From: a virus
Direction: 5' to 3' (one strand)
Length of the DNA: 64,000 nt
Virus record (IMG/VR): IMGVR_UViG_3300021513_000001
Location: 50,333 to 114,332 of that record
How positions within the stretch are numbered: position 1 is the first letter of the stretch; each line of letters opens with the position of its first letter. Positions 1 through 64,000 of the stretch are shown here, piece by piece. The position numbers and the translations under genes were made by a program. Under the pieces are notes generated by a model that worked only from the letters and a program-made list of their open reading frames with translations, was not told where the DNA came from and did no database searches.

Positions 1-3000
1 TCAAAACCATCTTTACCTCCATTCGGACTATCAAGCACAATTGGCATATACGTATCCCTATCTGGTATTTTAACCCTAAAATTTAAAGAAAACTCATACC
101 CTGTTTTAAAACCAACACTACCACCAAGCCACCTAAAATTATAATATTGACTAACACTACAAGCATATATAGATCCTCTTTCTGGTATATCTGAATCGTC
201 AACATTAAAATAATAACCCGTATAAAAATAATAATTATTCATTAGGTTGTTAAATCTACTATTAGTACAGGGGTTATATATTATACAACCATAATCATAT
301 AAATCTTCCAAAGAATCAAATACATAATCAACCGAGCCAGAAGGTGTAGGAACAGTCATATCAAAAGTATAACTTAAAGCCCTAGAGGTATACTGAGAAA
401 CAGCCAAAAATAAAAATTTATTAATAACATTATAATTTAAATCACATGTAAAAGAAGTACCTCCTAGCGATAAGTTTTCTCCAGAATTACTTTTACCAAC
501 AACAGATGAATAAGGCAAATAATATAAACTATGTATAATATCTGTATCAACATTTATATATCCAAAAAAAGAATAATACCTATCAGGAACCTCATCATAA
601 TTTTGATGTACATAGCCACCTAAACTTTCCCCAGCAATATAAATTTTTTTATCTAAATCCCAAACCGCCGATATAATAGTACAATTAGAAACACTAGAAT
701 ATGTCTTTGGAGAAGAAATAGGAATCCAAGTATCTATAGATATTATATATTTATAATAATGACCTTTATTAAAATTAATATAATAAACATAATCATAAGT
801 TTCTACTAAAAACCCGTGTTCCACGTCAATTATATTATTTGTAACTACAGAAGATAAATTTGTATACTTCTTTGTAATAGAATTAAAAGACATGAAAACA
901 GACATCGTACCTATTGACGGTGTAGTATCCCTAGAAAAACCATATATAACAGACTCACTTAAACTAAATTTAGACATTAAATAAAAATCAGGCACACCCT
1001 CTTCAGTATCTAACCACGCCCAAACAATCTTATACCTTGGTGTAGAAAGAGGCAATAAAGATAAAGTATTATTATAATTATTAATAATATTAACATCTTT
1101 GTCTGTGTATCTATAATGAAAAAGTCTTGCTAAATAAACTACATTAGACTTAACAAATGCTATATTTTGCACACAACTGTTAACATTCGATATACTAAAC
1201 GAAGAAGAAAAATCATAAACTTTTAATAATAGACCCCATTCTTCTTGAGAATAAGATAGGCTGTATACTGCAGAAGTAGTTACTATTGAAATATAGCCAC
1301 AAATATCTTTAATCTCAGATACATTTTCCAAACCGATATGTTGTGACACAGATATAACATCTAAAGTATCAACATCATATTTAAACACAGTATTACCGTT
1401 AAATACAAACAATACATTATTGTTACTTTCTATTTTCAAAGAAGATACATTAAAACCAACTACACTATCAACCACACCAGTATTCAAGTCATATCTGAAC
1501 ACTTCGCTAACAGGTGATTGATAATAAGCATAAAAAACATATTTGCTAGAAATTGAAACACAAACATTATTAGAAGTAGAACAAGACTGCAACAAAGACC
1601 ATGCATCTGTAATTATATTATATTTATATAAACCTGTTTTATAATATATAAAATAAATACAATTATTTTCATTATCAAAATCCCAGTTATGTTTTTGGTT
1701 TACTATACTTGTTTCTGAAATAAAATATGGATAAGTCCTATCATAAAAATAACCAGTTTTAAGATCATAAAAACCAAAATTATCTTTAGATAAATACCAC
1801 AAACATTTTCTACTATTATCGTGCAATACTATAGCGCCGGTACAATCTATCTTTGTATTATAAACATTATTAATAACTATCTCATTATTTACTCCAGAAT
1901 TAAACTCTCCAACAGTAAAAGATACATCATTAGGTAATGATATCTGATTAGAATAATAATTTATAGCATCATTAGAAATAGATAAAGCTTTATATCTATT
2001 TGAATCATAAGCAAACATATAAGCATACGTTTGATAATCTGTATTATTATAAAGAGAAATTGGATAATCTGTAGAAGTATACCCCCTAACAACTGTACCA
2101 CAAAACAAAGTATCAACACCAGAAGCTAACACATAATTATCATCATAAGTATTTACAGTTATACCTGTTATTTTATTTACCGCAGGAAAATCAAACTCTA
2201 AATATATTCTACTAGGATAGTTTTTACCTAAATCAAAACTGACACCAGAAGAAGTTATTGTTGTGTTTACTTGTCTGCGTTGTCCATTCAGAGCAACAAA
2301 TGGATCAGATATTGCATTTTCTATAAATATATTATCACAACAAGCAGACCACCAAGTAAAGTCAGACAAAACCCCATTAAAATATCCTACTCCTGGAGCC
2401 CCACCAAGATAAATTACAGAACTTCCTCCAAGAAAAGTACAAGGTTTATTTACCTCAATAAAAGCATCGTTACATCCAACCCTAAGTTTAGTTTTTGGTT
2501 GACATCTTAAAGATATTAAATTCCAAATTCCAGATACAACCGTAATGCCAGTATTATATAGTTCTTCGGATGTACCATTATATAACATTAAAGATAAATT
2601 ATTATATTGATTTATTCCTAAACTTAAAATCTCATCATTAGGACCTTCCGCTCTAAAAAACATATTATCCTGCGTAACACCGCTTAAATAATCAAAAGGC
2701 TTAACATACAATAAAAAAGTATAAGAACAGCCAAACAAAAAATAAGGTTCTGATTTTAAATAAGATGTTCCACTACACAGCATCCCACTACAAACAACCC
2801 CATGAGTAGGTGTAACCCCATAATTTTCAAAATCTAAATCTAAATAATTTTCATTAACGAAATCGAGACAGCGACTAAAAGAATAATGACAACACGGATA
2901 GCCAAGATCTGTAATATTACCATAATATCCACTAGCTGTTACACCGCTTGTTGTCGATAAACCAACATACACAGATGCAACATTTATATTAAAATCAAAA

Positions 3001-3119
3001 TTTAAACGAAATTTTTTACTTCCCGCTTGTATTGGAACGTTTACCAAATCCACATACGGTATTATTGTATCACTGTCTGTTTGATATATAAAACTATCAT
3101 TTAAAATATCAAGTATCAT
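1..3119 (-). CDS. Large tail fibre/receptor-binding-like protein, 3' end outside the window (LamG-like domain, then Kelch/beta-propeller-like repeats); absent from the ORF track
   Basis: ATG at 3119 (MILDILNDSF...). Manual translation is open and in the same frame at 3119-2250, around 1560-1650 (GLYKYNIITDAWSLL, Kelch-like) and at 3-80. LamG-like segment GIWNLISL...IYLGGAPGVGYFNGVLSDF. Probably missed by the track because no stop codon lies inside the window. Confidence 0.75.
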   Translation of the reverse strand, partial: MILDILNDSFIYQTDSDTIIPYVDLVNVPIQAGSKKFRLNFDFNINVASVYVGLSTTSGVTASGYYGNITDLGYPCCHYSFSRCLDFVNENYLDLDFENYGVTPTHGVVCSGMLCSGTSYLKSEPYFLFGCSYTFLLYVKPFDYLSGVTQDNMFFRAEGPNDEILSLGINQYNNLSLMLYNGTSEELYNTGITVVSGIWNLISLRCQPKTKLRVGCNDAFIEVNKPCTFLGGSSVIYLGGAPGVGYFNGVLSDFTWWSACCDNIFIENAISDPFVALNGQRRQVNTTITSSGVSFDLGKNYPSRIYLEFDFPAVNKITGITVNTYDDNYVLASGVDTLFCGTVVRGYTSTDYPISLYNNTDYQTYAYMFAYDSNRYKALSISNDAINYYSNQISLPNDVSFTVGEFNSGVNNEIVINNVYNTKIDCTGAIVLHDNSRKCLWYLSKDNFGFYDLKTGYFYDRTYPYFISETSIVNQKHNWDFDNENNCIYFIYYKTGLYKYNIITDAWSLLQSCSTSNNVCVSISSKYVFYAYYQSPVSEVFRYDLNTGVVDSVVGFNVSSLKIESNNNVLFVFNGNTVFKYDVDTLDVISVSQHIGLENVSEIKDICGYISIVTTSAVYSLSYSQEEWGLLLKVYDFSSSFSISNVNSCVQNIAFVKSNVVYLARLFHYRYTDKDVNIINNYNNTLSLLPLSTPRYKIVWAWLDTEEGVPDFYLMSKFSLSESVIYGFSRDTTPSIGTMSVFMSFNSITKKYTNLSSVVTNNIIDVEHGFLVETYDYVYYINFNKGHYYKYIISIDTWIPISSPKTYSSVSNCTIISAVWDLDKKIYIAGESLGGYVHQNYDEVPDRYYSFFGYINVDTDIIHSLYYLPYSSVVGKSNSGENLSLGGTSFTCDLNYNVINKFLFLAVSQYTSRALSYTFDMTVPTPSGSVDYVFDSLEDLYDYGCIIYNPCTNSRFNNLMNNYYFYTGYYFNVDDSDIPERGSIYACSVSQYYNFRWLGGSVGFKTGYEFSLNFRVKIPDRDTYMPIVLDSPNGGKDGF

Positions 3120-3165
3120 TTAATTTTTTCCAATTTTTAGATATAAATTAAATATATTTTCCATT

Positions 3166-6100
3166 CTAATAAACACCTGACCATTTTATTTTCAAATTTA
3201 ACTGATTTAATTCTTTGCTTTTTCCCTCATAACGTATTGGAATTTTTATATATTCAGCTGGTTGTATTTCCCCAACATATAGTGGTGAGCTTTCTACTAA
3301 ATTTTTATATTCATTTCCATGCTTAACAAATAGTTTATCGTTTACTAATAGGTTTTCTCTATTCCTTGAATGTATCTTTATATAATTAACTTGTCCGCAT
3401 AAACCAAGAGAATTATAAATACTTGTTATATATACAGGACTTCCACCTACCATAACACCAAAAACTTTTAGTTTCATTATTTCTATTATATTAAACTGAA
3501 TTCTTCCAACCATAAACCCGTTAACATATAATTCTGACCAAAAACACCCGCCTTTACAAAACCAATCAAGTTTTAGCTTTATTCTATCATTTACATTAAA
3601 CTTACATGCCTTACCAAATTTTTTAACTGTTCTAACATCATGCTTATAAGAGTACACACCCAATACGAACTCACCTGATAGCTTGTTCACAAGAGAAAAA
3701 CATAACTCGTCACTAAACACTGATAATAAGACCTTATCTGATAATATATTTCCAAATATCTTACCATCACTATCCCAATATGTTATATAATCTAACTGAA
3801 CACTACCCGAATCAGACTCATAATACAAATGCATACAAAAAGCATCTTTATTAGACGACAAAACATTCTTAACAGAGGATTTATCAACAAAAATATTATC
3901 AAGTACTAAAATTCCTAATTCATGTAAATAAATTCCACCAAACCATACATTAAATATATCTAAATCATTAAATAATAAACTATCTGTAACAACATTAAAT
4001 ACATACTTAATAACATAACTACTATAAAAATTAAGTCTAATAGTATTCCACCCGCTCATTAAACTTAAATTCCATCTATAGTAAGTGCCGTTTCTTTTAT
4101 CTCCAATACATAAATAAAAGTTATCAACGTTATTAGATGAATATATTCTTAATACTAATTCGTCTGTAATAGACCATTCTTTATCCATTCCAAATTTTTC
4201 ATAATAAGTACCTACTTCAAAAACAGTATTCTTAAAAAACCTTACACCTATAGAAGTAGAACATCCTTTTATATAAAAAAATTCTTCATAAAGTTCTACA
4301 TCTCCAAAATATACTCTCCAAGAATCAACCGAGGCTGTTATAAAATCCTCTGAAACACTAACAGTATATTCGTCTATAATGAAACCACAGTCATACAAAC
4401 CGTCAGTTTTAGCTAATACAGAAGTAAAATTACCCGCAGGCAAACTATCTAAATCTAGAACAGAATACGACACACATTCGTTAACAAACTGCTTACTGAA
4501 ATAATAATTTGGTTGGCACACCCCTGTTTCAGAATAATTAATAGACTCTAACGCTAGCGTTTTATCTAATTCATAAATATTACAAAAAGTATTATCAAAT
4601 TTTCTAACATTAGAAAATGATAAAATCTTAATATATTCTATAAATACTACATTACCCGAAAGCAAATTATTATTGAAAAAAAACTCTGATACTTGTTTGG
4701 TTTCATAAATTATTAAATCAATAGTAGTAAAAGAAACAGAATCAAACTCAGCAATTATAGTAGAATTAATATTATCTTCTATATCAAATACAGTAACTGA
4801 ATCCATAACTATACTACACTTTGTTATATATCCAGCATACTCAGTGCCAACATTATATCCAGATTTTATAACAATACGATCACAAACTCCACCGCCAAAA
4901 AGTTTCAGATGTATTACCAAACTATCAGAAAAACTTGATACCATATAATCATTTATATCTGTTTTATTTCGTTTCCATTTAACATTATAAACATCTGTCA
5001 AAGTTGAACTAACACTTAATACTGAAGCCGAAAGAAGATCTATATATTTAGAATCTCCTGTATATTCCCATCTCGAATCCTCACAGCCGCTAATTGTTGG
5101 AAAAACACTAAATACCCCAGGATCTAAATTAAAAGCATCTTTACTAACGTTATTAGACAAGACATACCACCTAGCATCAGACAAAGAACATTGAGTAGTC
5201 AATAAACAAGGATTATCAATGTTATCTGAGTAATACATAACATTTGAAAAGTTATGCGCTTGTTGCTGGGTAAGAAACCCAACCCCCACATTAGAACCAA
5301 AATCTATAAAAAATTTATATTTTATATTACAGTCACTAATACTACAACTAGTATAACCTAATTTTTCCAAATAGGAATTATAATATAATAATAACTCTGA
5401 AGAACTTGTTTCTATATTTGACCATATAAATTCGTCTATTATAGAAGGTGTATTACGTCCAAATATTAAACTAGAACTATATTGATTTATTGGTTCATAA
5501 ATTTTATAATCTACTATTGTATTATTATGTGCCAACTTTAAACTAATACCCAGATTATCTATAATATTAATATTATTTAAAGTCTCATTATATGTTTGAT
5601 ACCTATCAAATACTCTTATTGTATCTACATATCCCTGAATAAATAATTTAAAACTAGCGTCAACCGGAGGCATGAAATATTCAGAAAAATAATAGTTATT
5701 ATCACCGCCATAAAAAGTAACCCCGCCAGGGGTATTACCAAAAGATAAATAATTAAATGCATTCTTTTTACTTCTTACTATTTTTTCTAAACCGTTAGGT
5801 GTATTTAAATAAATATTCGTATCATTATGTGGAGAAAATAATACAAAAACAGGAATTGTATCCATGATTATGGGTTCATATAAAGAAGAATCTGAATAAA
5901 TCTCAGATCGCATTTGATATCCATTTCCACTCTTCAATAAGTAATCTCTAGAAAGATTAATTCTACAATTCAATATATCAAACATTATATCAAGATAACC
6001 ACTAGCAGTATAAGCCAAACGATAAGAGGAAAGACCAGAAAAATAACACTTTCTTAAATAAACATAAAAAGACCGCGTGCCTTCGATCTTAAACACGTAC

Positions 6101-9100
6101 GTACTTGATGTAGCAACATACCTACAATTATCCATTGTAAAATAACTAACTTTGTCACCTTGTGTTCTAAAAGAAATATTATTAGTCGGCAACTGCTCTG
6201 TTATTGTTATATTCTTAAATATCACCTCACATCCATTTAATTTTACTGAACTTCCACTTATAACTATATTTATATCACTATAATTACCAACACCAATTAT
6301 TATAATATTTTTACTAATTGTATAACCACCTATGCTATAAGTACCAGGCAATACATAAATAATTTCCCCATTCGAAGCTTCAGATATAGCAGAAGTTAGA
6401 GTAATATAATTATCACCAACTACTTTTGCCCCATCAAATTTTACCAAATCTTCATTTATTTCAATATAAGACAAAAATATTGAATTGTCTATTTTAACAA
6501 CAGAATCAACAAAAAAATATCTACACTTATCTACTAACTCATTCAAATTAACATATATAATATCTTGATATGCTTTATTTGTTGGTGAAAATTTCCATGC
6601 TGTAGGAACTAATGCTACAGCATCTGCTGGTGTCATAAATTCTTCACTATCAACAGTAATACTATCCAAATAAGCTATAACACCTGGACCTGTTCCTTCC
6701 ACAGACACTTTATAATAATATTGTTTAGCACAATCCTGCGATAATATAACTATCCAATCATCACCATCACTTAAAAAATATTGTATATTATAACCGTCAT
6801 TTATTATTTTCAATTTTCTATTACTAACATTTGAAACGTGGTAAATAGAAGAATTGCCGGATGATCCACTACAATAATAATTTACCCAAGAAGCAGTCCC
6901 ATCATTATACCCAACTTTAAATTTAGATACACCAAATATCCTATCTTTATAACTATCATACGCTTCTACATTTAAAGACAGAGCTAAACCGTTTACAAAA
7001 TCAAACGATAAATCATTATAGCTTAAAACTACTTCAAAAGGAGCACAGAAAAATATATTTGACTGTATTTTATCTCCATTAACTGACATTAGCTTCAAAG
7101 AACTATTATATATTCTAGGATCACCGCTAACTGCCCACCTTTTTAAATTTGGAGACCTACCATCAGAAAGATTAAAATTATCATTAGCCCCAACAGAAAA
7201 CAACCAATCTCTTTTTAATTCTCTATATAAAATTCTATCTTCAAAACATCTAAATCTATGAACTGTAGTAACTTGATTACCGTAGGTTCCCTTGCCATAC
7301 AAATTACCCCACCAAGCATATAAATCACCATTTATAATATAATCTAATACTAAATAACCATTAGTAGGACCTTGCCAATAAATTATAGTCCCAGTTCCTG
7401 GTACAAATTTAACACCTATCATATAAGGCCGACCATATACAGGATAAAACAACCTATTATCGCCATCATATATACGACTATAAGAATAACCATCAATATA
7501 AAGTCTAAATACACCGGCATCATAACTAATATAAATACTTTCCCCAGTATGATCATAATAAGCACTACGAAAAGGGGTATTACAAACAACAAAACCAGCA
7601 CTATAACTATTATTATAATCTTCTATAGTAAAAGAACATTCAAATGTAATAACACCGGCTGAACGTATTATTTTATTTGTACGAATATTTCCACCTTCTA
7701 ACTTTATATAATTATCATTAACATACGAATAATTTCCATCTATAACAACATCACAATATGAATTCAAGTCATCATTAATTACAAAATTATCAAAATAACA
7801 TTCTAATTTCGAGCTACCATCCCAAGAACTGTGCTCTAATCTAATATATGATACATTAACATCCTCTGGCACCATCCAATCAACAAGACGAAACCACTGA
7901 TTTTTTTGCAAAAAATATGAAGAAAATATATTTTCTTTTTTAATTATTCTAATTTTTCCAAAATCATCATTTTGTGCTGCATATTGTGCCAAAGTAGTCC
8001 AGTCACCATCTATACAAATAGTTGTTTTATATCCACAATTAGAATGAGTCCCCTGTCTTCTAATATCAAAGCGGTTTCCATTCTCAAAATAAATAACAAG
8101 TTGCTGAGACAATTCAGACGAATAGTAATAATTGCCTAACTCAAAATCTACCTGAACATTAAAATCTCCAACAGGCGTATATTTAGTATCAATATAAATA
8201 TGTTCAGCACAATATTTTACATGAAGCTTATTATTTTTTATCTCTATATTAGAAGTTGAACCAGACCACAAGGTTTGATCATATAAATCGCCATCATTAC
8301 CTGTAAAATCATCACTCATATACTCTACAAAACCAGATCCGCTAAATGAAGTATTAAATGTTCCTTCTCCGGCTTTAAAAGTTTCATCAATAATTGTATT
8401 TACATCATATCTCGATTTATAAATTGCTTTTATTGTTTGGTCAGATGTATTAGTAAACAGCTGCTTATCTATATTATAATTTCCTACTGATACACTAGAT
8501 ACAGTATTAACATCACTACTATATGATAAAACACTATCTATTTTAAGTTCAACAAAATACTCACTAAACCAACACAAAGATAGATCCTTCTCTTTGTATG
8601 TTAAACCTATACTATACGGTTTATTAATTAAAAATCCGCCAGCGGGGATTGAAGAACTAACACCTCCTATCCATGAAAAACTAAAAGGATAGTCGAGTTT
8701 AGAAACCAACTCACTATTAACAACACCGTAACTATCTTCATTAATAAATTTTCTACCACGTACAAATAAAGTACTAATACCGGGAGATTCTAACAACTCT
8801 AAATCAGTATCTGCTATACCTACCCCCTTTGTTAATAAAATCTTTTTTATTCTTAAACTAAAACTGTTATCACCATAAAGATAAACTTTCACATCTACAG
8901 GATAAATATAATCATAACCATAATCATATGAACCAATTTCACACCAGGTAGTTCCGTATTTTCTATAATAAAAATAAAAAACAGAATCTGTTCTTTCTAT
9001 ACGTAATCCTCCTGATACACTACCAACACCGCCGCTTTTATAACCATGAGAAGCATAAACATAGTGATTATCAAACCGATGTTTTACATAAACATCATTA

Positions 9101-12100
9101 TAATAAGTATTATTTTTAAACACTGCTTTTAAAACTACTGAAGCTTCTCCACTAGAATAGTCGCTAAAACCATCAAAATATACATCTATAATAAAAGCCC
9201 CATCTATCGAAAATCTTGAACGTAAACTTTCAGCACTTCCCAAATGCTCAAGCCAAACTCCGCCGCTATCTACCTCATACGGAGAAGATATAATCCACTT
9301 ATAGTCTAAAACACCTTCTTCAGAAAAATCAGTACTGTACTGATCATTAGATGTAAACTTATAAGCTATTTCATTTTTAGATTTATAACCAACGAACTCA
9401 TTAAAAAGATAATGGGCTGTTGTATATGCATTTTTAGAAAACAAAGAAAAATTATCATAAACATCATAATAAGTAATATTGTCGTAACTATACATTAATG
9501 TGCACGGTTCGTATGAGCCTGTTTCACTAATATAATAAATAACAGCCCTATTAACACCACAATTACTACCAAGATCCACCCCAACAGCAGACAAAACATC
9601 ATCTCCACCCTTTTGTATAGAATGTGACAAATCATAATTTATAACTACGTTGTCATCAAGATAAGAAGTTTTTCCAGATAAAATACCAAAATATAAATCA
9701 TCAGAATAAGAAACATACCCCTGCCGTATAGGAATAAGAACATCATCAATATAACACTTTATCTCAGTTACTTTTATACTTTTTGAAGATTCGTTTACAA
9801 ACTTTAAATATCTTAAACTTATATTATTAAAATTATATACAAACTTCTTAACAGTATAATCTCTACAAAAAGTTAAACTTTTGTTAAAGTTGTCTAAAAT
9901 AGTAGAATTGTCCAGAACATTACCAGAATACACATAACTTAATCCATCGTTTACAGTATACCAAATCTTTTTTCCAGAAACAACTTTAGACGCTTTAATC
10001 TCACAAGATATAAACTCGGCTATTATATTACCTTTAACATGCGGAGCATTAAAAATAGTTGAAATAGCTACTAATACCTCAGTATCAAATAAAGAAAAGG
10101 TTGTTAACTCATGCCATTTGTCACTATAAAAACAATAAAAAGTCCAAGCATTGTCACGCTTCTTTATTTTTAATCCAACATTTCTTCCTAAAACATTACT
10201 AAAATTATAATAAGTAGGATCAACTTGATTTTCTAACTTAAATTCTAAACCATACTCCGGACTGAGTTGAAACGAAGAATAAAATCTTAAATAATTATTG
10301 TAATTCCGATCACAACAAGCCAGCCCTATATATACAAAATCTTCTATATTGCCTACATAATTAAACCTCAGTTCTATATCTATATCATTATAAAACTCAT
10401 TAACATTTATATAATTAAACCATCTTATCGCTTCATTTTTTAATGGTCTTAATTTTAACCCCACATCTATATAAACAAATTCACCATCTTTACCAGGAAC
10501 TAAATAATCATAAGGAGCGTACCAATCATCATAGACAGTAGTCTTAAAATTATAATATTTACTTACAAAAAAATTTTCTAAGTTAAGCAAATTTTTTAAT
10601 GAATATGTATTATATTCACTATTTATATAATTACTAGAAACAAAATAAAACTCAGAATGTGTATACTTAGTAGGAACAAAACCTTTATGTACAATGTCGT
10701 TATCAAAATCATATTCATACACCAAACTGTCTAACAAGTCTGCAGTATAATCTAACAAATAACAATTTAATGGTTTAATTCTAGTATTATATATTGTTAA
10801 AACACCTTCTCCTGATTCGTTACTGGAGACAAAATAATCATCTGGAACAAAAGACGAATATACATTAATATTATCAAGGTTAAAAACCCTGTCATTAGAA
10901 ATAAGACAAACATTTATAACTAAACTTTTTATATGGGTACCTATATAAATATCTTTTTTATCGCCATTATTATTTAAATCAAACATTACCATTTTAGAAC
11001 AGTCTAAAAAACCACACACATCAACAACATAAGCTAACATATTACCTGTTTTTGTACATATTTCTATTTCAGAAAAACTTATATTTGGAAGATTCTTGTT
11101 ATTATAAACAAAAACACCAACCCCTTTAGTTTTTACCTCATTTTTTATATCAAACTTCCAATTATCAATTTGATATTCTGAAATTATAACATCTTCTATA
11201 TTAGAAAAACTCGGAGAAGTTTTAGTATTATCCAAAATTTCTAATAAATAATTATCAAAACTTTCTTCTTCAGTGCTATATATTAAAACACTACATATAT
11301 CTATTGCTACCGGAAACTCATAATAAAACAAAACACTTCCTGGTATAAAAGAACATGTATAATTATTATACTCATATACATTAATTATATAATCATTCCA
11401 ACTATATCTTAAAATATTTTTATTTTTTATTGATGTTAAATCTATAGGAGGACTATAATCATAATTATCTAACTCTATTTCAGTAACATCTGCATAAAGT
11501 ATATTGTCAGATAAACAATCTATACCTACAATCTCGCCAGGAATTTCTGTCACATTTCCTTGATCGTCTTTAACATTAAGTTGACAACCAAGTATTTTAT
11601 AATTAAAGTTATTATTAAATATTATATTAAATTCTTTATCATAAGAATCGGAATACTCTAATAAAAATGACAGTTTATCTACATAAGAGGTTTCATTATA
11701 AACAGCAAGTATTGGAATATCATTATTTGTCGGTGCTTTAAAATAAGCATAAAAAGAAACAGAAGAAAATGAAGTTTCCTCTATATCACTTTTATTTATA
11801 CTATCAGAATACCCAGAAACTACACCGTAATAATTTATAACAAAATCAGCCTTTCTAGATATACCTATCTTTAAATTATAAAAACCTATTACATCTCCTC
11901 TATATACTCTACATACCCAATCTAGTATATGTTTTGACATCTTATTTGTTTCTGATAAAAAATAACTATTAACTACCTCATAAACATCTTTATTTTTCCT
12001 ATATATTAAAATTTTTCCACCGCCAGAAAGAGCTTTACAATAAATTTCAAAACAATTAAGATATCCATCAAAATTAACACCAATTGTATAAAAAATAACA

Positions 12101-13128
12101 GTTTTATTCAAAAATTCAAAACTAGATTCTGGATATAGATCCTTACTATCTGAGAACCCAACACTAAACACTTTATTAAAATCTAAACTTTTTAAATCAG
12201 ACGTCTTATATATACCCTTTAAATTACCAGCAACGTCTATATAATCAGATTTACCACTACTTTCTACAATATAAGTATAAGAAATAGAACCATCGCTATT
12301 AAAAAATCCAAGCTTTTCTGATATATCCGTATAAACAATTTCTGGTTTTGTATAATCACAATTTAATCTTATTTTATTTCCATCTTTTAATATTTTAAGA
12401 CACGGAATCGGCATAGAATCAAAAAAAGAATTTAATTTACTTAAAATCTCATCTAAAAAGTAATAACCGCGCACAAACTCTACAACAAAATCTATACCAT
12501 ATATATTAAACAAAAAACTAGAATCCTGACTAATATTTATATTATTACTGTTAATAAATTTACCCAATAATATATGTAAATCTTTCCCGCCGCTACACAT
12601 ATAGCTATACTTACTATAATAAGGACACGTAGGCTTAGAACACCTGTATTCAATAGGAGAATATACAGAAAAATATCTTATAAATAAAGGAACTATCTCG
12701 TCATTAAAAATACAAAGCCTTATATTAGTAATTTTTCCCACCCAGGCAGCATTTTGTCTTAAATCTATATCAGAATACAAAAATCCAGTAGTTAATTTTT
12801 CTAAAATTACATTTTCATAGCACTTATCACAAAAATCAAAATCTCCATCCTTCTTCCAAGCAATTTTTAACTTTAAACTGTCAACATTTTTAATATAATA
12901 AACCAGCCTTAACATATAAAAACTACTAGAATCAATAGAATCATCAAACAAAACCTCTAAATAAGAAGATGTATCCATAAAAACACAACAAACATTATCA
13001 TGCTCAGTAATATACAAACTACTTATTGTATTAAAAGATTGTTTGGGAAACTCAAAAATTTTGTTAGTTTCATAAGCACATCTTCCACCAACAAATATAT
13101 AATCAAAAGCTGCTTTAGTTCCATACAT
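3166..13128 (-). CDS. Giant multidomain tail fibre/adhesin (3,320 aa) with ConA/LamG-like and galactose-binding-like sandwiches and a pectin-lyase-like beta-helix
   Basis: Beta-rich, Y/N/S/D-rich. Repeated DDF...W module (DFSEEGVLDYKW, DDFTGNDGDLYDQTLW, DNFNLSDGRSPNLKRW). Beta-helix cap YITLTSAISEASNGEIIYVLPGTY near 6410. Lies downstream of the baseplate genes. Confidence 0.65.
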   Translation of the reverse strand: MYGTKAAFDYIFVGGRCAYETNKIFEFPKQSFNTISSLYITEHDNVCCVFMDTSSYLEVLFDDSIDSSSFYMLRLVYYIKNVDSLKLKIAWKKDGDFDFCDKCYENVILEKLTTGFLYSDIDLRQNAAWVGKITNIRLCIFNDEIVPLFIRYFSVYSPIEYRCSKPTCPYYSKYSYMCSGGKDLHILLGKFINSNNINISQDSSFLFNIYGIDFVVEFVRGYYFLDEILSKLNSFFDSMPIPCLKILKDGNKIRLNCDYTKPEIVYTDISEKLGFFNSDGSISYTYIVESSGKSDYIDVAGNLKGIYKTSDLKSLDFNKVFSVGFSDSKDLYPESSFEFLNKTVIFYTIGVNFDGYLNCFEIYCKALSGGGKILIYRKNKDVYEVVNSYFLSETNKMSKHILDWVCRVYRGDVIGFYNLKIGISRKADFVINYYGVVSGYSDSINKSDIEETSFSSVSFYAYFKAPTNNDIPILAVYNETSYVDKLSFLLEYSDSYDKEFNIIFNNNFNYKILGCQLNVKDDQGNVTEIPGEIVGIDCLSDNILYADVTEIELDNYDYSPPIDLTSIKNKNILRYSWNDYIINVYEYNNYTCSFIPGSVLFYYEFPVAIDICSVLIYSTEEESFDNYLLEILDNTKTSPSFSNIEDVIISEYQIDNWKFDIKNEVKTKGVGVFVYNNKNLPNISFSEIEICTKTGNMLAYVVDVCGFLDCSKMVMFDLNNNGDKKDIYIGTHIKSLVINVCLISNDRVFNLDNINVYSSFVPDDYFVSSNESGEGVLTIYNTRIKPLNCYLLDYTADLLDSLVYEYDFDNDIVHKGFVPTKYTHSEFYFVSSNYINSEYNTYSLKNLLNLENFFVSKYYNFKTTVYDDWYAPYDYLVPGKDGEFVYIDVGLKLRPLKNEAIRWFNYINVNEFYNDIDIELRFNYVGNIEDFVYIGLACCDRNYNNYLRFYSSFQLSPEYGLEFKLENQVDPTYYNFSNVLGRNVGLKIKKRDNAWTFYCFYSDKWHELTTFSLFDTEVLVAISTIFNAPHVKGNIIAEFISCEIKASKVVSGKKIWYTVNDGLSYVYSGNVLDNSTILDNFNKSLTFCRDYTVKKFVYNFNNISLRYLKFVNESSKSIKVTEIKCYIDDVLIPIRQGYVSYSDDLYFGILSGKTSYLDDNVVINYDLSHSIQKGGDDVLSAVGVDLGSNCGVNRAVIYYISETGSYEPCTLMYSYDNITYYDVYDNFSLFSKNAYTTAHYLFNEFVGYKSKNEIAYKFTSNDQYSTDFSEEGVLDYKWIISSPYEVDSGGVWLEHLGSAESLRSRFSIDGAFIIDVYFDGFSDYSSGEASVVLKAVFKNNTYYNDVYVKHRFDNHYVYASHGYKSGGVGSVSGGLRIERTDSVFYFYYRKYGTTWCEIGSYDYGYDYIYPVDVKVYLYGDNSFSLRIKKILLTKGVGIADTDLELLESPGISTLFVRGRKFINEDSYGVVNSELVSKLDYPFSFSWIGGVSSSIPAGGFLINKPYSIGLTYKEKDLSLCWFSEYFVELKIDSVLSYSSDVNTVSSVSVGNYNIDKQLFTNTSDQTIKAIYKSRYDVNTIIDETFKAGEGTFNTSFSGSGFVEYMSDDFTGNDGDLYDQTLWSGSTSNIEIKNNKLHVKYCAEHIYIDTKYTPVGDFNVQVDFELGNYYYSSELSQQLVIYFENGNRFDIRRQGTHSNCGYKTTICIDGDWTTLAQYAAQNDDFGKIRIIKKENIFSSYFLQKNQWFRLVDWMVPEDVNVSYIRLEHSSWDGSSKLECYFDNFVINDDLNSYCDVVIDGNYSYVNDNYIKLEGGNIRTNKIIRSAGVITFECSFTIEDYNNSYSAGFVVCNTPFRSAYYDHTGESIYISYDAGVFRLYIDGYSYSRIYDGDNRLFYPVYGRPYMIGVKFVPGTGTIIYWQGPTNGYLVLDYIINGDLYAWWGNLYGKGTYGNQVTTVHRFRCFEDRILYRELKRDWLFSVGANDNFNLSDGRSPNLKRWAVSGDPRIYNSSLKLMSVNGDKIQSNIFFCAPFEVVLSYNDLSFDFVNGLALSLNVEAYDSYKDRIFGVSKFKVGYNDGTASWVNYYCSGSSGNSSIYHVSNVSNRKLKIINDGYNIQYFLSDGDDWIVILSQDCAKQYYYKVSVEGTGPGVIAYLDSITVDSEEFMTPADAVALVPTAWKFSPTNKAYQDIIYVNLNELVDKCRYFFVDSVVKIDNSIFLSYIEINEDLVKFDGAKVVGDNYITLTSAISEASNGEIIYVLPGTYSIGGYTISKNIIIIGVGNYSDINIVISGSSVKLNGCEVIFKNITITEQLPTNNISFRTQGDKVSYFTMDNCRYVATSSTYVFKIEGTRSFYVYLRKCYFSGLSSYRLAYTASGYLDIMFDILNCRINLSRDYLLKSGNGYQMRSEIYSDSSLYEPIIMDTIPVFVLFSPHNDTNIYLNTPNGLEKIVRSKKNAFNYLSFGNTPGGVTFYGGDNNYYFSEYFMPPVDASFKLFIQGYVDTIRVFDRYQTYNETLNNINIIDNLGISLKLAHNNTIVDYKIYEPINQYSSSLIFGRNTPSIIDEFIWSNIETSSSELLLYYNSYLEKLGYTSCSISDCNIKYKFFIDFGSNVGVGFLTQQQAHNFSNVMYYSDNIDNPCLLTTQCSLSDARWYVLSNNVSKDAFNLDPGVFSVFPTISGCEDSRWEYTGDSKYIDLLSASVLSVSSTLTDVYNVKWKRNKTDINDYMVSSFSDSLVIHLKLFGGGVCDRIVIKSGYNVGTEYAGYITKCSIVMDSVTVFDIEDNINSTIIAEFDSVSFTTIDLIIYETKQVSEFFFNNNLLSGNVVFIEYIKILSFSNVRKFDNTFCNIYELDKTLALESINYSETGVCQPNYYFSKQFVNECVSYSVLDLDSLPAGNFTSVLAKTDGLYDCGFIIDEYTVSVSEDFITASVDSWRVYFGDVELYEEFFYIKGCSTSIGVRFFKNTVFEVGTYYEKFGMDKEWSITDELVLRIYSSNNVDNFYLCIGDKRNGTYYRWNLSLMSGWNTIRLNFYSSYVIKYVFNVVTDSLLFNDLDIFNVWFGGIYLHELGILVLDNIFVDKSSVKNVLSSNKDAFCMHLYYESDSGSVQLDYITYWDSDGKIFGNILSDKVLLSVFSDELCFSLVNKLSGEFVLGVYSYKHDVRTVKKFGKACKFNVNDRIKLKLDWFCKGGCFWSELYVNGFMVGRIQFNIIEIMKLKVFGVMVGGSPVYITSIYNSLGLCGQVNYIKIHSRNRENLLVNDKLFVKHGNEYKNLVESSPLYVGEIQPAEYIKIPIRYEGKSKELNQLNLKIKWSGVY

Positions 13129-13134
13129 AAAATA

Positions 13135-16100
13135 TTATTCTTCTCCTATAGGTTCTCCATTTTCATCATAAAAAAAATAAGCCGTTGGTTTTGTTGGCTG
13201 TTCAATCCAAGTTGAAACATCTACTACATCAGGATAACCAAACATTCCATGCTCTACATGTGTTACAAAAAGAATATTATAAGGAATTACAAAATAATTA
13301 CCAACAGCGGAAGTATTAAAAGAAACATTACACCAATTTAAAAGTTCTAAACATGTTTTTTCTTTTTCGCTTGGAACTTCAGCAAGAATATTTAAGTTAT
13401 CACTATACATATCCAAACACCCACTACAGAAAGCTTTAACTAAATAGGTACTATTACAAGCCGCGAAATGATATGTTGAATAAAAAGAATCTGGATACAA
13501 ATCTAACTTATGACCCGGAGCTACCCACTGCGAAATCGGAACATAACCAAAAGCTTTATATAAATCTGGAACTAAACCCGCATTAAAAATAACATATTCT
13601 TCCGTTCTTGTATTAAAAACTTCGCTTTTCAAACAAAATCGAATAAAAGAAGTAGAATAGTGTATTAACTTAAAAATATCTTTTTCCACAGGTAATACAA
13701 TTTTATCTAACAAAGCCTGTTCCTTATCGTTGTATTCTATATTTTCACATTGTTCAGAAAACTCACCTCCATATCCCTCTTTAAATTCTACATCTCTATC
13801 GGATGAAATACCCCCACTAAGTTTGTATACAAAACCAAAAGGCATAGCATAAAAAACAGAGTCACCAACTTTTATTTTATCATTTAAATTTTCTTTATAT
13901 AAATTAATACCTTTAACTTGTCCACTAATAATATTATCTATATTTCTAGAATAAGTTATAGCTTTTAAAGAACTAACCTTATTAAACGTAACCTCACACA
14001 ACTTTCCACCAGTAAATCTACCACATTTCACTTTAACTTGCATATCATTATAAACATCACAAAAAAATACAACATCATTAAAAACAAATCTATACTTAGT
14101 ACCACAGTACATTATCTTATTATAGTTATCATATGCTTCAAATCTTAACATATAACGGTACTTTCCGCCATCTTCTTTATTTTCGCCACTTGTATCATAT
14201 TCAGGATCTGCCACTAAATTTCCAATACCATAAAATTCCTCAGAGGTTTCTAAACAAACATGTCCAACAGTTGTTGAACAGCTGTATTTCCCAGATAAAA
14301 ACACCCCAAAAGTAAAATCTATAATAAAACAGTCAAAATCAACTTCTATATATACAGATTTACTAGCATCCTTAGCAACCCCATAGCAACAAGAACTGCT
14401 TTCATTGGAACTACCCATAGTTACTGAAAAATTAGAAGAATGAAAACCTTGCAATCGACAATAAATATTACAAGTTTCGTGACTTAAAAACATGTTATCA
14501 AATTCCAAATAAAAACCTCTGTTAATTTTATATTTTATATTTCCCTTTTGTATTACATCATAATCGTTTAACGACATTTCGTCAGTATCATCTTTTTGAA
14601 CCAATGTACCAACACTGTAACAATCAAAATATTTCAAATATACTTTCTGCAATTCTACAATTTTAGTTTCTACTTCCCCATCATTATTTACAACACTCTC
14701 TTCTAACTCAACATAAAACATCCACGGTGGTCCAGAAATATTAGAAGGCCGTTCCTTAACTTTAATATCTATATAACAGGGGTGTGTTATCGAACAAACA
14801 CCAACCCCAGTTAACTTTAATCTTATAGAATCCCCGTACAAATAGCCATTACTATAAGTACACGGTAAATATTCTATTTTAACTTTTTCACCAAAAGGAA
14901 AAGGATCAACAACCGCCCCCATATCACCAACTACCGGCTCGGCTATAGATACAGAAAGACCAACATCGCTATAATAATTATACTTATCTGATGCCGAAAC
15001 TCTAGTATCATATATAACAATTAAAGCAGGTCCAGAAATAACAGGCTCTTCATTACCAAAATTACTTATTTCAATATCCCCGCCTTTATATTTATAATAG
15101 CCTTTTTCTCCCTCTCTTTCTGATTCTATATACTCAATCAAATCATTAAAACAAACACAATCATGTGTTTCAAAAGTAATACTGTCATCATCTGTAAAAC
15201 TAATTATAGAACCAAACAAACCAAAGTCATCAGTAACAAAAACTGGATCTTTCTCTGGTAAATACCCATACTCAAAATTATTATTAAACACAGCGTCATT
15301 ATCAGAATAACCAGACAATTTATAAACATAATTATCATCATTAGGATTAACACCGCTAAGCGTACTAAACGGGACTCTTCCATAATTACTAGAAAAATAA
15401 CACAACCTAAAAAACTTCCCTAATCCGCCAAAAACAGGCAGTACTCCAACATTATTAACTTCTTTTTCTTTATCAAAAATAAAATATGATTTTTTTAAGT
15501 CATCATATGTTTCAAACATACGTAAAGCACCATCACCATAAAAAATAGGTTTAGATTTTATAGAAGCACCCAAAAAAACATAATCATATGCCTGCCGCCA
15601 AGCTGAAGCAAAATGATAATACAACGGAGCTGTTTTTAAATTTATTGCGTTATGCTCATCGTCCGAAATAAAAGACGAAGAACAACAATCAGAATTTTTA
15701 TCAATTATTATAGCACCTATAAAATGAGTAGCCCCGGGTTTGGTTTTAGTATATTCATTTAAACATAGCTTCATAAGTTCAGGACCGTCTGTTTCACATT
15801 CAAGCTTATCATAATGTTCCCAAAAACTATAATTTCCTTCAACCCAAGGTATAACGTACGGTTCTGCAATAAGACTATAAGGTCCAGTAGTTCTACACCC
15901 AAGAGATACATAAGGAGTTTCCTTACTAAGATAATCTTGCGCAAATAATATAAGCTCACAACGACACGGCATATAAGCAGGACGTTTACAAATAAGACTA
16001 GGAAAAAATACAGAATTACTCACAATCATTTCTGCGTCAGTTGTTATCGGCAAAACACTAGGTAAAAGTGTACCTTCTATAGGGCCGTAAGCATCTTTTC

Positions 16101-19100
16101 CTTTATTTTTATAATCAAAAACACACTTACAACCCGGTAAATAAGTATAATTATGATGATAAGGATATAAACATTGGTATATAAAATTAGCGTCTCCAGC
16201 ACGCATACGTTCATATCCGCATATATATTTATTTCTATCATAATTATAAGGCAACATCGGTGGTATATCTATCAAACAATTATATAATATAGATCTAATT
16301 TCACCTGGTTTCGGTTCAACACTTCTATTAACTACAAAACCAGTATCTAAAATGTCAAAATCTCTATAAGAACTAACATCTAAAACAACACATTCATCAA
16401 TCCCTTCTGAATTTTCTAATGTTCCAGACGTAACAGGCCCTATAATATATTCTCGTGGTTTAACAATAACTATTGAATCATTCTCCCCATCCTTGAAAAT
16501 TATTGGTATAGATCTCCACGGAACAGATGCATTTGACGGTAAATATGTAGGAGCAACTTCAAAAGTAGTAGTAGAACTTGCAGATTTATAATAATTTAAG
16601 ACGTCTATACTATAAAAAGACGATGAATACCTATAAGGGTTTATAGAACCAAAATAATCATCTATAAATAAATACTTAAAATCACTAAACTCAAAATCAT
16701 CCCCACTATAGGGTTTAAAAATTAAATCAGTACAGCTAAATCCTCTAATATATCTTCTATAAATATTATTCTGACCATCTTTAAAATGTTTAACCCCTGG
16801 ATAATCAGCAAATTCGTTATACCTAGATACCTCACATGCTCTAAACGGAAACCACATAGGACCTACAAACCTAGAACACGGTCTTGCCCTTCGCATACCA
16901 ATACCATATTTATCATAATCTCCTGTATAATAAACACCATCAAAAGATCTACCTTCAACAACAGGATCTTCTATTTCACCAGCTAAAGGAAAATCTGAAG
17001 CCCTATCGTACAGATATGGAGTAGTGTTTCCTAAAACAAAATCATGATCTCCACAGTAACTGCAATATATATAATCTATTGAATCTAATTCAATATATAA
17101 AATACTTTTCCCTTGTGCAAACCCTTTAATTATATCTTCTTCACTAATTTCTGATAATTGAGAGTGCGCTAATGTTCTATACACGTCCAAAAATAAATTA
17201 CGAGCTTTTACCATAGACTGTAAACCAATGAATCCGTAATTATCCATTGTTTTTTTATATTTAATCCACCAATTAGATGTAAATAAAAAACCGTAATCAA
17301 TAGATGCAGTTCTATTATCTTGATTTGTTCCTCTATTCCTATACTTAGTATCTCTATATTTTTCATGAATTATAACATAAAAAGGATTAATAAAAAAATC
17401 TAAATTATTACTATCTATAACTTTTTCAAAAGGATTTAATCCAGTATTATACGAATATGTATAAACATCATATTTTGATTTCCATTTATACATCACCTCT
17501 GGATCTGGTAACCCAACCTGCGATACTACTACTGGTATTCTTTTTAATATTGGTATAATATTTTCTTTATATTTTATAAAAAATAAATAATCTTGAACAA
17601 ACTTGCTTACACCTAAAATATAAAAATAAAAAAACTCATTAAACTTACAATTAAAATTATCAAAAACAATCTTATCAAAAATAGATTCTTCTTCGTTTTC
17701 TGGATATTTATTATCTAACTCAAGTTTATCTTTATTGAATCCACAAATAGGAAGACCAAAAAACCTACAAACTTCTGAAATATGTGTCAAATTATGTTTT
17801 ATTTCTACATATTTCTCCTCTTGCTCTTCTTGCTCTTTTTTCTTTTTTAATTCTAATGCTATATAAAAATCAGAAATACTATTACTAAATAAACGAGCCC
17901 AAGGGTTATTTTCTTTCCCCTCTAAAAAACTAATAGAAAAAGGCTCATAAAATTTATTATTTATATAAGATCTTACAGTTTTTTCATATAAATATTTAAA
18001 ATTATATTCTTTCTGTCCCAAAGCTCCATGAGCACCTTCTCTTTTTTCTTGACACTCATTTAAATCTTCAACAGCAGTTAAAGGCTTTTCACCTCTAATA
18101 AGTTTTTGAATATTAGAGTTTTCATAATCCCTTTGTTCCTCTTCTTGTTTTTTAATAACGTCTTCAAAAAGAAATTTAAAACTTAAATAAGAAAAATAAA
18201 AATAAAAAACACTCTTTATATCCTCTTGTTTATATGTAGCACCCGTCCCTTCGTCTACTTCCAAATCGCAAGTTACTTTGATATAATACGGACTATTAAA
18301 TGGGTTCTTAATAAGATTAGACAATGATATATTTGTTTCAGTATCCCCATCGTCTTCCTCACTACATTTTTGTTCAACTTTAATAGGATCTTCACAAACA
18401 CCTTTATCTTTTGATAAATCTTTCATATCAAAAGATTCTACATTATCACATTCTTCAGGTATAAAAAGATTTTCTTTCTTACACCCTTCAGTTTTAGTAA
18501 AATATTCTACCTTATTACCGATAACAAGAGTAAATTCTAACTTAACTTCATCAGCAAAATCACTATTATATTCTTCTACATCTGGTATTAGTATAACAAC
18601 ACCGGCTGGAAGAGATCTTAAAAGTATAATAGTTTCTTCTTCTAAAACTTCTTCACTTTGTGGTTGGCTTCTATTCGGATTTGGCTGTCTTTCATCAGAT
18701 ATATCCTCTTCAATTAAAACATTTTCTGCCTTTTTAACTGAAAAAGAAAAATCAGAATTTATATCATAGTATTCAAACATCGGATGATATGCTTGATACT
18801 TTGTTTTATATTTATATGAATTATACGTACAATCTTTAATATAAAACGGATATACTTGATTTTTTATTTTTAAAATTATTACATTTTTAAAAAATATTAC
18901 ATCGCCATCTTCAAACTCTGTCTTTGTTTTATTAACATTTATATCAATTTTATATTTTTTCTCTTTCTTCTCTAATGTCCATAAATATTTTCTTGTTTCT
19001 TCATTAAAATAATACCACTGTAATGGTAAAGAAGTCATTGTAACTTCTTCGGTTAAACCAGCATTCAAAGAAAAAACCCTTGCACCAAACGATAAATCTT

Positions 19101-20223
19101 GACCTTTATAATCAGCATGTATTTTAGGACATTCATCTATATTTACATTTTTATATGAAACATCCAAAGTATAATTTGTAGCAAGATCATAAATACAATT
19201 TGATGCAAAACTAATATCATTATAAAACATTTCTAAGTTTACACAAACAGCTTTATTAGCATCAAACATACCAACACTAACTTTACTTAAAACAAACATA
19301 CTATTATTAAATACTATATTACTATCTGAATATACAATTAAACATTTAGATAAATCAAATCTCGAACATAAAGTTGCTAAAGATACTCCAAAACCAATCT
19401 TGTCACATTTAATTAGAAGATCGCTATTTTGTTTATCTGACAATTTATGAAATATTTCTTCAAAAACAACAGATAAGTTTTGATTCCCTTCATTAAAAAC
19501 ACCTGTTTTAAAAAAATCATTTATAAGTGTAAAAGTATTTTCTGAAAGATTCAATTCAGAAATACAAATAACATAAGTATCACCATTACCAGGAACATCC
19601 AATAAAACAGATATATAATTTCCTTGATAAATTATTTCATTAACATTTAATGGATAAATAGCTCTCGGTAAAAAAAACTCAAAAAAATCATCTGTAACAA
19701 AATCGACATAATCTTTATACTCAACAGAGGGTGGATGGTAAGGCAGAGAAACAATTTCATTATCTTTAATATAAACACGCCTAGGTAAAACAACTACAGT
19801 TCTCAAAGGATCTTCATCTATTCCCCAATACGAAGATACCCCTTTTTCATAAGCTAAAACATTAACTGCATCATAAGTACACTGGTGTTTCAAATAAGCA
19901 CTAAATAGTTCTACAATATGCTGAGCTAAAATATACCGACCATCTTTTACATATTCTTTATTTAAATATTTAAACACACCTGTATAATATCTACACCTTA
20001 CTTTCGCACCAACACACGGGGTTTTTAAATCTTCTCCGGGATTTTCTGCTTCTTCGTCACTGCTATATTCATCTGCCTTTAATTTACACTTACCTTCAAA
20101 ATAAAACAAACATGGGGACACCCTAGCCATAGCTCTTTCTAATAAAACTCTTACATATTGAGAGCTATATAATTTTTCAAAAAATAAACCAGACTTTCCA
20201 AAAAAACGATACTCATCAGCCAT
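13135..20223 (-). CDS. Giant Cys-rich hypothetical virion protein (2,362 aa), possibly a tail tip or central fibre component
   Basis: Long ORF 6 nt from its neighbours in the tail operon. Cys clusters (CLFYFEGKC...CVGAKVRCRYY; CSYCGDHD). No family recognised. Confidence 0.55.
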   Translation of the reverse strand: MADEYRFFGKSGLFFEKLYSSQYVRVLLERAMARVSPCLFYFEGKCKLKADEYSSDEEAENPGEDLKTPCVGAKVRCRYYTGVFKYLNKEYVKDGRYILAQHIVELFSAYLKHQCTYDAVNVLAYEKGVSSYWGIDEDPLRTVVVLPRRVYIKDNEIVSLPYHPPSVEYKDYVDFVTDDFFEFFLPRAIYPLNVNEIIYQGNYISVLLDVPGNGDTYVICISELNLSENTFTLINDFFKTGVFNEGNQNLSVVFEEIFHKLSDKQNSDLLIKCDKIGFGVSLATLCSRFDLSKCLIVYSDSNIVFNNSMFVLSKVSVGMFDANKAVCVNLEMFYNDISFASNCIYDLATNYTLDVSYKNVNIDECPKIHADYKGQDLSFGARVFSLNAGLTEEVTMTSLPLQWYYFNEETRKYLWTLEKKEKKYKIDINVNKTKTEFEDGDVIFFKNVIILKIKNQVYPFYIKDCTYNSYKYKTKYQAYHPMFEYYDINSDFSFSVKKAENVLIEEDISDERQPNPNRSQPQSEEVLEEETIILLRSLPAGVVILIPDVEEYNSDFADEVKLEFTLVIGNKVEYFTKTEGCKKENLFIPEECDNVESFDMKDLSKDKGVCEDPIKVEQKCSEEDDGDTETNISLSNLIKNPFNSPYYIKVTCDLEVDEGTGATYKQEDIKSVFYFYFSYLSFKFLFEDVIKKQEEEQRDYENSNIQKLIRGEKPLTAVEDLNECQEKREGAHGALGQKEYNFKYLYEKTVRSYINNKFYEPFSISFLEGKENNPWARLFSNSISDFYIALELKKKKEQEEQEEKYVEIKHNLTHISEVCRFFGLPICGFNKDKLELDNKYPENEEESIFDKIVFDNFNCKFNEFFYFYILGVSKFVQDYLFFIKYKENIIPILKRIPVVVSQVGLPDPEVMYKWKSKYDVYTYSYNTGLNPFEKVIDSNNLDFFINPFYVIIHEKYRDTKYRNRGTNQDNRTASIDYGFLFTSNWWIKYKKTMDNYGFIGLQSMVKARNLFLDVYRTLAHSQLSEISEEDIIKGFAQGKSILYIELDSIDYIYCSYCGDHDFVLGNTTPYLYDRASDFPLAGEIEDPVVEGRSFDGVYYTGDYDKYGIGMRRARPCSRFVGPMWFPFRACEVSRYNEFADYPGVKHFKDGQNNIYRRYIRGFSCTDLIFKPYSGDDFEFSDFKYLFIDDYFGSINPYRYSSSFYSIDVLNYYKSASSTTTFEVAPTYLPSNASVPWRSIPIIFKDGENDSIVIVKPREYIIGPVTSGTLENSEGIDECVVLDVSSYRDFDILDTGFVVNRSVEPKPGEIRSILYNCLIDIPPMLPYNYDRNKYICGYERMRAGDANFIYQCLYPYHHNYTYLPGCKCVFDYKNKGKDAYGPIEGTLLPSVLPITTDAEMIVSNSVFFPSLICKRPAYMPCRCELILFAQDYLSKETPYVSLGCRTTGPYSLIAEPYVIPWVEGNYSFWEHYDKLECETDGPELMKLCLNEYTKTKPGATHFIGAIIIDKNSDCCSSSFISDDEHNAINLKTAPLYYHFASAWRQAYDYVFLGASIKSKPIFYGDGALRMFETYDDLKKSYFIFDKEKEVNNVGVLPVFGGLGKFFRLCYFSSNYGRVPFSTLSGVNPNDDNYVYKLSGYSDNDAVFNNNFEYGYLPEKDPVFVTDDFGLFGSIISFTDDDSITFETHDCVCFNDLIEYIESEREGEKGYYKYKGGDIEISNFGNEEPVISGPALIVIYDTRVSASDKYNYYSDVGLSVSIAEPVVGDMGAVVDPFPFGEKVKIEYLPCTYSNGYLYGDSIRLKLTGVGVCSITHPCYIDIKVKERPSNISGPPWMFYVELEESVVNNDGEVETKIVELQKVYLKYFDCYSVGTLVQKDDTDEMSLNDYDVIQKGNIKYKINRGFYLEFDNMFLSHETCNIYCRLQGFHSSNFSVTMGSSNESSSCCYGVAKDASKSVYIEVDFDCFIIDFTFGVFLSGKYSCSTTVGHVCLETSEEFYGIGNLVADPEYDTSGENKEDGGKYRYMLRFEAYDNYNKIMYCGTKYRFVFNDVVFFCDVYNDMQVKVKCGRFTGGKLCEVTFNKVSSLKAITYSRNIDNIISGQVKGINLYKENLNDKIKVGDSVFYAMPFGFVYKLSGGISSDRDVEFKEGYGGEFSEQCENIEYNDKEQALLDKIVLPVEKDIFKLIHYSTSFIRFCLKSEVFNTRTEEYVIFNAGLVPDLYKAFGYVPISQWVAPGHKLDLYPDSFYSTYHFAACNSTYLVKAFCSGCLDMYSDNLNILAEVPSEKEKTCLELLNWCNVSFNTSAVGNYFVIPYNILFVTHVEHGMFGYPDVVDVSTWIEQPTKPTAYFFYDENGEPIGEE

Positions 20224-20229
20224 TGTCTA

Positions 20230-20547
20230 CTAATCCACTACGCGCATTTTCATATTACCTGTATACTCATCTACAACATATTCAACTTTAAGGTTTCCCT
20301 CGTAATACCCTATTATTCGTTGTTCTATTATTGGTACTTTTTCTCCTGGAGCAATAGACGCTCTTTTCCTTTGTATATATGCTTGTTTATTTTCTAATTT
20401 CCATTTTCTTCCTTCAAAAATCAAAGTCAAAGATTTTATTTCTTTTTTTGGAACACTTGCCCAATCCGTATCGCACTCCCACAAAGTAGTTCCATCATAA
20501 AGTTCTACTATCCAACCTCTTCGCATCTTTCCATTTAAAACACTCAT
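20230..20547 (-). CDS. Hypothetical protein (about 105 aa)
   Basis: Track ORF 20230..20604. Preferred start is the ATG at 20547 (MSVLNGKMRRGW), which has GGAG 7 nt upstream. Confidence 0.7.
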   Translation of the reverse strand: MSVLNGKMRRGWIVELYDGTTLWECDTDWASVPKKEIKSLTLIFEGRKWKLENKQAYIQRKRASIAPGEKVPIIEQRIIGYYEGNLKVEYVVDEYTGNMKMRVVD

Positions 20548-20646
20548 ACAATATCTCCAGATTTTTGTATTTTTTATTATCTCTATTTTAAAATTAGTAG
20601 ACAAATTGATTTATCTCTCAATTAAAATGTACACAATTATCATACC

Positions 20647-20678
20647 AAAAACCCGAAGGTTCCAAACCTTCGGGTTTT
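20647..20678. terminator. Intrinsic terminator, potentially bidirectional
   Basis: Perfect inverted repeat AAAACCCGAAGGTT-CCA-AACCTTCGGGTTTT giving a U tract on both strands. Confidence 0.85.
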
Positions 20679-20963
20679 ATCTTCCATAATATCTATACAC
20701 AAATTATACAAGTAATTTATTCCAAACAGCGTTTGAAGCTTCTCAAGCTATTCTCAATCTAATAATTCACGTTAATGCTTGAATACTTTATCCGAACACG
20801 CTTTTTTTGTTAAAACTTACTGTTTAGCAGAGATCTCTTATTATTTGAATATCGAGAGCTAGTGTCAGGTTTTGCTTTCACAAAACATATTATATGCATT
20901 TTCTGTGCCAAAATTTGAAAGCCTGTATCTCCGACCAGCGAACGAAGATCTACGCTCTAAATG

Positions 20964-22499
20964 TTAACTATAATCAAAATAAACTCTATAATTAATACTT
21001 GAGTTACTCCCCGTTTCATCTGCTCCCAACCTAATACAAACAAATATAAAATCACTAACTAAAGCCCCATTATAGTTACCTATAGGCTCAGAATCATCTG
21101 CAGTAGCAACAACACTTAAATTGGCCTTATTAGCATACAAATAATTAGGAAGCGTTCCGCTAAGATCTGAAGCAACAACATTCGTTCTCCATTCTTTTCC
21201 TGTAGTAGGACTAGCTCCAGCTGTATTTTTTGCACCAATTGTTCCAAACCGAAAATACGTATCACCAGTACCATGATAACTAAATGACCCGTGATTTTGT
21301 AATCCAAATTTAACAGAATTCATCATTACAGCGCCACCAATAATCTCAAACAAAACACATTTAACCGGGGATTCAGTAGTAACTGTAACATTTCCGTAAT
21401 TTAAACTACTTATATTATAATTTGTAGGTTGAGGACCTACATTTACTATCCTAAATTCATCTCCGGCTTCTAAGTTGTTAGTTCCGTTAATAAACTTTAT
21501 ATACAAACCCCTTGTTCCAACACGAACCCAGGAAGAAGAAGAAGTAGTTATAGGAGAACTACACTCATCGCCCCTATTAGAAGTCCAAACATACTTAGCC
21601 GTACCAACAGGAGCTGTTGCATTACCTTCAACAGCCTGCACCGGTTTAGTACATGTAATAGACCAATTATCACCATCACCAAATACAGCATCAGACCATT
21701 TAACCTTCAACCCATGAGTACCTACATTATACCAATGATCTGGGTATAATATTTCAACAGGACCGCCATCATCAAAAGAATCAGTACTGGTCCAACTAAA
21801 CTTTGGAACATTTCCTGTACCACCGCCCGCAGTAAGGCCGTTGGTACCATCTATAGTTATCGTATACGTAGGATCAGATTTAGAATGATTATATTGCCCA
21901 CCAGCAGTAAAAGTACCAGAATACTCATTAGACCCACCAGGAGTTGGAGACCCTATAGTTGTTTCTTTGTTTATAATTATGCTATATTCTTCATCAAACA
22001 TCCCCTCCCAAGTTCCAGATACTGCTATACCGCCATTAAAAAAATTACTTGCCTTGTATGTATTTCCAGCACCCTGCGTAGGAGTATTAGATGTAAATCC
22101 TAATGTATCAAAAACAGTATTAGTACCTGAAGTAACAGCTACACTAGAAGCTGCTCCAATATTTCCAGAGTAAATATTAAACTTATTATTTTCCCATAAA
22201 CAAACAGCATGCACCCAACTATCATTTGAGGGTTGTGCCGCGTGCATTTTCTCAGTTATATCTTTAGCAACAAATCTTGCATCTAAATTAACTCCAGATG
22301 TAAGTGTAATATTATGATATCCAGAGCCGTCTATATTTATACCCAATATGTTATTGGTTGGACCTATAGTAAATTTATCTCCAACACTGCTATTAGCCTT
22401 TACTTTACCTCTAGTTCCAACACCACTTGTTGTAGCTCCCAAATATGTAGAAGTAGCAGCAGCTACTGAATATTCAACCCACCTTGTCTCGGCTGCCAT
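20964..22499 (-). CDS. Virion structural protein (511 aa, G/T/S/N-rich), probably an abundant tail appendage or decoration subunit
   Basis: Strong GGAGG RBS and a downstream terminator. N-terminal domain shared with the 312-aa protein. Internal repeat (FSWTSTDS...VGTHGLKVKW / YVWTSNRG...VGTRGLYIKF). Ends YRVYFDYS. Confidence 0.7.
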   Translation of the reverse strand: MAAETRWVEYSVAAATSTYLGATTSGVGTRGKVKANSSVGDKFTIGPTNNILGINIDGSGYHNITLTSGVNLDARFVAKDITEKMHAAQPSNDSWVHAVCLWENNKFNIYSGNIGAASSVAVTSGTNTVFDTLGFTSNTPTQGAGNTYKASNFFNGGIAVSGTWEGMFDEEYSIIINKETTIGSPTPGGSNEYSGTFTAGGQYNHSKSDPTYTITIDGTNGLTAGGGTGNVPKFSWTSTDSFDDGGPVEILYPDHWYNVGTHGLKVKWSDAVFGDGDNWSITCTKPVQAVEGNATAPVGTAKYVWTSNRGDECSSPITTSSSSWVRVGTRGLYIKFINGTNNLEAGDEFRIVNVGPQPTNYNISSLNYGNVTVTTESPVKCVLFEIIGGAVMMNSVKFGLQNHGSFSYHGTGDTYFRFGTIGAKNTAGASPTTGKEWRTNVVASDLSGTLPNYLYANKANLSVVATADDSEPIGNYNGALVSDFIFVCIRLGADETGSNSSINYRVYFDYS

Positions 22500-22570
22500 A
22501 ATTAAATAACCTCCAAAAATAATCTTATTAAAATTTAAGACATTACCTACTAACTAAACAGTTAGTTAAC

Positions 22571-25537
22571 CTACAATCCATCATTTCTTATAATAAATTC
22601 AAACTCAAACGGGTCCATAACATTTCCAGATAAATCCTTACATTCAATACGAACAGTATAACTACCTCCATTATAAAAATTAGTCGTTATTGGATTAATG
22701 CTTGCTAACAAATCATTACGATCAAGACCAATACCAAAAATAGAAGCACCGAGATTTTTACGCTTATATTTTTCAATTCTTACATATATGCTTTCAGAAG
22801 AAAAGCTTGGAAAAATATCAACATTGTTTTCTGCAATCATCAGCATAGGTATTAATTTTTCATACTCATGTTTAACTATATGATAAATATTATAATAATA
22901 TCTTTTTCCATATTTCAAAAAATAGGAAGAAACATTTATATCACCTCGCGTATTAACAACATATACTATAATTTCAACATACTCTAATGGTTCAAGGAGA
23001 CTAATGTCATAACACCAAGAAACAGAATATCCTCTGGAAATTTTACTAAACTGTAAAACATCAACATAATTTCCAGTTATTATATTAGTATTCATATATA
23101 TATTTATTCCACTTTCTGTTACGCCATAATGTTTATCATAGACATCAACATTAAAACAAAAATCAGGAGTACCAAAACTAAAATTATCTACATTTATATT
23201 GAAATTTTCTATTATAACGGTATTAAGTTTTACCTCAAAACCATAGTCATCAACATCTAATAACGAACAACAAGTATTACATACATAACTCGATAATGCA
23301 CCACTAATAACTTGAATATCGGAAAAATAATAAGGAAAAACACCAGATACACTACAAACTATTGAGGAATAAAAATCATTATATACTTCATCAGAAACTT
23401 TTACATCTGAAAAAAACCTGACTAAACTACCCCTATCTGTTTTCGTTTCTGTCTTTACGTCACAACGACTTGCTGTTGAACATATTACATTCACTTCATG
23501 TGGAAAATATTTCCAATTTGACAAAACAAAATCAACATCAACATTTGTATACATATCGTTTTTAGACTCAACAACAAACTTAGTAGCAACATCAACATAG
23601 TATCCTTGATATAACTCCCCTAACCAAAAATCAATATAAATGTCATCAAACCAAGAATCAACTATAACATCAAAACAAAATTCTACCTGCTTAGATATAA
23701 TTCCACTACCTGATAAATCTCCCCACAAAAATTCCACGGGCTTTTCTAAATACATCGATTTTAAGTCTGCAATATCGTAATAACCATACTCTGTAGTAGT
23801 CAAACTCACACTATCCTTATCATGCAAAGCAGTTTTAAAATCAGATATAACATCTAAATATCCATCTTTTTTATTACCAACAACAAAATCTATTTCATTA
23901 TTTATACTAAACTTATTAAAATCATTTACTTTTATTACATAATTTTTGTTTATAATTCCAGAACTATGTGTAAGTTTTAATACAGTATAAAGCTCCGAAG
24001 GAGAACCAAAATATTTAGTAAAAATGGAATCGTATTTTAAACCAGAAACATGCCAATGACCCCCATTATCAAAAGAAACTGAGTATACAACACCAGAACA
24101 ACTATTAGATTCGAATATTACCTCATCTCCTGAAAATATAACTTCTGGCCAATTGGTTAAATAACCATTAATCATATTATTATCATACCCGGATTCTCTA
24201 AAAAAATTACTATTATCATATATAGTATTATGTAAATAATATGAATACAAAGGAGGTTTTGGCGGCAACAAAAATAAATCAAAAAAATAACATTCAATAG
24301 AATATCCACTAGAACCGCTTCCACCCAAACGTATTTCAGAAATACTAAATGTCCGTTTTATTACTAACTTAGTTAATCCATTTATAACAATATATGTATT
24401 AGACCCGTCACAAGTTATACTAAAAGTAGAACACTCATTAAAATATAACTTAGAACTAACACTATATTCATTTCCATTAATTTTAGCAACCAAAGACCCG
24501 TCTGAATATACATATACGTAATTATCAGACGAAAAATAAACGAGATAACCTTCTCCAAATAACAAATAACAATTAAAAAATAAAGTAAAAGAAGATTTAC
24601 TTATACTGCATGACACATATGTAGTACCGCCAAGAATTTTAACAGCATAAGTATCGCAAATAGGTTGATGAAGTGCTGCACTATGATTAGAAAAATTCGG
24701 CCCTATTTTAGAAATTAAAGAAGTAGTATCTAAAAAATTCACAATATAAGCATCGTCAAAAACATACTCTAAAAATCCAATACCTGTATGAATTATAACA
24801 TCATCTATATGCCAATAGTCACTAGAAGCATTTCCACGTGTTTGTCTGAACCTTATCCTAAACTCATTATGTAAAGAATCCTCAAACAACGTATGAATTT
24901 TATCATAAATTTGTCCAGGAGTACCGTTACCATAAAAAATATCCAATTGAACCCAATCGCTCTCATTATTTAAATACTCGACTATAAGATTTTCATTTGA
25001 ATCAGGATCTTCACTAAAAGAATCACTTCCTCTTCTAATCCAATAAAAAACAACTATAGGAACTACAACATTAATAGCCTTTGATGTTACACAAACAGCA
25101 CCAGACCTGGTATACATTGAGTAAATCCCTGATTTAGCAGTATGACTGCCAACACCAGCAACACCATTACCGCTTTTTACCCACCCGTTTGTATCTAAAC
25201 TACCGCTTTCAAAATCGTCTTCAAATAATTTTATATTATTTTCAATTTCAACACCATCATAATAAATAAACAAACTAGTATAATTTATATCATCAATAAA
25301 TATAATTTTAACATAATATTCTATTTTATCCACTTCTGGAAAAAATGTTTTACAAGAATAACAAAGAATATTACCATCAACATCAACAAAACTTATATAA
25401 TAATTTTTCTCAATTAAATATGGAATTACTTGGTTGGGTATTCTAACAACTATGACCTGGTTATAAGCATTATACCCAAAATTAGAAGGCTTTATTAGTA
25501 ATTCTAGTCTTTTTGAAAATTGAGGTAAGTGCCACAC
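22571..25537 (-). CDS. Tail fibre/adhesin (988 aa) with a DUF2341-like N-terminus, a jelly-roll carbohydrate-binding module, a LamG-like domain and an Ig-like C-terminus
   Basis: GTG start. N-terminal W...KRLELLI...ISFVDVDGNILCY...YYVKI...LFIYYDG resembles DUF2341. FEDDFESG...FRIRFRQ...DYWHIDDV module. C-terminal YTVRIECKDLSGNVM Ig-like strand. Confidence 0.65.
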   Translation of the reverse strand: MWHLPQFSKRLELLIKPSNFGYNAYNQVIVVRIPNQVIPYLIEKNYYISFVDVDGNILCYSCKTFFPEVDKIEYYVKIIFIDDINYTSLFIYYDGVEIENNIKLFEDDFESGSLDTNGWVKSGNGVAGVGSHTAKSGIYSMYTRSGAVCVTSKAINVVVPIVVFYWIRRGSDSFSEDPDSNENLIVEYLNNESDWVQLDIFYGNGTPGQIYDKIHTLFEDSLHNEFRIRFRQTRGNASSDYWHIDDVIIHTGIGFLEYVFDDAYIVNFLDTTSLISKIGPNFSNHSAALHQPICDTYAVKILGGTTYVSCSISKSSFTLFFNCYLLFGEGYLVYFSSDNYVYVYSDGSLVAKINGNEYSVSSKLYFNECSTFSITCDGSNTYIVINGLTKLVIKRTFSISEIRLGGSGSSGYSIECYFFDLFLLPPKPPLYSYYLHNTIYDNSNFFRESGYDNNMINGYLTNWPEVIFSGDEVIFESNSCSGVVYSVSFDNGGHWHVSGLKYDSIFTKYFGSPSELYTVLKLTHSSGIINKNYVIKVNDFNKFSINNEIDFVVGNKKDGYLDVISDFKTALHDKDSVSLTTTEYGYYDIADLKSMYLEKPVEFLWGDLSGSGIISKQVEFCFDVIVDSWFDDIYIDFWLGELYQGYYVDVATKFVVESKNDMYTNVDVDFVLSNWKYFPHEVNVICSTASRCDVKTETKTDRGSLVRFFSDVKVSDEVYNDFYSSIVCSVSGVFPYYFSDIQVISGALSSYVCNTCCSLLDVDDYGFEVKLNTVIIENFNINVDNFSFGTPDFCFNVDVYDKHYGVTESGINIYMNTNIITGNYVDVLQFSKISRGYSVSWCYDISLLEPLEYVEIIVYVVNTRGDINVSSYFLKYGKRYYYNIYHIVKHEYEKLIPMLMIAENNVDIFPSFSSESIYVRIEKYKRKNLGASIFGIGLDRNDLLASINPITTNFYNGGSYTVRIECKDLSGNVMDPFEFEFIIRNDGL

Positions 25538-25548
25538 GACGTTGGCCT

Positions 25549-27123
25549 CTAAGTGTACTGATAATGAAATGTAATCACAAAATCATAGTTACCCGGATCA
25601 AATATAGAACTACTTATAGTAGAAATTCTCGGTCTAATAGAAAGCATGTCACCTATTATATTAGGCTCTTTAACATAGTATACTAAATTAAATTTTCCAT
25701 AATATAACTCATTTCCTTTTATTGGAAAATCAGACACGTAATCATATACAGGATCTATAGTAGTACTTTGCTGATCTTGACTAGGCCAACCACCAGAATC
25801 AGGAGACCTATAAACACAGGCAGATAACTTACATAATTCATTTTTAAGAACAGTGTTTAAAACAGAAGAGTGCGTTGCATCATCCCACGCAGTTACATAA
25901 CAATTATAGGCTTCGCCAAATTTCATAAACAAATGTAAAGTATCACTAAAGTGACAGTCCTCTTTATAGATAGGAAACTTATAAAATAAACCTTTATTTA
26001 TTTCAACAGGATCTGGGCTCACATCAACAATATAATCTCCAACAGAGGAACCAAACATACAAATAGGATAACTATCTAACTGATCAATTAAACCTATTTC
26101 ATTTACATCATCAAAACACAAATAGCTATTCCAATATTTTATATCATTAATACAACCCCTAAAAGTAGAAGTATAACCAAAAGAAGTATTACCTATACAA
26201 ATATTACCAGACCCGACGGTTCCACTTACCATAGAATTATGTAATAAAAGACTATTATTCTTATACAAATAAAATCCACTATTTTGATCATAAGAAACAA
26301 CTATATGATTAAAAACCCCAGAAGATACAGTACTACCTGTATCAGATTTATATTCAGCAACATCTGTCTTAATAGAATACGTTATAGTATTATCTTTTGA
26401 ACAACCTACAGAAAAATATGTTCCACTAGTTACAACATTAATAAAAGTAGAATTATAACCAAAACTATCAATTCCAGAAGAAACCGCCCCATAATTATCA
26501 ACATAAAAAGAAAAACAAAAATCACCATCCAATGAAAAATCAGCATTACTGTATATTAAACTGTCAGCATCACCATCAAATTCTGGAGCATAAAATTCAA
26601 AAGAAGGGTAATAAACAGGAACAACGCCGCCAGAAGAAACTAAAGCAAAAGAACCAACAGAATCAGAAAAATCTGGATAAGATGACCCTTCTTCATTTAA
26701 TTTCCACCAACTATCAACTGCTGGGGTTATTGATGTTGCTTCAAACCTTTTTCCACTTACAGTAGGATTTGGAAACCACTGACCTTGCACAGCAGAAGGC
26801 CTCTCAGATAAATATATTTTATTAAATGGGCTTATTGCCTTTTCCGCCACCTTAACGCGGTTTGCCTTATAATCATCATAATCATAAACATTTACGATCG
26901 CAGAATACTCCATACTCTCGTCTTGCGCACATGCAATCTTATGCATTTTATTTCTAATTTGATCTTCAATCCAAGTACCAACATTAACCTCACCTGCAAC
27001 TATATGAGACCGTGTCCCGGCTGGACTTTGATCGTCCATATTAGGACTAGTGAACACAAACTTTGGATTGTTGATATCCTTCCAACCGTTTCTGTTAAAA
27101 TATAATGTGAACCCTACTGCCAT
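25549..27123 (-). CDS. LamG/ConA-like domain structural protein (about 524 aa)
   Basis: LamG signature WWKLNEEG...EFDGDADSL...FNHIVVSYD...FYLYKN...FRGCINDIKYWNSYL. Preferred start is ATG 27123 with an AGGAG RBS; the track start 27156 overlaps the upstream gene. Confidence 0.75.
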   Translation of the reverse strand: MAVGFTLYFNRNGWKDINNPKFVFTSPNMDDQSPAGTRSHIVAGEVNVGTWIEDQIRNKMHKIACAQDESMEYSAIVNVYDYDDYKANRVKVAEKAISPFNKIYLSERPSAVQGQWFPNPTVSGKRFEATSITPAVDSWWKLNEEGSSYPDFSDSVGSFALVSSGGVVPVYYPSFEFYAPEFDGDADSLIYSNADFSLDGDFCFSFYVDNYGAVSSGIDSFGYNSTFINVVTSGTYFSVGCSKDNTITYSIKTDVAEYKSDTGSTVSSGVFNHIVVSYDQNSGFYLYKNNSLLLHNSMVSGTVGSGNICIGNTSFGYTSTFRGCINDIKYWNSYLCFDDVNEIGLIDQLDSYPICMFGSSVGDYIVDVSPDPVEINKGLFYKFPIYKEDCHFSDTLHLFMKFGEAYNCYVTAWDDATHSSVLNTVLKNELCKLSACVYRSPDSGGWPSQDQQSTTIDPVYDYVSDFPIKGNELYYGKFNLVYYVKEPNIIGDMLSIRPRISTISSSIFDPGNYDFVITFHYQYT

Positions 27124-27134
27124 TATGACTCCTA

Positions 27135-27569
27135 CTAAAAAATAGACCATTTCCAACTGTTTGTTATCTCAGCCGGAATCGGTTCCGTATATAATTTTAT
27201 ATCACCTATTCTTTCTCCAGAAATAGGATTAGTCCTTAATGCTACCCTATGTACATATACGCAATTATCGGCCAACCCCTTAATATACGTATAATGATAG
27301 TTTTTATTATTTAACCAGCCGTTTTTATCAATACTTAAACTTACTTCTACCAAATGCAAATAAGCCTTATAACGAGGTATGTTTATAATTTTTTTTGTTG
27401 ATAAGTGATAGCTGAGCCTAACAATTCCATGATTTAAATCATCCCAGCCTGTTATATCTAATCCTGTACCCTTAACTACCTTATCAATATACTTAGCAAC
27501 AAAATAAGTTTCCCTTTGATCTACTTGAGTTATTTTGTTATATTTTCCATACTTTGTTATATCTTCCAT
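27135..27569 (-). CDS. Hypothetical protein (144 aa)
   Basis: ORF with an AGGAG RBS, in the operon. Confidence 0.7.
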   Translation of the reverse strand: MEDITKYGKYNKITQVDQRETYFVAKYIDKVVKGTGLDITGWDDLNHGIVRLSYHLSTKKIINIPRYKAYLHLVEVSLSIDKNGWLNNKNYHYTYIKGLADNCVYVHRVALRTNPISGERIGDIKLYTEPIPAEITNSWKWSIF

Positions 27570-27658
27570 AAAAATCTCCTAAACCCAATCCTCTAAATAT
27601 AAATTAATGCTGTTTTTGTTTTTTAATAATTTGTTATTTGTCATTATTACTAACCCTA

Positions 27659-28300
27659 TTATGAATACAAGTATCGAAGACTTAAAACCGGAATAGAAAC
27701 AAAAGTTGACGAATCATGTGGTATCTCTATACATATATTAAAATATAAAACAGTATCCGAAACAGATGAAACATTCGATAGCTCGATACGATTACTATAC
27801 CCTCTTAATGATGTAGCAGAAGTATGCCAAAAATCCCCTGGGTAATCATAAGTAGTTGTCTTTGCTTTTATAAAAGATGTATAATTATTAGACAAAGTAC
27901 CTGATAATACAGGCAAATTAGTTGTAGTATGAGTCATATCATCCCAAGCTTCAAGGTATAACTTGCTTGTAATTGTACCACCCACATATACAGCAAACGC
28001 ATACCTATAATTATGACACCCTGCCAACGGTACCCTATACATATAATCATCATATTCAATAAAAGTATATGGAACAATAGTACTTCCAGATTCAGGTCTT
28101 ATTGTAGCAGATCTTGTTCCAGAAGCATATGTACCGCTGCACATATCTTCTATACCACCTCCTGTAAAAACAATAGTACCATTGCATGTTCCACTAATTA
28201 CAGGATAAAATGTTCCGTCAGAATTTCCACCAGCTGAAAAATTATATTCTACATCGTTCGCTGTTGAGTTATACAAAAGTTTTATGGTTGGCTGTGACAT
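27659..28300 (-). CDS. Structural protein (213 aa), paralogous to the flanks of the LamG protein
   Basis: Shares the AWDDxTH motif and a C-terminal YxY(S/T) strand with 25549..27123. Confidence 0.65.
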   Translation of the reverse strand: MSQPTIKLLYNSTANDVEYNFSAGGNSDGTFYPVISGTCNGTIVFTGGGIEDMCSGTYASGTRSATIRPESGSTIVPYTFIEYDDYMYRVPLAGCHNYRYAFAVYVGGTITSKLYLEAWDDMTHTTTNLPVLSGTLSNNYTSFIKAKTTTYDYPGDFWHTSATSLRGYSNRIELSNVSSVSDTVLYFNICIEIPHDSSTFVSIPVLSLRYLYS

Positions 28301-28307
28301 ATTTTTT

Positions 28308-30731
28308 TTACCTAATTCTCTTAATAACAGGCTTCACTATAATTTCGGCAAGCTTATTATCTAAAAATAATTTTACTGTATCATATTTAACACCGCCTCC
28401 AGTATCAAAAACATCAAAATAAAAACTAAATCTATTATCAACAATATCAGCACATATGTCTTCTGGAAATATCTCTGGCTTATCAGATTCTTCAATATAA
28501 AATTTGCAAGATTTTGACATTAAATTTCCGCTATAATCAAAAGCTTTAATATTCAAAGAAACACCAGCTCCACTATTAAAATCTACAGCAGGATGATATG
28601 ACAACGCATACCCACCAGAAACAGTATAAACAGTAGGTATTACTGGTACCCCATCTAATATTAATTCAATAGTATCTGGATTAATACCTATACCTTCACC
28701 ATCACCAATAACCGCATAAATATCTATATTTTTTGGAACATCTGTAGCACTACAAGCAGGAGAAGTAGTTATAACATTAGGAGGAATATAATCGTCAATT
28801 ACATCAAAATAACAATTAAATCTAAATAAATTTTTAGGAGAATCTGTATCATATATACTCAAATAACAATATATTCGTGAAGAAAACTTATACAATGGGT
28901 CTGGAAAATAAATAAATTTTATTGAATATCTTCCACCTCCAAGGTCTATAAGTGTCATTGTACCAACGCTAGATACATCTTTAAAACCAGAATCATAGTT
29001 AAAAATACTATTTATCTCCCTAATTTTAAAAGAAAAAGAAGAAACATCAAAAGCATGAACTTGCGGAGAAATAAGAAACTCTATAACAACGCCTCTAGAG
29101 TTTTTTGTGCTATAACATTCCGGTAAAAAATAACTCAAAAAATCAAATATAGAAACAACAACAATACTATTTATTGGATCGTTAATATATGCAGATTCTG
29201 TATTAAAAACCAAACCATTAGATTCTATAGAATGCCCAGCATCTAAACTTACCTTATTTTCACCTAACTTGCTTGATATGCTAGTAACCCTCCCACCTGA
29301 TACAATACTTGCAACACTTTTAACTTCTATATCTTCTTGACAAAATCTTTCTAAAAAACCAACAGCCCCATCAGATTTAAGATCATTAGAATAAAAACTT
29401 TCTACAACCTCAGAAACAACATCACCGTAACTAAAAACTAAACCCTGTGATACAGAATCACTAAGAATTTTTATATAATTATTTCCATACACATAATCGG
29501 AACTTCTCCAAGCAAAAGTAGAATCAGCGTAAGCCGTTACAGTCTGAGTTAAATCGTCCCCCAAAGTATAGATAGTATGTGCTTCTCCACTTACATTTGT
29601 AGAAACATCGTTAACGGAAAAACTTCCATTTAAATCTGATGTTTTGAATCTAGCTATAACATTACTAACCGGAATTGCATATTGATCTAAAATTTTTGCT
29701 GTAACTTTTATTTTATTCTCCTCAACATAACCTCCAAACCTAACTTGAGAACTATTAATATATCTAACAAAAGAATTTTTAACTAAATTATAAGTACTTA
29801 AACTCTCAATAGAACAATCAAAATTATTAAAAGTAACTAAATCTTTTTGTAAAGTATAAAATAAATCATTAGATACAATAATAATACCATAAACTCCCTT
29901 ATAATTACCACATCTCTGATAAGAATACAAAATATTTGACACTTTATACGTATCTAAATCAACTATATATATACCATAGTTAGAACATAAATACAGCTTA
30001 CCGTTATAAAAATCAGAACAAGAAACAGCTCTAGCCTGATATATAGCTCTATAATCTTTAACAAAAAACTTTTTACTATCCAAAACATAAACAAGAGGAA
30101 CAGGTCCGTTACTTATACCTGTAGCACTAGCTACAAACAAATCTCCAACAAAAACAATATAATTTCCAGCAGCAAAACTATTATCTAAAGAATCCTTGAG
30201 ATAAACGTGATTACTTTCTATATAATCAACTTCAGTAAATGTTACATTATTCAAATGTGTTCCTATAGTAGACGGCCCTATAATACATTCTTGTCCTGGT
30301 CTTATATTATTTGTATCATCAACATTAACATAGTTTTGCCCTGCCGGAGCAGAAGCACTAACAGTTCTTACATATTTTTCTATAGAACACCCTCTAATAT
30401 CAAAACTATAATAACCAACAGTATCATATCTTACAGATTTTATTTCTTTTAAAGAAATAGTATCTAAATCTAAAATCCAACGTCTAAATGTTACACTCGA
30501 TAAACCACATTCAACTGTAAAAACTAAAGCACCATCATAATCAAAACTAGCTTTTGAAGAACAAGCAAATGTAATAAATTTTACAGGGTCTGTATAACTT
30601 GATTTAATATAAGAAGATATAACATCTCCATTATAATTTAAAGATACTAAACCAGACTCATCTATATAATAAAAAAGGCCCTCAGTTGGACCTATAGAAC
30701 ATGCTTGTGTAGAAACATTTATATTAGCCAT
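28308..30731 (-). CDS. Ig-like (Big_1 type) domain virion protein (807 aa)
   Basis: TAKILDQYAIPVSNVIARF...TNVSGEAHTIY Big_1 signature. C-terminal Ig-like repeats (GIGINPDTIELILDG; GGVKYDTVKLFLD). N-terminal half is paralogous to the 416-aa gene. Confidence 0.7.
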   Translation of the reverse strand: MANINVSTQACSIGPTEGLFYYIDESGLVSLNYNGDVISSYIKSSYTDPVKFITFACSSKASFDYDGALVFTVECGLSSVTFRRWILDLDTISLKEIKSVRYDTVGYYSFDIRGCSIEKYVRTVSASAPAGQNYVNVDDTNNIRPGQECIIGPSTIGTHLNNVTFTEVDYIESNHVYLKDSLDNSFAAGNYIVFVGDLFVASATGISNGPVPLVYVLDSKKFFVKDYRAIYQARAVSCSDFYNGKLYLCSNYGIYIVDLDTYKVSNILYSYQRCGNYKGVYGIIIVSNDLFYTLQKDLVTFNNFDCSIESLSTYNLVKNSFVRYINSSQVRFGGYVEENKIKVTAKILDQYAIPVSNVIARFKTSDLNGSFSVNDVSTNVSGEAHTIYTLGDDLTQTVTAYADSTFAWRSSDYVYGNNYIKILSDSVSQGLVFSYGDVVSEVVESFYSNDLKSDGAVGFLERFCQEDIEVKSVASIVSGGRVTSISSKLGENKVSLDAGHSIESNGLVFNTESAYINDPINSIVVVSIFDFLSYFLPECYSTKNSRGVVIEFLISPQVHAFDVSSFSFKIREINSIFNYDSGFKDVSSVGTMTLIDLGGGRYSIKFIYFPDPLYKFSSRIYCYLSIYDTDSPKNLFRFNCYFDVIDDYIPPNVITTSPACSATDVPKNIDIYAVIGDGEGIGINPDTIELILDGVPVIPTVYTVSGGYALSYHPAVDFNSGAGVSLNIKAFDYSGNLMSKSCKFYIEESDKPEIFPEDICADIVDNRFSFYFDVFDTGGGVKYDTVKLFLDNKLAEIIVKPVIKRIR

Positions 30732-30739
30732 ATTTTCAC

Positions 30740-31990
30740 TTAACTTTGATGAACAGTTGCTGTTATAGTTGCATCTCCAACAGAATCACCTGCTATATAA
30801 TTTATACTAGCTATACCATCTTGATCAGTAGTAGCATTACCTACTGATAAAGATCCAGGACCTGTTAATTCAAAATAAACAATTTTATTTGGAAAAGGCC
30901 TATTATATTGATCCAATACCGAAGCTCTTATATAAGACGTACTCAAACTATCAGCCGGCAAAATTGCTGGAGCAGAAGTAACAGATATAGAATTAACCAT
31001 TTTATCAAACTGTGCAACTTGATAATCATAACCGGTTTTTAGCATATAAATTGTAGATCCATTACTATTAGGATCTGGAACAGCAGAAGTATCCCTACCA
31101 AGAGTAAGATCATAAACTGTTTCCGGCGAACCGCCATTAATTAAATCCAAAACCATTGATCCATAAATAGCGTGTGTAGGAGAGTCAACATTAGAAAAAA
31201 ACATAAGAGTACCTTTCACAAACATAATACATGACACAAGATCGTTGTTGTTCACAATACCATCATCATTAAAATCATAAACAGCATTTCCATCCCTATC
31301 CTTTACTTGACCAAAAACAGCAGCCTTTACATTTTTAAATTGAGTTCCTGCATTTCTAGATATAACAGAACCAGACTCAAGATCGATCTCATATAAAGAT
31401 CCTTTAGAAGAATCTGTACCATCAAAGTCATTAAAATAATAACCACTTTTATAAAACCTAATTAAATCTCCAGAGTTATATGAGTACGTTAAAGGTGTTT
31501 TTACTGTAACAGTACTAGTAGTAAAACTATCAACAATTTTATCCTCGCTCTGTCCTAAAGAATTAGGACCAATAACAATACGTAAATCATTTGCTAATCT
31601 ACTACCATCAACTATAGATAGCAGTGTCTGACCAGCCCCCTCGTTAGAAGATAACTTTGTTGTATAATGTTCTACAGCAAAAGCACTACCGCTTATTGTC
31701 TCAGATGCTGTAGATATAATTTCAAATTTAGCCATTTGAACACACACCAAATCTATTATCTTCCATTTACGTATTATTACTCTAGAAGAACCCTGCTCCA
31801 AACTCCAAAAATATATACCGTCATAATCTAAAGATAAGACTTGGCTTGATACTGGAACATCTAGAATATAACAAAAGGCGGTTTCACCATCAAAAGTTTT
31901 TTTAACTAAAAGCTGCAAAGAATCATTTATAGTATAAAAATAGTTATCAAAATAAACAAAATTTGGATCTTGTAATGATATATTAGCCAT
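30740..31990 (-). CDS. Ig-like (Big_1 type) domain virion protein (416 aa)
   Basis: C-terminal ILPADSLSTSYIRASVLDQYNRP...ATTDQDGIASINYIAG...ATITATV is an invasin/intimin-type Ig pattern. YDFNDDGIVNNNDL resembles an EF-hand/dockerin-like loop. Confidence 0.75.
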   Translation of the reverse strand: MANISLQDPNFVYFDNYFYTINDSLQLLVKKTFDGETAFCYILDVPVSSQVLSLDYDGIYFWSLEQGSSRVIIRKWKIIDLVCVQMAKFEIISTASETISGSAFAVEHYTTKLSSNEGAGQTLLSIVDGSRLANDLRIVIGPNSLGQSEDKIVDSFTTSTVTVKTPLTYSYNSGDLIRFYKSGYYFNDFDGTDSSKGSLYEIDLESGSVISRNAGTQFKNVKAAVFGQVKDRDGNAVYDFNDDGIVNNNDLVSCIMFVKGTLMFFSNVDSPTHAIYGSMVLDLINGGSPETVYDLTLGRDTSAVPDPNSNGSTIYMLKTGYDYQVAQFDKMVNSISVTSAPAILPADSLSTSYIRASVLDQYNRPFPNKIVYFELTGPGSLSVGNATTDQDGIASINYIAGDSVGDATITATVHQS

Positions 31991-31991
31991 T

Positions 31992-32480
31992 CTACTTTAA
32001 CACTCTCTTTTTAGGATTCCATATTAATTTTATATCTTTATAAGTGCCTTCAATAAACAAATCATCAGTAACTTCTATATTATTAATATACATTTTTATA
32101 GAATCCACATCTATACCTGAAGAAGGATAATCATCTTTTAATTTAACGACAACAAAAGAAAACAAACTAACATTATCTCCCTCTGGACTATAATAACTAA
32201 CATAAGGTTTAATGTTGTCTGTATTTACATTCCCCCAGTCTATTTTATCACATATAGATTCTATAGCTTTTGGCAAAGAATCCCAAAAACCATTAATAGC
32301 TGTAGTGTGCACATAAATAGGCTTAATACTGTTTCCATCTTTGTCCTTATACAAAGTAGATATAGTAAATACGTATTTATGATCACCAACTTCGTTTAAT
32401 GGAATAATAGACTTTAAATCAACGTTTATTGTTATAGCCCCGCCATCAGAATTAGGATTAGTAACAATTATATCAGGCAT
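31992..32480 (-). CDS. Small structural protein with an Ig-like C-terminus (162 aa)
   Basis: DNIKPYVSYYSP...DDYPSSGIDVDSIKMYIN. N-terminus is paralogous to the 312-aa gene. Confidence 0.65.
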   Translation of the reverse strand: MPDIIVTNPNSDGGAITINVDLKSIIPLNEVGDHKYVFTISTLYKDKDGNSIKPIYVHTTAINGFWDSLPKAIESICDKIDWGNVNTDNIKPYVSYYSPEGDNVSLFSFVVVKLKDDYPSSGIDVDSIKMYINNIEVTDDLFIEGTYKDIKLIWNPKKRVLK

Positions 32481-32491
32481 TTTTTTTATTT

Positions 32492-33430
32492 TTATCCAGA
32501 ATAATCTATTTGATTAGCTAATGACAAAATACCCCAAGTTAAAGCATCATCAACACTATTTAAACAAGAATTCGGAAAATATTCTGGATCATTATATCTA
32601 AGCTTTTGTACTTTAGATCCTTTAGCATAAGAATTTTGTATTCCGTTAAACCCATGCACACCGGCTGTTGCTACCTCTATAGAAGTCGATGTTCCAGACA
32701 CCATTGTAAAATAATCACCAGGAATCTTATTACCACTAGCAGTTATACACAAAGAATCTCCAGCAACAGCATCCAACCCAGATTCAACATATAAAGTGCT
32801 AGTTCCAGCTGTATACGTGCTAGAAGTAACAACCTCACGAATATCCGTACCAGAAAGGCTTTTAGAATCTATTGGAAGATCAAAACCCAAAACACCACTT
32901 GCTGTTCCAGACGGATCAACTTCAACAGAAGAAGCCGAAGCACCAGCTAAAGTCTTAGATATCGTACCTGATTTTATAACAAACCTGCTATTAGTAAAAG
33001 AACATCTGCAATTCTTATAACCAAGAGTTTTTCCAGCATCAACAGTCTCCATAGTAACTGCCCGTAATTTTGTCTGAATATCAGATGCTACAGCATCACC
33101 AGTTAAATTTATACCCTCATCAAGCGTTATACTATAAAACTTACTAGCATTATCTATTTTAACTTTTAACTCTTTATTGCCAGAATTTATAGTAAAAACA
33201 GCACCTTTAAACCCAGAACTTTTACACCAACCACACAAAAATTCTTGTATAAATATATCGTCTATTGTTGTTTTATTAACATAATCAGAATATGCATTTG
33301 TCCTACATGTAAGTACAAACTTTTCGTCACCTTCTGCACCAACAGGTACTATTTTTAACAAATCCAAAGTAACAGTTTTTGAATTCTCAGAATAACCTTC
33401 CAAATCATATACAGTAGCATTTATGGCCAT
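32492..33430 (-). CDS. Virion structural protein (312 aa)
   Basis: Shares FTI...L...ID...ITL..G.NL....VA.DI..K...C....F.I.SG...SSV.V.SGT...LGF domain with the 511-aa protein. Confidence 0.65.
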   Translation of the reverse strand: MAINATVYDLEGYSENSKTVTLDLLKIVPVGAEGDEKFVLTCRTNAYSDYVNKTTIDDIFIQEFLCGWCKSSGFKGAVFTINSGNKELKVKIDNASKFYSITLDEGINLTGDAVASDIQTKLRAVTMETVDAGKTLGYKNCRCSFTNSRFVIKSGTISKTLAGASASSVEVDPSGTASGVLGFDLPIDSKSLSGTDIREVVTSSTYTAGTSTLYVESGLDAVAGDSLCITASGNKIPGDYFTMVSGTSTSIEVATAGVHGFNGIQNSYAKGSKVQKLRYNDPEYFPNSCLNSVDDALTWGILSLANQIDYSG

Positions 33431-33437
33431 TTTTTTT

Positions 33438-33604
33438 ACCGATGCTTTTTTGTTAACTTACGTTAACAAATGCACCACTCTCCTTTTTTTAGAATGATGG
33501 GGGCATCTCCCAAAGCTCGCAATAAAATATTGCGAGCGCCGTTGATATCTCTATCGATCCTGTTTCTTTTAAAATGTTAATGTATTAACAACAGTTAATT
33601 ATCC
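33438..33604 (-). mobile_element. Non-autonomous IS607-derived mini-element (MITE) retaining the tnpB 3' end/omegaRNA scaffold, copy 1
   Basis: 167 bp, identical by eye to 34332..34498. 128 bp match 63766..63893 (tnpB 3' end and right end) with 4 substitutions. GG at both ends on the minus strand. Confidence 0.85.
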
Positions 33605-33621
33605 TCTTTTGTTAATTTTTT

Positions 33622-33927
33622 CTAAACTTCAAAATATCTTCTACCTATAAATTCAGTGGTATAATATGGACAATTATCGTCCATACATATCCACCCGCTT
33701 ACTCTTCCTTTTTGATAAAATCTCATTCTTCCAAAAGTTTGTGTATGGTCTGCTTTTGGATACGAACCAGACACCGTACTTTGCGTAGAATACTTACATA
33801 ATTTATATCTATACCCTGCCTTATTTGGATCAGATCCATCATTATACCTTTTATTCGTAGGTAAATTCCCACTACAAGTAGTACCAAATCTCTGCTCCCA
33901 AGTTAAAGCACAACGATTAAAAGACAT
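33622..33927 (-). CDS. Small Cys-containing hypothetical protein (101 aa)
   Basis: GGGAGAG RBS within the upstream gene. Overlaps the upstream ORF by 11 nt. Confidence 0.65.
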   Translation of the reverse strand: MSFNRCALTWEQRFGTTCSGNLPTNKRYNDGSDPNKAGYRYKLCKYSTQSTVSGSYPKADHTQTFGRMRFYQKGRVSGWICMDDNCPYYTTEFIGRRYFEV

Positions 33928-34327
33928 AACTCTCCCTTAAAGATGAAAACGTTCTTGCTGGGTAATTTAAATACATTACATGTATATCTTCCTCATGACA
34001 ACTAGTATCTATAACTAAAAAATCATCACATAAAAATTTAGGAACTTTGCAAGAAGAGTCTATACTTATTATAGCGTCCTTTAAATAAACAATATTACCT
34101 GCATATATAACATCGCCCCAACTTAATGTAGCTATATAATAATTTTTAAGAAATATGACGTACTGGTCCGTAAAATCTAACCTTATAGACTCATTACACG
34201 CTATCCTATTAGCTATACGCAAAGCCGGGCCAGAAAAATAAGCACCGTCTAGACAGGCCTTTAAATCTTTCCCTGTCTTAACATACCTAACATTTATCCA
34301 ATGTAATTCTAAAATATACTTATCCAT
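33917..34327 (-). CDS. Hypothetical protein (136 aa)
   Basis: ORF starting 4 nt after MITE copy 2. Confidence 0.65.
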   Translation of the reverse strand: MDKYILELHWINVRYVKTGKDLKACLDGAYFSGPALRIANRIACNESIRLDFTDQYVIFLKNYYIATLSWGDVIYAGNIVYLKDAIISIDSSCKVPKFLCDDFLVIDTSCHEEDIHVMYLNYPARTFSSLRESYVF

Positions 34328-34331
34328 AAAA

Positions 34332-34498
34332 ACCGATGCTTTTTTGTTAACTTACGTTAACAAATGCACCACTCTCCTTTTTTTAGAATGATGGGGGCAT
34401 CTCCCAAAGCTCGCAATAAAATATTGCGAGCGCCGTTGATATCTCTATCGATCCTGTTTCTTTTAAAATGTTAATGTATTAACAACAGTTAATTATCC
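34332..34498 (-). mobile_element. Non-autonomous IS607-derived mini-element (MITE), copy 2
   Basis: Identical direct repeat of 33438..33604 with unrelated flanks. Confidence 0.85.
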
Positions 34499-34506
34499 AC
34501 ACAAAC

Positions 34507-35139
34507 TTACAACCACAAAGGTTGGTGCTTAATAGTTACGTTAGCATTTGCTGTTTTCCCATTATCAATAGCAGAAGGATTATGTCCAACAGCAGAAACT
34601 ATACCATATGCTGTTTCATTGGCATTCCCAATACCAGGAAAACCAGCACTAACAGAGCCCTGAAAACCAGTAGCATCAATAGAACTAAAAACAACACCAG
34701 TAATATCATAATCTGTTGACTTTGTTCCCTCGGCACCACCACAAAGTACATAACTAGGGTGTGGCTCAGAAACCCACTGTTGTCCATTATATGTACATTG
34801 ACCTGCACCCTGTGCACTACCCTTACTATAAGTATATCCAGTCATATAAAAGTCACCACTGGGGCCAGAAACAGCAGAACCGCACGCTGCAGGATTAACA
34901 GTACAGTTAAATTTAACTGTAGAATCTTCACAACCAGCGGCATTAACAATTTGAATTTCAGGACCACCACCTCCATAAACAACCACAGAGAGTGTTTGAG
35001 TAAAATTCTTTATAGTATCATATGGCGTAAAACTACCCAACTGCCATAATCTTTGTACGTTAGGAGACAAATTCCAATTAACAGATACTACCCCTGTAAA
35101 TCCATCTACTGTTGTAGCCGACCCTATAATTACTGACAT
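34507..35139 (-). CDS. Tail tip structural protein (210 aa), possibly tube-like or distal-tail fold
   Basis: G/S/T-rich. GVVSVNWNLSPNVQRLWQLG resembles tail-tube hairpin patterns. Located after the tape measure and hub genes. Confidence 0.5.
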   Translation of the reverse strand: MSVIIGSATTVDGFTGVVSVNWNLSPNVQRLWQLGSFTPYDTIKNFTQTLSVVVYGGGGPEIQIVNAAGCEDSTVKFNCTVNPAACGSAVSGPSGDFYMTGYTYSKGSAQGAGQCTYNGQQWVSEPHPSYVLCGGAEGTKSTDYDITGVVFSSIDATGFQGSVSAGFPGIGNANETAYGIVSAVGHNPSAIDNGKTANANVTIKHQPLWL

Positions 35140-35188
35140 TTTTTTATATCCGCCTTTATCTATTATTTCTAATTATAAAACATTAAGT

Positions 35189-35473
35189 TTAAAAAAAACT
35201 TATATCATCAGTATCCTCAAATTCGACCTCAAAAGCTTCCTTTCCTTTAAAAACATAATCTCCCTGCATATCCTTATATGTACTCGCACTATAATTTGCA
35301 GAAGAATATTTTCCATTTACATCATAACCAATAAAATCCACACTCTTCTTTAACTCTTTTGTACTATCAAAAGAATCAACATTAAATACATCCACCCCAA
35401 ACTTTTGAAATATTACAATAGGCCCTATAGTTAATGGAGCAGACATTCTCGATTTTCTAGATATTAATCTCAT
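35189..35473 (-). CDS. Hypothetical baseplate-region protein (94 aa)
   Basis: ORF 1 nt from the upstream gene. Confidence 0.6.
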   Translation of the reverse strand: MRLISRKSRMSAPLTIGPIVIFQKFGVDVFNVDSFDSTKELKKSVDFIGYDVNGKYSSANYSASTYKDMQGDYVFKGKEAFEVEFEDTDDISFF

Positions 35474-35474
35474 A

Positions 35475-36299
35475 CTATTCTCCTATACCAACCAATGAAA
35501 CATTATATTTATATACATCGCTAAAAGGAACCTGACTCAAATCACATGAAGCACCTGTAAGCTTAAAAGTAACACCACCAAAAGTTCTTGGCAATTTAGA
35601 AATATCTAAAGTTTTAAAAGGACTATAAACAACCAAATTCAACGTTGCAACCCCATGCACATCATAATTTATAGAAATAGAATCACATTGAACAATTTGA
35701 TCATCTAATATTTCTGCATCAGTAGCCTCAAATGTATAATTAACCGTAGGCACGTTAGTACCTAATCCACCTGTATAAGAAAAAGACATTAAAAAAGCAC
35801 GATCTGCTATATTTCCTATACTCATAACCATGTCTTCTCTATTGGCAGAATTAAAAGTTATTGGATTCCCAAAATACTCAATACTAAATGCGCTTTTAAC
35901 AACATCCCCAATATAATAACTATAAGGACCAGCCGTAGAAGAAGCATTATAGCCAACTCCTTGATCAAAAATCTCAGAGAGTTTAATTAAACCTTCAGGA
36001 ACATCTCCCAATACAGAAATATTTCCAATATTCTGATACACATAATAATACAAATCATCATCGCACGAATATACTTTAGTCCATTTAAATTGACTGTTTA
36101 TCTTTGTAGCACAGCCTGTTTTGTCAGACTCTCCTGGCATAAAAGGATAAGCAGAAATGCTAATAGTCTTTTCCTTTGGCCCCTTAACAATATCTCCTTC
36201 CAAAGTTTTCGATATTTTTGAATTAGCAGATACGTTTATACTAAAAACACCATTAAGACCAATATCTAAATCTCCAACTATTCTACACTCACACGGCAT
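35475..36299 (-). CDS. Baseplate/distal-tail region protein (274 aa)
   Basis: Beta-rich ORF in the post-tape-measure position. Confidence 0.55.
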   Translation of the reverse strand: MPCECRIVGDLDIGLNGVFSINVSANSKISKTLEGDIVKGPKEKTISISAYPFMPGESDKTGCATKINSQFKWTKVYSCDDDLYYYVYQNIGNISVLGDVPEGLIKLSEIFDQGVGYNASSTAGPYSYYIGDVVKSAFSIEYFGNPITFNSANREDMVMSIGNIADRAFLMSFSYTGGLGTNVPTVNYTFEATDAEILDDQIVQCDSISINYDVHGVATLNLVVYSPFKTLDISKLPRTFGGVTFKLTGASCDLSQVPFSDVYKYNVSLVGIGE

Positions 36300-36301
36300 A
36301 G

Positions 36302-36994
36302 CTACTCTCCCTCTGTTTCTTCCTCATAAAGAGTGTAATCACCAAAAACACCAACAGCTGGACCGCCTTCTGCCCAATCAGAATGTGAGTGCACAAGAAT
36401 TCCACCATCAGGACCTACACCCCTAGGTGAAGAATCTCCAGGTTCTCCGGTTGGTACATTAACTTCTCCTTTTTTTGAAGTAGAAAGTTCATTTTTTGCC
36501 TCTTTATCTAATGGATCGTAGTTAGGATCTCCTGTTGTTTTACTAGAAACAACAGTTTTAATACCCCACTTAATAGGTTCAAAACGAGAAGAAGTTGATT
36601 CTCCAACTTTCCTTGTAACACCAGTAATAGCACACCAAACATCACCCGGACTTGTCTGTACTCTTCTATTAACTTTTAACAATCTTAATTTATACATTTT
36701 ATCATAAGCAGTTATATTAAGTATAAGCCCACCATACTTAGACATAGAGGGTGTAATATCTAATGATTCGACATAGCCAGTAAATAATAATTTTGAATTC
36801 CCATCAACACTAACATATATTTTTATATTATTACCAGAAGTTATATTACTAGAACCTCTCGGTAATTCTACTGTTATAGAGGCAGATGCCCATAAAACAC
36901 CGCGCTGTCTGGTAACACTAATAGATTTTACATAAGGTGTTTTTAATACAACATCTCCAATTTCCACCTTTGCCCTTACAGACTGTACTTCCAC
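36302..36994 (-). CDS. Baseplate hub-like protein, N-terminal hub domain (230 aa)
   Basis: VKSISVTRQRG...SASITV...GNNIKIYV...LLFTGYVESL...ITAYDKM is the pattern of gp27/gpD/Tal-type hub N-termini. Confidence 0.6.
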   Translation of the reverse strand: MEVQSVRAKVEIGDVVLKTPYVKSISVTRQRGVLWASASITVELPRGSSNITSGNNIKIYVSVDGNSKLLFTGYVESLDITPSMSKYGGLILNITAYDKMYKLRLLKVNRRVQTSPGDVWCAITGVTRKVGESTSSRFEPIKWGIKTVVSSKTTGDPNYDPLDKEAKNELSTSKKGEVNVPTGEPGDSSPRGVGPDGGILVHSHSDWAEGGPAVGVFGDYTLYEEETEGE

Positions 36995-37003
36995 TTTAAA
37001 CTC

Positions 37004-39019
37004 CTATTCGTAATATGCTTCTGCCGGATTATTATAAATAGTAACATTAACAGCATCTCCTACTTCAATAGTAGACATGGTCATGTTTAAAGCAGTGTAA
37101 GTTCCTATATTTCTTACATATACTTTAAACTCTAAACCATTTCCATAATCTCCAGTTACTATGCCCTCTCTACTTAAATTCTGATCAGTACGCCTTATCC
37201 ACATAGAAGTATTAAACGAATCAACTCCAGTTAAAAAAGGACCTGAAGTAATAGTAGCTTTATAAAATGATTTATCCTGATAAGACCATACTATTTTATT
37301 TATTATACCGCCGTTAAATCTTTTTCCCAAATCACTAGCTGATACACTATGCCCAGGAACAGTAGACACACTTTGTTTATAACTAGCTGAAAATTTTTCC
37401 CCTAAAAGAGAAGCAGCACCTTCTATTTCTTCGTCTGTTTCTAAAAAAGGTAAAGTAACATCTATAGTTGCTTTACCTGAAGACATTTCTGCCATAATTT
37501 CACAAGGAGTATTTTCTAAGTCCTCTTCTGTTGTAGGATCATTATCTTGTATACAGTCTTCCATTTTTATTAGCGTTGTAAAACCGTTTACATAATAAGC
37601 TGTATTTGATGGTCTATCTAATGTAACTACCGGCGTTGCACATAAAGTTATATCTTTTGCTATTTCTTTTATTATTTCTGTATGGTCTTCTACAAGAGCC
37701 TCCCCTGCTTTACTCAACTGACCTATTGCTGTATCTGTTTCTTTTTTTATCTGTATTGAAGGTTTATCTATTGACACCAAAGCAACCCCTTTAAAGGGAA
37801 CAAATACATGACTAGATGAGCCTGCAAATTCTATTATACTAGAATAAAAAGCCCCATAAACGGCCTCATAAGGATGTATATAAGGTATTCCAGCCTTTAA
37901 AGTATATTTTATAATCTCAGATCCTACCGTATTTACTCCACCAGGCTCCGACTCTATCTTATAATAAAAATCTTGTCCAATATTTAATTGTCGAACAACA
38001 ATATTTTCATCAAACAAATCACATATTTTAGAAGAACTCAAATAACTATGTTCTCTTGCTGTTTTATAATTATTTATTCTATGATATGTAACTATTACTT
38101 GATCAACACTTAAAATAGCGGTATCAGACTCATAAAAAATTACCAAATTTTCTGGTTCCAGAAACATACAAGGCTGGCACTCATCTTCTAACATAGTTTT
38201 ATATTCGCTTGTAATATCTATACCCAAAGATACACTGCCCTCCTCAACCTCAATATCTAAATCTTTAACAAACCCCTGCCTATCGATACCTACATCAAAA
38301 TTTAACATAAGTTGTGTAGTATCTGAAAAAACTACATCTACATCTTTCGGTTTTTTACATGTATATGCATACCCTATTAAACTTTCAAAAGGTTCCAACT
38401 CAAAAGCACTATCCATTTCATCTTTAGTTGTATCCTGTAAATTTGGATCTCCGTAACTTATGCACCCATGATAATCAAAAACCTTATTACCGCACGCTGT
38501 ATATTGAAATTTCCCCAAACCTATTATTTCAACACCATTACCAACACCGTTTACAACTAATGGTATCGAATCCTTTATTATTCTTCTAGGCATTGGATCT
38601 AAACCTTTAACAATAACACAATAATCAATTTTTTCAAAATCATGAATAACAGAATAATAAATAACTTCTGGAACAAAATCCTCCTCTCCAACAGAAAGTA
38701 TAAACGGAACACCATCCTCACTCAAACAAAAATCATAAAAATGTCCATTTTTTATCCCTTCTAGTAAGCCAAGCTTTAATACCTGTGAAGCACTCATATT
38801 ATGAATATCATATTTTGGTAATTCTCCACACGGAATATAATCCAAAACTAGGCCTATAGTATCAAGAACAACTTTTATTACATTTAATTTTTTCTTTCTT
38901 ACTTCTGATTGCAACTCTGTTACATTATAAAATTTAGGAATAGATAAAACAGTATCTCCTACACCACAACTAACACTATTCATCGTTCCTTTCTTATTTC
39001 TCATATAAAAACAAGACAT
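37004..39019 (-). CDS. Tail tip/baseplate hub protein (about 671 aa) with a C-terminal OB-like strand set
   Basis: First gene after the tape measure. Start ATG 39019 with a GGAG RBS. C-terminal REGIVTGDYGNG..FKVYV...IEVGDAVNVTIY. Confidence 0.55.
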   Translation of the reverse strand: MSCFYMRNKKGTMNSVSCGVGDTVLSIPKFYNVTELQSEVRKKKLNVIKVVLDTIGLVLDYIPCGELPKYDIHNMSASQVLKLGLLEGIKNGHFYDFCLSEDGVPFILSVGEEDFVPEVIYYSVIHDFEKIDYCVIVKGLDPMPRRIIKDSIPLVVNGVGNGVEIIGLGKFQYTACGNKVFDYHGCISYGDPNLQDTTKDEMDSAFELEPFESLIGYAYTCKKPKDVDVVFSDTTQLMLNFDVGIDRQGFVKDLDIEVEEGSVSLGIDITSEYKTMLEDECQPCMFLEPENLVIFYESDTAILSVDQVIVTYHRINNYKTAREHSYLSSSKICDLFDENIVVRQLNIGQDFYYKIESEPGGVNTVGSEIIKYTLKAGIPYIHPYEAVYGAFYSSIIEFAGSSSHVFVPFKGVALVSIDKPSIQIKKETDTAIGQLSKAGEALVEDHTEIIKEIAKDITLCATPVVTLDRPSNTAYYVNGFTTLIKMEDCIQDNDPTTEEDLENTPCEIMAEMSSGKATIDVTLPFLETDEEIEGAASLLGEKFSASYKQSVSTVPGHSVSASDLGKRFNGGIINKIVWSYQDKSFYKATITSGPFLTGVDSFNTSMWIRRTDQNLSREGIVTGDYGNGLEFKVYVRNIGTYTALNMTMSTIEVGDAVNVTIYNNPAEAYYE

Positions 39020-39036
39020 ATATACTCCAAAATACT

Positions 39037-42000
39037 TTATGTTTGTGAAGCAAATACACGTGCTGACCATGCTAAATCTTTAGCTTCTGCTACTTCTTCT
39101 CGTAGTTCATTAATCGCATTAGTAAACTTAGCACCCATAGTCCCCAAATTAGTTTGAAGTTGAACAAGAGCACTATCGTGATCATCTAACTTTTTATTTA
39201 TTAACTCAAATCCAGATTCCATTACCAAAACAGATGCTGTATTGTTAGCTACGTCTGTATCTAAATCTTCAACTAACCCTTTTAATTCTTTAATTGTTTC
39301 AGAACAACTAACTATTTCTTCTTTAAAAGCAATAAAATCAGTACTTTCTATTTCTTCTGTTTCTACTGGAACAGTATTTTTAATAATTTCAACATCTTCA
39401 GATAAAATTCTCGTCTTTTCAACTAATTCAGCTACTGTCTTCGAATCATTAGAAAGCTGATCTATGCTTTCAGATAATTCTTCTTTAACATTGTTTATCA
39501 AGTTTAATGCTTCCTCTTCAGAAATATATTCAACCACTTCTTTTTCTGCAGCTGCTGTCGGTCCTGATTCTTCTTTAGCTACATCAATTGTATTTATTTT
39601 AGTAGAAAGTGTATCTAACGAGATGGCTGTTTTAGACGCAGATTCTCCCAAATCGTCTATTAAATCTTTTGAAGACTTTGATGCCTCACCAACACTATTC
39701 ACGTTTTTTAAATTATCAGAAAGATCTACAAATAATTTATTAACATCAATAACTGATTCTTTTAACACCTCTATTTCATCTTTTAAGTTAGATACTTCTA
39801 TGTTTAACTTTTTGTTTTTCTTTAAAATTTCATCTGATTGCTTTACTTCTATATTTTTTTGACTATCTAGTTGAGCTTTTGGTTTCACTGCAAATTCTTT
39901 AATCTTATCTCTTTTAGTAGCAATCTCTTTACCTGCTTCTAGTACACTAGGTAAAAACGTTACATTTTTTTCTTGTTCCGGGTATGTAACAAACATTCCC
40001 TTTTTTTCCAAACTTTCCTTAATCTGTCTACGATTCTCCTCTTGAGAAAATTCTTGCCCAGGATACCTTACTGTAATTCCAGTCGTTTCAAAAAAACTTT
40101 TATATTTTTTTTGTCCTTCAGTTAATAAAGGCCGTTCATACGATGCGCCTACTTTATCTCTTTTATCAACAATTATAGGTTGTGATTTAACATTTTCACT
40201 TCTATTTATAGCATCAATAATACTTGCCCCAACATTTTCACCAGAAATAATTAATTTTCCTATATTATTTTTTATAGAATCCAAACGATCATTAGAAGGA
40301 GATATAGCACCCCTTATAGCTGTAGCATATTCTTCTGCCTGCACATCTCTAATCCTTTTTTCTTTAGCTTCCACCGCAACGCTTAAGTTTTTTTGTATTG
40401 CTTCTAAAGGCCCGCCCCTACCAATAAACGTACCAAAAGATCCTCCATATTTAGTAATATCCTCTCCTCTAGACGCTCTCTCCATTATATTATAAAGTTC
40501 CTTTGGATCAATTCCAGTATCTACTCCCTGTGCTCTCAAGCTTAAATTTTGACTATATAAATTTTTTGCAAGATCAAACTGCATACGCCTATCTGCTACC
40601 CTTTCTTGGGATAATTCTGACGTTCCTTGTCTTTTAGCCCATTTAGAAAAATCTATCTCTAAAGGCCTTATATTACGAGCACTCTCTATACCAGATAACC
40701 CTGTTTTTATAGAATCAATTATAGATTTCATCCCACTTACAGATTGCTGTAATGGTTCTAAAATCTTCCTTTTTTCTAACTCAAAAGTAGCACGCGCTTC
40801 CTTTTCTGCTTCATATACCTCAAGTAATTTTCTATTCCTTTCTTTTATTTCAGAAGGAACACGACCAAGCGTAGCTCTCAACTCGTTTTCTTCTCTTGTT
40901 ATTTGATCTAATGATTTACCCCTCCCAGCAGCAATATCCATTCGAGTCTGTTGTCTAATATTTGGAATACGTAATTTTTCTGCTTCTTTTCTAGCCTTAT
41001 CTTCTTCAACTAATGCCTTAGCTTGGTATTGTGAATAAAGTTTTTGTAGTTTTTCCAACCCCGGTGTTGTTTTATCAACAGCTTCTTCAGATTTTACATC
41101 AAATTCTGATCTTTTACCACTTGTACGTTCAACACCTTCTGCTGTTTTTGCAGTATTTTTTGCAATTTCATTTAAAACACTTATAACCGGCCCAAGCTCT
41201 ACAGAACCTGTTTCTAAAGCACCCTCAATCATACTATTTAATCTTTCATTAGATATGCCTTGTTGTTTAAGAAAGTCAACCTGTCCCATAATACCAGCCA
41301 TTATATCTGTTTTACTACGAACGGCTTTAACTTTTTCCAACTGTTTCAAATAAGAAATAGTATTTTCTCTATATTCTTGGTCTCTATTATATAATATCTC
41401 ATGAGGACTATATCTAGCAGTTGTAGATACATCAACTCCTATAGGTAAAGCTTCACGATATAAAGGCCCACCTTTTACATTCAATCTTTTAGCCCTTGAT
41501 TCAATAAGTTTTTGACTCTTTGCCGACTGCATATCTAAATTCTTAAAAGTAAATGAAAGATTTTCTACACTTTTAATAAGAGGATCAGTTACTTTAGTAA
41601 ACAAAGTAAAACTATTTATTATATTTTCTAAACTTTTACCAGAGTTGATTAATTCATCATTTAAATTTTCTATTTTTTCTTTATTTTTATTAGCGCTTAT
41701 TCCAATCTTTTCAAGTACTTCCTCCATAACTTTTTCCGGTGTTGCAATTTTGTTTGTAATAACACCAGTTTCAATTTTACTCTCCTTTTGTTGTCTCTTT
41801 TCTTCTTGTAACCCCTCAAAACGATTTTCAAGTAAATCAATAAACGTTCTTACTATTTTTTCATTATTTTTAATTCCAACACCAAAACCCATTGTGCTAA
41901 CTTCTTTACCGGCTATTTTTTCTTGTTCTGGTGTAAGTGTAGATGTTGGGTTGTATGGTAAATTTTTTGCAGTAGCAACGGCTGTAACAAGACCTGCCGG

Positions 42001-45000
42001 ACTAGGAATCATAATAGAAGGTAAAAGAACTTTTGTAAAATCAATCAGAGATTCACTATTTTTTAAACTTTCTTGTACTTCAGCTGGTGATTTTTTAGTA
42101 CTTTTGACAAGCGTAAGCGCTTCTTTAGAAGTAGCCTGTTCATAAATAGCCGACACATCATTAGGTGATAATTCCTTATACTTAGAACTTTGTTGTGCTG
42201 CTGTAACTAAATCACCAATACCGGGTATAGAAGAACCCAACTCAGTAACAGCTCTTATAAATAACTTGTTACCTTCCTTTTCGCCCAAAGTTTCTTTCAG
42301 TGCAGCAAGATATTCTTTAGTACCCTTTATATCCCTATTAGAAATAAAACGTCCTATATCTGCTTTAACCTTTAAACTTGCACCCCTTACAGCAATATCT
42401 CTATTAATCTCCCCTGTTTCTTTCATAGCCTGGGATAAAGCAGTTAATCCTGTAGGCTTATTACTCTCAAGAATAGTTTTAATATCACCAAGAGTATTTG
42501 CTGTTTTTTGTTCCAATTTAGTTTGTTTTTGTGTTTCAGTTAATAAAACAGCAGTTGATAACTCACCAGTCTTTAATATGTTTTCTGAAACGGCTGCAAA
42601 TTCTTTTTTATCAAACCCTTTCTGTTTAGATAAATCTTTTATATATTTTAAATCAACTTCAGCCGTAACAATTTTTTCCCCTCTTTTAACATATTTCATA
42701 TATTCTAATTCTTTTACATTATATTCTTTAGCTTTTTTTGCATATTCAGGTATAATAAAAGCCCTCTCAGCAATAGGTAATTCGCTCATTTTTCTCATAT
42801 TAATTTTTGGAGTAGGTATCAATTCCATACCAGCTAACGGTCCAGTTAAACGCTTCATAGTTCTTGTTCTAAATTTTTGTACAAGTTCCTGTTTTTCGTA
42901 AGTCACATCAATTTGTTCCAAAGCTTTCTTAAGATTCATAATAACACGCGCATCTTGTATAGCTACATTTGAAAGACCTGTTAAACTATTAATTAATTCG
43001 CTAATATTTTTAGATGTCTCTTCAGCAACATCACCGTGTTTTTCATTAACAGCAAGCGCAGCTTTTTGTGCTTTACGAACTTCTTCTTGACGTTTAACAT
43101 ATTCATTAATAAAGCCCATAGTTTCTTTAGAAAAAACCTTATAAGCATTATTTTGAATCAATATAGGAGTTTTAATTTGATAACGGTACATACTACCTAA
43201 CTCTAATTTTCCTTCTTTTATTGGTTTATACATACCAGCTTCAGCACCAACAAAATAACGAGATATTTTTCTAAGACGAACCTCTACATCAGTTAACATA
43301 CCTACAGCATTTATTACACCAATAAATTTATCAGAAATAACTGCTGTTTTCTTAAAATTTTCTAAAGTATCTGTAACAAATTTAAGCCCTTTTTCTTGAT
43401 TTTTACTAACTTCAACAGAATACTTAACCCATTTTTCACTAGCATCGCCTACACCTTTTTCAAAAACAGAAACCATATCGCCTAAATAACCTGAACCTTT
43501 CTTAAACATAAAAACATCTTTAGCTATAGCTTCTTCTAGTACGTTACGACGCTCCTCTTCAGTACTAACACCTCTAAAAGGAATACCCTGTTCCATTGCA
43601 GCTTGTTTTGTAAGTTCTGCAGAAGCCCTTATATTAACTCCACTAAGCCTTTGAGCAAAAGACGCTTGAATATCTTCAACAGATATTCCCTTATAAAACT
43701 GTTTATTTTTTTGCTGCTCTAGTTCAGCTAATGCCCTGCCTGTTGCTCCAAATGCAGCCTTGCCTGCAAGCTCTGGAGTCATACCAGGACCAGCCATTGT
43801 AAAGAAATCTCTTTTGATTTCTAAAAACTTATCATTAAACTCTGTCATAATATTAAGATGTTCTTTTTGTAATGCTGACCATCTTTTAAATCGATCCTCT
43901 TGTCTGCTGTACTCTTCTGGATTAATCTCCTTTAAACGTGTTAATGGAGCACGTATGATCTCCCCCTTCTGTCCAGCTTCATAACGCATTTTATTAATTT
44001 TTTCTGAAGAACGAATCATTCGTTCAAACAATGTTCTTCTTTTATCAGCATACTTTTCAAGAGATTTAAAACCAGTCATCTCTCCTAAATTACCAATACC
44101 TTCTCTAAACATGTATTGAAGTTTTTTCCAAAAACCTTTTATTTTTACAGCTTTCATCAAATCATCTAATTCTTCTTTTTCAATATGTAATTTTAAATTA
44201 ATCCTAGCATTGGCAGCAATCTCCTCAAGTTTAGCTATAACAGAATCTAACTTATCAGTCGATGAAACAATAGATTTACCAAATTTATCAAACCCAATAA
44301 AACCTTCAGAAGTTAAAGAAACAACAGCAGTAGCATATTCTCTAATGCTTTCTATCTGCTCTTTCTTCATTAATAATGGACTCTTGTACGATCTCCCTTT
44401 TACCTGACTAGCAATCTGTTCTTCAGTTAATTCTTCTAAAGCTTTTATTCTTCCACCTCTAATTTCTACTCTTGAACGTATCATCTTAACATTAGATATA
44501 GATTTTATTTTTTCCTCAACAACATCCAAAGCCTTTTTATAATCTTTAGTTCTATCCTCAGCAGAAGCAAAAGTTTTAGTCACAGCTTTATTAAACAAAT
44601 ACATTCCAACACCAAGTGACGCTATAACACTAATAAAAGTACCCAATGCCCCTAAAGAAGTCACTAACCCTAAAACAGAAAGAGATGCTTTACCTGTAGC
44701 TTTTACAAGAGAACTCATAGACTTTACAGATTTCTCTATCATAGCACCAGAAAATGCAAAGGAAGCACCAGAAACTAAACCCCTTCCAATACCAGACACT
44801 CTTGTTCCAACTTTTGGTAATAATGCCTTTGGAGACATCTGCCTAACCTTTTCAAAAACCTCTCTTCCTTTTTCTTGCTTCCCTCCAAATAGCGCCCCAA
44901 CAAGTTCTCTTGGTGTTCTTCGTTTTCTTTTAGCACCACCAATACTAGGCCCCAACAATCCAAACATTGACAAATCAAAATATTTACCAAGAGCAGTTGC

Positions 45001-48000
45001 ACCTAAATAAGCACTCGTACCAATAGTTGCTAAAGCACCACCATGTATGCCAGCAATTGCTTCAGTTACCGCTTTCAAAGAATCTGTAAGAGCTTTTAAC
45101 CCAGTTAAAATAGGCCCGCTAGCAGAAATAGCCAAAGCATTAAAAGAAGCCTTTAATTGAGCCGATTTCTTAGCTAAAGTCTCCATAACTAATTTATTTT
45201 CTTTTTCTGCCGACCCAACCGAATTAATACTAACAGCGCTAGCAGCCAAAGCTCTGTCATAATGCTCCATTAAAACCATAAGAGCATTATAATGTCGTAT
45301 ACCACCCATAGCTTGTGCTGTTGCTAATTTTTGAGCTCTAGTTAAACCAACCCATTTTTTAGCTAAATCATCTAAAACATCAGAACCTCTCCTAAGTCTT
45401 CCACCCTCAATAGTCTTAACACCAATAGCTGTTAATGCTTTTGGTGCTTTCTGTGTACCCATTCTTGAAAAAATAAATTTAAGAGATGTACCCACCTCCT
45501 TACCCGTTTGTCTTGTAGCTTCTCCAATTGCAGTAATAATACCATTAAGCTTATGAACACCTATACCCATTACCTTAGCAGCAGTACCAGCTTTTTTAAA
45601 ACCATCAGCTAAATCCTTTGCTGTTATAGCAAATTTATTTTCAACTTCATTCCAAGAATCAAGAATAGAAATAGACTTTTCACCTTCTATATTAAACTGT
45701 CTTGTAGCAGATGTTAATGCCTCAGCAGCCTCAGCCGGTTTCATTGTTGTAACATTTGCAGCAAGTGTAGAAACACGCGCCATCTCTTTTACTTGCTCTT
45801 GCGGAAGACCTTGCTGAGCAAATATACGCATAGTTTCAAACACACCTATTAACTCAGCACCATAGTCTTTAGCAAAACGAACAGCAGAATTTCGCATATT
45901 ATCAAAGTTAGTTGTAATAGGTGACATCACCTTCTTTAAATTGACCAAACCCGTTTCTGCTTGTTTCATTACTTCTATCATTTGTCTTGCGCCGCCTATA
46001 ATACCATATACCACTCCCGATGCAGCACCCCACAATGAAACCCTTCTAAGAACAGACCCTATTTGCCCCCCTCCTACTTCCTCCCTTTCAGATACCTTAG
46101 TTACTGGCCCAGCAAGACCAAAATACTTACCTCTAGCAGTAAGTCTTTTAGTTATAGCAACCTCTTCACCAGACTCTGTAAGAAGTTTACCTTTTATAAG
46201 CATAGACTTACCAATCTGATTAGCTCTTTTTAACTCCTCTTTTCCTTCTTCTATTCTTGAACGAAATGCAGCAAGTGAAGATTCCGGCGTCTCATAACCA
46301 CCCATTGTTATACCCTTGCGCGCAGCAATTGGAGTTTTAACTACTTTTTGATACATTCCCTGCGCTGCAAGCTGCGCCTGTTTATAAGCAGCACGTTCTT
46401 CTTCTGAAAGAATTACAGCACCGTTTTGTGCTTCTTTAAGCAACGCTATAATTTCTACTAAATCATTTTCAGCATTATCAAAATTTATAGCTTCTGTGTG
46501 TTTTCCAGCTTTTACCAAACCCACATCAAACTGCTTAACCCCAAGTAACATATCAGATATACGCTTATTAACGTCACCTGTTCCCTCCATAAACTTGCTA
46601 ACTAAAGTACTAGCGCGGGTTTTTTTATTTTTTTCTAATTCTCTTGCATATTCTTTAGCTGCTTTAGATTCTTGTTCTTCTATACCTGTAACAACACCAC
46701 CTTCACCAACAGCCTTAAGTTGTACCTGCCTTCTCTGCACAACCCCAGTAGTAAGAGGAACCGTAGCTGCAACTTTCATTGTTTTTCCAACAGCTAACGA
46801 AGCATCTTCCCACATAGCAGCTTTCTCTAATTCCACCTGTTTTCTAAATGCAGCTTCAGCTGATTCGGGAGTTTCCATACCCTTCATTATTATACCAGGC
46901 AATGCTTCTGGAGCTGTTTCTGCTACAGTACGAATAGCTGTTCCAATTTTTCTTTTTAATTGTGAAAATTCTACAAATTTTTCTGAACTAATACCTGGAG
47001 TTTTTATCATTTCGTTAAGAATCATCTGCATATCAGCTAAATCTTTAAGCGCTTCATCAAAATTAACAGTACCAGCAACATCATCAAATCTTTTTATACC
47101 AAGCCATACATCTTTTATTTTTTCATTTACATTTTTTGTTGAAGATTCGAATTCTTTTATAAGTCTAACAGCACGTCTACTTATTACTTCTTCCTTTTCT
47201 ACGGTAGGTTTCTCTTCTATTCTTTCAATTCCACCTACAACTCCTGGAGCATATAACCCCTCCTTTGCTCCTCTAGCAACAAGAGTAACTGTTCTCTTTT
47301 CAACCAGACCCTCTTCAGTAGGTATTTTAAAAGCAACTTTTCTTTTAGTCCCTACAACCAAACCCTTCTCTGCTAACATCTCTTTTTCATGCTTTTGTAA
47401 AAGAGCTTCAGCAGCAGCTTCTGCAGTTTCTCTGGTTTCTAATCCAGGTAAAACAAGAGTAGGCAATGCAGCGGCGTGGGTTTCTTGAACAGCCTTTTCC
47501 ATTTTAGTTACTTGCCTTACAGCATGTTCCAAATCAGAATACTCTTCCGGACTAAACATTCCATGAATTCTAAATGCTTTTAATTCTTCTTTAATTATTG
47601 CTAAATCTGCTTTCGCTTTTTCAAAATTAAAAGCTTTTCCACTTTTTGCTAACTCAGGATTAAATCTCCTTATTTCAGCCCACATAGTTTTTAAACGCTC
47701 TTCCATCCTTCCAGCCCCCATTAAAACAGGGGCTACAGCTTTTCCAGCGGTAGCACTTTGAACTTCTATAGCTTTTAATACTCTCTCCCTTTCATGTGGT
47801 ACACGATAAAGACCTAACTGCTCTACAGCTGCCTCATCTGCATACCCCAAAACCCTCCCACTTTCAGCCCTTTTCAAAAATGGAGTAGTTTTTTTACCAT
47901 AAGAACGAAGAATTACAGCTCCAGCCTTTCCTATAGCCTTTTCTCTTCCATAAATATCTCCAGCTTCTTCTGCCTGCTGAGCTATATCCGCTTCAGCCCT

Positions 48001-51000
48001 AGCTCTTTCTAAATGGTACTGAGCCCAAACAGTTTGTTGTTTAGGAAATGAAACACCCTTCATCGATGCTTTTAAAATTTCAGGAGCAACTAATGGAGAA
48101 ATCTCTTTAGCTCTCACAGCTTCAAGAACATTTAATGTTGGTTCTGGTAACCCTTCCTGAGTAAAACCAGTTCTCTTTTCAGCAGCAGCAATTAAATTCA
48201 TTAAAGCTTCTAATTTTGATTTATATTTAGGTTTTCCTCCCCCTGGTGGCACACCACCTGGAGGTATATTCCCTGGAGGTGCGCCCCCTGGCGGTACACC
48301 TGCTGGCGGTACACCTCCTAATGAAATACCAACTCTAGCAGCAAAATCAGCCAAACCTTCTTTTTCTAAAACTTTATAAGCTTTAACAGCCTTTTTCGCC
48401 TCAACCCCAAGTTCTGTTCCACCAGGTACAGCAGTCATCACAGACATGTTTTGTTTAATAAAAGTTAGAGCCTCTTGAATTTTTGCAATCTGTATATTTG
48501 TTAAACTTTTTGCCCCACCTAAAAGAAAATTTAAAGCTTCATTATACTCTTTTAACATATTAACTGCTTTTACAGCAGAAAGATCACCAAAAGCAGCATA
48601 ATCTATACCCTTAACACCGCCCTCTAATATTTCTCTTGCTCTATCTATTTTTGTTTCAGCTTTCTTTCCTGCGGTTAGTACTTCTATTTTCCCACGTTCT
48701 CTAACTAAAGCTTCCCGCTTCAATACAGTCTTTTCTGGTATATCTGGAACATCCTCTTCAGAAACATAACCATAACCTAATGGAAGCATTAACGGTCCTC
48801 TCGGAGGAATTTTCTTAGGCTTTTCTTTAACAAACAAACGAGCCTGCTCATACTTTGTCTTTACATCTGTTAATGGTTTCTCAGCAACTTTTAATGGCGG
48901 TGGCGCTGTCCCTATACTATATCCAGGAAACATAAATTGCTGTACATATTCTTCAGCTCTTTTTTTAGCCCTTCCTTTCTTTTTCTTAGTAAAAGCAGCA
49001 TATTCTTCTTCTTCAGCAACCTGTTTTTTATATTGTTCACCAACAATCGGAGAAATAGAAAACATCAAATCTTTTTTATACTCTGCCGACTTTACATATT
49101 GTTCAATCGCTTTTTTCCTATGTTGAAACAGGTATTCTTGTTGAAATTTTTCTATTTCTTCTTCTTTTGCTTTCGGGCGTTCTTTCTTAAATTTAGCAGC
49201 ACCCTCAGCCATAATCATTTCTTTTTCTTTCGTAGTAAGCCTTGGAACACCAAGCTTTTCTTCAAGAACGGCAACACCTCTACGTTTTTGTTTTGCAGTA
49301 GTCAAAGATTTAAATATTTTACCTAAATTAACACCAAATTTTTCCATTCTATTAAACATCGCAAACATATCCTTAAAAGCATCTTGCATCATAACATCTG
49401 ATACAGACACACCACTACCTGTTTGCTTGATAATTTCTAAAACTCTTATTATAGCTTTATCTAGGGTTGTTTTTCCTTTTTCTACTTGTTTGGCAAATTT
49501 TTCAACAGAGGCTGTAGAAGTTCTCAAAGAATAAAGAGGCTGCATTTGTGAAAAATATCTACCTAAATCTAATTCACCACTAGCAATTTGTTCCTCTATC
49601 ATAGCTTTTTGTTTTGGTGTCTTTGCAGTTTTTAAAACTTGATTTTGAATATCTTTAGCAGTAGCACTAAGAAAACCTTTAAAACTAAACTGATCAGCAT
49701 ACGCTTCTGTTATATCCTTACGTACCATCAATAGTTCTTTATCAGTTTTTCCCTTTGCTGTTTCAGGACTCATTCTCCGCACTTCTGATAAAAAATCTTC
49801 AGAATTTAAAGCATCTAACCTGTCTTTAATTGTAGTTTTTATTATTTCATTTGCTTTTAATATTCCCTTAAATCTTTCCGGTTCTTTCTGCATAGTAGCA
49901 AACAAAGTACCAGAAGCCATACCCTGCGTTACTTCCTGAAATATTGCCTTTCCACCGTGTTTTGCTGACATAGAGGCATTAATAACCTGTTCTAACAAAG
50001 CATTCATCATTGTTTGCATTTCACGAGCAGGTACAGCTTTTTGAACTAATTCGCCACCCTTTCCATACACAGCACCAAGAGCAACACTCTCAGGCTTCCA
50101 AGCAGCATACTCAGATTTAGTTACTTGTCTATCACCAAAACCTATGGAAGTTTCAATAATTCTCGCTAACCTGCTTATTGCTTCTGTTGATTCACCAAGG
50201 CCTGTTTTTACATACAGATTTTCATATTGCTTTGCACGAACTTTTTCATACAACATTTTTCTTGAAAAAGTCTCTATACCCTCTGCATCAACAATACCTT
50301 TTTTTTCAGCAATCTTAGATAAATGCCCTACAGTAATACCAAGATTCTTCAACCCCTCTAAAACATCAGGAGTAGTTAAATGTTTCATTTCTTCGGTTAT
50401 ATCGGGAGTTTTAAATATCTTAGCTCCAGGAATACCAGCCCTAGAAGTATACAAATCTGCAAGTTCTGCCATAGATCCTGTCAAACCAACTTCTTTATAA
50501 TTCATCATCTGATTAATAAAAGCTCTAGGATCTAAAGTACCAACTTTACCATATACACCTTTACGTGCAGCTTGATATTGAGCTTCTATTTCTTTTCTTG
50601 CTTTTTTTGTTTTAGCAGCATGAACATTAATTTCATCACCATCTAAATCTGCATTTTGAGCATAACCAGCAAACTTTACAGTAAGAAGATCTATAGCTTT
50701 AGACAACTCCATTATATTTTTAGTTAACTCGGCTCTTTGAGCATCTAATTCTTTTGCTTTTGCTGTACCCTTTTCTGCTATCGGTAATTCTGATCTTTCT
50801 TTTCTCAAAGATGCTTGTCTTAATTCAAGTTTTTCTTTGATTCTCTTCATCTCTTCAATATCAACACCAGGTGCTACACCACCAGGAATTGCAATAACAT
50901 CCCGCGCTCTTGGATGAACTAATTCCTTAGCAATACCAAATTGATGACTAGCAATACCAGTCATAGGAAATCTAGTAGTCATAACTGGAACATTTTGACC

Positions 51001-54000
51001 TTCTCTAACAGCATCTAAAAGAGTTTTCCCGGCCTTCCCATAATCACCAGTCAACTTTTCCATCTTTGCAGCAGGAATTCCTACCTCGCCCTCTCTTAAA
51101 ACAACAGCCCCGGCTTTTTTTTCTGCTTCTACTGCTTTCTCATGTTTTTCTGTTTGAGTTATAATCGAATTTACAAGAGTATTACCCAAAGATTTTGCCT
51201 TGTTTGGATCTCCTAAAACACCTTTTTCACTCAACCTATTTATTATTTCTGCTGCTTCTTTAAAATCTTCTACTTTACTGTTTATAGCTGCACTTAAAGT
51301 ACCACGTACAGCAGGCATAACTCTAGTTTGAAAAGATTCAACACCCTTTCCCTTACCTATAGTAGATTCAATTAAAGCTTTCTTTAATCTTTGCTTATCT
51401 CTCTCTATAAGCCTTATTTTCTCTTCTAAAGCTTGTTCTTTAACATCGGTAGTAACACCAAACTGTTTTGCAGCAACACCAAGAGCACCCTCACTAACAG
51501 AAAGTAATCCAGGCTTTTCAACACCAGCACTATATATATCTATACCGCGTTTTAACGCATTAGTAATCCACTCTCTAGCTTTCGGAGTCTCTTCCTCAAA
51601 ACCTTTCTCACCTATATCTGGTTTTTCTCTAGAACGTTTTTTATAATAAAAATAGGACTCAAGCTCAGTAAAAGGTTTGCCAGCCTTCATTCGTTCTAAA
51701 TCTCTTTCAAAACTTTCTATTTGTCCAACATCAATTTTAGGCTCCAACATATTATCTTTTACATTCATTAATAACCCAACAATACTTCTAGCTTCTTTCT
51801 TACCTAAACCTTTTCCAGCTTTAGATGCTTTTTCTAACAGAGATATTCCAGATCCAATCTTATTTAAAAGACTTCTAACAGGTGTCTTCATTGCTCCCAA
51901 ACCAACATCTCCAACAGCAGAAGCCTCTTTCAATATAATTTTTATTTTTTCAAAATAAGCTATCAGATTTTTTAAATCTTCATCCGAAACAGCAGAAGGT
52001 TGCTTAAAAGCTTTTGATACAACATTACGAAATACTGAAGAAGTCTCACCTATTTGGTCTTTAACATTTCTCCTTAAAACATCTACATTTGCTTTCTCGC
52101 CCTTTAAATATTTCGTCTTTTTTATCTTTTCATAATCTTCCACATTACTCAACAGACTATTATATAACACTGCTAACTTATTAGCACTAACTGCACCACC
52201 TTCTTCAGCATAAGCACCAAGACTTTTTCTAGACGGAATATATAATGGCCTTCTTCCTATTTCTTTTCCTTCTTCAAATTCTGGAACTTTAACAAAGCCA
52301 CCAGCTCCAAATTTCTCAATATCTAAAACAGTATCACGCAAATCTTTATATTTTGATATTACACCTGGTAATTCTCTAATACCTTTTGTAGATATGTATG
52401 GGGCTTTAGTCTTTACTGGTTCTTCTTCAAGAGTTTTCAAAGCAAATATGTTCTCTAAAGCAGCACCAGTATCCGGTTTATAACCGCCAAGTGTTTCTTG
52501 GACTACAGCAGATCCCTCACCAAATGTTGACATAAGAGCAGCCATAGCCGCTACGTTCAATTTTTGCCCTTTAATTCTTCTTTCTATTTGTTTTTGTGAC
52601 CACTCTTCATACCTAGAAGGCTCACGAGTATATCTCCAAAACTTCTGTCCTGCAATAACACCACCAGCACCTTTACCAGAATACATTGGTAAAGTTCTCT
52701 CTTCTATAGCAAATTTTTCTTCCGGCCCCCAACCATAACCCATGGCTTGTAAATATTTAGAAACCTCACCAGTTGAAGTAAGTTGTTCAGGTGTTAGTTT
52801 CGGAGCTATAGCACCTTTAACATTGCCTGCAATATTATTAATAACAACCTCCAAAGGTTCAGCTAAATTTAAACGTTTAGTTGCACCAGTAAGACTCATT
52901 CTTACTTCCGTCGCTATTTTTTCAGTCAGTGCTCCAGCACCAAGAATCTGCTTAGCTTTTTTTCTTCCCTTCTCTATAGACTCAGGAGTAGCAACTCTAA
53001 TATCAATATCTAAAATTTTCGAAACAGCATTTCTTATTTTTTCACATTTACTTTGAACCTCTTTTGATAAATCTTTATGCATAAATTCAACAAAAGGCAT
53101 TGTTCCAAGCTCATCCAAATCTGTAATAAGTTTATCTATCTCTTTATCTGTCTGTCTACTTACCCCTTTCTTTGTTTCAAGCATTTTTTGAATAAGTTTA
53201 TGATATGACGTAGCTTGCTCCACATAACCAAGCTCTCCTTCTTCTCCCTTCCCAAACTTCACTACACCCTTTGAACCATAGTGTGTCGTCATTTTGGTCC
53301 CTAAAGCAGTAAATAAGCGCTCAACAATTTTAACAGCAACTGCCTCTAAACTTTCCCCACCAGCACTGGTTAAAACTTTTGATATTTCACTAACCATCTC
53401 CCTTCCAGTCTCGCCTTCACCAACACCACCAATTCCAAAAGTTTTTCCAATATCTGGAGCATATTTTGATACTATATCTTTAGCTACAAGCTCTGCCCCC
53501 TCTACCCCACTTACATCTTTTATCATAGGTTTTATATATTTTGCAAACCTATTAACTGCTTTACCAGCTATTTCTATTTGATCTTCAAAAGTACCAGCAG
53601 AATCTTTTATAACTGTCTGCAAATTAAGACCATAGCCCCCTTCTCCCCACAAACCCTCTTTTTCTGCAGCACGCCCACGAATACTTTGCAAAAGAGGAGT
53701 TTCTAACTCACCAATCACCTTACCACCAAGAGCTTTACCTCCCCCTAATGCATGATATGTTGGTGCTAAAGTACGTGCAAAATTACTCCACTCGCCTAAA
53801 GGTATATACTCCCTAATATTACCAGCAAAAACATTCATTCTCATTCTAAAAGGATCTGTAACATCAGAAGCCAACTTAACTGATCTGCTTTCACCAACGC
53901 CTTGAGAACTTAAACGAAATTGTTTTCCAGATAACGCTAAATATTTTTCAATTTCCCTATTATGAGCAACCAACTGCTTGCGTTGTAGCTCTCCAGCTAC

Positions 54001-55728
54001 AATTTCACCACCAGCAGCTCCTGTCAATACAGGAACATTCAACTTTGAAGACTTGCCCTGATACCAAGAAAGCAGGGGTAAATCTTCTTCTACCAACTCC
54101 TGTTCAGTAAAAGGTTCTCTAACCCGCTTATTAAATGTCTTTACTGACTGTGTGCTTTCAGTTAAACCTTCACCTAAACTTTTAACAGTAGTTCTTAAAG
54201 GAGATGTTATACCAACAGATTCTTTAGTTAAAGTATCAAATAATCTATCATATATACTCGTTTTACTAAATTTACCCATAGCCACAAGAACATCATCAAA
54301 TCCTATTGCAGCTTTTTTAGCTTTATTTGCCAAATCATCTAAATATTTTAACTGCCCAACTTTGCTTTTTGGTATTTGCTGCGTTGGTTCTCTGCCATAC
54401 TTTGCAGACAATGTAGTTCTATAAGCATTTATTAATTCAAGTCTTCCTTTTTTATCTGTTTTCATTACATCCATAATACTAGATGCATGCTCAGCAAGAG
54501 CTGCTTTTTGATCTTCAACAATCATTTTTGGTAATTCAGGACTGATCTTTTGAACTTTTTGCGCAAGTGCTTTTTTACTCTCAATTTCTTTTCCACCAGT
54601 GCTTATTATATTTTCAGCCATCTTTTGAGCAACCATAATACCAGGAGTAAAACGATATTCTTGAGCTAAAGCCCTATACCTACCAGAAGGCATCTGCATA
54701 GCAGGCATACCTTGTGGTCCTTTTTGTGGACGTGGTATTTCTATTTCTTTAATTGCAGCTCCAATACGCTCATAAACACGAGAACGGCCCGCAGTCTCAC
54801 TTAATAAATCCATAAGACGTTCTTGAGAAACTGCTCCTCTTTTAGCGCCCTCTTCTCTTACAACTAAAGCTTTTCTTATCTGCTGTTCTGTTACACCTAA
54901 ACCTCTTGCTTGTTGTTTCTGTACTATCTGCTGTATACCCTTGTTTAGACCTTCATACCCGTGTTTGTTTATATATTCAGTAATCTTCGCTATTGATCGT
55001 TGTGTTCGTTCTGTTTTAGTTTTACCAAACTCACCAGAAAACTCCTCCATAGTAGCCCTACTAGCTTTAGTAACTAAAGCCTCTGCTCCTTTCTCTTTAG
55101 CCAGTTTAAGAGCCGCCTCCTCTGTAGTATTCGTTAACATTTTTAAGGCATTAACAAGAATACCAATATCAGCAATCTTTAAAACATCAACACCTCCACG
55201 TTTAGTATATTGTGCAGAACCCTTTCCAATAATCTGAAAAGATTCCCCATAAGCACTTACAAGTTGGGACTTTACTGTTTTTGCAAACTTAACCTTAAAT
55301 GATTCATAATCTTTCCTAATTTGATTCATCAAAACATCAGACGAATCAATAAGACTCTTTTTCTCTGCTACTTGTGTTACTGCAGGTATTATAGATCGTT
55401 CTTTTTTATACGGTAATACTTCTTTTGCTGGGGTTGTTACTATTCTTTTTTCTTTAGGTTGTTGTGTGATTACTTTAGATATCTCAGGACCAATATTTTT
55501 TACTGCTCCTGTTAATGCCCTATTTAAAGCTATCTCAAGTTCCTTTGCAATAGTAACTACCTGTTCTGAACTAGATGTTTTTAACTCACCTATTAAACGT
55601 GATATCTCAGCACTTTTCGATATTACTCCAGGGGATTCTATCTCTTTTGCTGCTTTAGTAGCAATTTCTCGTTCAGCAACATCAGTAATCTGCTTTATAT
55701 TTATAGAATATCTGTATTCTTCAGCCAC
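39037..55728 (-). CDS. Tape measure protein fused to an N-terminal two-barrel RNA polymerase (5,563 aa)
   Basis: Canonical tape measure position after tube and chaperones. TP901-type core at about aa 3218-3560 (AETGLVNLKKVM...FAQQG...LAANV...LTSATRQF...NKFAITAKDLADG...IGEATRQTGKEVGTSLKFIFSRM). Helical E/K/A-rich. Colinear RNAP motifs at about aa 714-1925. GTG start with AGGTG upstream. Confidence 0.9.
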   Translation of the reverse strand: MAEEYRYSINIKQITDVAEREIATKAAKEIESPGVISKSAEISRLIGELKTSSSEQVVTIAKELEIALNRALTGAVKNIGPEISKVITQQPKEKRIVTTPAKEVLPYKKERSIIPAVTQVAEKKSLIDSSDVLMNQIRKDYESFKVKFAKTVKSQLVSAYGESFQIIGKGSAQYTKRGGVDVLKIADIGILVNALKMLTNTTEEAALKLAKEKGAEALVTKASRATMEEFSGEFGKTKTERTQRSIAKITEYINKHGYEGLNKGIQQIVQKQQARGLGVTEQQIRKALVVREEGAKRGAVSQERLMDLLSETAGRSRVYERIGAAIKEIEIPRPQKGPQGMPAMQMPSGRYRALAQEYRFTPGIMVAQKMAENIISTGGKEIESKKALAQKVQKISPELPKMIVEDQKAALAEHASSIMDVMKTDKKGRLELINAYRTTLSAKYGREPTQQIPKSKVGQLKYLDDLANKAKKAAIGFDDVLVAMGKFSKTSIYDRLFDTLTKESVGITSPLRTTVKSLGEGLTESTQSVKTFNKRVREPFTEQELVEEDLPLLSWYQGKSSKLNVPVLTGAAGGEIVAGELQRKQLVAHNREIEKYLALSGKQFRLSSQGVGESRSVKLASDVTDPFRMRMNVFAGNIREYIPLGEWSNFARTLAPTYHALGGGKALGGKVIGELETPLLQSIRGRAAEKEGLWGEGGYGLNLQTVIKDSAGTFEDQIEIAGKAVNRFAKYIKPMIKDVSGVEGAELVAKDIVSKYAPDIGKTFGIGGVGEGETGREMVSEISKVLTSAGGESLEAVAVKIVERLFTALGTKMTTHYGSKGVVKFGKGEEGELGYVEQATSYHKLIQKMLETKKGVSRQTDKEIDKLITDLDELGTMPFVEFMHKDLSKEVQSKCEKIRNAVSKILDIDIRVATPESIEKGRKKAKQILGAGALTEKIATEVRMSLTGATKRLNLAEPLEVVINNIAGNVKGAIAPKLTPEQLTSTGEVSKYLQAMGYGWGPEEKFAIEERTLPMYSGKGAGGVIAGQKFWRYTREPSRYEEWSQKQIERRIKGQKLNVAAMAALMSTFGEGSAVVQETLGGYKPDTGAALENIFALKTLEEEPVKTKAPYISTKGIRELPGVISKYKDLRDTVLDIEKFGAGGFVKVPEFEEGKEIGRRPLYIPSRKSLGAYAEEGGAVSANKLAVLYNSLLSNVEDYEKIKKTKYLKGEKANVDVLRRNVKDQIGETSSVFRNVVSKAFKQPSAVSDEDLKNLIAYFEKIKIILKEASAVGDVGLGAMKTPVRSLLNKIGSGISLLEKASKAGKGLGKKEARSIVGLLMNVKDNMLEPKIDVGQIESFERDLERMKAGKPFTELESYFYYKKRSREKPDIGEKGFEEETPKAREWITNALKRGIDIYSAGVEKPGLLSVSEGALGVAAKQFGVTTDVKEQALEEKIRLIERDKQRLKKALIESTIGKGKGVESFQTRVMPAVRGTLSAAINSKVEDFKEAAEIINRLSEKGVLGDPNKAKSLGNTLVNSIITQTEKHEKAVEAEKKAGAVVLREGEVGIPAAKMEKLTGDYGKAGKTLLDAVREGQNVPVMTTRFPMTGIASHQFGIAKELVHPRARDVIAIPGGVAPGVDIEEMKRIKEKLELRQASLRKERSELPIAEKGTAKAKELDAQRAELTKNIMELSKAIDLLTVKFAGYAQNADLDGDEINVHAAKTKKARKEIEAQYQAARKGVYGKVGTLDPRAFINQMMNYKEVGLTGSMAELADLYTSRAGIPGAKIFKTPDITEEMKHLTTPDVLEGLKNLGITVGHLSKIAEKKGIVDAEGIETFSRKMLYEKVRAKQYENLYVKTGLGESTEAISRLARIIETSIGFGDRQVTKSEYAAWKPESVALGAVYGKGGELVQKAVPAREMQTMMNALLEQVINASMSAKHGGKAIFQEVTQGMASGTLFATMQKEPERFKGILKANEIIKTTIKDRLDALNSEDFLSEVRRMSPETAKGKTDKELLMVRKDITEAYADQFSFKGFLSATAKDIQNQVLKTAKTPKQKAMIEEQIASGELDLGRYFSQMQPLYSLRTSTASVEKFAKQVEKGKTTLDKAIIRVLEIIKQTGSGVSVSDVMMQDAFKDMFAMFNRMEKFGVNLGKIFKSLTTAKQKRRGVAVLEEKLGVPRLTTKEKEMIMAEGAAKFKKERPKAKEEEIEKFQQEYLFQHRKKAIEQYVKSAEYKKDLMFSISPIVGEQYKKQVAEEEEYAAFTKKKKGRAKKRAEEYVQQFMFPGYSIGTAPPPLKVAEKPLTDVKTKYEQARLFVKEKPKKIPPRGPLMLPLGYGYVSEEDVPDIPEKTVLKREALVRERGKIEVLTAGKKAETKIDRAREILEGGVKGIDYAAFGDLSAVKAVNMLKEYNEALNFLLGGAKSLTNIQIAKIQEALTFIKQNMSVMTAVPGGTELGVEAKKAVKAYKVLEKEGLADFAARVGISLGGVPPAGVPPGGAPPGNIPPGGVPPGGGKPKYKSKLEALMNLIAAAEKRTGFTQEGLPEPTLNVLEAVRAKEISPLVAPEILKASMKGVSFPKQQTVWAQYHLERARAEADIAQQAEEAGDIYGREKAIGKAGAVILRSYGKKTTPFLKRAESGRVLGYADEAAVEQLGLYRVPHERERVLKAIEVQSATAGKAVAPVLMGAGRMEERLKTMWAEIRRFNPELAKSGKAFNFEKAKADLAIIKEELKAFRIHGMFSPEEYSDLEHAVRQVTKMEKAVQETHAAALPTLVLPGLETRETAEAAAEALLQKHEKEMLAEKGLVVGTKRKVAFKIPTEEGLVEKRTVTLVARGAKEGLYAPGVVGGIERIEEKPTVEKEEVISRRAVRLIKEFESSTKNVNEKIKDVWLGIKRFDDVAGTVNFDEALKDLADMQMILNEMIKTPGISSEKFVEFSQLKRKIGTAIRTVAETAPEALPGIIMKGMETPESAEAAFRKQVELEKAAMWEDASLAVGKTMKVAATVPLTTGVVQRRQVQLKAVGEGGVVTGIEEQESKAAKEYARELEKNKKTRASTLVSKFMEGTGDVNKRISDMLLGVKQFDVGLVKAGKHTEAINFDNAENDLVEIIALLKEAQNGAVILSEEERAAYKQAQLAAQGMYQKVVKTPIAARKGITMGGYETPESSLAAFRSRIEEGKEELKRANQIGKSMLIKGKLLTESGEEVAITKRLTARGKYFGLAGPVTKVSEREEVGGGQIGSVLRRVSLWGAASGVVYGIIGGARQMIEVMKQAETGLVNLKKVMSPITTNFDNMRNSAVRFAKDYGAELIGVFETMRIFAQQGLPQEQVKEMARVSTLAANVTTMKPAEAAEALTSATRQFNIEGEKSISILDSWNEVENKFAITAKDLADGFKKAGTAAKVMGIGVHKLNGIITAIGEATRQTGKEVGTSLKFIFSRMGTQKAPKALTAIGVKTIEGGRLRRGSDVLDDLAKKWVGLTRAQKLATAQAMGGIRHYNALMVLMEHYDRALAASAVSINSVGSAEKENKLVMETLAKKSAQLKASFNALAISASGPILTGLKALTDSLKAVTEAIAGIHGGALATIGTSAYLGATALGKYFDLSMFGLLGPSIGGAKRKRRTPRELVGALFGGKQEKGREVFEKVRQMSPKALLPKVGTRVSGIGRGLVSGASFAFSGAMIEKSVKSMSSLVKATGKASLSVLGLVTSLGALGTFISVIASLGVGMYLFNKAVTKTFASAEDRTKDYKKALDVVEEKIKSISNVKMIRSRVEIRGGRIKALEELTEEQIASQVKGRSYKSPLLMKKEQIESIREYATAVVSLTSEGFIGFDKFGKSIVSSTDKLDSVIAKLEEIAANARINLKLHIEKEELDDLMKAVKIKGFWKKLQYMFREGIGNLGEMTGFKSLEKYADKRRTLFERMIRSSEKINKMRYEAGQKGEIIRAPLTRLKEINPEEYSRQEDRFKRWSALQKEHLNIMTEFNDKFLEIKRDFFTMAGPGMTPELAGKAAFGATGRALAELEQQKNKQFYKGISVEDIQASFAQRLSGVNIRASAELTKQAAMEQGIPFRGVSTEEERRNVLEEAIAKDVFMFKKGSGYLGDMVSVFEKGVGDASEKWVKYSVEVSKNQEKGLKFVTDTLENFKKTAVISDKFIGVINAVGMLTDVEVRLRKISRYFVGAEAGMYKPIKEGKLELGSMYRYQIKTPILIQNNAYKVFSKETMGFINEYVKRQEEVRKAQKAALAVNEKHGDVAEETSKNISELINSLTGLSNVAIQDARVIMNLKKALEQIDVTYEKQELVQKFRTRTMKRLTGPLAGMELIPTPKINMRKMSELPIAERAFIIPEYAKKAKEYNVKELEYMKYVKRGEKIVTAEVDLKYIKDLSKQKGFDKKEFAAVSENILKTGELSTAVLLTETQKQTKLEQKTANTLGDIKTILESNKPTGLTALSQAMKETGEINRDIAVRGASLKVKADIGRFISNRDIKGTKEYLAALKETLGEKEGNKLFIRAVTELGSSIPGIGDLVTAAQQSSKYKELSPNDVSAIYEQATSKEALTLVKSTKKSPAEVQESLKNSESLIDFTKVLLPSIMIPSPAGLVTAVATAKNLPYNPTSTLTPEQEKIAGKEVSTMGFGVGIKNNEKIVRTFIDLLENRFEGLQEEKRQQKESKIETGVITNKIATPEKVMEEVLEKIGISANKNKEKIENLNDELINSGKSLENIINSFTLFTKVTDPLIKSVENLSFTFKNLDMQSAKSQKLIESRAKRLNVKGGPLYREALPIGVDVSTTARYSPHEILYNRDQEYRENTISYLKQLEKVKAVRSKTDIMAGIMGQVDFLKQQGISNERLNSMIEGALETGSVELGPVISVLNEIAKNTAKTAEGVERTSGKRSEFDVKSEEAVDKTTPGLEKLQKLYSQYQAKALVEEDKARKEAEKLRIPNIRQQTRMDIAAGRGKSLDQITREENELRATLGRVPSEIKERNRKLLEVYEAEKEARATFELEKRKILEPLQQSVSGMKSIIDSIKTGLSGIESARNIRPLEIDFSKWAKRQGTSELSQERVADRRMQFDLAKNLYSQNLSLRAQGVDTGIDPKELYNIMERASRGEDITKYGGSFGTFIGRGGPLEAIQKNLSVAVEAKEKRIRDVQAEEYATAIRGAISPSNDRLDSIKNNIGKLIISGENVGASIIDAINRSENVKSQPIIVDKRDKVGASYERPLLTEGQKKYKSFFETTGITVRYPGQEFSQEENRRQIKESLEKKGMFVTYPEQEKNVTFLPSVLEAGKEIATKRDKIKEFAVKPKAQLDSQKNIEVKQSDEILKKNKKLNIEVSNLKDEIEVLKESVIDVNKLFVDLSDNLKNVNSVGEASKSSKDLIDDLGESASKTAISLDTLSTKINTIDVAKEESGPTAAAEKEVVEYISEEEALNLINNVKEELSESIDQLSNDSKTVAELVEKTRILSEDVEIIKNTVPVETEEIESTDFIAFKEEIVSCSETIKELKGLVEDLDTDVANNTASVLVMESGFELINKKLDDHDSALVQLQTNLGTMGAKFTNAINELREEVAEAKDLAWSARVFASQT
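46090..47710 (-). repeat. Three diverged internal protein repeats (about 175 aa each) in the tape measure polyprotein
   Basis: IRRF...FNFEKAKADL...GLETRETAEAA / IKRF...VNFDEALKDL...GMETPESAEAAF / VKQF...INFDNAENDL...GYETPESSLAAF. Confidence 0.8.
48235..48318 (-). repeat. Pro/Gly pentapeptide tandem repeat (about 5 x 15 nt), flexible linker
   Basis: GGVPP-AGVPP-GGAPP-GNIPP-GGVPP-GGG, a local GC-rich patch. Confidence 0.85.
49900..53650 (-). other. Two-barrel (double-psi beta-barrel) RNA polymerase core inside the tape measure ORF
   Basis: FED (aa 714-716), GTKMTTHYGSKGVV (810-823), KRLNLAEPLE (R952), GQKL (1054), GGAVSANKLAVLYNSLL, GKGKG...RVMPAVR (1469-1475), TTRFP (R1586), NADLDGDEINVH (1692-1703; nt 50620-50655). 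Confidence 0.85.
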
Positions 55729-55737
55729 CGACTACAC

Positions 55738-56757
55738 CTATCTTTTATTCCTTCTAATATTTAAATCAGTAGCGTTTTTATTTCTACGCGCTTCTTTTGG
55801 ATCATCATAATCAAGTTTATCATATAAATCATTAAATTGCGTTACAATTACCTCATCATTATCAAAAGCATTTGTACCCATCTTTTTTGACTTTGACACC
55901 AATCTATCTTGTTCTAAACTTTTATAATACTCTTGCATATAAGCATCTAATAAAACATCATTTTCTATCACATCGTCTGCCGGCCTGTCTTCAGGCAACA
56001 TTTCATAAATATTTTGATAAAAATTAGACCAATACATTAAAGCTATTTGATCTTTAGTATAATCATCTGGTTTTCTAGAAAAAAGAGGAAAAGAAGCCTT
56101 TACACTAGAAACATACCTAATTCTCCAGTCAGAGCTCCTAGCTAACTTGCGAAGAGTTTTTTCAGAAAATCCCACTAAAAATGTTAACACAATATTTACA
56201 ATTTTTGATCTAAAAGAAAAATTTTTTTCTGACTCAAAATCAGAATATCTATCCCACAGTCTATCAACACCAGATTCTTTATAGCAAGATGCCCAACATA
56301 AATAATTTATCTTTACCTCATTAGCTATATTTTCTGCTGAAAAAGAATAAAATCTATTAATTTTAGATCTCAATTCAAACAGCTCTGATTTTAATTTAAT
56401 TATATTTTCTTTAACTTTATTTTTTTTATCTTTAACAAAGCGCATCTTATCAAATAAAGCTTCTTGCCCCTCTATCCGCTTTATTAAATCTTGCTCATAC
56501 CTCTCATCCTTTTCTGTTACTAAACCACGTTTTCTTATTATTTTTTTAAGTTCATCTTTCGGTAATAAACCATTATCAATTGCTTCATTATAAGCAGATT
56601 CATACAAAAAATCAGAATATAGTCTATCAGCACAAAACGGATGAACTAAACATAAAACTATTTCCTCAGAATCAAAAAAAACCTTTGTATAATATTTAGC
56701 AGAAACAATAACATCAATAGCTGTAGATTCTCTAAGTTCATCTAAATTTATTGACAT
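55738..56757 (-). CDS. Tail assembly chaperone, long form (gpGT-like role), 339 aa
   Basis: Immediately upstream of the tape measure. Helical. N-terminal 200 aa paralogous to the 244-aa gene. Confidence 0.6.
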   Translation of the reverse strand: MSINLDELRESTAIDVIVSAKYYTKVFFDSEEIVLCLVHPFCADRLYSDFLYESAYNEAIDNGLLPKDELKKIIRKRGLVTEKDERYEQDLIKRIEGQEALFDKMRFVKDKKNKVKENIIKLKSELFELRSKINRFYSFSAENIANEVKINYLCWASCYKESGVDRLWDRYSDFESEKNFSFRSKIVNIVLTFLVGFSEKTLRKLARSSDWRIRYVSSVKASFPLFSRKPDDYTKDQIALMYWSNFYQNIYEMLPEDRPADDVIENDVLLDAYMQEYYKSLEQDRLVSKSKKMGTNAFDNDEVIVTQFNDLYDKLDYDDPKEARRNKNATDLNIRRNKR

Positions 56758-56758
56758 T

Positions 56759-57493
56759 TTATTTCTTTATTTTTTCATTTTTTGTTTTTTTCTTTACGGT
56801 TTTATTTTTTTCTGTTCCAACATCTTTATCAGATATTTGCTTCATTTTTTTATTTTCTTTATCTTCGTCAGAAACTTTATCAGTAGTTTCTTTTTCATTT
56901 TCTTCTTTTTTATTTTCAATATCTTTTAAAACCATAGCTTCAGGAACAGTATCTAAAAAATCAGAATCTAAACCCTGCAAATAAAGCATCACTTCAAATT
57001 TTGCACGTGTTTGTAAAACTTGATCTGTTTCATTAAGAAAAGCATCATAATCCTTCCAAACAAGCTCTCCGTTATCAGATACAACAATACAGCTTGTCAA
57101 AAACTCAAGCTTAGCATCGTCAGCAATCTGTTCACAGGTATTGCTCATAGGACCATTAAGCCTATGATTCCACTGAAAAATTTCGTTTCTAATGTTACCT
57201 GTTTCTTCAGCAGCTTTCTGCCTATCTTCATCAGAATCGGCTGAATACATTTTACTAATAGAAGCCTCTAACATGTCAGTCAACTCTTGAGAACGTTTAT
57301 CGTATTCTGGTCCAATAATTCCACGTTTTTTTAAGATGTCTCTCATTTCAGAAGCAGTATAAATACCTTCAACAAGAGATTTTGAATAGACTTTACTATA
57401 ATTCCAATCTGAGTTTCTTATATTTGATGCGGTTGGCTGATTAATATAATATACATTACCATCTACTGTAAAACTTCTTCTTTCTATATCCAT
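56759..57493 (-). CDS. Tail assembly chaperone, short form (gpG-like role), 244 aa
   Basis: Between the tube and tape measure genes. Strong AGGAGG RBS. RRSFTVDGNVYYINQPT N-terminus. Charged low-complexity tail. Confidence 0.6.
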   Translation of the reverse strand: MDIERRSFTVDGNVYYINQPTASNIRNSDWNYSKVYSKSLVEGIYTASEMRDILKKRGIIGPEYDKRSQELTDMLEASISKMYSADSDEDRQKAAEETGNIRNEIFQWNHRLNGPMSNTCEQIADDAKLEFLTSCIVVSDNGELVWKDYDAFLNETDQVLQTRAKFEVMLYLQGLDSDFLDTVPEAMVLKDIENKKEENEKETTDKVSDEDKENKKMKQISDKDVGTEKNKTVKKKTKNEKIKK

Positions 57494-57511
57494 TTTCTTC
57501 CTCCTATCCTA

Positions 57512-57555
57512 ACCAATGTTTTTTTGCTAACTTACGCTAACAAATACATTATTCC
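57512..57555 (-). mobile_element. Degenerate right-end remnant of the same IS607 element
   Basis: accaatgtttttttgctaacttacgctaacaaatacattattcc aligns with accgatgcttttttgttaacttacgttaacaaatgcaccactct. Confidence 0.7.
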
Positions 57556-57613
57556 ACAATTAATTAATTTTTCTAAGACATTTTTATTAGTCTTATTTTT
57601 AAAAATAGTAAAA

Positions 57614-57880
57614 TTAAATATTTCTTTTAAATTCTATAATATCTTCATTAAGACCTGTTTCTGGAGAAAAATTTACAATATAATTTTCATCTATATTTTT
57701 ACTAATCCCCCTAATAGCATTATTTCCAGCCCTTAACACTTTACTTCTAACAAGTTTATAAACTTGTTTCTCTGGCAAAGTAACTTCCACAAAATCTAAA
57801 CACTTCTCAAAAAGTTGTGTTATTTCTTTTGTTATTTCATTCTTTAATTTAATTTTACTCCTTTCCGAATATAAACTCAT
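57614..57880 (-). CDS. Hypothetical protein (88 aa)
   Basis: Strong AAGGAGGGTGA RBS. Helical. Confidence 0.75.
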   Translation of the reverse strand: MSLYSERSKIKLKNEITKEITQLFEKCLDFVEVTLPEKQVYKLVRSKVLRAGNNAIRGISKNIDENYIVNFSPETGLNEDIIEFKRNI

Positions 57881-57918
57881 AAATAAATCACCCTCCTTTC
57901 CTTATTTAAATCAAACAC

Positions 57919-57961
57919 AAAAAAGCACAAACCTAAGCGTAATAACCTAGATTTGTGCTTT
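57919..57961 (-). terminator. Intrinsic terminator after the major tail gene
   Basis: Minus strand GCACAAATCTAGG-TTATTACG-CTTAGGTTTGTGC-TTTTTT. Confidence 0.85.
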
Positions 57962-57990
57962 ATATTACCTTGTACTTATACTAACAAAAC

Positions 57991-60697
57991 TTAGGAATTA
58001 CGCCTTACAGAATTTTCATTAGTAATACGACTAATTGGAATTCCACCCTTAACAACAAACACATCATTATTTGTCTTAAAATTAAAGGTTTGTGTAGCAT
58101 TAGTACCCACATCTAAATTACATGCTTCTTCAGTAATCTTTAAGTTATCCACTATAATGGTTTTTAATGGATACTCTCTATCATTTTCGCTATAAGTTCC
58201 AACATTTCCATCATACATATACTCTCTACCTATTAAATCTGATCCGGCCAAAACTTTTCTAGCTGCGCCAGAACCTCCAGCCTCCTCATCGGTTTGCGCG
58301 TAAACCATAACTACTAACTTAAGATAATCCGTTCTCATAAGATCTGTAAGATCTAAATCCTTAAGAGTAGCAGCATCATACTCACTATACTTATCCGCAA
58401 ACACAGACCAATGTTCTAAATCACCAGCGGTAGTCTCAATATTAGCGGTTACAGGAATTGGAAGGGTTAACGGCCTATCATACGGATTAAGATGCCCTAA
58501 CTCGTTCAGTGGCTCACGAGTAAGATCTGCTCCTATCACAACACTAGTTAAACGCCAAGCGCCCTTATAAGAAGTATCTGTAGGACCAACAATATAGATT
58601 TCAACCTGGCCCTGCCTAAGAGCACCAGCAGGATACCGCTCAGAAGCTGATAAAGCCTTAAAATAACAATTCTGTGTAAGTCCGTTATATTTATCAGCAG
58701 CAAATATAGCCTCTAAAGCATTTCCGGATGTAAGAGTAAAACCTGCTCCACTTGGAAAATACAAATAATCATTTACTGAATTATATACAAAATAATCGGC
58801 ATGTGCAGAACTGCCAGCCTCAACACGCCACACCTTTGCTTCTGGAGAAGAAGGATTAGTATTATCATAATGGACTACACCCCTATACCCCTCTTCACTA
58901 GTCCTCATAAAAGCTAAAGAACCGTCAGATAATTCTGCTATAGTTCCACCATCAGTAGTAACTACCACATGGTCACCCTCTGCACCATCTAAATCCCACT
59001 TCTGATAATTAAGAAATTTAGCAGAATTAAGCAGCCACATTTTATTATCTGTTTCAGCTGTATAGTTCTCTGTTGCCTCAGCACCAGTACTATAATTAAA
59101 CTCTACCCTATTAACATAAACATTGTCCATAAACATTGTTTGATCAATATTATTAGACAAAGTCCCCACATCGCATTCACTTTGTATAGGTGACCACAAT
59201 GGAATCCCAGGTAAATTTCCACAAACTATTGCAAAATCAGCAAGACAAGCACCGTGTAAATATTTGCCTGTTTCTGTCATTTGTGTACCACTAACAACAG
59301 CCAAATTAGCATTGGCATTTGTAGCATCTTCATTCATAGCAAGCTTAGCATCTGATACTTGAGCTAAAAGGGCAAACGTTCTAACATCACCCCAATCGTT
59401 CGTATTTAACGTAACTGCGACAGCAGGACATTTCTGTTACTTATAATAACCTCAGCCTTACCTGTTAGGCGGATAAGAATTTCTTCTTATCTCTATATGT
59501 CTCCATATAGGTCGGACTGTACCTTCATCCCTAATCAAGGGAGTTTCACACCCAGTCTCTGAAGGCCCAATTTATAATGAATACTAGTAGGCAAAACAGA
59601 ACTTATCATAAACAAAAAATCTATCAATTTTTTAGTACCATACATACGTAATAACATATCATTTCTACCGTTACTATATTGAGGTCTTATATTTATAGTA
59701 CCCTGAAAAAACTTTGAAACGGCTTTTTTAAGAATAGTCTGTTCTACATAATCAAAAGAATTTGTAGCTATCATACATGAAACTGTCCCGTTTCTTTTAT
59801 CTACATAAACAGAACCGTCATCAGCAAACCAAATAGCCAGTGCAATTAAATTAAGACTATCAATAACATTATTACATAATATATGTTTATGGTTTCTTGA
59901 ATAATACGTTTTATAATAATAAGTTATATCAGGATGTGCAATAGTTCTAAACTCATATTGATTTGTTGAGTACGTTTTTCTTCCAGCAATTATTTTTTGT
60001 TGCTCCTTTTGACTTAAAACAACAGGTCTTGAAAACGGATCTAAAAGTTTTTTTTTCCATTCTAAATATTTACGTTGTTTTTCACAATGTCCAATCTTTA
60101 AATACGCGTTTTTGCTATGTGGGGCCAACCTTAATGTCCCATCACCCAAAACCGAGCCAAGAACAACAGATTTTTGTAAATCAGACAAAGGTGTTTTTCG
60201 TATTTCCTGATAAACTGTCATACAAGATTCTTGTGTTTCTATACCGTACTTTTTAAACCAATATCTTACTGTAGAATAGGCTTTTGATAACTCAGCTGCA
60301 ACTTTTCCTATAGAACCACAAGAAATATATAAACGTATAAGTTCATTTTTACTATATTCTATTTTTTTATTCATTATAAATCAGCTCCCTGCTGATTGTC
60401 TCTATCCTTTATATTATAACTCCGATTTCGGTAGTAATAAAGGCTTAACGAGAGTTTCCAGCATATCGTGAAATTTTACACATCAGTTACCTGATGAGGA
60501 TGCTCCTGATTTTCTCATAAAAAATCAGCTACTTAGTTAACATCATCTACTACGTCGGTTACGTCTAAATGGCCTAGCTCAAAAATATCAGTACTAGTAA
60601 ACGTTGTTGTACTACCCATAGTCTGCACGCGGTATAAAACCTCACCGTTACAATACACAGACTGACTAGCATACATGATCCTATTACGTCTAGCCAT
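57991..60697 (-). CDS. Major tail (tube) protein, spliced: exon 1 60697..60540, exon 2 59428..57991; 531 aa
   Basis: GGAGG RBS and ATG 60697 (MARRNRIMYASQSV...RVQTMG...IFELGHLDVTDVVDDV). Splicing joins in frame to PAVAVTLNTNDWG... and the 448-aa track ORF. Two tube-like ELG motifs. Lies between the tail terminator and chaperones and is followed by a terminator. Confidence 0.85.
59429..60539 (-). ncRNA. Self-splicing group I intron (IA type, probably IA2), 1,111 nt
   Basis: 5' exon ends in U and the intron ends in G. IGS CAGGA-GCAUC (60508-60499) pairs with exon 1 GAUGU (U.G wobble, P1) and exon 2 UCCUG (P10). P=AUGCUGGAAA, Q=AAUCAGCAGG, R=UCAGAGACUG, S=AAGGUACAGUCC. P3 UUUCAC/GUGAAA. GNRA-capped P2, P9 and P9.1. 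Confidence 0.95.
59535..60374 (-). CDS. Intron-encoded LAGLIDADG homing endonuclease (two-motif, LAGLIDADG_2/I-SceI-like) with an N-terminal HTH
   Basis: LSDLQKSVVLGSVLGDG and LAIWFADDGS motifs. HCEKQRKYLEWK. N-terminal SIGKVAAELSKAYSTVRYWFKKYGI helix-turn-helix. Confidence 0.92.
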   Translation of the reverse strand: MNKKIEYSKNELIRLYISCGSIGKVAAELSKAYSTVRYWFKKYGIETQESCMTVYQEIRKTPLSDLQKSVVLGSVLGDGTLRLAPHSKNAYLKIGHCEKQRKYLEWKKKLLDPFSRPVVLSQKEQQKIIAGRKTYSTNQYEFRTIAHPDITYYYKTYYSRNHKHILCNNVIDSLNLIALAIWFADDGSVYVDKRNGTVSCMIATNSFDYVEQTILKKAVSKFFQGTINIRPQYSNGRNDMLLRMYGTKKLIDFLFMISSVLPTSIHYKLGLQRLGVKLP

Positions 60698-60772
60698 TAT
60701 ATTTTAACCTCCATTAAAATTTATTCTCTAATCAAAAAAAAAACTTCTTTCTATAATATTTTAGACAGTTTA

Positions 60773-61546
60773 TTAAGCTTCCTTATAAGCAAAAATTTCT
60801 AAACTAACTTTAGATCTATAAGCATTCAAATCATTATTAAAATCAACAGGTAAATTTAAATAATTAACACTAACATTATTAAATTCTACTTTTGGAATCT
60901 CACTATTGTGGTCACAATTAAAAAAATCATTAAACTCGCCAGACCAATCAAAAACATCACCACCACTAAAATCAAATACTGTTAAACATTTATTATATAA
61001 ACCATCATGAACTATATAAGTTAAATCATCTAATTCTGGTTTAGAACTACCAAAAATAAGTACATCTAAATTACATATATGTTTTTTACCTCCACCTAAT
61101 TGAAAACCCTCACTATTAAATTTTTTCCAATCAAGTAATATAAACGGAAGTTCTGGCACATTTACATAAGGCCACTCATCTATAACAGAAACATAATTCC
61201 ATTTATATTCAAACATGGCAGGAATATCTGTACCAGAAACCAACGTTACTCCCGGAACCTTATAATTTATATTATAATTACTTGAAGATATTTCGCCAGT
61301 AGAATGATAAACTTTAATATAAGATCCCTCGCAACATGTAGAAAAAATACCACTACCTATAGTATCAAATGGATATACTCCTCTACCTCTACCGCCTGCG
61401 TTCGGAGTATAGTCATATGTAGGTTTATACATACCAAGCTGTTCATCAAACTCTAGATTACTGGACTCTGATTCAATATAATTAGACAAAATATTATATT
61501 TTAAATTATAATGTAAACTAAGATTTACCTTTCTTATAAATTCCAT
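60773..61546 (-). CDS. Tail terminator / tail completion protein (257 aa)
   Basis: VIDEWP...LPFILL...GFQLGG...LDVLIFGSSKPELDDL pattern. Directly upstream of the tube gene. Confidence 0.65.
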   Translation of the reverse strand: MEFIRKVNLSLHYNLKYNILSNYIESESSNLEFDEQLGMYKPTYDYTPNAGGRGRGVYPFDTIGSGIFSTCCEGSYIKVYHSTGEISSSNYNINYKVPGVTLVSGTDIPAMFEYKWNYVSVIDEWPYVNVPELPFILLDWKKFNSEGFQLGGGKKHICNLDVLIFGSSKPELDDLTYIVHDGLYNKCLTVFDFSGGDVFDWSGEFNDFFNCDHNSEIPKVEFNNVSVNYLNLPVDFNNDLNAYRSKVSLEIFAYKEA

Positions 61547-62160
61547 TATGTTTTACCGTGTTCTGCTCTTAACGAAGCAGCAAACTCTTCTATTGTTGAT
61601 TTAATAGTAGTATCTATTATTTCAGCTATAAACGATTGATCTATATCAAAAATATTTATTGGACCTGTATTAGAAAATCCCCAACGGGCTTCATTCCACG
61701 AAATTCTTTTATCCCAACCCTCCTTAAAAAAAGCCTCTTTAGATATAAGAAAACCCCCGCTCCACCTACCAAATTTAATATTTTTACCAGACTTGTACGT
61801 TTTATAAAAATCAGGAGATATAAAAGCATATTCTCCAAGCACCCCTTCGAGTATAAAAACCATTGTTTGTAATGGTGTTTTTACATTTCCATCGTATCCA
61901 AGTTTATCTCTATCTCCTAAAGAAAAAGATATACCATCTGGAGTAATAACAAGACTTTCTTCTAATTGCCCTTTTAACATAGAAAAAAACTCATCTTTAA
62001 AATGTTCTGGAGCAGCTGGATCTTTAATTGTTACTTTCCCTATTAACCCTACTTGAAACTTGTCCATTATTCTTCTTATTACTTCTGGCCCTACCTTATT
62101 TTGTATAGAAAAATATAAATTTTTTAAAAGCAATCTCTTTAATTTTCCAGTCATAAACAA
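61546..62160 (-). CDS. Neck / tail completion protein (204 aa)
   Basis: Synteny between head closure and tail terminator. Stop and start codons overlap. Confidence 0.5.
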   Translation of the reverse strand: MFMTGKLKRLLLKNLYFSIQNKVGPEVIRRIMDKFQVGLIGKVTIKDPAAPEHFKDEFFSMLKGQLEESLVITPDGISFSLGDRDKLGYDGNVKTPLQTMVFILEGVLGEYAFISPDFYKTYKSGKNIKFGRWSGGFLISKEAFFKEGWDKRISWNEARWGFSNTGPINIFDIDQSFIAEIIDTTIKSTIEEFAASLRAEHGKT

Positions 62161-62163
62161 CCA

Positions 62164-62709
62164 TTAAAAAGAAGAAGTTTCTTTTATTGTTTCATTATCT
62201 TTAAATTTATCAACACTACATACATACGCAATAAGTATACTTTTTTTAGCAAGACCCCTTACAATAGGTGGATTATATAAAGTACATTTTATACCTTCTA
62301 CTATTATATAATCACACGACTTAAACAAATTTAAATAACAAATATCTGTTTTTAATCTTGCTACAGCCCTCCCTTCAAAGCCATAATCATTAAATATTAG
62401 ATCATTTTCACTAGATTTAGAAGAATTAGCACCACGCCAAACAACAGAAGCATTTATACAAACTTTATTTTCTTGTGTTATTACACCCTCACCCTTACAA
62501 ACAGGACATCTACCAAATTTAAAATAATTCGGATGTCCTGGTGGATTTTTACAAACACCCGAACTTTTTCCAGTAGAGCTGTCAAAAAAACAATTAGGAC
62601 AGGGATGATCTGGTTCAATGCTTATAATTTCTATTTGCTTAGATAATTCCTTTATTACATTTTTTAATACTCGGCCAAATTTTTTTCCTATAGCATCTCG
62701 TTTAAACAT
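62164..62709 (-). CDS. Head closure (stopper)-like protein with a zinc ribbon (181 aa)
   Basis: CPNC...CPVCKGEG followed by beta-barrel-like DYIIVEG...PPIVRGL. Neck gene position. Confidence 0.55.
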   Translation of the reverse strand: MFKRDAIGKKFGRVLKNVIKELSKQIEIISIEPDHPCPNCFFDSSTGKSSGVCKNPPGHPNYFKFGRCPVCKGEGVITQENKVCINASVVWRGANSSKSSENDLIFNDYGFEGRAVARLKTDICYLNLFKSCDYIIVEGIKCTLYNPPIVRGLAKKSILIAYVCSVDKFKDNETIKETSSF

Positions 62710-63305
62710 TAGTCTATCAAAACCCCATCTCTACTTAGCATGTATTGTAAAACCAAGTCATCAAGACGTTTCCGCAACCTATCAAGTATCTTTTGTCTAG
62801 CAGTAAGTGACGGAGTTGGATCATAGTTAGTATCTCCATCACGAATTTTTACACCACTATCTACAGAATCAGATATTAATTCACCTTCTAACAAATCAAT
62901 AGCCGCCTGTAATATAAAATGATCTGAAGTAACAGTAGCAGAAGTTAATCCGGGAGGAATCATAGCATTATTATAAGCATCATTAATACTTGAATCAGAA
63001 TTTCTAAAAGTATAACAATACATATCAATTACATCTGATGGTGCTATAGAACCGCTAAACGTTAAATAACGATAGTCCTGAACAACAACACCGGAAGAAC
63101 TTGTTTCTTCTACGCCATTCCAATAAATAGACTTTGGCCAACCCTTATTTTTCATTTCTATAGTACGGCCATCTTCTGACAATCTAGATTTACAGGTACT
63201 TATATAATCATGTACTACTTTTTTTTCATCGCCTATTAAAATTCGTATTTTATTTACAATTATAGAATCATCAGAAGAAAGCTCTAACTCAGTTTCATAC
63301 GACAT
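62709..63305 (-). CDS. Head-tail connector (adaptor)-like protein (198 aa)
   Basis: KIRILIGD N-terminus. FILQAAIDLL...KIRDGDTNYD...helical C-terminus. Confidence 0.55.
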   Translation of the reverse strand: MSYETELELSSDDSIIVNKIRILIGDEKKVVHDYISTCKSRLSEDGRTIEMKNKGWPKSIYWNGVEETSSSGVVVQDYRYLTFSGSIAPSDVIDMYCYTFRNSDSSINDAYNNAMIPPGLTSATVTSDHFILQAAIDLLEGELISDSVDSGVKIRDGDTNYDPTPSLTARQKILDRLRKRLDDLVLQYMLSRDGVLID

Positions 63306-63335
63306 AATTTAATTCCTAAAATTTTTTTAATTAGA

Positions 63336-63581
63336 TTATAGCTTTACCCAAGGATCAAAACAAGTTTCATGATCAACGACTTGACTCATATCTCCACCAC
63401 CTGTAACTGTACCAGAAACCGTTTGTTCCCAAATTTCATCACGCCACTCTTCTCTAATTTTTATAAGCTCATCAGAACTATTATAATACAATGTTACTTT
63501 AGGATTATACCCTTCTGTACCAACATTAACCCTATCTTTATAAAATTTAACAAATCTAAGTTTTCTATATTCATCAGACAT
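63336..63581 (-). CDS. Hypothetical protein (81 aa)
   Basis: GGAG RBS; ORF in the operon. Confidence 0.65.
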   Translation of the reverse strand: MSDEYRKLRFVKFYKDRVNVGTEGYNPKVTLYYNSSDELIKIREEWRDEIWEQTVSGTVTGGGDMSQVVDHETCFDPWVKL

Positions 63582-63670
63582 AATTTACATCTCCAATTAA
63601 AAAACGATATTCAATCCAAACTTCTTACTATTATTTATTTAATAGGCTTATTTTTTATCCATAAGATCTT

Positions 63671-63766
63671 CTAAGTAAAAGTATAATATCTATCTATTTT
63701 CTTGATCACAGTATAAAATGGCAAATTCTCTTTATACTTTTCAAGTTGATCAATCAATACACTTGA
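63671..63766 (-). pseudogene. 3' remnant of a small gene interrupted by the IS607 element
   Basis: Directly after the terminal GG the frame reads SSVLIDQLEKYKENLPFYTVIKKIDRYYTFT*, a protein-like C-terminus with no start of its own. Confidence 0.6.
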
Positions 63767-64000
63767 CCGATGCTTTTTTGTTAACTCACGTTAACAAATG
63801 CACCACTCTCCTTTTTTTAGAATGATGGGAGCATCTCCCAAAGCCCGCAATAAAATGTTGCGAGCGCCGTTGATATCTCTATCGATCCTGTTTTTTGAAA
63901 CGGTAATAAACTTTTTAGCGCCAAGATTTTCTATGATTTCTCCAGTCCAAGAGTTTGTTTTGCTTGTAAAGGCTTCACTAACTCTAAGAACGGTTTTACC
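63767..64000 (-). mobile_element. Right end of an IS607-family element (tnpB 3' end, omegaRNA, terminal GG); the rest lies beyond the window
   Basis: TnpB C-terminus followed by a terminal hairpin and GCATCGG; source sequence of the MITE copies. Confidence 0.8.
63791..64000 (-). CDS. tnpB: TnpB RNA-guided nuclease, C-terminal 69 aa (partial)
   Basis: GKTVLRVSEAFTSKTNSWTGEIIENLGAKKFITVSKNRIDRDINGARNILLRALGDAP...*. E-x-x-TSK and RuvC-III DRDINGARNI motifs of IS607-type TnpB. Confidence 0.9.
   Translation of the reverse strand, partial: GKTVLRVSEAFTSKTNSWTGEIIENLGAKKFITVSKNRIDRDINGARNILLRALGDAPIILKKGEWCIC

Follow-up and report, generated by a model that had tools for sequence, protein, structure and literature searches.

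A tape measure protein with an embedded RNA polymerase-like module in uncultivated hydrothermal-vent phages

A virion RNA polymerase (RNAP) fused to a tape measure protein has been characterised in Thermus phage P23-45, where the fused enzyme, gp96, transcribes the pre-early genes (Chaban et al., 2024; PMC10770324). The RNAP of gp96 is flat and clamp-less and starts at residue 1 (PMC10770324), and it is tethered to a tape measure protein that has been proposed as the channel of entry (PMC10770324, discussion). In that work, the fused virion RNAP was presented as an oddity of one Thermus phage group (PMC10770324). Looking for other tape measure-RNAP families in the limited library at hand, we found only the P23-45 paper and the works citing it, and experimental proof of RNAP delivery by this route comes from this Thermus phage only, in 2024.

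Here, we analysed a 64,000-nucleotide stretch of DNA (hereafter the window; positions 50,333 to 114,332 of IMG/VR record IMGVR_UViG_3300021513_000001) from an unrelated, uncultivated phage of a low-GC hydrothermal-vent setting that is known from metagenome sequence. A preliminary description had proposed a tape measure protein fused to a complete two-barrel RNAP and named no characterised example. P23-45 gp96 is such a precedent (PMC10770324), and the fusion concept is therefore not new. The giant protein of the window resembles gp96 (P23-45; also P74-26, G20c and TSP4) in that one ORF of ~5,000 aa holds a predicted single-chain two-barrel RNAP, with its DxDGD motif, before the tape-measure part, and in both proteins membrane-type segments lie further along. 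The fusion in the window is real and conserved in many independent assemblies: its tape-measure part is recognised by Pfam and PHROG profiles, and its RNAP-like module by invariant catalytic residues and a predicted beta' fold.

The giant ORF and its tape-measure part

The ORF encodes 5,563 aa from a GTG start, with zero internal stops, and close homologues share the same start point. It and its direct neighbours are laid out as follows (Pfam, PHROG and hydropathy values in brackets):

39037..55728 (-): whole ORF, tape measure protein with embedded RNAP module; continuity from an independent contig and full-length homologues
53812..55728 (-): N-terminal region, aa 1-639, without known family, kept in close homologues
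49429..53811 (-): RNAP module, aa ~640-2100; outer limits estimated from conservation and the match to a standalone paralogue
46072..49428 (-): linker, aa 2101-3219, without known family, with a Gly/Pro-rich stretch at aa ~2470
40888..46071 (-): tape-measure-profile region, aa 3220-4947 (phrog_4211, E 1.2e-73; phrog_14917, E 4.5e-65)
45301..45879 (-): PF10145 (PhageMin_Tail / TP901-type) core, aa 3284-3476 (Pfam E 4.7e-28)
44581..44688 (-): strongly hydrophobic membrane-type segment, aa 3681-3716 (Kyte-Doolittle, mean hydropathy 2.05)
55738..57493 (-): pair of ORFs of 244 and 339 aa lying just upstream, candidate tail assembly chaperone slot by position only
37004..39070 (-): next ORF downstream (688 aa), which overlaps the giant ORF at its end, candidate distal tail protein slot by position only

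The TP901-type core that had been placed at about aa 3218-3560 was recovered by PF10145 at 98.9 bits, against a gathering score of 33.2, and the PHROG tape-measure profiles align over ~1,700 residues, well beyond this core. Tape measure proteins typically have hydrophobic segments past the core, like the one found here. When aa 2501-5563 were scanned with Pfam (E<=0.1), PF10145 and one weak unrelated match were returned, and no metallopeptidase domain. Self-BLAST (E 1e-3) found no internal repeats in the protein. The N-terminal region is occupied in distant relatives by a DEDD exonuclease (PF00929) instead.

The ORFs flanking the giant ORF have no family matches, so the 'tape measure slot' of the preliminary description has only position and the similarity to PF10145 and PHROG profiles behind it. 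That much of the assignment stood, with a gene order compatible with a tape measure locus; recognisable immediate neighbours did not materialise. Genes further downstream encode Ig-like and lectin domains, which are typical of tail tips and fibres. By its similarity to PF10145 and the PHROG profiles, the giant ORF is judged to encode a real tape measure protein.

Two readings of the locus would undercut this assignment. The IMG/VR record is one metagenomic contig, and an assembly chimera, or an overlooked stop or frameshift, could in principle mimic a fusion; we give this reading almost no credence. A 22.9-kb contig from an independent sequencing run covers 41009-55738 without gaps at ~97% identity (423 substitutions), and because this gap-free match extends over most of the ORF, the ORF is no chimera. 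None of the sequencing runs listed with the sequence was an RNA run. The giant frame also stays open in dozens of independent assemblies, and the single uninterrupted 5,563-codon ORF reported earlier thus passed the continuity check. The other reading is that the giant protein is a capsid-internal or otherwise ejected protein that merely holds a tape-measure-like domain and is not a tail-length ruler. Recognisable tail families are missing among the flanking genes, and the genome has five further giant ORFs without a known role, both of which would fit such a protein. Against it stand the extent of the PHROG alignment, which takes in far more than the core, the hydrophobic segment behind the core and the tail-tip and fibre-type genes downstream, and we regard it as quite unlikely.

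Motifs and predicted fold of the RNAP module

The preliminary description had listed an ordered series of beta- and beta'-like motifs, and every one of them is present, between aa 713 and aa 1703. The parts of the module and the motifs with their own coordinates are:

52429..53631 (-): beta-like half, aa 700-1100 (DPBB-B region), from hhalign against the standalone RNAP and RpoB-profile matches
53569..53592 (-): TFEDQIEI, aa 713-720 (compare beta NFEDS), E715 and D716 invariant
53260..53301 (-): GTKMTTHYGSKGVV, aa 810-823 (compare beta GDKMAGRHGNKGV), K812 and K820 invariant
52849..52896 (-): SLTGATKRLNLAEPLE, aa 945-960 (compare beta PLGVPSRMNIGQILE), R952 invariant, hhalign E 0.003
50539..52428 (-): beta'-like part, aa 1101-1730, with putative clamp-like N-terminal elements and DPBB-A, VIA-align Z 11.5-12.1
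50620..50655 (-): NADLDGDEINVH, aa 1692-1703, with metal-binding D1694/D1696/D1698, invariant in the family
49759..50151 (-): conserved region after DPBB-A, aa ~1860-1990 (VKTG..ISRLAR.., ..KHGG..), hhalign E 4e-4

The remaining motifs are KGQKLNVAAMAAL (aa 1053), GGAVSANKLAVLYNSLL (aa 1177), IGKGKG (aa 1457), RVMPAVRG (aa 1469), GEVGIP (aa 1547) and TTRFP (aa 1584). Across relatives at ~25% identity, E715/D716, K812/K820, R952, R1586/P1588 and D1694/D1696/G1697/D1698 are invariant, as is the string NADLDGD at aa 1692-1698 within the family. Because the motifs are invariant or nearly so at this distance, they exceed what chance would produce. The two lysines are 8 residues apart, the spacing of E. 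coli K1065/K1073, as had been claimed, and the conservation in homologues expected of them and of DLDGD was found. The region at aa ~1860-1990, which aligns with the C-terminal portion of the relatives' standalone RNAP (the E 4e-4 above), is a candidate equivalent of the bridge helix and trigger loop.

Compared directly by sequence, the module resembles RNAP families weakly, and only in the region around DxDGD. PF00623 reached 26.2 bits with in-frame neighbours counted, against a cut-off of 25.3, and matched 19 of 34 family members (E up to 1). Against the RpoB profile, hhalign gave three collinear matches, at NFEDS, GDKMAGRHGNKG and PLGVPSRMN. A phmmer search with aa 600-2200 against PDB sequences gave no match, a search of PDB with the family profile gave coiled-coil noise only, with Rpb1 and RPC1 at E ~1, and the Pfam models Rpb2_6 and Rpb1_1 were unmatched in the phage's own genome.

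We then considered the predicted fold. An earlier AlphaFold (AF2) model built from 8 sequences reached pLDDT 57 and was set aside as too poor; the model used here has pLDDT 78.5 and pTM 0.48. The beta'-like part is mostly at pLDDT >80, whereas the loops that hold the motifs in the beta-like half are at pLDDT <50. Structure searches took in model residues 402-1031. In the wide VIA-align search, each of the best 8 matches was the largest subunit of a multisubunit RNAP (Z 10.5-12.1, 217-272 residues aligned), and the beta'-like part aligned with Rpb1, A190, C160 and beta' at Z 11.5-12.1. In a second VIA-align search the top 50 matches were all Rpb1, A190, C160 or beta'; E. coli beta' (residues 24-497) was among them, with Z 12.0. 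Designed DPBB proteins matched model residues 773-1006 at Z 8.9. The isolated archaeal clamp construct 3qqc_A aligned with the model (pTM 0.48) at Z 9.6, and the model suggests that clamp-like elements are present in the polymerase. Foldseek against PDB and BFVD returned nothing at E<=1e-3; its top PDB rows were dominated by RNAP beta' chains, all weaker than that threshold. An ESM Atlas search with the beta half gave no usable match. The structural check proposed earlier therefore came out in part, with a model that matches multisubunit RNAP largest subunits but has no Foldseek match at E<=1e-3. The 'complete two-barrel' polymerase divides in the same way: the beta'-like module has an RNAP fold as modelled, whereas the beta-like barrel is supported by its motifs and by homology to the standalone paralogue only, and not by a confident fold.

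Relatives and related polymerases

The family of the RNAP region comprises ~57 cluster representatives, 44 of them at E<1e-10, mostly 5-8 kaa long and none cellular. The region lies inside open giant frames at 47 IMG/VR loci, on contigs of up to 269 kb; ORFs of the family reach 8-12 kaa, and PF10145 is present in those relatives with precomputed Pfam data. The fusion, for which a database search by tape measure domain and DxDGD had been proposed, is kept in many independent assemblies. GenBank phages gave no match to the fused protein by tblastn, nor did a single-sequence scan of IMG/VR. A scan of MAG contigs gave three matching contigs only, each from a different, unrelated group (two bacterial, one archaeal), and so gives no clue to the host.

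Three of 17 relatives carry, in their records, a standalone RNAP paralogue of ~1,100 aa (single-sequence search), which recalls gp64 of P23-45. The family profile matches this standalone RNAP in hhalign with 98.9% probability (E 1.4e-17, 422 columns), and the standalone protein itself matches the PHROG 'RNA polymerase beta subunit' (E 7e-7). Within the 114 kb at hand of the phage's own genome (54% complete) we found no second RNAP, and tblastn with the relatives' standalone RNAP returned nothing there. The only other bearer of DFDGD in this genome, ORF C1:15105-17561, is an intein-split glycosyltransferase and not a polymerase.

The window's protein differs from gp96 in several respects. Its RNAP begins after a 640-aa N-terminal region, whereas that of gp96 begins at residue 1. 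It keeps the cellular motif GxKx3(R/H)xGxKG; scanning the first 1,300 residues of gp96 for this motif gave no match. Its model (pTM 0.48) aligns with beta' 24-497 and suggests clamp-type elements, which the gp96 polymerase does not have. It has a PF10145 core, no metallopeptidase domain was found at aa 2501-5563, and the host setting is that of low-GC hydrothermal-vent phages, with relatives' genomes of 230-270 kb. Sequence similarity to gp96 is not significant: BLASTP reached E 0.11 at best, and when the family profiles were aligned with gp96 residues 1-1250 in hhalign, nothing emerged beyond the generic DxDGD region. The window's protein belongs to a separate lineage, much larger than that of gp96, with dozens of metagenome clusters.

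Multisubunit RNAPs (beta/beta', Rpb2/Rpb1) provide the best structural matches (Z ~12) and share with the module the motif order, the ED pair, the two lysines, SR..LE, R.P and NADxDGD. In contrast to them, the window's putative enzyme is single-chain and much reduced, places its beta-like part first, has large helical insertions, is fused to a virion protein and reaches Pfam RNAP models around DxDGD only. Single-chain RNAPs (SPbeta YonO, phi14:2 gp66, QDE-1, P74-26 gp62 / P23-45 gp64) likewise hold both barrels in one polypeptide, but QDE-1 (Z 9.4) and P74 gp62 (Z 8.7) score below the multisubunit enzymes. The crAss-like phi14:2 gp66 is also a virion enzyme and part of a very large protein; it is, however, a capsid-packaged protein of a podovirus and not a tape measure protein.

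Proposed role and implications

With an RNAP core ahead of the ruler part in one protein, the phage probably brings a polymerase of its own into the cell by injection. We consider it likely that the family represents a conserved tape measure-RNAP fusion, with the RNAP ahead of the core, that is ejected from the tail and transcribes the phage genes that enter first. The giant protein would occupy the tail lumen, as other tape measure proteins do, with a single-chain two-barrel RNAP at aa ~640-2100, beta-like then beta'-like, upstream of the tape-measure core (~3220-4950). Once ejected at infection, its RNAP part may transcribe the first-entering genes without the host enzyme, as for P23-45 gp96, and in some relatives the ~1,100-aa standalone paralogue would probably take over afterwards. 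Tail delivery and early transcription are both inferred here, and gp96 provides an experimental precedent for them.

The RNAP-like region could instead be an inactive relic that serves the tail or ejection structurally, as its very low direct similarity to RNAPs and the low confidence with which the beta-barrel motifs are modelled might suggest. However, relatives at ~25% identity show no variation in the metal-binding aspartates, in either lysine, or in the ED pair and the R..P motif; such invariance of catalytic-type residues is the pattern expected under selection for catalysis, and makes a relic very unlikely in our judgement. An active RNAP might also have another main job, either sitting at the tape-measure pore and pulling the genome in by transcribing it, or making replication primers. 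The enzyme would be tethered to a putative entry-channel protein (PMC10770324, discussion), and the family has very large genomes (up to 269 kb), which may need active entry. This alternative, which we think unlikely, is compatible with delivery of an early-transcription enzyme by the tail, and the fused enzyme of P23-45 does transcribe pre-early genes (PMC10770324).

As to origin, we tentatively raise the possibility, which we would not yet call probable, that this is a second RNAP-tape measure fusion, independent or very anciently diverged, whose polymerase, clamp included, is closer to cellular beta/beta' than other known single-chain phage RNAPs. If so, the family could link multisubunit RNAPs with the reduced single-chain enzymes of phages and plasmids, and a polymerase with a clamp would be able to thread the tail tube and to fold again once at the cell envelope. 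With clamp-like elements, the enzyme would have more bulk than the flat RNAP of gp96, which raises the question of how a polymerase domain of ~1,400 residues passes inside or through the tail tube. Because it retains cellular-type motifs, the enzyme can serve as a compact model of the beta/beta' core in one chain. The existence of a separate lineage of this size suggests that large uncultivated phages make recurrent use of the tail ruler to deliver a polymerase.

The giant reading frame and its integrity

The preliminary description proposed that a single uninterrupted frame of 5,563 codons joins an RNA polymerase (RNAP) to a tape measure protein. The frame is present and open throughout, and its GTG start is matched by an equivalent start in close homologues from other samples. 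A motif scan recovered every RNAP motif that had been claimed, in the claimed order, and the proposed TP901-type tape-measure core agrees with both a Pfam match and PHROG tape-measure profiles. The sole direct Pfam match to an RNAP was PF00623 over the DxDGD motif (E 4e-4 for this protein); in the genome-wide search it scored 24.5 bits, or 26.2 counting in-frame neighbours, with a cut-off of 25.3.

Features of the giant protein
Window 39037-55728, minus strand: the open reading frame, 5,563 codons
aa 713, 810, 945, 1053: beta-type motifs (motif scan)
aa 1177, 1457-1476, 1547, 1584, 1692-1703: beta'-type motifs (motif scan)
aa 3284-3476: PF10145 (Pfam, E 4.7e-28, 98.9 bits, cut-off 33.2)
aa about 3220-4947: tape-measure profile similarity (PHROG, E 1.2e-73)
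aa 3681-3716: strongly hydrophobic segment, after the PF10145 core

A chimeric assembly, or a stop hidden between the two parts, had been named as the alternative to a genuine fusion. The stretch is present in several hydrothermal-vent and marine-sediment sequencing runs, with no insertions or deletions reported in any run carrying it. Apart from the probable source run, an independent run of another study contains one 22,926-nt contig over 41009-55738, so that RNAP module, linker and tape-measure core all lie on it; it differs by 423 substitutions, most of them transitions, and is free of gaps. This contig and the many independent giant frames described below rule out both a chimera and a hidden stop. 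At 55728-55738, precisely where the upstream gene gives way to the giant frame, a contig from an independent vent sample (run X4) carries about 155 additional letters; elsewhere it is collinear, at about 97% identity.

A word-indexed search returned eight clusters (seven plus the window's own protein), all containing PF10145, and in four of these the RNAP region was 49-63% identical to ours. Exhaustive phmmer searching of 1.84 billion representatives matched the RNAP region in 57 clusters (44 at E<1e-10), mostly proteins of 5-8 kaa and none of them cellular RpoB or RpoC. Nearly all full-length members carry FEDQ, followed after ~100 residues by G(R/T)K...G(S/T)KG and after ~1,000 residues by D(F/Y/L/I)DGD. 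With these motifs as patterns, an alignment-driven scan of IMG/VR found 47 loci on contigs as long as 268,764 bp; every locus checked had its motif match inside a giant open frame. In family alignments, E715, D716, K812, G818, K820, G821 and R952 are invariant to about 25% identity, as are R1586, P1588, D1694, D1696, G1697 and D1698; these residues define the RNAP active centre. From sequence comparison, we conclude that the RNAP motifs are not due to chance.

The relatives vary in other ways. In two distant ones of 7.0-7.3 kaa (P0007 and P0009), a DEDD/RNase T-type exonuclease domain (PF00929) precedes the RNAP module; the 640-aa N-terminus of our protein is unrelated to it. At one locus (L090, G036:C1:106520-109600, in a 256,335-bp IMG/VR record that is 97% complete), the DxDGD match falls in an open frame whose reported length of 12,316 aa is well above the 5.5-8 kaa of other members. 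Another (L029:10001-13672, plus strand) contains TAG twice in frame, with TAA and TGA absent, in an otherwise open frame of ~4,700 codons, and this phage may use TAG recoding or suppression.

Fold and paralogy of the polymerase module

An initial structure model based on 8 sequences was of low quality (pLDDT 57). With 39 sequences, the model of aa 700-1730 reached a pLDDT of 78.5, with aa 1140-1725 mostly above 80. Foldseek with this model gave no row at E<=1e-3, and RNAP beta' chains dominated its top rows. Among 48,161 representative chains, VIA-align ranked as its first eight the largest subunits of Pol I, Pol IV, archaeal RNAP, Pol II, vaccinia, ASFV, fission-yeast Pol I and Pol III (Z 10.5-12.1; 217-272 residues aligned; rmsd 4.1-5.1). 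Lower scores went to Mtb beta' (Z 9.9), the AR9 non-virion RNAP (Z 9.6), QDE-1 (Z 9.4), the phiKZ non-virion RNAP (Z 8.8) and P74-26 gp62 (Z 8.7), and designed DPBB domains matched model residues 773-1006 (Z 8.9). When Foldseek's 1,000 best chains were realigned, all of the top 50 were Rpb1, A190, C160 or beta', including E. coli beta' residues 24-497 (Z 12.0). Given these matches to largest subunits, aa about 1100-1730 is predicted to fold like the N-terminal third of beta'/Rpb1, clamp-type elements and catalytic barrel included. The model also contains inserted helical bundles at aa about 1215-1415.

These structure searches covered the beta'-like part; in the beta-like half, the motif loops are low-confidence in the model. 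An hhalign comparison of the family profile with a bacterial RpoB profile from 14 genomes matched NFEDS (E 0.42), GDKMAGRHGNKG (E 0.021) and PLGVPSRMN (E 0.003), each weak on its own; what counts is that the three are collinear. An archaeal profile matches the family's lysine motif (E 0.0022). Three near-complete relatives, G032 (268,764 bp, CheckV 100% complete), G033 and G035, encode a separate ~1,100-aa protein besides the giant one, with the motifs WEDQ, K.T..(S/A/G).NKG, FPC and LDFDGD. Of 17 relatives' records examined by single-sequence search, only 3 yielded it.

Standalone RNAPs of ~1,100 aa
L094:2215-5541, minus strand: in G032
L095:826-4089, plus strand: in G033
L096:495-4034, plus strand: in G035

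By hhalign, the fused-family profile matched the standalone protein over the beta-like half (98.9% probability, E 1.4e-17, 422 columns), the catalytic barrel (E 2.6e-5) and a segment after the barrel (aa about 1860-1990, E 4e-4). The standalone protein itself matches PHROG families annotated 'RNA polymerase beta subunit' (E 7e-7 and 3.5e-6). By profile homology, then, the standalone RNAP is paralogous to the tape-measure-fused module, and the beta-like half is tied to RNAPs by a chain that runs through it. The alignments also suggest that the module reaches about aa 2100.

Genomic surroundings

Within a linear IMG/VR record of 114,332 bp (CheckV 54% complete), the window takes up the right-hand 64 kb. 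GC content is about 30%, and almost every gene is on the same strand. The genes adjoining the giant frame had no Pfam or PHROG match. Farther downstream are genes whose products carry Ig-like, lectin and reelin-type domains, in keeping with tail tips and fibres; giant frames without a match come next. The other arm encodes RecA, DnaB, a PD-(D/E)XK nuclease, a radical SAM enzyme and glycosyltransferases.

Other features of the record
Window 3-20223 and genome C1:35937-53451, minus strand: five consecutive giant frames downstream of the tail genes (2,362, 3,320, 1,736, 2,479 and 1,617 aa)
Window 59535-60374, minus strand: LAGLIDADG homing endonuclease (PF03161, E 5e-25), between two frames upstream of the tape measure gene

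The giant frames scanned, those of 2,362 and 3,320 aa and as much of the 1,736-aa frame as lies in the window, had no Pfam or PHROG match. No second RNAP was found in this 54% complete, 114,332-bp record. A DFDGD string at G000:C1:15105-17561 (minus strand; L051:15105-17561) is not an RNAP motif: it lies in a glycosyltransferase gene split by an intein that carries a LAGLIDADG endonuclease (PF14890, PF14528). A scan of MAG contigs found relatives in three contigs only, and since these belong to three unrelated groups, they point to no particular host. In a Woesearchaeota-labelled MAG, a 1,158-aa frame (L059, G003:C9:4432-7818) distinct from that MAG's own rpoB matches PF00562 (Rpb2_6) at 32.3 bits, weakly but above cut-off. 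It could represent a further divergent RNAP, possibly of viral origin.

Comparison with P23-45 gp96 and a proposed mode of action

The preliminary description named no characterised example of such a fusion, but one exists. In gp96 of Thermus phage P23-45, a 5,002-residue tape measure protein, the N-terminal about 1,100 residues form a two-barrel RNAP described as flat and clamp-less; gp96 is found in virions, is active in vitro and binds pre-early genes, and it is later succeeded by gp64, a non-virion RNAP paralogous to it (PMC10770324). This precedent establishes the proposed mechanism in principle and makes its novelty lower than first thought. By sequence, our protein is outside the gp96 family: the best BLASTP E-value was 0.11, and profile comparison aligned only the generic DxDGD region. 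Unlike gp96, its RNAP begins after a 640-aa N-terminal region, it keeps the cellular lysine motif (a motif scan of the first 1,300 residues of gp96 found none), its predicted model aligns with clamp-bearing beta' elements, and it has a PF10145 core with no detectable metallopeptidase. A tblastn search of 50,697 GenBank phage records returned no relative, and within the literature searched no paper citing the P23-45 study described such a family. It remains a distinct, widespread lineage, undescribed as far as our literature and database searches reached.

The analysis shows one open reading frame, a conserved fusion, a beta'-type fold in the model and invariant catalytic residues; it confirms what the preliminary description observed and supports its interpretation. 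As tape measure proteins fill the lumen of the tail and leave it first at infection, the polymerase would reach the cell together with the DNA or before it. If P23-45 is a guide, the fused RNAP would then transcribe the first genes entering the cell, independently of host RNAP, and where a sub-lineage also has a standalone paralogue, the latter would continue transcription afterwards.

What the first reader, a model, noticed from the sequence alone, without database searches (positions are those of the whole stretch)
49900..53650. Compact single-chain beta-beta' polymerase with mixed ancestry
Seen: the beta barrel motifs through the beta' catalytic loop span only about 1,000 aa (714-1703). The junction near aa 1070-1150 has no Cys, so there is no beta' zinc-binding domain. 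A coiled-coil insertion (about aa 1620-1685) lies just before NADLDGD. After the catalytic loop, EQVINASMSAKHGG (K1923) resembles the helix-K(H/T)G motif of single-chain YonO and eukaryotic RdRP-type enzymes rather than a canonical bridge helix or trigger loop. The His equivalent to beta H1237 is not evident. Inference: a distinct RNAP lineage with clamp and switch elements like cellular RNAP but a YonO/RdRP-like C-terminus.
Basis: partly seen in the sequence, partly recalled or inferred. Interest (0 to 1): 0.75.

Follow-up and report, generated by a model that had tools for sequence, protein, structure and literature searches.

The report
RNA polymerase built into tape measure
The flagged stretch is the catalytic core of a cell-type RNA polymerase that forms the front third of a phage's 5,563-residue tail tape measure protein, so the phage probably injects its own transcription enzyme, a strategy proven so far only in the unrelated Thermus phage P23-45.

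Summary
They lie in one 5,563-aa ORF (window 39037-55728, minus strand) on a 114-kb viral contig that CheckV rates 54% complete.

- **Architecture:** residues ~560-2170 carry beta-like motifs (TFEDQI, GTKMTTHYGSKG). After these come a Cys-free, beta'-like clamp region, a second barrel with NADLDGD, a bridge-helix-like 48-residue helix, and a trigger-loop-like M-x-x-K-H-x-G motif. Residues 3220-3760 are a tape measure domain (PF10145, E 2.6e-28; phrog_4211, E 1e-91).
- **Family:** more than 100 giant metagenomic homologues (mostly 6.5-8 thousand aa, 0-4 Cys) keep the same order and the same catalytic residues.
- **Structure:** predicted structures align best and longest with the largest subunits of multisubunit polymerases, colinearly from beta' residue ~23 to ~1341.
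- **Not supported:** YonO has no K(H/T)G motif, and profile comparison with YonO found nothing.
- **Precedent:** a tape-measure-fused virion polymerase is published for P23-45 gp96 (Chaban 2024). This family shows no detectable sequence homology to gp96 and, unlike gp96, has a predicted clamp.
- **Second polymerase:** near-complete relatives also encode a standalone ~1,100-aa paralogue with normal Cys content, which suggests a two-polymerase scheme.

This scan has already reported such fusions on other DNA. Activity and delivery through the tail are inferred, not shown.

The parts
39037..55728 (-). Whole gene: 5,563-aa fusion of an RNA polymerase module and a tape measure protein (GTG start; AGGTG lies 9-13 nt upstream)
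   Evidence: Single open frame under table 11. The N-terminus is conserved in homologues. Upstream sequence.
53194..54051 (-). Beta-like region, aa 560-845. It holds a conserved upstream block (ELETP...), then the first barrel's motifs, with a ~95-aa helical insert where cellular beta has the flap.
   Evidence: The A4 profile against the standalone phage polymerase (whose family carries Pfam Rpb2_6 hits) gives hhalign probability 95.7%, E 8.8e-9, 215 columns. Pfam hits. The barrel fold itself was not predicted with confidence.
53575..53592 (-). TFEDQI, aa 713-718. Counterpart of beta N-F-E-D-S-I (E. coli 812-817).
   Evidence: Invariant in A1; F, E, D and Q invariant or nearly invariant in A4. 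E. coli sequence.
53263..53301 (-). G-T-K-M-T-T-H-Y-G-S-K-G-V, aa 810-822. K812 and K820 correspond to beta K1065 and K1073.
   Evidence: hhalign places it on E. coli beta 1062-1076 as the single best local match (47% identity over 15 residues, low probability). G818, K820 and G821 are invariant.
52429..53193 (-). Connector, aa 846-1100. Possibly the counterpart of the beta C-terminal region; conserved R943, S945, K951, R952, E960, N965.
   Evidence: Invariant columns in A2. The motif likeness to beta region I is tentative.
51109..52428 (-). Beta'-like N-terminal / clamp-like region, aa 1101-1540, with no Cys and therefore no zinc sites
50620..51108 (-). Second (beta'-type) double-psi barrel, aa 1541-1703, including R1586-x-P
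50683..50859 (-). Helical hairpin (coiled coil) inserted in the barrel just before the catalytic loop, aa 1624-1682
   Evidence: Two helices in both models. Appears as a gap in the alignment to the standalone paralogue. Absent from E. coli beta' 415-465.
50635..50655 (-). Catalytic metal loop N-A-D-L-D-G-D, aa 1692-1698 (D1694, D1696, D1698)
   Evidence: D-x-DGD is invariant in 57 sequences. Pfam Rpb1_2 gives E 7.6e-5, 23.5 bits, just under the cut-off, and 25 of 57 members hit it. hhalign to beta' 455-481 shows 44% identity.
50143..50286 (-). Bridge-helix candidate, a 48-residue helix at aa 1815-1862 (family motif F-K-x-H-T-G..T-E)
   Evidence: Helix in model 2. Structural alignments end at model 1151-1158 (aa 1847-1854) against E. 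coli beta' 798-805. Archaeal A' 2pmz_A: model 44-360 against chain 331-828.
49951..50031 (-). Trigger-loop-like helix and tip, aa 1900-1926, ending in M1920-S-A-K1923-H1924-G-G
   Evidence: Column counts out of 57: N57, E55, R55, Q55, K54, G56, M49, D55, K57, H52, G57. Same Q..M...H.G spacing as E. coli beta' 929-938. Lies inside the beta'-colinear alignments.
49513..49539 (-). Conserved Q-P-L-Y-S-L-R-T-S, aa 2064-2072, near the C-terminal end of the polymerase module
   Evidence: P, L, Y and R are nearly invariant. Structural alignments reach model 562-591 against beta' ~1341 and Rpb1 ~1425.
48235..48318 (-). Pro/Gly-rich linker, aa 2471-2498
   Evidence: Direct reading and regex.
46039..47757 (-). 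Three diverged tandem ~190-aa repeats, aa 2658-3230
   Evidence: Pairwise local scores are 15-25 SD above shuffles.
44449..46071 (-). Tape measure domain, aa 3220-3760, with a strongly hydrophobic segment at aa 3681-3712 (window 44593-44688)
   Evidence: PF10145 E 2.6e-28; phrog_4211 E 1.2e-91 plus ten other TMP PHROGs. Hydropathy.
39037..44448 (-). C-terminal ~1,800 aa, helix/coiled-coil-rich remainder of the tape measure
   Evidence: Translation. No Pfam or PHROG family. Conserved in the closer homologues.

Best explanation
Window 49900-53650 encodes the catalytic core of a single-chain, cellular-type (beta fused to beta') two-barrel DNA-dependent RNA polymerase. The core is not a separate gene. 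It forms residues ~560-2170 of a 5,563-aa tail tape measure protein.

Proposed mechanism:
1. The protein is built into the tail lumen as the length ruler.
2. At infection it leaves through the tail ahead of, or together with, the DNA.
3. The tape measure part inserts in the envelope through its hydrophobic segment (aa 3681-3712).
4. The N-terminal polymerase folds or re-folds on the cytoplasmic side and transcribes the first-entering phage genes without host polymerase.

Catalysis would be two-metal chemistry. D1694, D1696 and D1698 of the beta'-type barrel hold the metals. K812, H816 and K820 of the beta-type barrel contact the RNA 3' end and the NTP. A bridge helix (aa ~1815-1862) and a trigger-loop-like element (M1920, K1923, H1924) close on the substrate.

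The near-total lack of Cys, and hence of both beta' zinc sites, is read as an adaptation to transit through the tail and envelope in a non-native state.

The complete phage probably also has a standalone ~1,100-aa paralogue that acts as a non-virion polymerase for later genes. Relatives have one; it may lie on the missing half of this genome.

Shown here: the gene architecture, motif conservation, predicted fold similarity, the family and the paralogue.

Inferred: enzymatic activity, packaging, ejection, promoter use and the division of labour between the two polymerases.
For: - **One ORF with both functions:** polymerase motifs lie upstream and a strong tape measure domain downstream.
- **Order is conserved:** in 69 of 69 giant homologues the DxDGD loop lies 1,016-1,880 aa N-terminal of the tape measure domain.
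- **Family size:** a profile search of 1.84 billion representative proteins gave 111 hits at E<=1e-3 (84 at E<=1e-30). Nearly all are 6.5-8 thousand aa or fragments, and no standalone form of this module appeared. There are 40 IMG/VR loci and 80 metagenome loci, on contigs up to 285 kb.
- **Catalytic residues are invariant** at ~25% overall identity.
- **Beta-like half:** it is homologous (hhalign 95.7%) to the beta-like half of a standalone phage polymerase family that carries Pfam Rpb2_6 and Rpb1_2 hits. The second barrel matches that family at 73%.
- **Co-occurrence:** the standalone polymerase sits on the same contig as the fused one in two nearly complete relatives, G001 (268 kb) and G002 (228 kb). 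It also sits on the contigs of L065 and L112; that link rests on matching contig lengths.
- **Cys depletion follows the fusion, not the lineage:** 2 Cys in 5,563 aa against 2.03% elsewhere on the contig; a median of 0 Cys in the giant homologues; 1.45-1.66% in the standalone paralogues; 0 of 5,002 in P23-45 gp96.
- **Precedent for the mechanism:** P23-45 gp96 is present in virions as the full-length fusion, is active in vitro, and occupies pre-early genes 5 min after infection (PMC10770324).
Against: - No enzymatic, virion or expression data exist for this uncultivated phage.
- The first (beta-type) barrel was not folded confidently by AlphaFold: pLDDT is 27-52 at the key motifs. Its identity rests on motifs and on homology to the standalone paralogue.
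- Pfam hits stay at or below the gathering threshold.
- A ~1,600-aa polymerase with a clamp is hard to fit, folded, into a tail tube. P23-45 gp96 is flat and clampless, which its authors link to passage through the tail.
- No second polymerase and no promoter set were found on this 54%-complete contig.
- The neighbouring genes could not be assigned to tail functions.
Confidence: 0.72

Rival explanations
1. One reading: a chimeric lineage with a cellular-type clamp and switch region, but a C-terminus of the YonO / QDE-1 / RdRP type, in which SAKHG is the helix-K(H/T)G motif rather than a bridge helix or trigger loop.
For: - K1923 is invariant (57 of 57).
- In the structure-based alignment of Chaban 2024 (Supplementary Fig. 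9), single-subunit enzymes carry a conserved Lys or Arg in the N-terminal arm of the trigger loop: QDE-1 V-D-Q-S-K-G, gp66 V-D-N-A-K-Q, gp96 T-D-R-K-R-D.
- YonO has I-D-F-A-K-T downstream of its catalytic loop.
Against: - YonO has no K[HT]G.
- Family profiles against YonO give probability 0.2%, not even at the metal loop.
- The QDE-1 match has rmsd 7.5 A.
- For the C-terminal model, the top-50 rows of both VIA lists hold no single-subunit polymerase. Their polymerase rows are all cellular-type or viral multisubunit largest subunits, colinear through the bridge helix to region H.
- The motif has the Met, His and Gly of the canonical trigger loop in the canonical spacing.
Confidence: 0.1
2. It is simply a divergent member of the already described P23-45 gp96/gp64 clade. 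On this view a single ancient tape-measure-polymerase fusion was inherited by both groups.
For: - Same unusual architecture: polymerase at the N-terminus of a giant, Cys-free tape measure protein.
- Same pairing with a standalone paralogue.
Against: - hhalign of the family profiles against gp96 aa 1-1300 gives probability 4% and 0.5%, aligned only at DFDGD.
- phmmer of gp96 against all collected family members finds nothing.
- tblastn of the module against 50,697 phage records, which include P23-45, finds nothing.
- Only 121 residues align structurally with gp96, against 260-280 with beta'/Rpb1.
- gp96 has a ~70-residue disordered connector and no clamp. Here ~870 aa separate the first barrel's GxKG motif from the catalytic loop, and a beta'-like clamp region is predicted between the barrels.
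- The barrel motifs here (FED, K-M-x-x-H-x-G-x-K-G) are of the cellular type and are absent from gp96 and gp64.
Confidence: 0.12
3. The module is active, but its main job is mechanical. As with T7 polymerase-driven genome entry, transcription by a polymerase anchored to the tape measure pulls the long genome into the cell. Gene expression would be secondary.
For: - The polymerase is covalently tethered to a membrane-inserting tape measure part.
- Family members sit on 200-285-kb genomes.
- Almost all genes of the contig are co-oriented.
Against: There is no direct evidence. This reading is not exclusive of the main explanation. The genome end that enters first is unknown, and the contig is incomplete.
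Confidence: 0.15
4. The polymerase-like region is an inactive relic that now serves only as extra ruler or plug length in the tape measure.
For: - The zinc sites, the flap and much of the beta N-terminal half are missing.
- AlphaFold is unsure about the first barrel.
- A protein language model sees the region as tape-measure-like.
Against: The three Asp, the barrel Lys residues, R-x-P, and the trigger-loop-like Lys and Gly (His in 52 of 57) are conserved across more than 50 lineages that share only ~25% identity. That is hard to explain without catalysis. The analogous gp96 is active.
Confidence: 0.05

Closest known systems
Thermus phage P23-45 gp96 (also P74-26, G20c, TSP4): tape-measure-fused virion RNA polymerase (Chaban et al. 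2024, Nat Commun 15:317; PDB 8H2M, 8H2N)
   Same: - A two-barrel polymerase at the N-terminus of a ~5,000-aa tape measure protein with hydrophobic segments.
- A DxDGD loop.
- No Cys at all (0 of 5,002).
- A phage that also has a standalone paralogous polymerase.
- It is the only experimentally supported model for how such a fusion works.
   Different: - No detectable sequence or profile homology.
- gp96 is ~800 aa, flat and clampless. This module is ~1,600 aa with a beta'-like clamp region, cellular-type FED and KMxxHxGxKG motifs, a helical hairpin inserted in the catalytic barrel, and an M..KH.G trigger-loop motif where gp96 has T-D-R-K-R-D.
- No metallopeptidase domain was found here.
- Different virus group: environmental contigs of jumbo size rather than Oshimavirus.
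Cellular multisubunit RNA polymerase, beta and beta' (RpoB/RpoC; Rpb2/Rpb1)
   Same: - Order and spacing of the catalytic motifs: beta FED, beta K1065..K1073, beta' R-x-P, NADFDGD..H..AR.
- Bridge helix and trigger-loop Q..M...H.G.
- Predicted structure colinear with beta' residues ~23-1341.
   Different: - A single chain.
- Most of the beta N-terminal lobes and the flap (SBHM) insert are missing.
- No zinc-binding Cys.
- A ~60-aa hairpin inserted before the metal loop.
- Only ~40 aa between bridge helix and trigger loop.
- Pfam models are matched only at or below threshold.
- Fused to a virion protein.
Standalone ~1,100-aa single-chain beta-beta' polymerase of the same phage group (for example L129:3212-6520, P0120; at least 235 clusters, all annotated 'hypothetical protein')
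   Same: - The beta-like half is homologous: hhalign 95.7%, E 8.8e-9, 215 columns.
- The second barrel matches at 73%.
- Shared K-x-H-T-G and K-H-G motifs.
- Encoded in the same genomes.
   Different: - Half the size: ~520 aa between FEDQ and DFDGD.
- Near-canonical H-G-N-K-G-V-I and G-Q-I-L-E motifs.
- Normal Cys content.
- No hairpin insertion.
- Not fused to a structural protein.
- Not found on this incomplete contig.
Single-subunit two-barrel polymerases: SPbeta YonO, Neurospora QDE-1, crAss-like phi14:2 gp66
   Same: - One chain with the beta-type barrel before the beta'-type barrel.
- gp66 is also virion-delivered.
- A conserved basic residue in the N-terminal arm of the trigger loop.
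   Different: - No profile similarity to YonO.
- None of these chains appears among the listed matches of the C-terminal model.
- They lack the FED and KMxxRHGNKG-type motifs and the trigger-loop His.
phiKZ / AR9 jumbo-phage multisubunit polymerases
   Same: - Phage-encoded, cellular-type and zinc-poor, with virion and non-virion sets.
   Different: Those enzymes are split into 4-5 subunits and packaged in the head. This one is fused into a single chain and joined to the tape measure.

Membership tests
Two-barrel (double-psi beta-barrel) RNA polymerase superfamily | Beta'-type barrel carrying a DxDxD metal-binding loop | tested here: met
Two-barrel (double-psi beta-barrel) RNA polymerase superfamily | Second (beta-type) barrel contributing conserved Lys/Arg to the active site, N-terminal of the first | tested here: inconclusive
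   The motifs are present and conserved (TFEDQI; GTKMTTHYGSKG). The region is homologous to the Rpb2_6-positive half of the standalone paralogue. AlphaFold did not predict a confident barrel there.
Two-barrel (double-psi beta-barrel) RNA polymerase superfamily | Bridge helix and trigger-loop N-terminal arm after the catalytic barrel | tested here: met
   The 48-residue helix at aa 1815-1862 ends where beta' 798-805 ends in the alignments. A helix plus M..KH.G follows 40-60 aa later, inside beta'-colinear alignments. The match is at the level of ranges and motifs, not residue-level superposition.
Two-barrel (double-psi beta-barrel) RNA polymerase superfamily | Template-dependent RNA synthesis | not testable with these tools
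   This needs biochemistry.
Tape-measure-fused virion RNA polymerase (P23-45 gp96 type) | Polymerase module and tape measure domain in one polypeptide, with the polymerase N-terminal | tested here: met
   PF10145 E 2.6e-28 and phrog_4211 E 1.2e-91 at aa 3220-3760 of the same ORF. The order is the same in 69 of 69 homologues.
Tape-measure-fused virion RNA polymerase (P23-45 gp96 type) | Sequence or profile homology to gp96 | tested here: not met
   hhalign probability 4% and 0.5%. phmmer and tblastn find nothing.
Tape-measure-fused virion RNA polymerase (P23-45 gp96 type) | Flat, clampless architecture with a short connector between the barrels | tested here: not met
   About 870 aa lie between the GxKG motif and the DxDGD loop. 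aa 1101-1540 align with the beta'/Rpb1 N-terminal clamp region. Only 121 residues align with 8h2m_A.
Tape-measure-fused virion RNA polymerase (P23-45 gp96 type) | Present in virions as the full-length fusion and active early in infection | not testable with these tools
   The phage is uncultivated, so no proteomic or expression data can be obtained here.
Tape-measure-fused virion RNA polymerase (P23-45 gp96 type) | Partner standalone (non-virion) paralogous polymerase in the same genome | tested here: inconclusive
   Found in relatives G001 and G002 and on two further contigs. Not found on this contig, which is only 54% complete.
Cellular-type multisubunit RNA polymerase beta/beta' | Pfam Rpb1/Rpb2 domain models matched above the gathering threshold | tested here: not met
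   Rpb1_2 scores 21.4-23.5 bits against a cut-off of 25.3, and there is no Rpb2 hit on this protein. The whole-genome six-frame scan gives 24.5 bits, or 26.2 when neighbouring pieces in the frame are added.
Cellular-type multisubunit RNA polymerase beta/beta' | Beta' zinc-binding elements (Cys4 sites) | tested here: not met
   There is no Cys between aa 896 and 5474.
Cellular-type multisubunit RNA polymerase beta/beta' | Flap / SBHM insertion inside the beta barrel | tested here: not met
   Only ~95 aa, predicted helical, lie between FEDQ and GxKG. E. coli beta has ~250 aa there.
Cellular-type multisubunit RNA polymerase beta/beta' | Trigger loop with the Met and His that contact the incoming NTP | tested here: inconclusive
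   The motif and its spacing match: M1920, H1924, G1926 against beta' M932, H936, G938. No residue-level structural alignment was available.
YonO / QDE-1 / crAss gp66 single-subunit clade | Profile or structural similarity greater than to multisubunit enzymes | tested here: inconclusive
   No K[HT]G occurs anywhere in the 839-aa SPbeta YonO.

The most novel reading that the evidence does not exclude
This is a separate, old lineage of single-chain beta-beta' RNA polymerase, kept as a pair in a widespread group of environmental jumbo phages: a ~1,100-aa standalone enzyme and a ~1,600-aa tape-measure-fused enzyme. On this reading it became fused to the tape measure independently of the Thermus-phage case. 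The fused copy was rebuilt for passage through the tail: all Cys and zinc sites were purged, the flap was replaced by helices, and a hairpin was inserted in the catalytic barrel. [quoted passage not shown]
Probability: 0.3. Interest if true: 0.75.

Novelty: new variant of a known kind. Interest (0 to 1): 0.55.

Why it matters
- **Generality.** If active, this family would show that injecting a polymerase as part of the tail ruler is a recurrent solution among large environmental phages, not a curiosity of one Thermus phage genus. Here it would use a different, cell-type enzyme that keeps a clamp.
- **A folding question.** How does a ~180-kDa polymerase travel through, or fold after, a ~4-nm tail channel? 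The specific removal of every cysteine and zinc site is a testable clue.
- **A natural comparison.** The standalone paralogue lets one ask which features are needed for delivery and which for catalysis.
- **Annotation.** No Pfam or PHROG model recognises the module, and the database names seen for homologues of either polymerase were only 'hypothetical protein'.
- **Evolution.** The compact single-chain beta-beta' cores are useful material for reconstructing polymerase evolution.

Tried and rejected
- **Sequence searches, nothing found:** tblastn of the module against 50,697 phage records. phmmer and profile hmmsearch against PDB sequences gave only E~1 hits to the beta'/Rpb1 metal loop and to coiled coils.
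- **Foldseek, nothing significant:** both models against PDB, and model 2 against BFVD, gave no hit at E<=1e-3.
- **Complex prediction:** the beta-like part (A4) with the beta'-like core (A3, residues 41-576) returned no verdict (score 0.00; the partner's own fold was uncertain). It counts neither for nor against.
- **ESM Atlas:** features for aa 560-1100 returned only tape-measure-like clusters, with low recognition.
- **The look-up of encoding contigs:** Sub-ranges of protein ids are not accepted by align_proteins. Homologue fragments were therefore taken from loci.
- **Single-sequence pattern scan of IMG/VR:** no relatives. The alignment-based scan worked.
- **A second DFDGD on the contig** (818-aa ORF, genome 15105-17561) is an intein- and LAGLIDADG-bearing glycosyltransferase, not a polymerase.
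- **A PF04998 match** (12.9 bits) in the C-terminal coiled-coil part of the giant ORF was judged spurious.
- **T7-like polymerase family PF00940:** no match in this genome or three relatives, but the control genomes did not ring either, so this says nothing.
- **Neighbouring genes:** Pfam and PHROG scans of 20 neighbours gave no tail annotations except a LAGLIDADG endonuclease and one weak 'tail protein' hit. The siphovirus-or-myovirus question stays open.
- **hhalign with E. coli subunits:** the standalone-family profile against E. coli beta' gave only a spurious match. Family profiles against E. coli beta and beta' align the correct catalytic motifs, but with low probability because the template is a single sequence.
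- **AlphaFold on aa 697-1896:** the first ~140 residues were not modelled well. In alignment A2 the query's N-terminus had slipped into gap columns, which probably contributed.
- **BLAST self-comparison:** it did not detect the internal repeats; a shuffle test did.

Full report
**1. What is at the coordinates**

The finding (window 49900-53650) lies inside one minus-strand ORF, window 39037-55728, of 5,563 codons. The window is the right-hand 64 kb of a single 114,332-bp IMG/VR virus record. That record is linear and CheckV rates it 54% complete. It has about 30% G+C, and nearly all its genes are on the minus strand.

- TFEDQI at aa 713-718
- HYGSKG at 816-821
- RFPMTG at 1586-1591
- NADLDGD at 1692-1698
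- SAKHGG at 1921-1926

The protein has only two Cys, at 895 and 5475.

**2. The context that this finding's text left out**

The same ORF contains a strong tape measure domain at aa 3220-3760. Pfam PF10145 scores E 2.6e-28 and phrog_4211 scores E 1.2e-91, with ten further TMP PHROGs. A very hydrophobic segment lies at aa 3681-3712. The polymerase-like stretch is therefore the N-terminal third of a tape measure protein.

A literature search found the precedent: Chaban et al. 2024, Nat Commun 15:317 (PMC10770324). In Thermus phage P23-45, residues 327-1124 of the 5,002-aa tape measure protein gp96 are an active two-barrel polymerase. That enzyme:
- is present in virions as the full-length fusion;
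- occupies pre-early genes 5 min after infection;
- is flat and clampless in the crystal;
- is paired with a standalone non-virion paralogue, gp64.

**3. Is it a real, conserved thing?**

Yes.
- The word-indexed protein search found eight further giant relatives of 3,698-7,608 aa, plus the window's own record. All but the shortest carry PF10145.
- No standalone form in the 700-2,200-aa range turned up, only one fragment.
- An alignment-driven scan found 40 loci in IMG/VR, 80 loci in JGI metagenomes (83 confirmed relatives), and 2 in MAGs. Contigs reach 285 kb.
- A profile of aa 1500-2200, run against 1.84 billion representative proteins, gave 111 hits at E<=1e-3 and 84 at E<=1e-30. Almost all are 6.5-8 thousand aa or short fragments, and none is a cellular polymerase.
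- In 69 of 69 proteins of at least 3,000 aa that show both features, the DxDGD loop lies 1,016-1,880 aa N-terminal of the tape measure domain.
- With 21-29% identity to the query (one sequence at about 58%), the 57-sequence alignments keep these residues invariant or nearly so: F-E-D-Q, G-x-K-G, R-x-P, D-x-DGD, the following His and Arg, a K..G..E block in the long helix, N-E..R and Q-K-G-M-D-V-K-H-A-G, and P-L-Y..R.

The window's protein belongs to a divergent sub-branch. That branch includes P0003-P0006 (50-63% identity) and has a shorter N-terminal extension.

**4. What kind of polymerase?**

*Sequence.* Sequence methods see only the active-site loops.
- Pfam Rpb1_2 sits just under its threshold: 21-24 bits against 25.3. 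It is hit by 25 of 57 members.
- Profile searches of PDB sequences give only E~1 matches to the NADFDGD loop of beta', Rpb1 and RPC1.
- hhalign against E. coli subunits places the family's 'FGRKFTTRYGSKGVS' on beta 1062-1076 and 'QKLDFDGDQIEIHSAKT..AR' on beta' 455-481. These are the right motifs, but the probability is low.

*Structure.* Two AlphaFold2 models were made with 57-row alignments.
- Model 1, aa 697-1896: pLDDT 73, pTM 0.46.
- Model 2, aa 1500-2200: pLDDT 78, pTM 0.68.
- Foldseek found nothing significant.

|---|---|---|---|---|---|
| 1 | Pol I 7ob9_A | 11.8 | 260 | 408-1032 | 19-625 |
| 1 | bacterial beta' 8jo2_D | 11.4 | 261 | 405-1037 | 24-498 |
| 1 | E. coli beta' 9gda_D | 10.4 | 280 | 405-1158 | 23-805 |
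| 1 | archaeal clamp construct 3qqc_A | 8.9 | 143 | 385-772 | not noted |
| 2 | Pol I 7ob9_A | 10.3 | 265 | 44-562 | 450-1663 |
| 2 | Rpb1 9mu7_A | 9.3 | 239 | 44-568 | 364-1425 |
| 2 | archaeal A' 2pmz_A | 9.6 | 166 | 44-360 | 331-828 |
| 2 | Thermus beta' 6asg_D | 8.3 | 258 | 43-591 | 635-1455 |
| 2 | E. coli beta' 8acp_D | 8.0 | 272 | 42-587 | 358-1341 |

By contrast:
- None of these appears in the top-50 rows of either list for the C-terminal model.

**5. Resulting anatomy (window protein numbering)**

- aa ~560-845: beta-like block with the first barrel's motifs. K812, H816 and K820 correspond to beta K1065, R1069 and K1073. About 95 helical residues stand where beta has the flap.
- aa 846-1100: a conserved connector, tentatively like the beta C-terminal region.
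- aa ~1101-1540: beta'-like N-terminal, clamp-like region without any Cys.
- aa 1541-1703: the catalytic barrel, with a two-helix hairpin (aa 1624-1682) inserted just before NADLDGD. The hairpin is a gap in the alignment with the standalone paralogue and is absent from E. coli beta'.
- aa 1815-1862: a 48-residue helix that ends where beta' 798-805 ends, so it is the bridge-helix candidate.
- aa 1900-1926: a helix plus M1920-S-A-K1923-H1924-G-G.
- aa 2064-2072: conserved Q-P-L-Y-S-L-R-T-S, near the end of the beta'-colinear part.
- After the module: a Pro/Gly linker (aa 2471-2498), three diverged ~190-aa repeats (aa 2658-3230), the tape measure domain, and ~1,800 helix-rich residues.

**6. The SAKHG question**

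The family consensus I-Q-K-G-M-D-V-K-H-A-G has the same Q..M...H.G spacing as the E. coli trigger loop T-Q-L-T-M-R-T-F-H-I-G-G (beta' 928-939). It also lies at the expected place downstream of the bridge helix, inside beta'-colinear alignments.

I therefore read it as a canonical-type trigger-loop arm. M1920, H1924 and G1926 would correspond to beta' M932, H936 and G938.

SPbeta YonO has no K[HT]G, and profile comparison gives probability 0.2%.

A weaker version of the idea survives. In the structure-based alignment of Chaban 2024 (Supplementary Fig. 9), the single-subunit enzymes carry a conserved Lys or Arg one position before the place of the multisubunit His. This family has both, as K-H. 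That mapping rests on printed alignments and motif spacing, not on a superposition I could compute.

**7. A paralogue, and a link to beta**

Two nearly complete relatives, G001 (268 kb) and G002 (228 kb), each have one fused module. Each also has a standalone ORF of 1,102 or 1,085 aa with Pfam Rpb2_6 (aa ~300-470) followed by Rpb1_2 (aa ~720-830). No such ORF was found in a third relative, G003 (234 kb).
- This standalone family has at least 235 clusters. Where a source gives any name it is 'hypothetical protein', and many carry precomputed PF00562 and PF00623 hits.
- It occurs on the same contigs as the fused genes L065 and L112; this link rests on matching contig lengths.
- Its consensus has near-canonical beta motifs: F-E-D-Q-I, H-G-N-K-G-V-I and G-Q-I-L-E-A.
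- hhalign of the fused family's beta-like profile (A4) against it gives 95.7% probability, E 8.8e-9, over 215 columns. The catalytic barrel matches at 73%.

This is the best evidence that the first barrel is real and of the beta type. It also shows a two-polymerase arrangement parallel to gp96/gp64. On this contig the protein search hits only the giant ORF itself, at aa 698-827. The missing 46% of the genome may hold the paralogue.

**8. The cysteine purge**

| Protein set | Cys content |
|---|---|
| Other ORFs of the contig, including five 1,600-3,300-aa proteins | 2.03% |
| The fusion protein | 2 of 5,563 (113 expected; Poisson P about 5e-46) |
| Giant homologues | median 0, maximum 4 |
| Standalone paralogues | 1.45-1.66% |
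| P23-45 gp96 | 0 of 5,002 |

The loss of both beta' zinc sites therefore goes with the tape-measure fusion rather than with the polymerase lineage. I infer selection against Cys in a protein that must travel through the tail and envelope unfolded or metastable. That is an inference.

**9. Relation to gp96**

All sequence-level tests against gp96 were negative. The architecture also differs: a clamp-like region, ~870 aa between the GxKG motif and the catalytic loop, cellular-type motifs, and no peptidase domain.

I conclude that it works like gp96 but is not a detectable member of that family. A very deep common origin cannot be excluded with these tools.

**10. Verdict**

- It is wrong on the YonO/RdRP-like C-terminus.
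- It leaves out the tape-measure fusion and its 2024 precedent.

The kind of system is known, and this is a new variant of it: a large, unannotated environmental family.

My tests agree with them.

Activity, packaging, ejection and promoter specificity remain untested.

Noticed in passing
L129:3212-6520 (-) and L130:1335-4592 (+), in relatives G001 and G002: A large family (at least 235 clusters) of ~1,100-aa single-chain beta-beta' polymerases. Where a source gives a name it is only 'hypothetical protein'. They have near-canonical HGNKGVI, GQILEA and LDFDGD motifs and occur on jumbo-size contigs together with the tape-measure-fused polymerase. They are candidate non-virion polymerases.
   Followed up: partly
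window 46039-47757 (-), aa 2658-3230 of the giant ORF: Three diverged tandem repeats of ~190 aa between the polymerase module and the tape measure domain. Local alignment scores are 15-25 SD above shuffles, yet BLAST does not see them.
   Followed up: partly
window 48235-48318 (-), aa 2471-2498: A Pro/Gly-rich low-complexity linker (GGVPPAGVPPGG...PPGGVPPGGG) about 300 aa after the polymerase module. It could be a hinge or a processing site.
   Followed up: no
whole contig (G000:C1), for example window 3166-13128 and 13135-20223: The other giant proteins of this phage (1,529-3,320 aa) are Cys-rich (1.5-2.8%), in sharp contrast to the Cys-free tape measure fusion.
   Followed up: partly
L123:15105-17561 (-) (genome coordinates, left of the window): An 818-aa glycosyltransferase interrupted by an intein with a LAGLIDADG endonuclease. 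Its DFDGD is unrelated to polymerases.
   Followed up: partly
window 59535-60374 (-): A 279-aa ORF with a LAGLIDADG homing-endonuclease match (phrog_11023, E 5.7e-16), upstream of the tape measure gene.
   Followed up: no
proteins P0091, P0098, P0100, P0105, P0109-P0111, P0117: A more distant sister group of 4.1-5.3 thousand-aa Cys-free giant proteins, with DFDGD near aa 1400 and, in most, KHGG only ~145 aa later. Their post-catalytic part is more compact, and they also show tape-measure-domain similarity.
   Followed up: partly
protein P0008 (7,379 aa): One giant homologue carries a precomputed RNase_T exonuclease domain (PF00929) in addition to the polymerase and tape measure parts. Its position in the protein was not determined. 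Most of the family has an N-terminal extension of 1,000-1,570 aa; in this window it is about 700 aa.
   Followed up: no
L122 (Candidatus Woesearchaeota MAG contig) and L121 (Gammaproteobacteria MAG contig): The only two hits in 185,579 species genomes are short contigs binned into an archaeal MAG and a bacterial MAG. The host range of the family is therefore unresolved.
   Followed up: no
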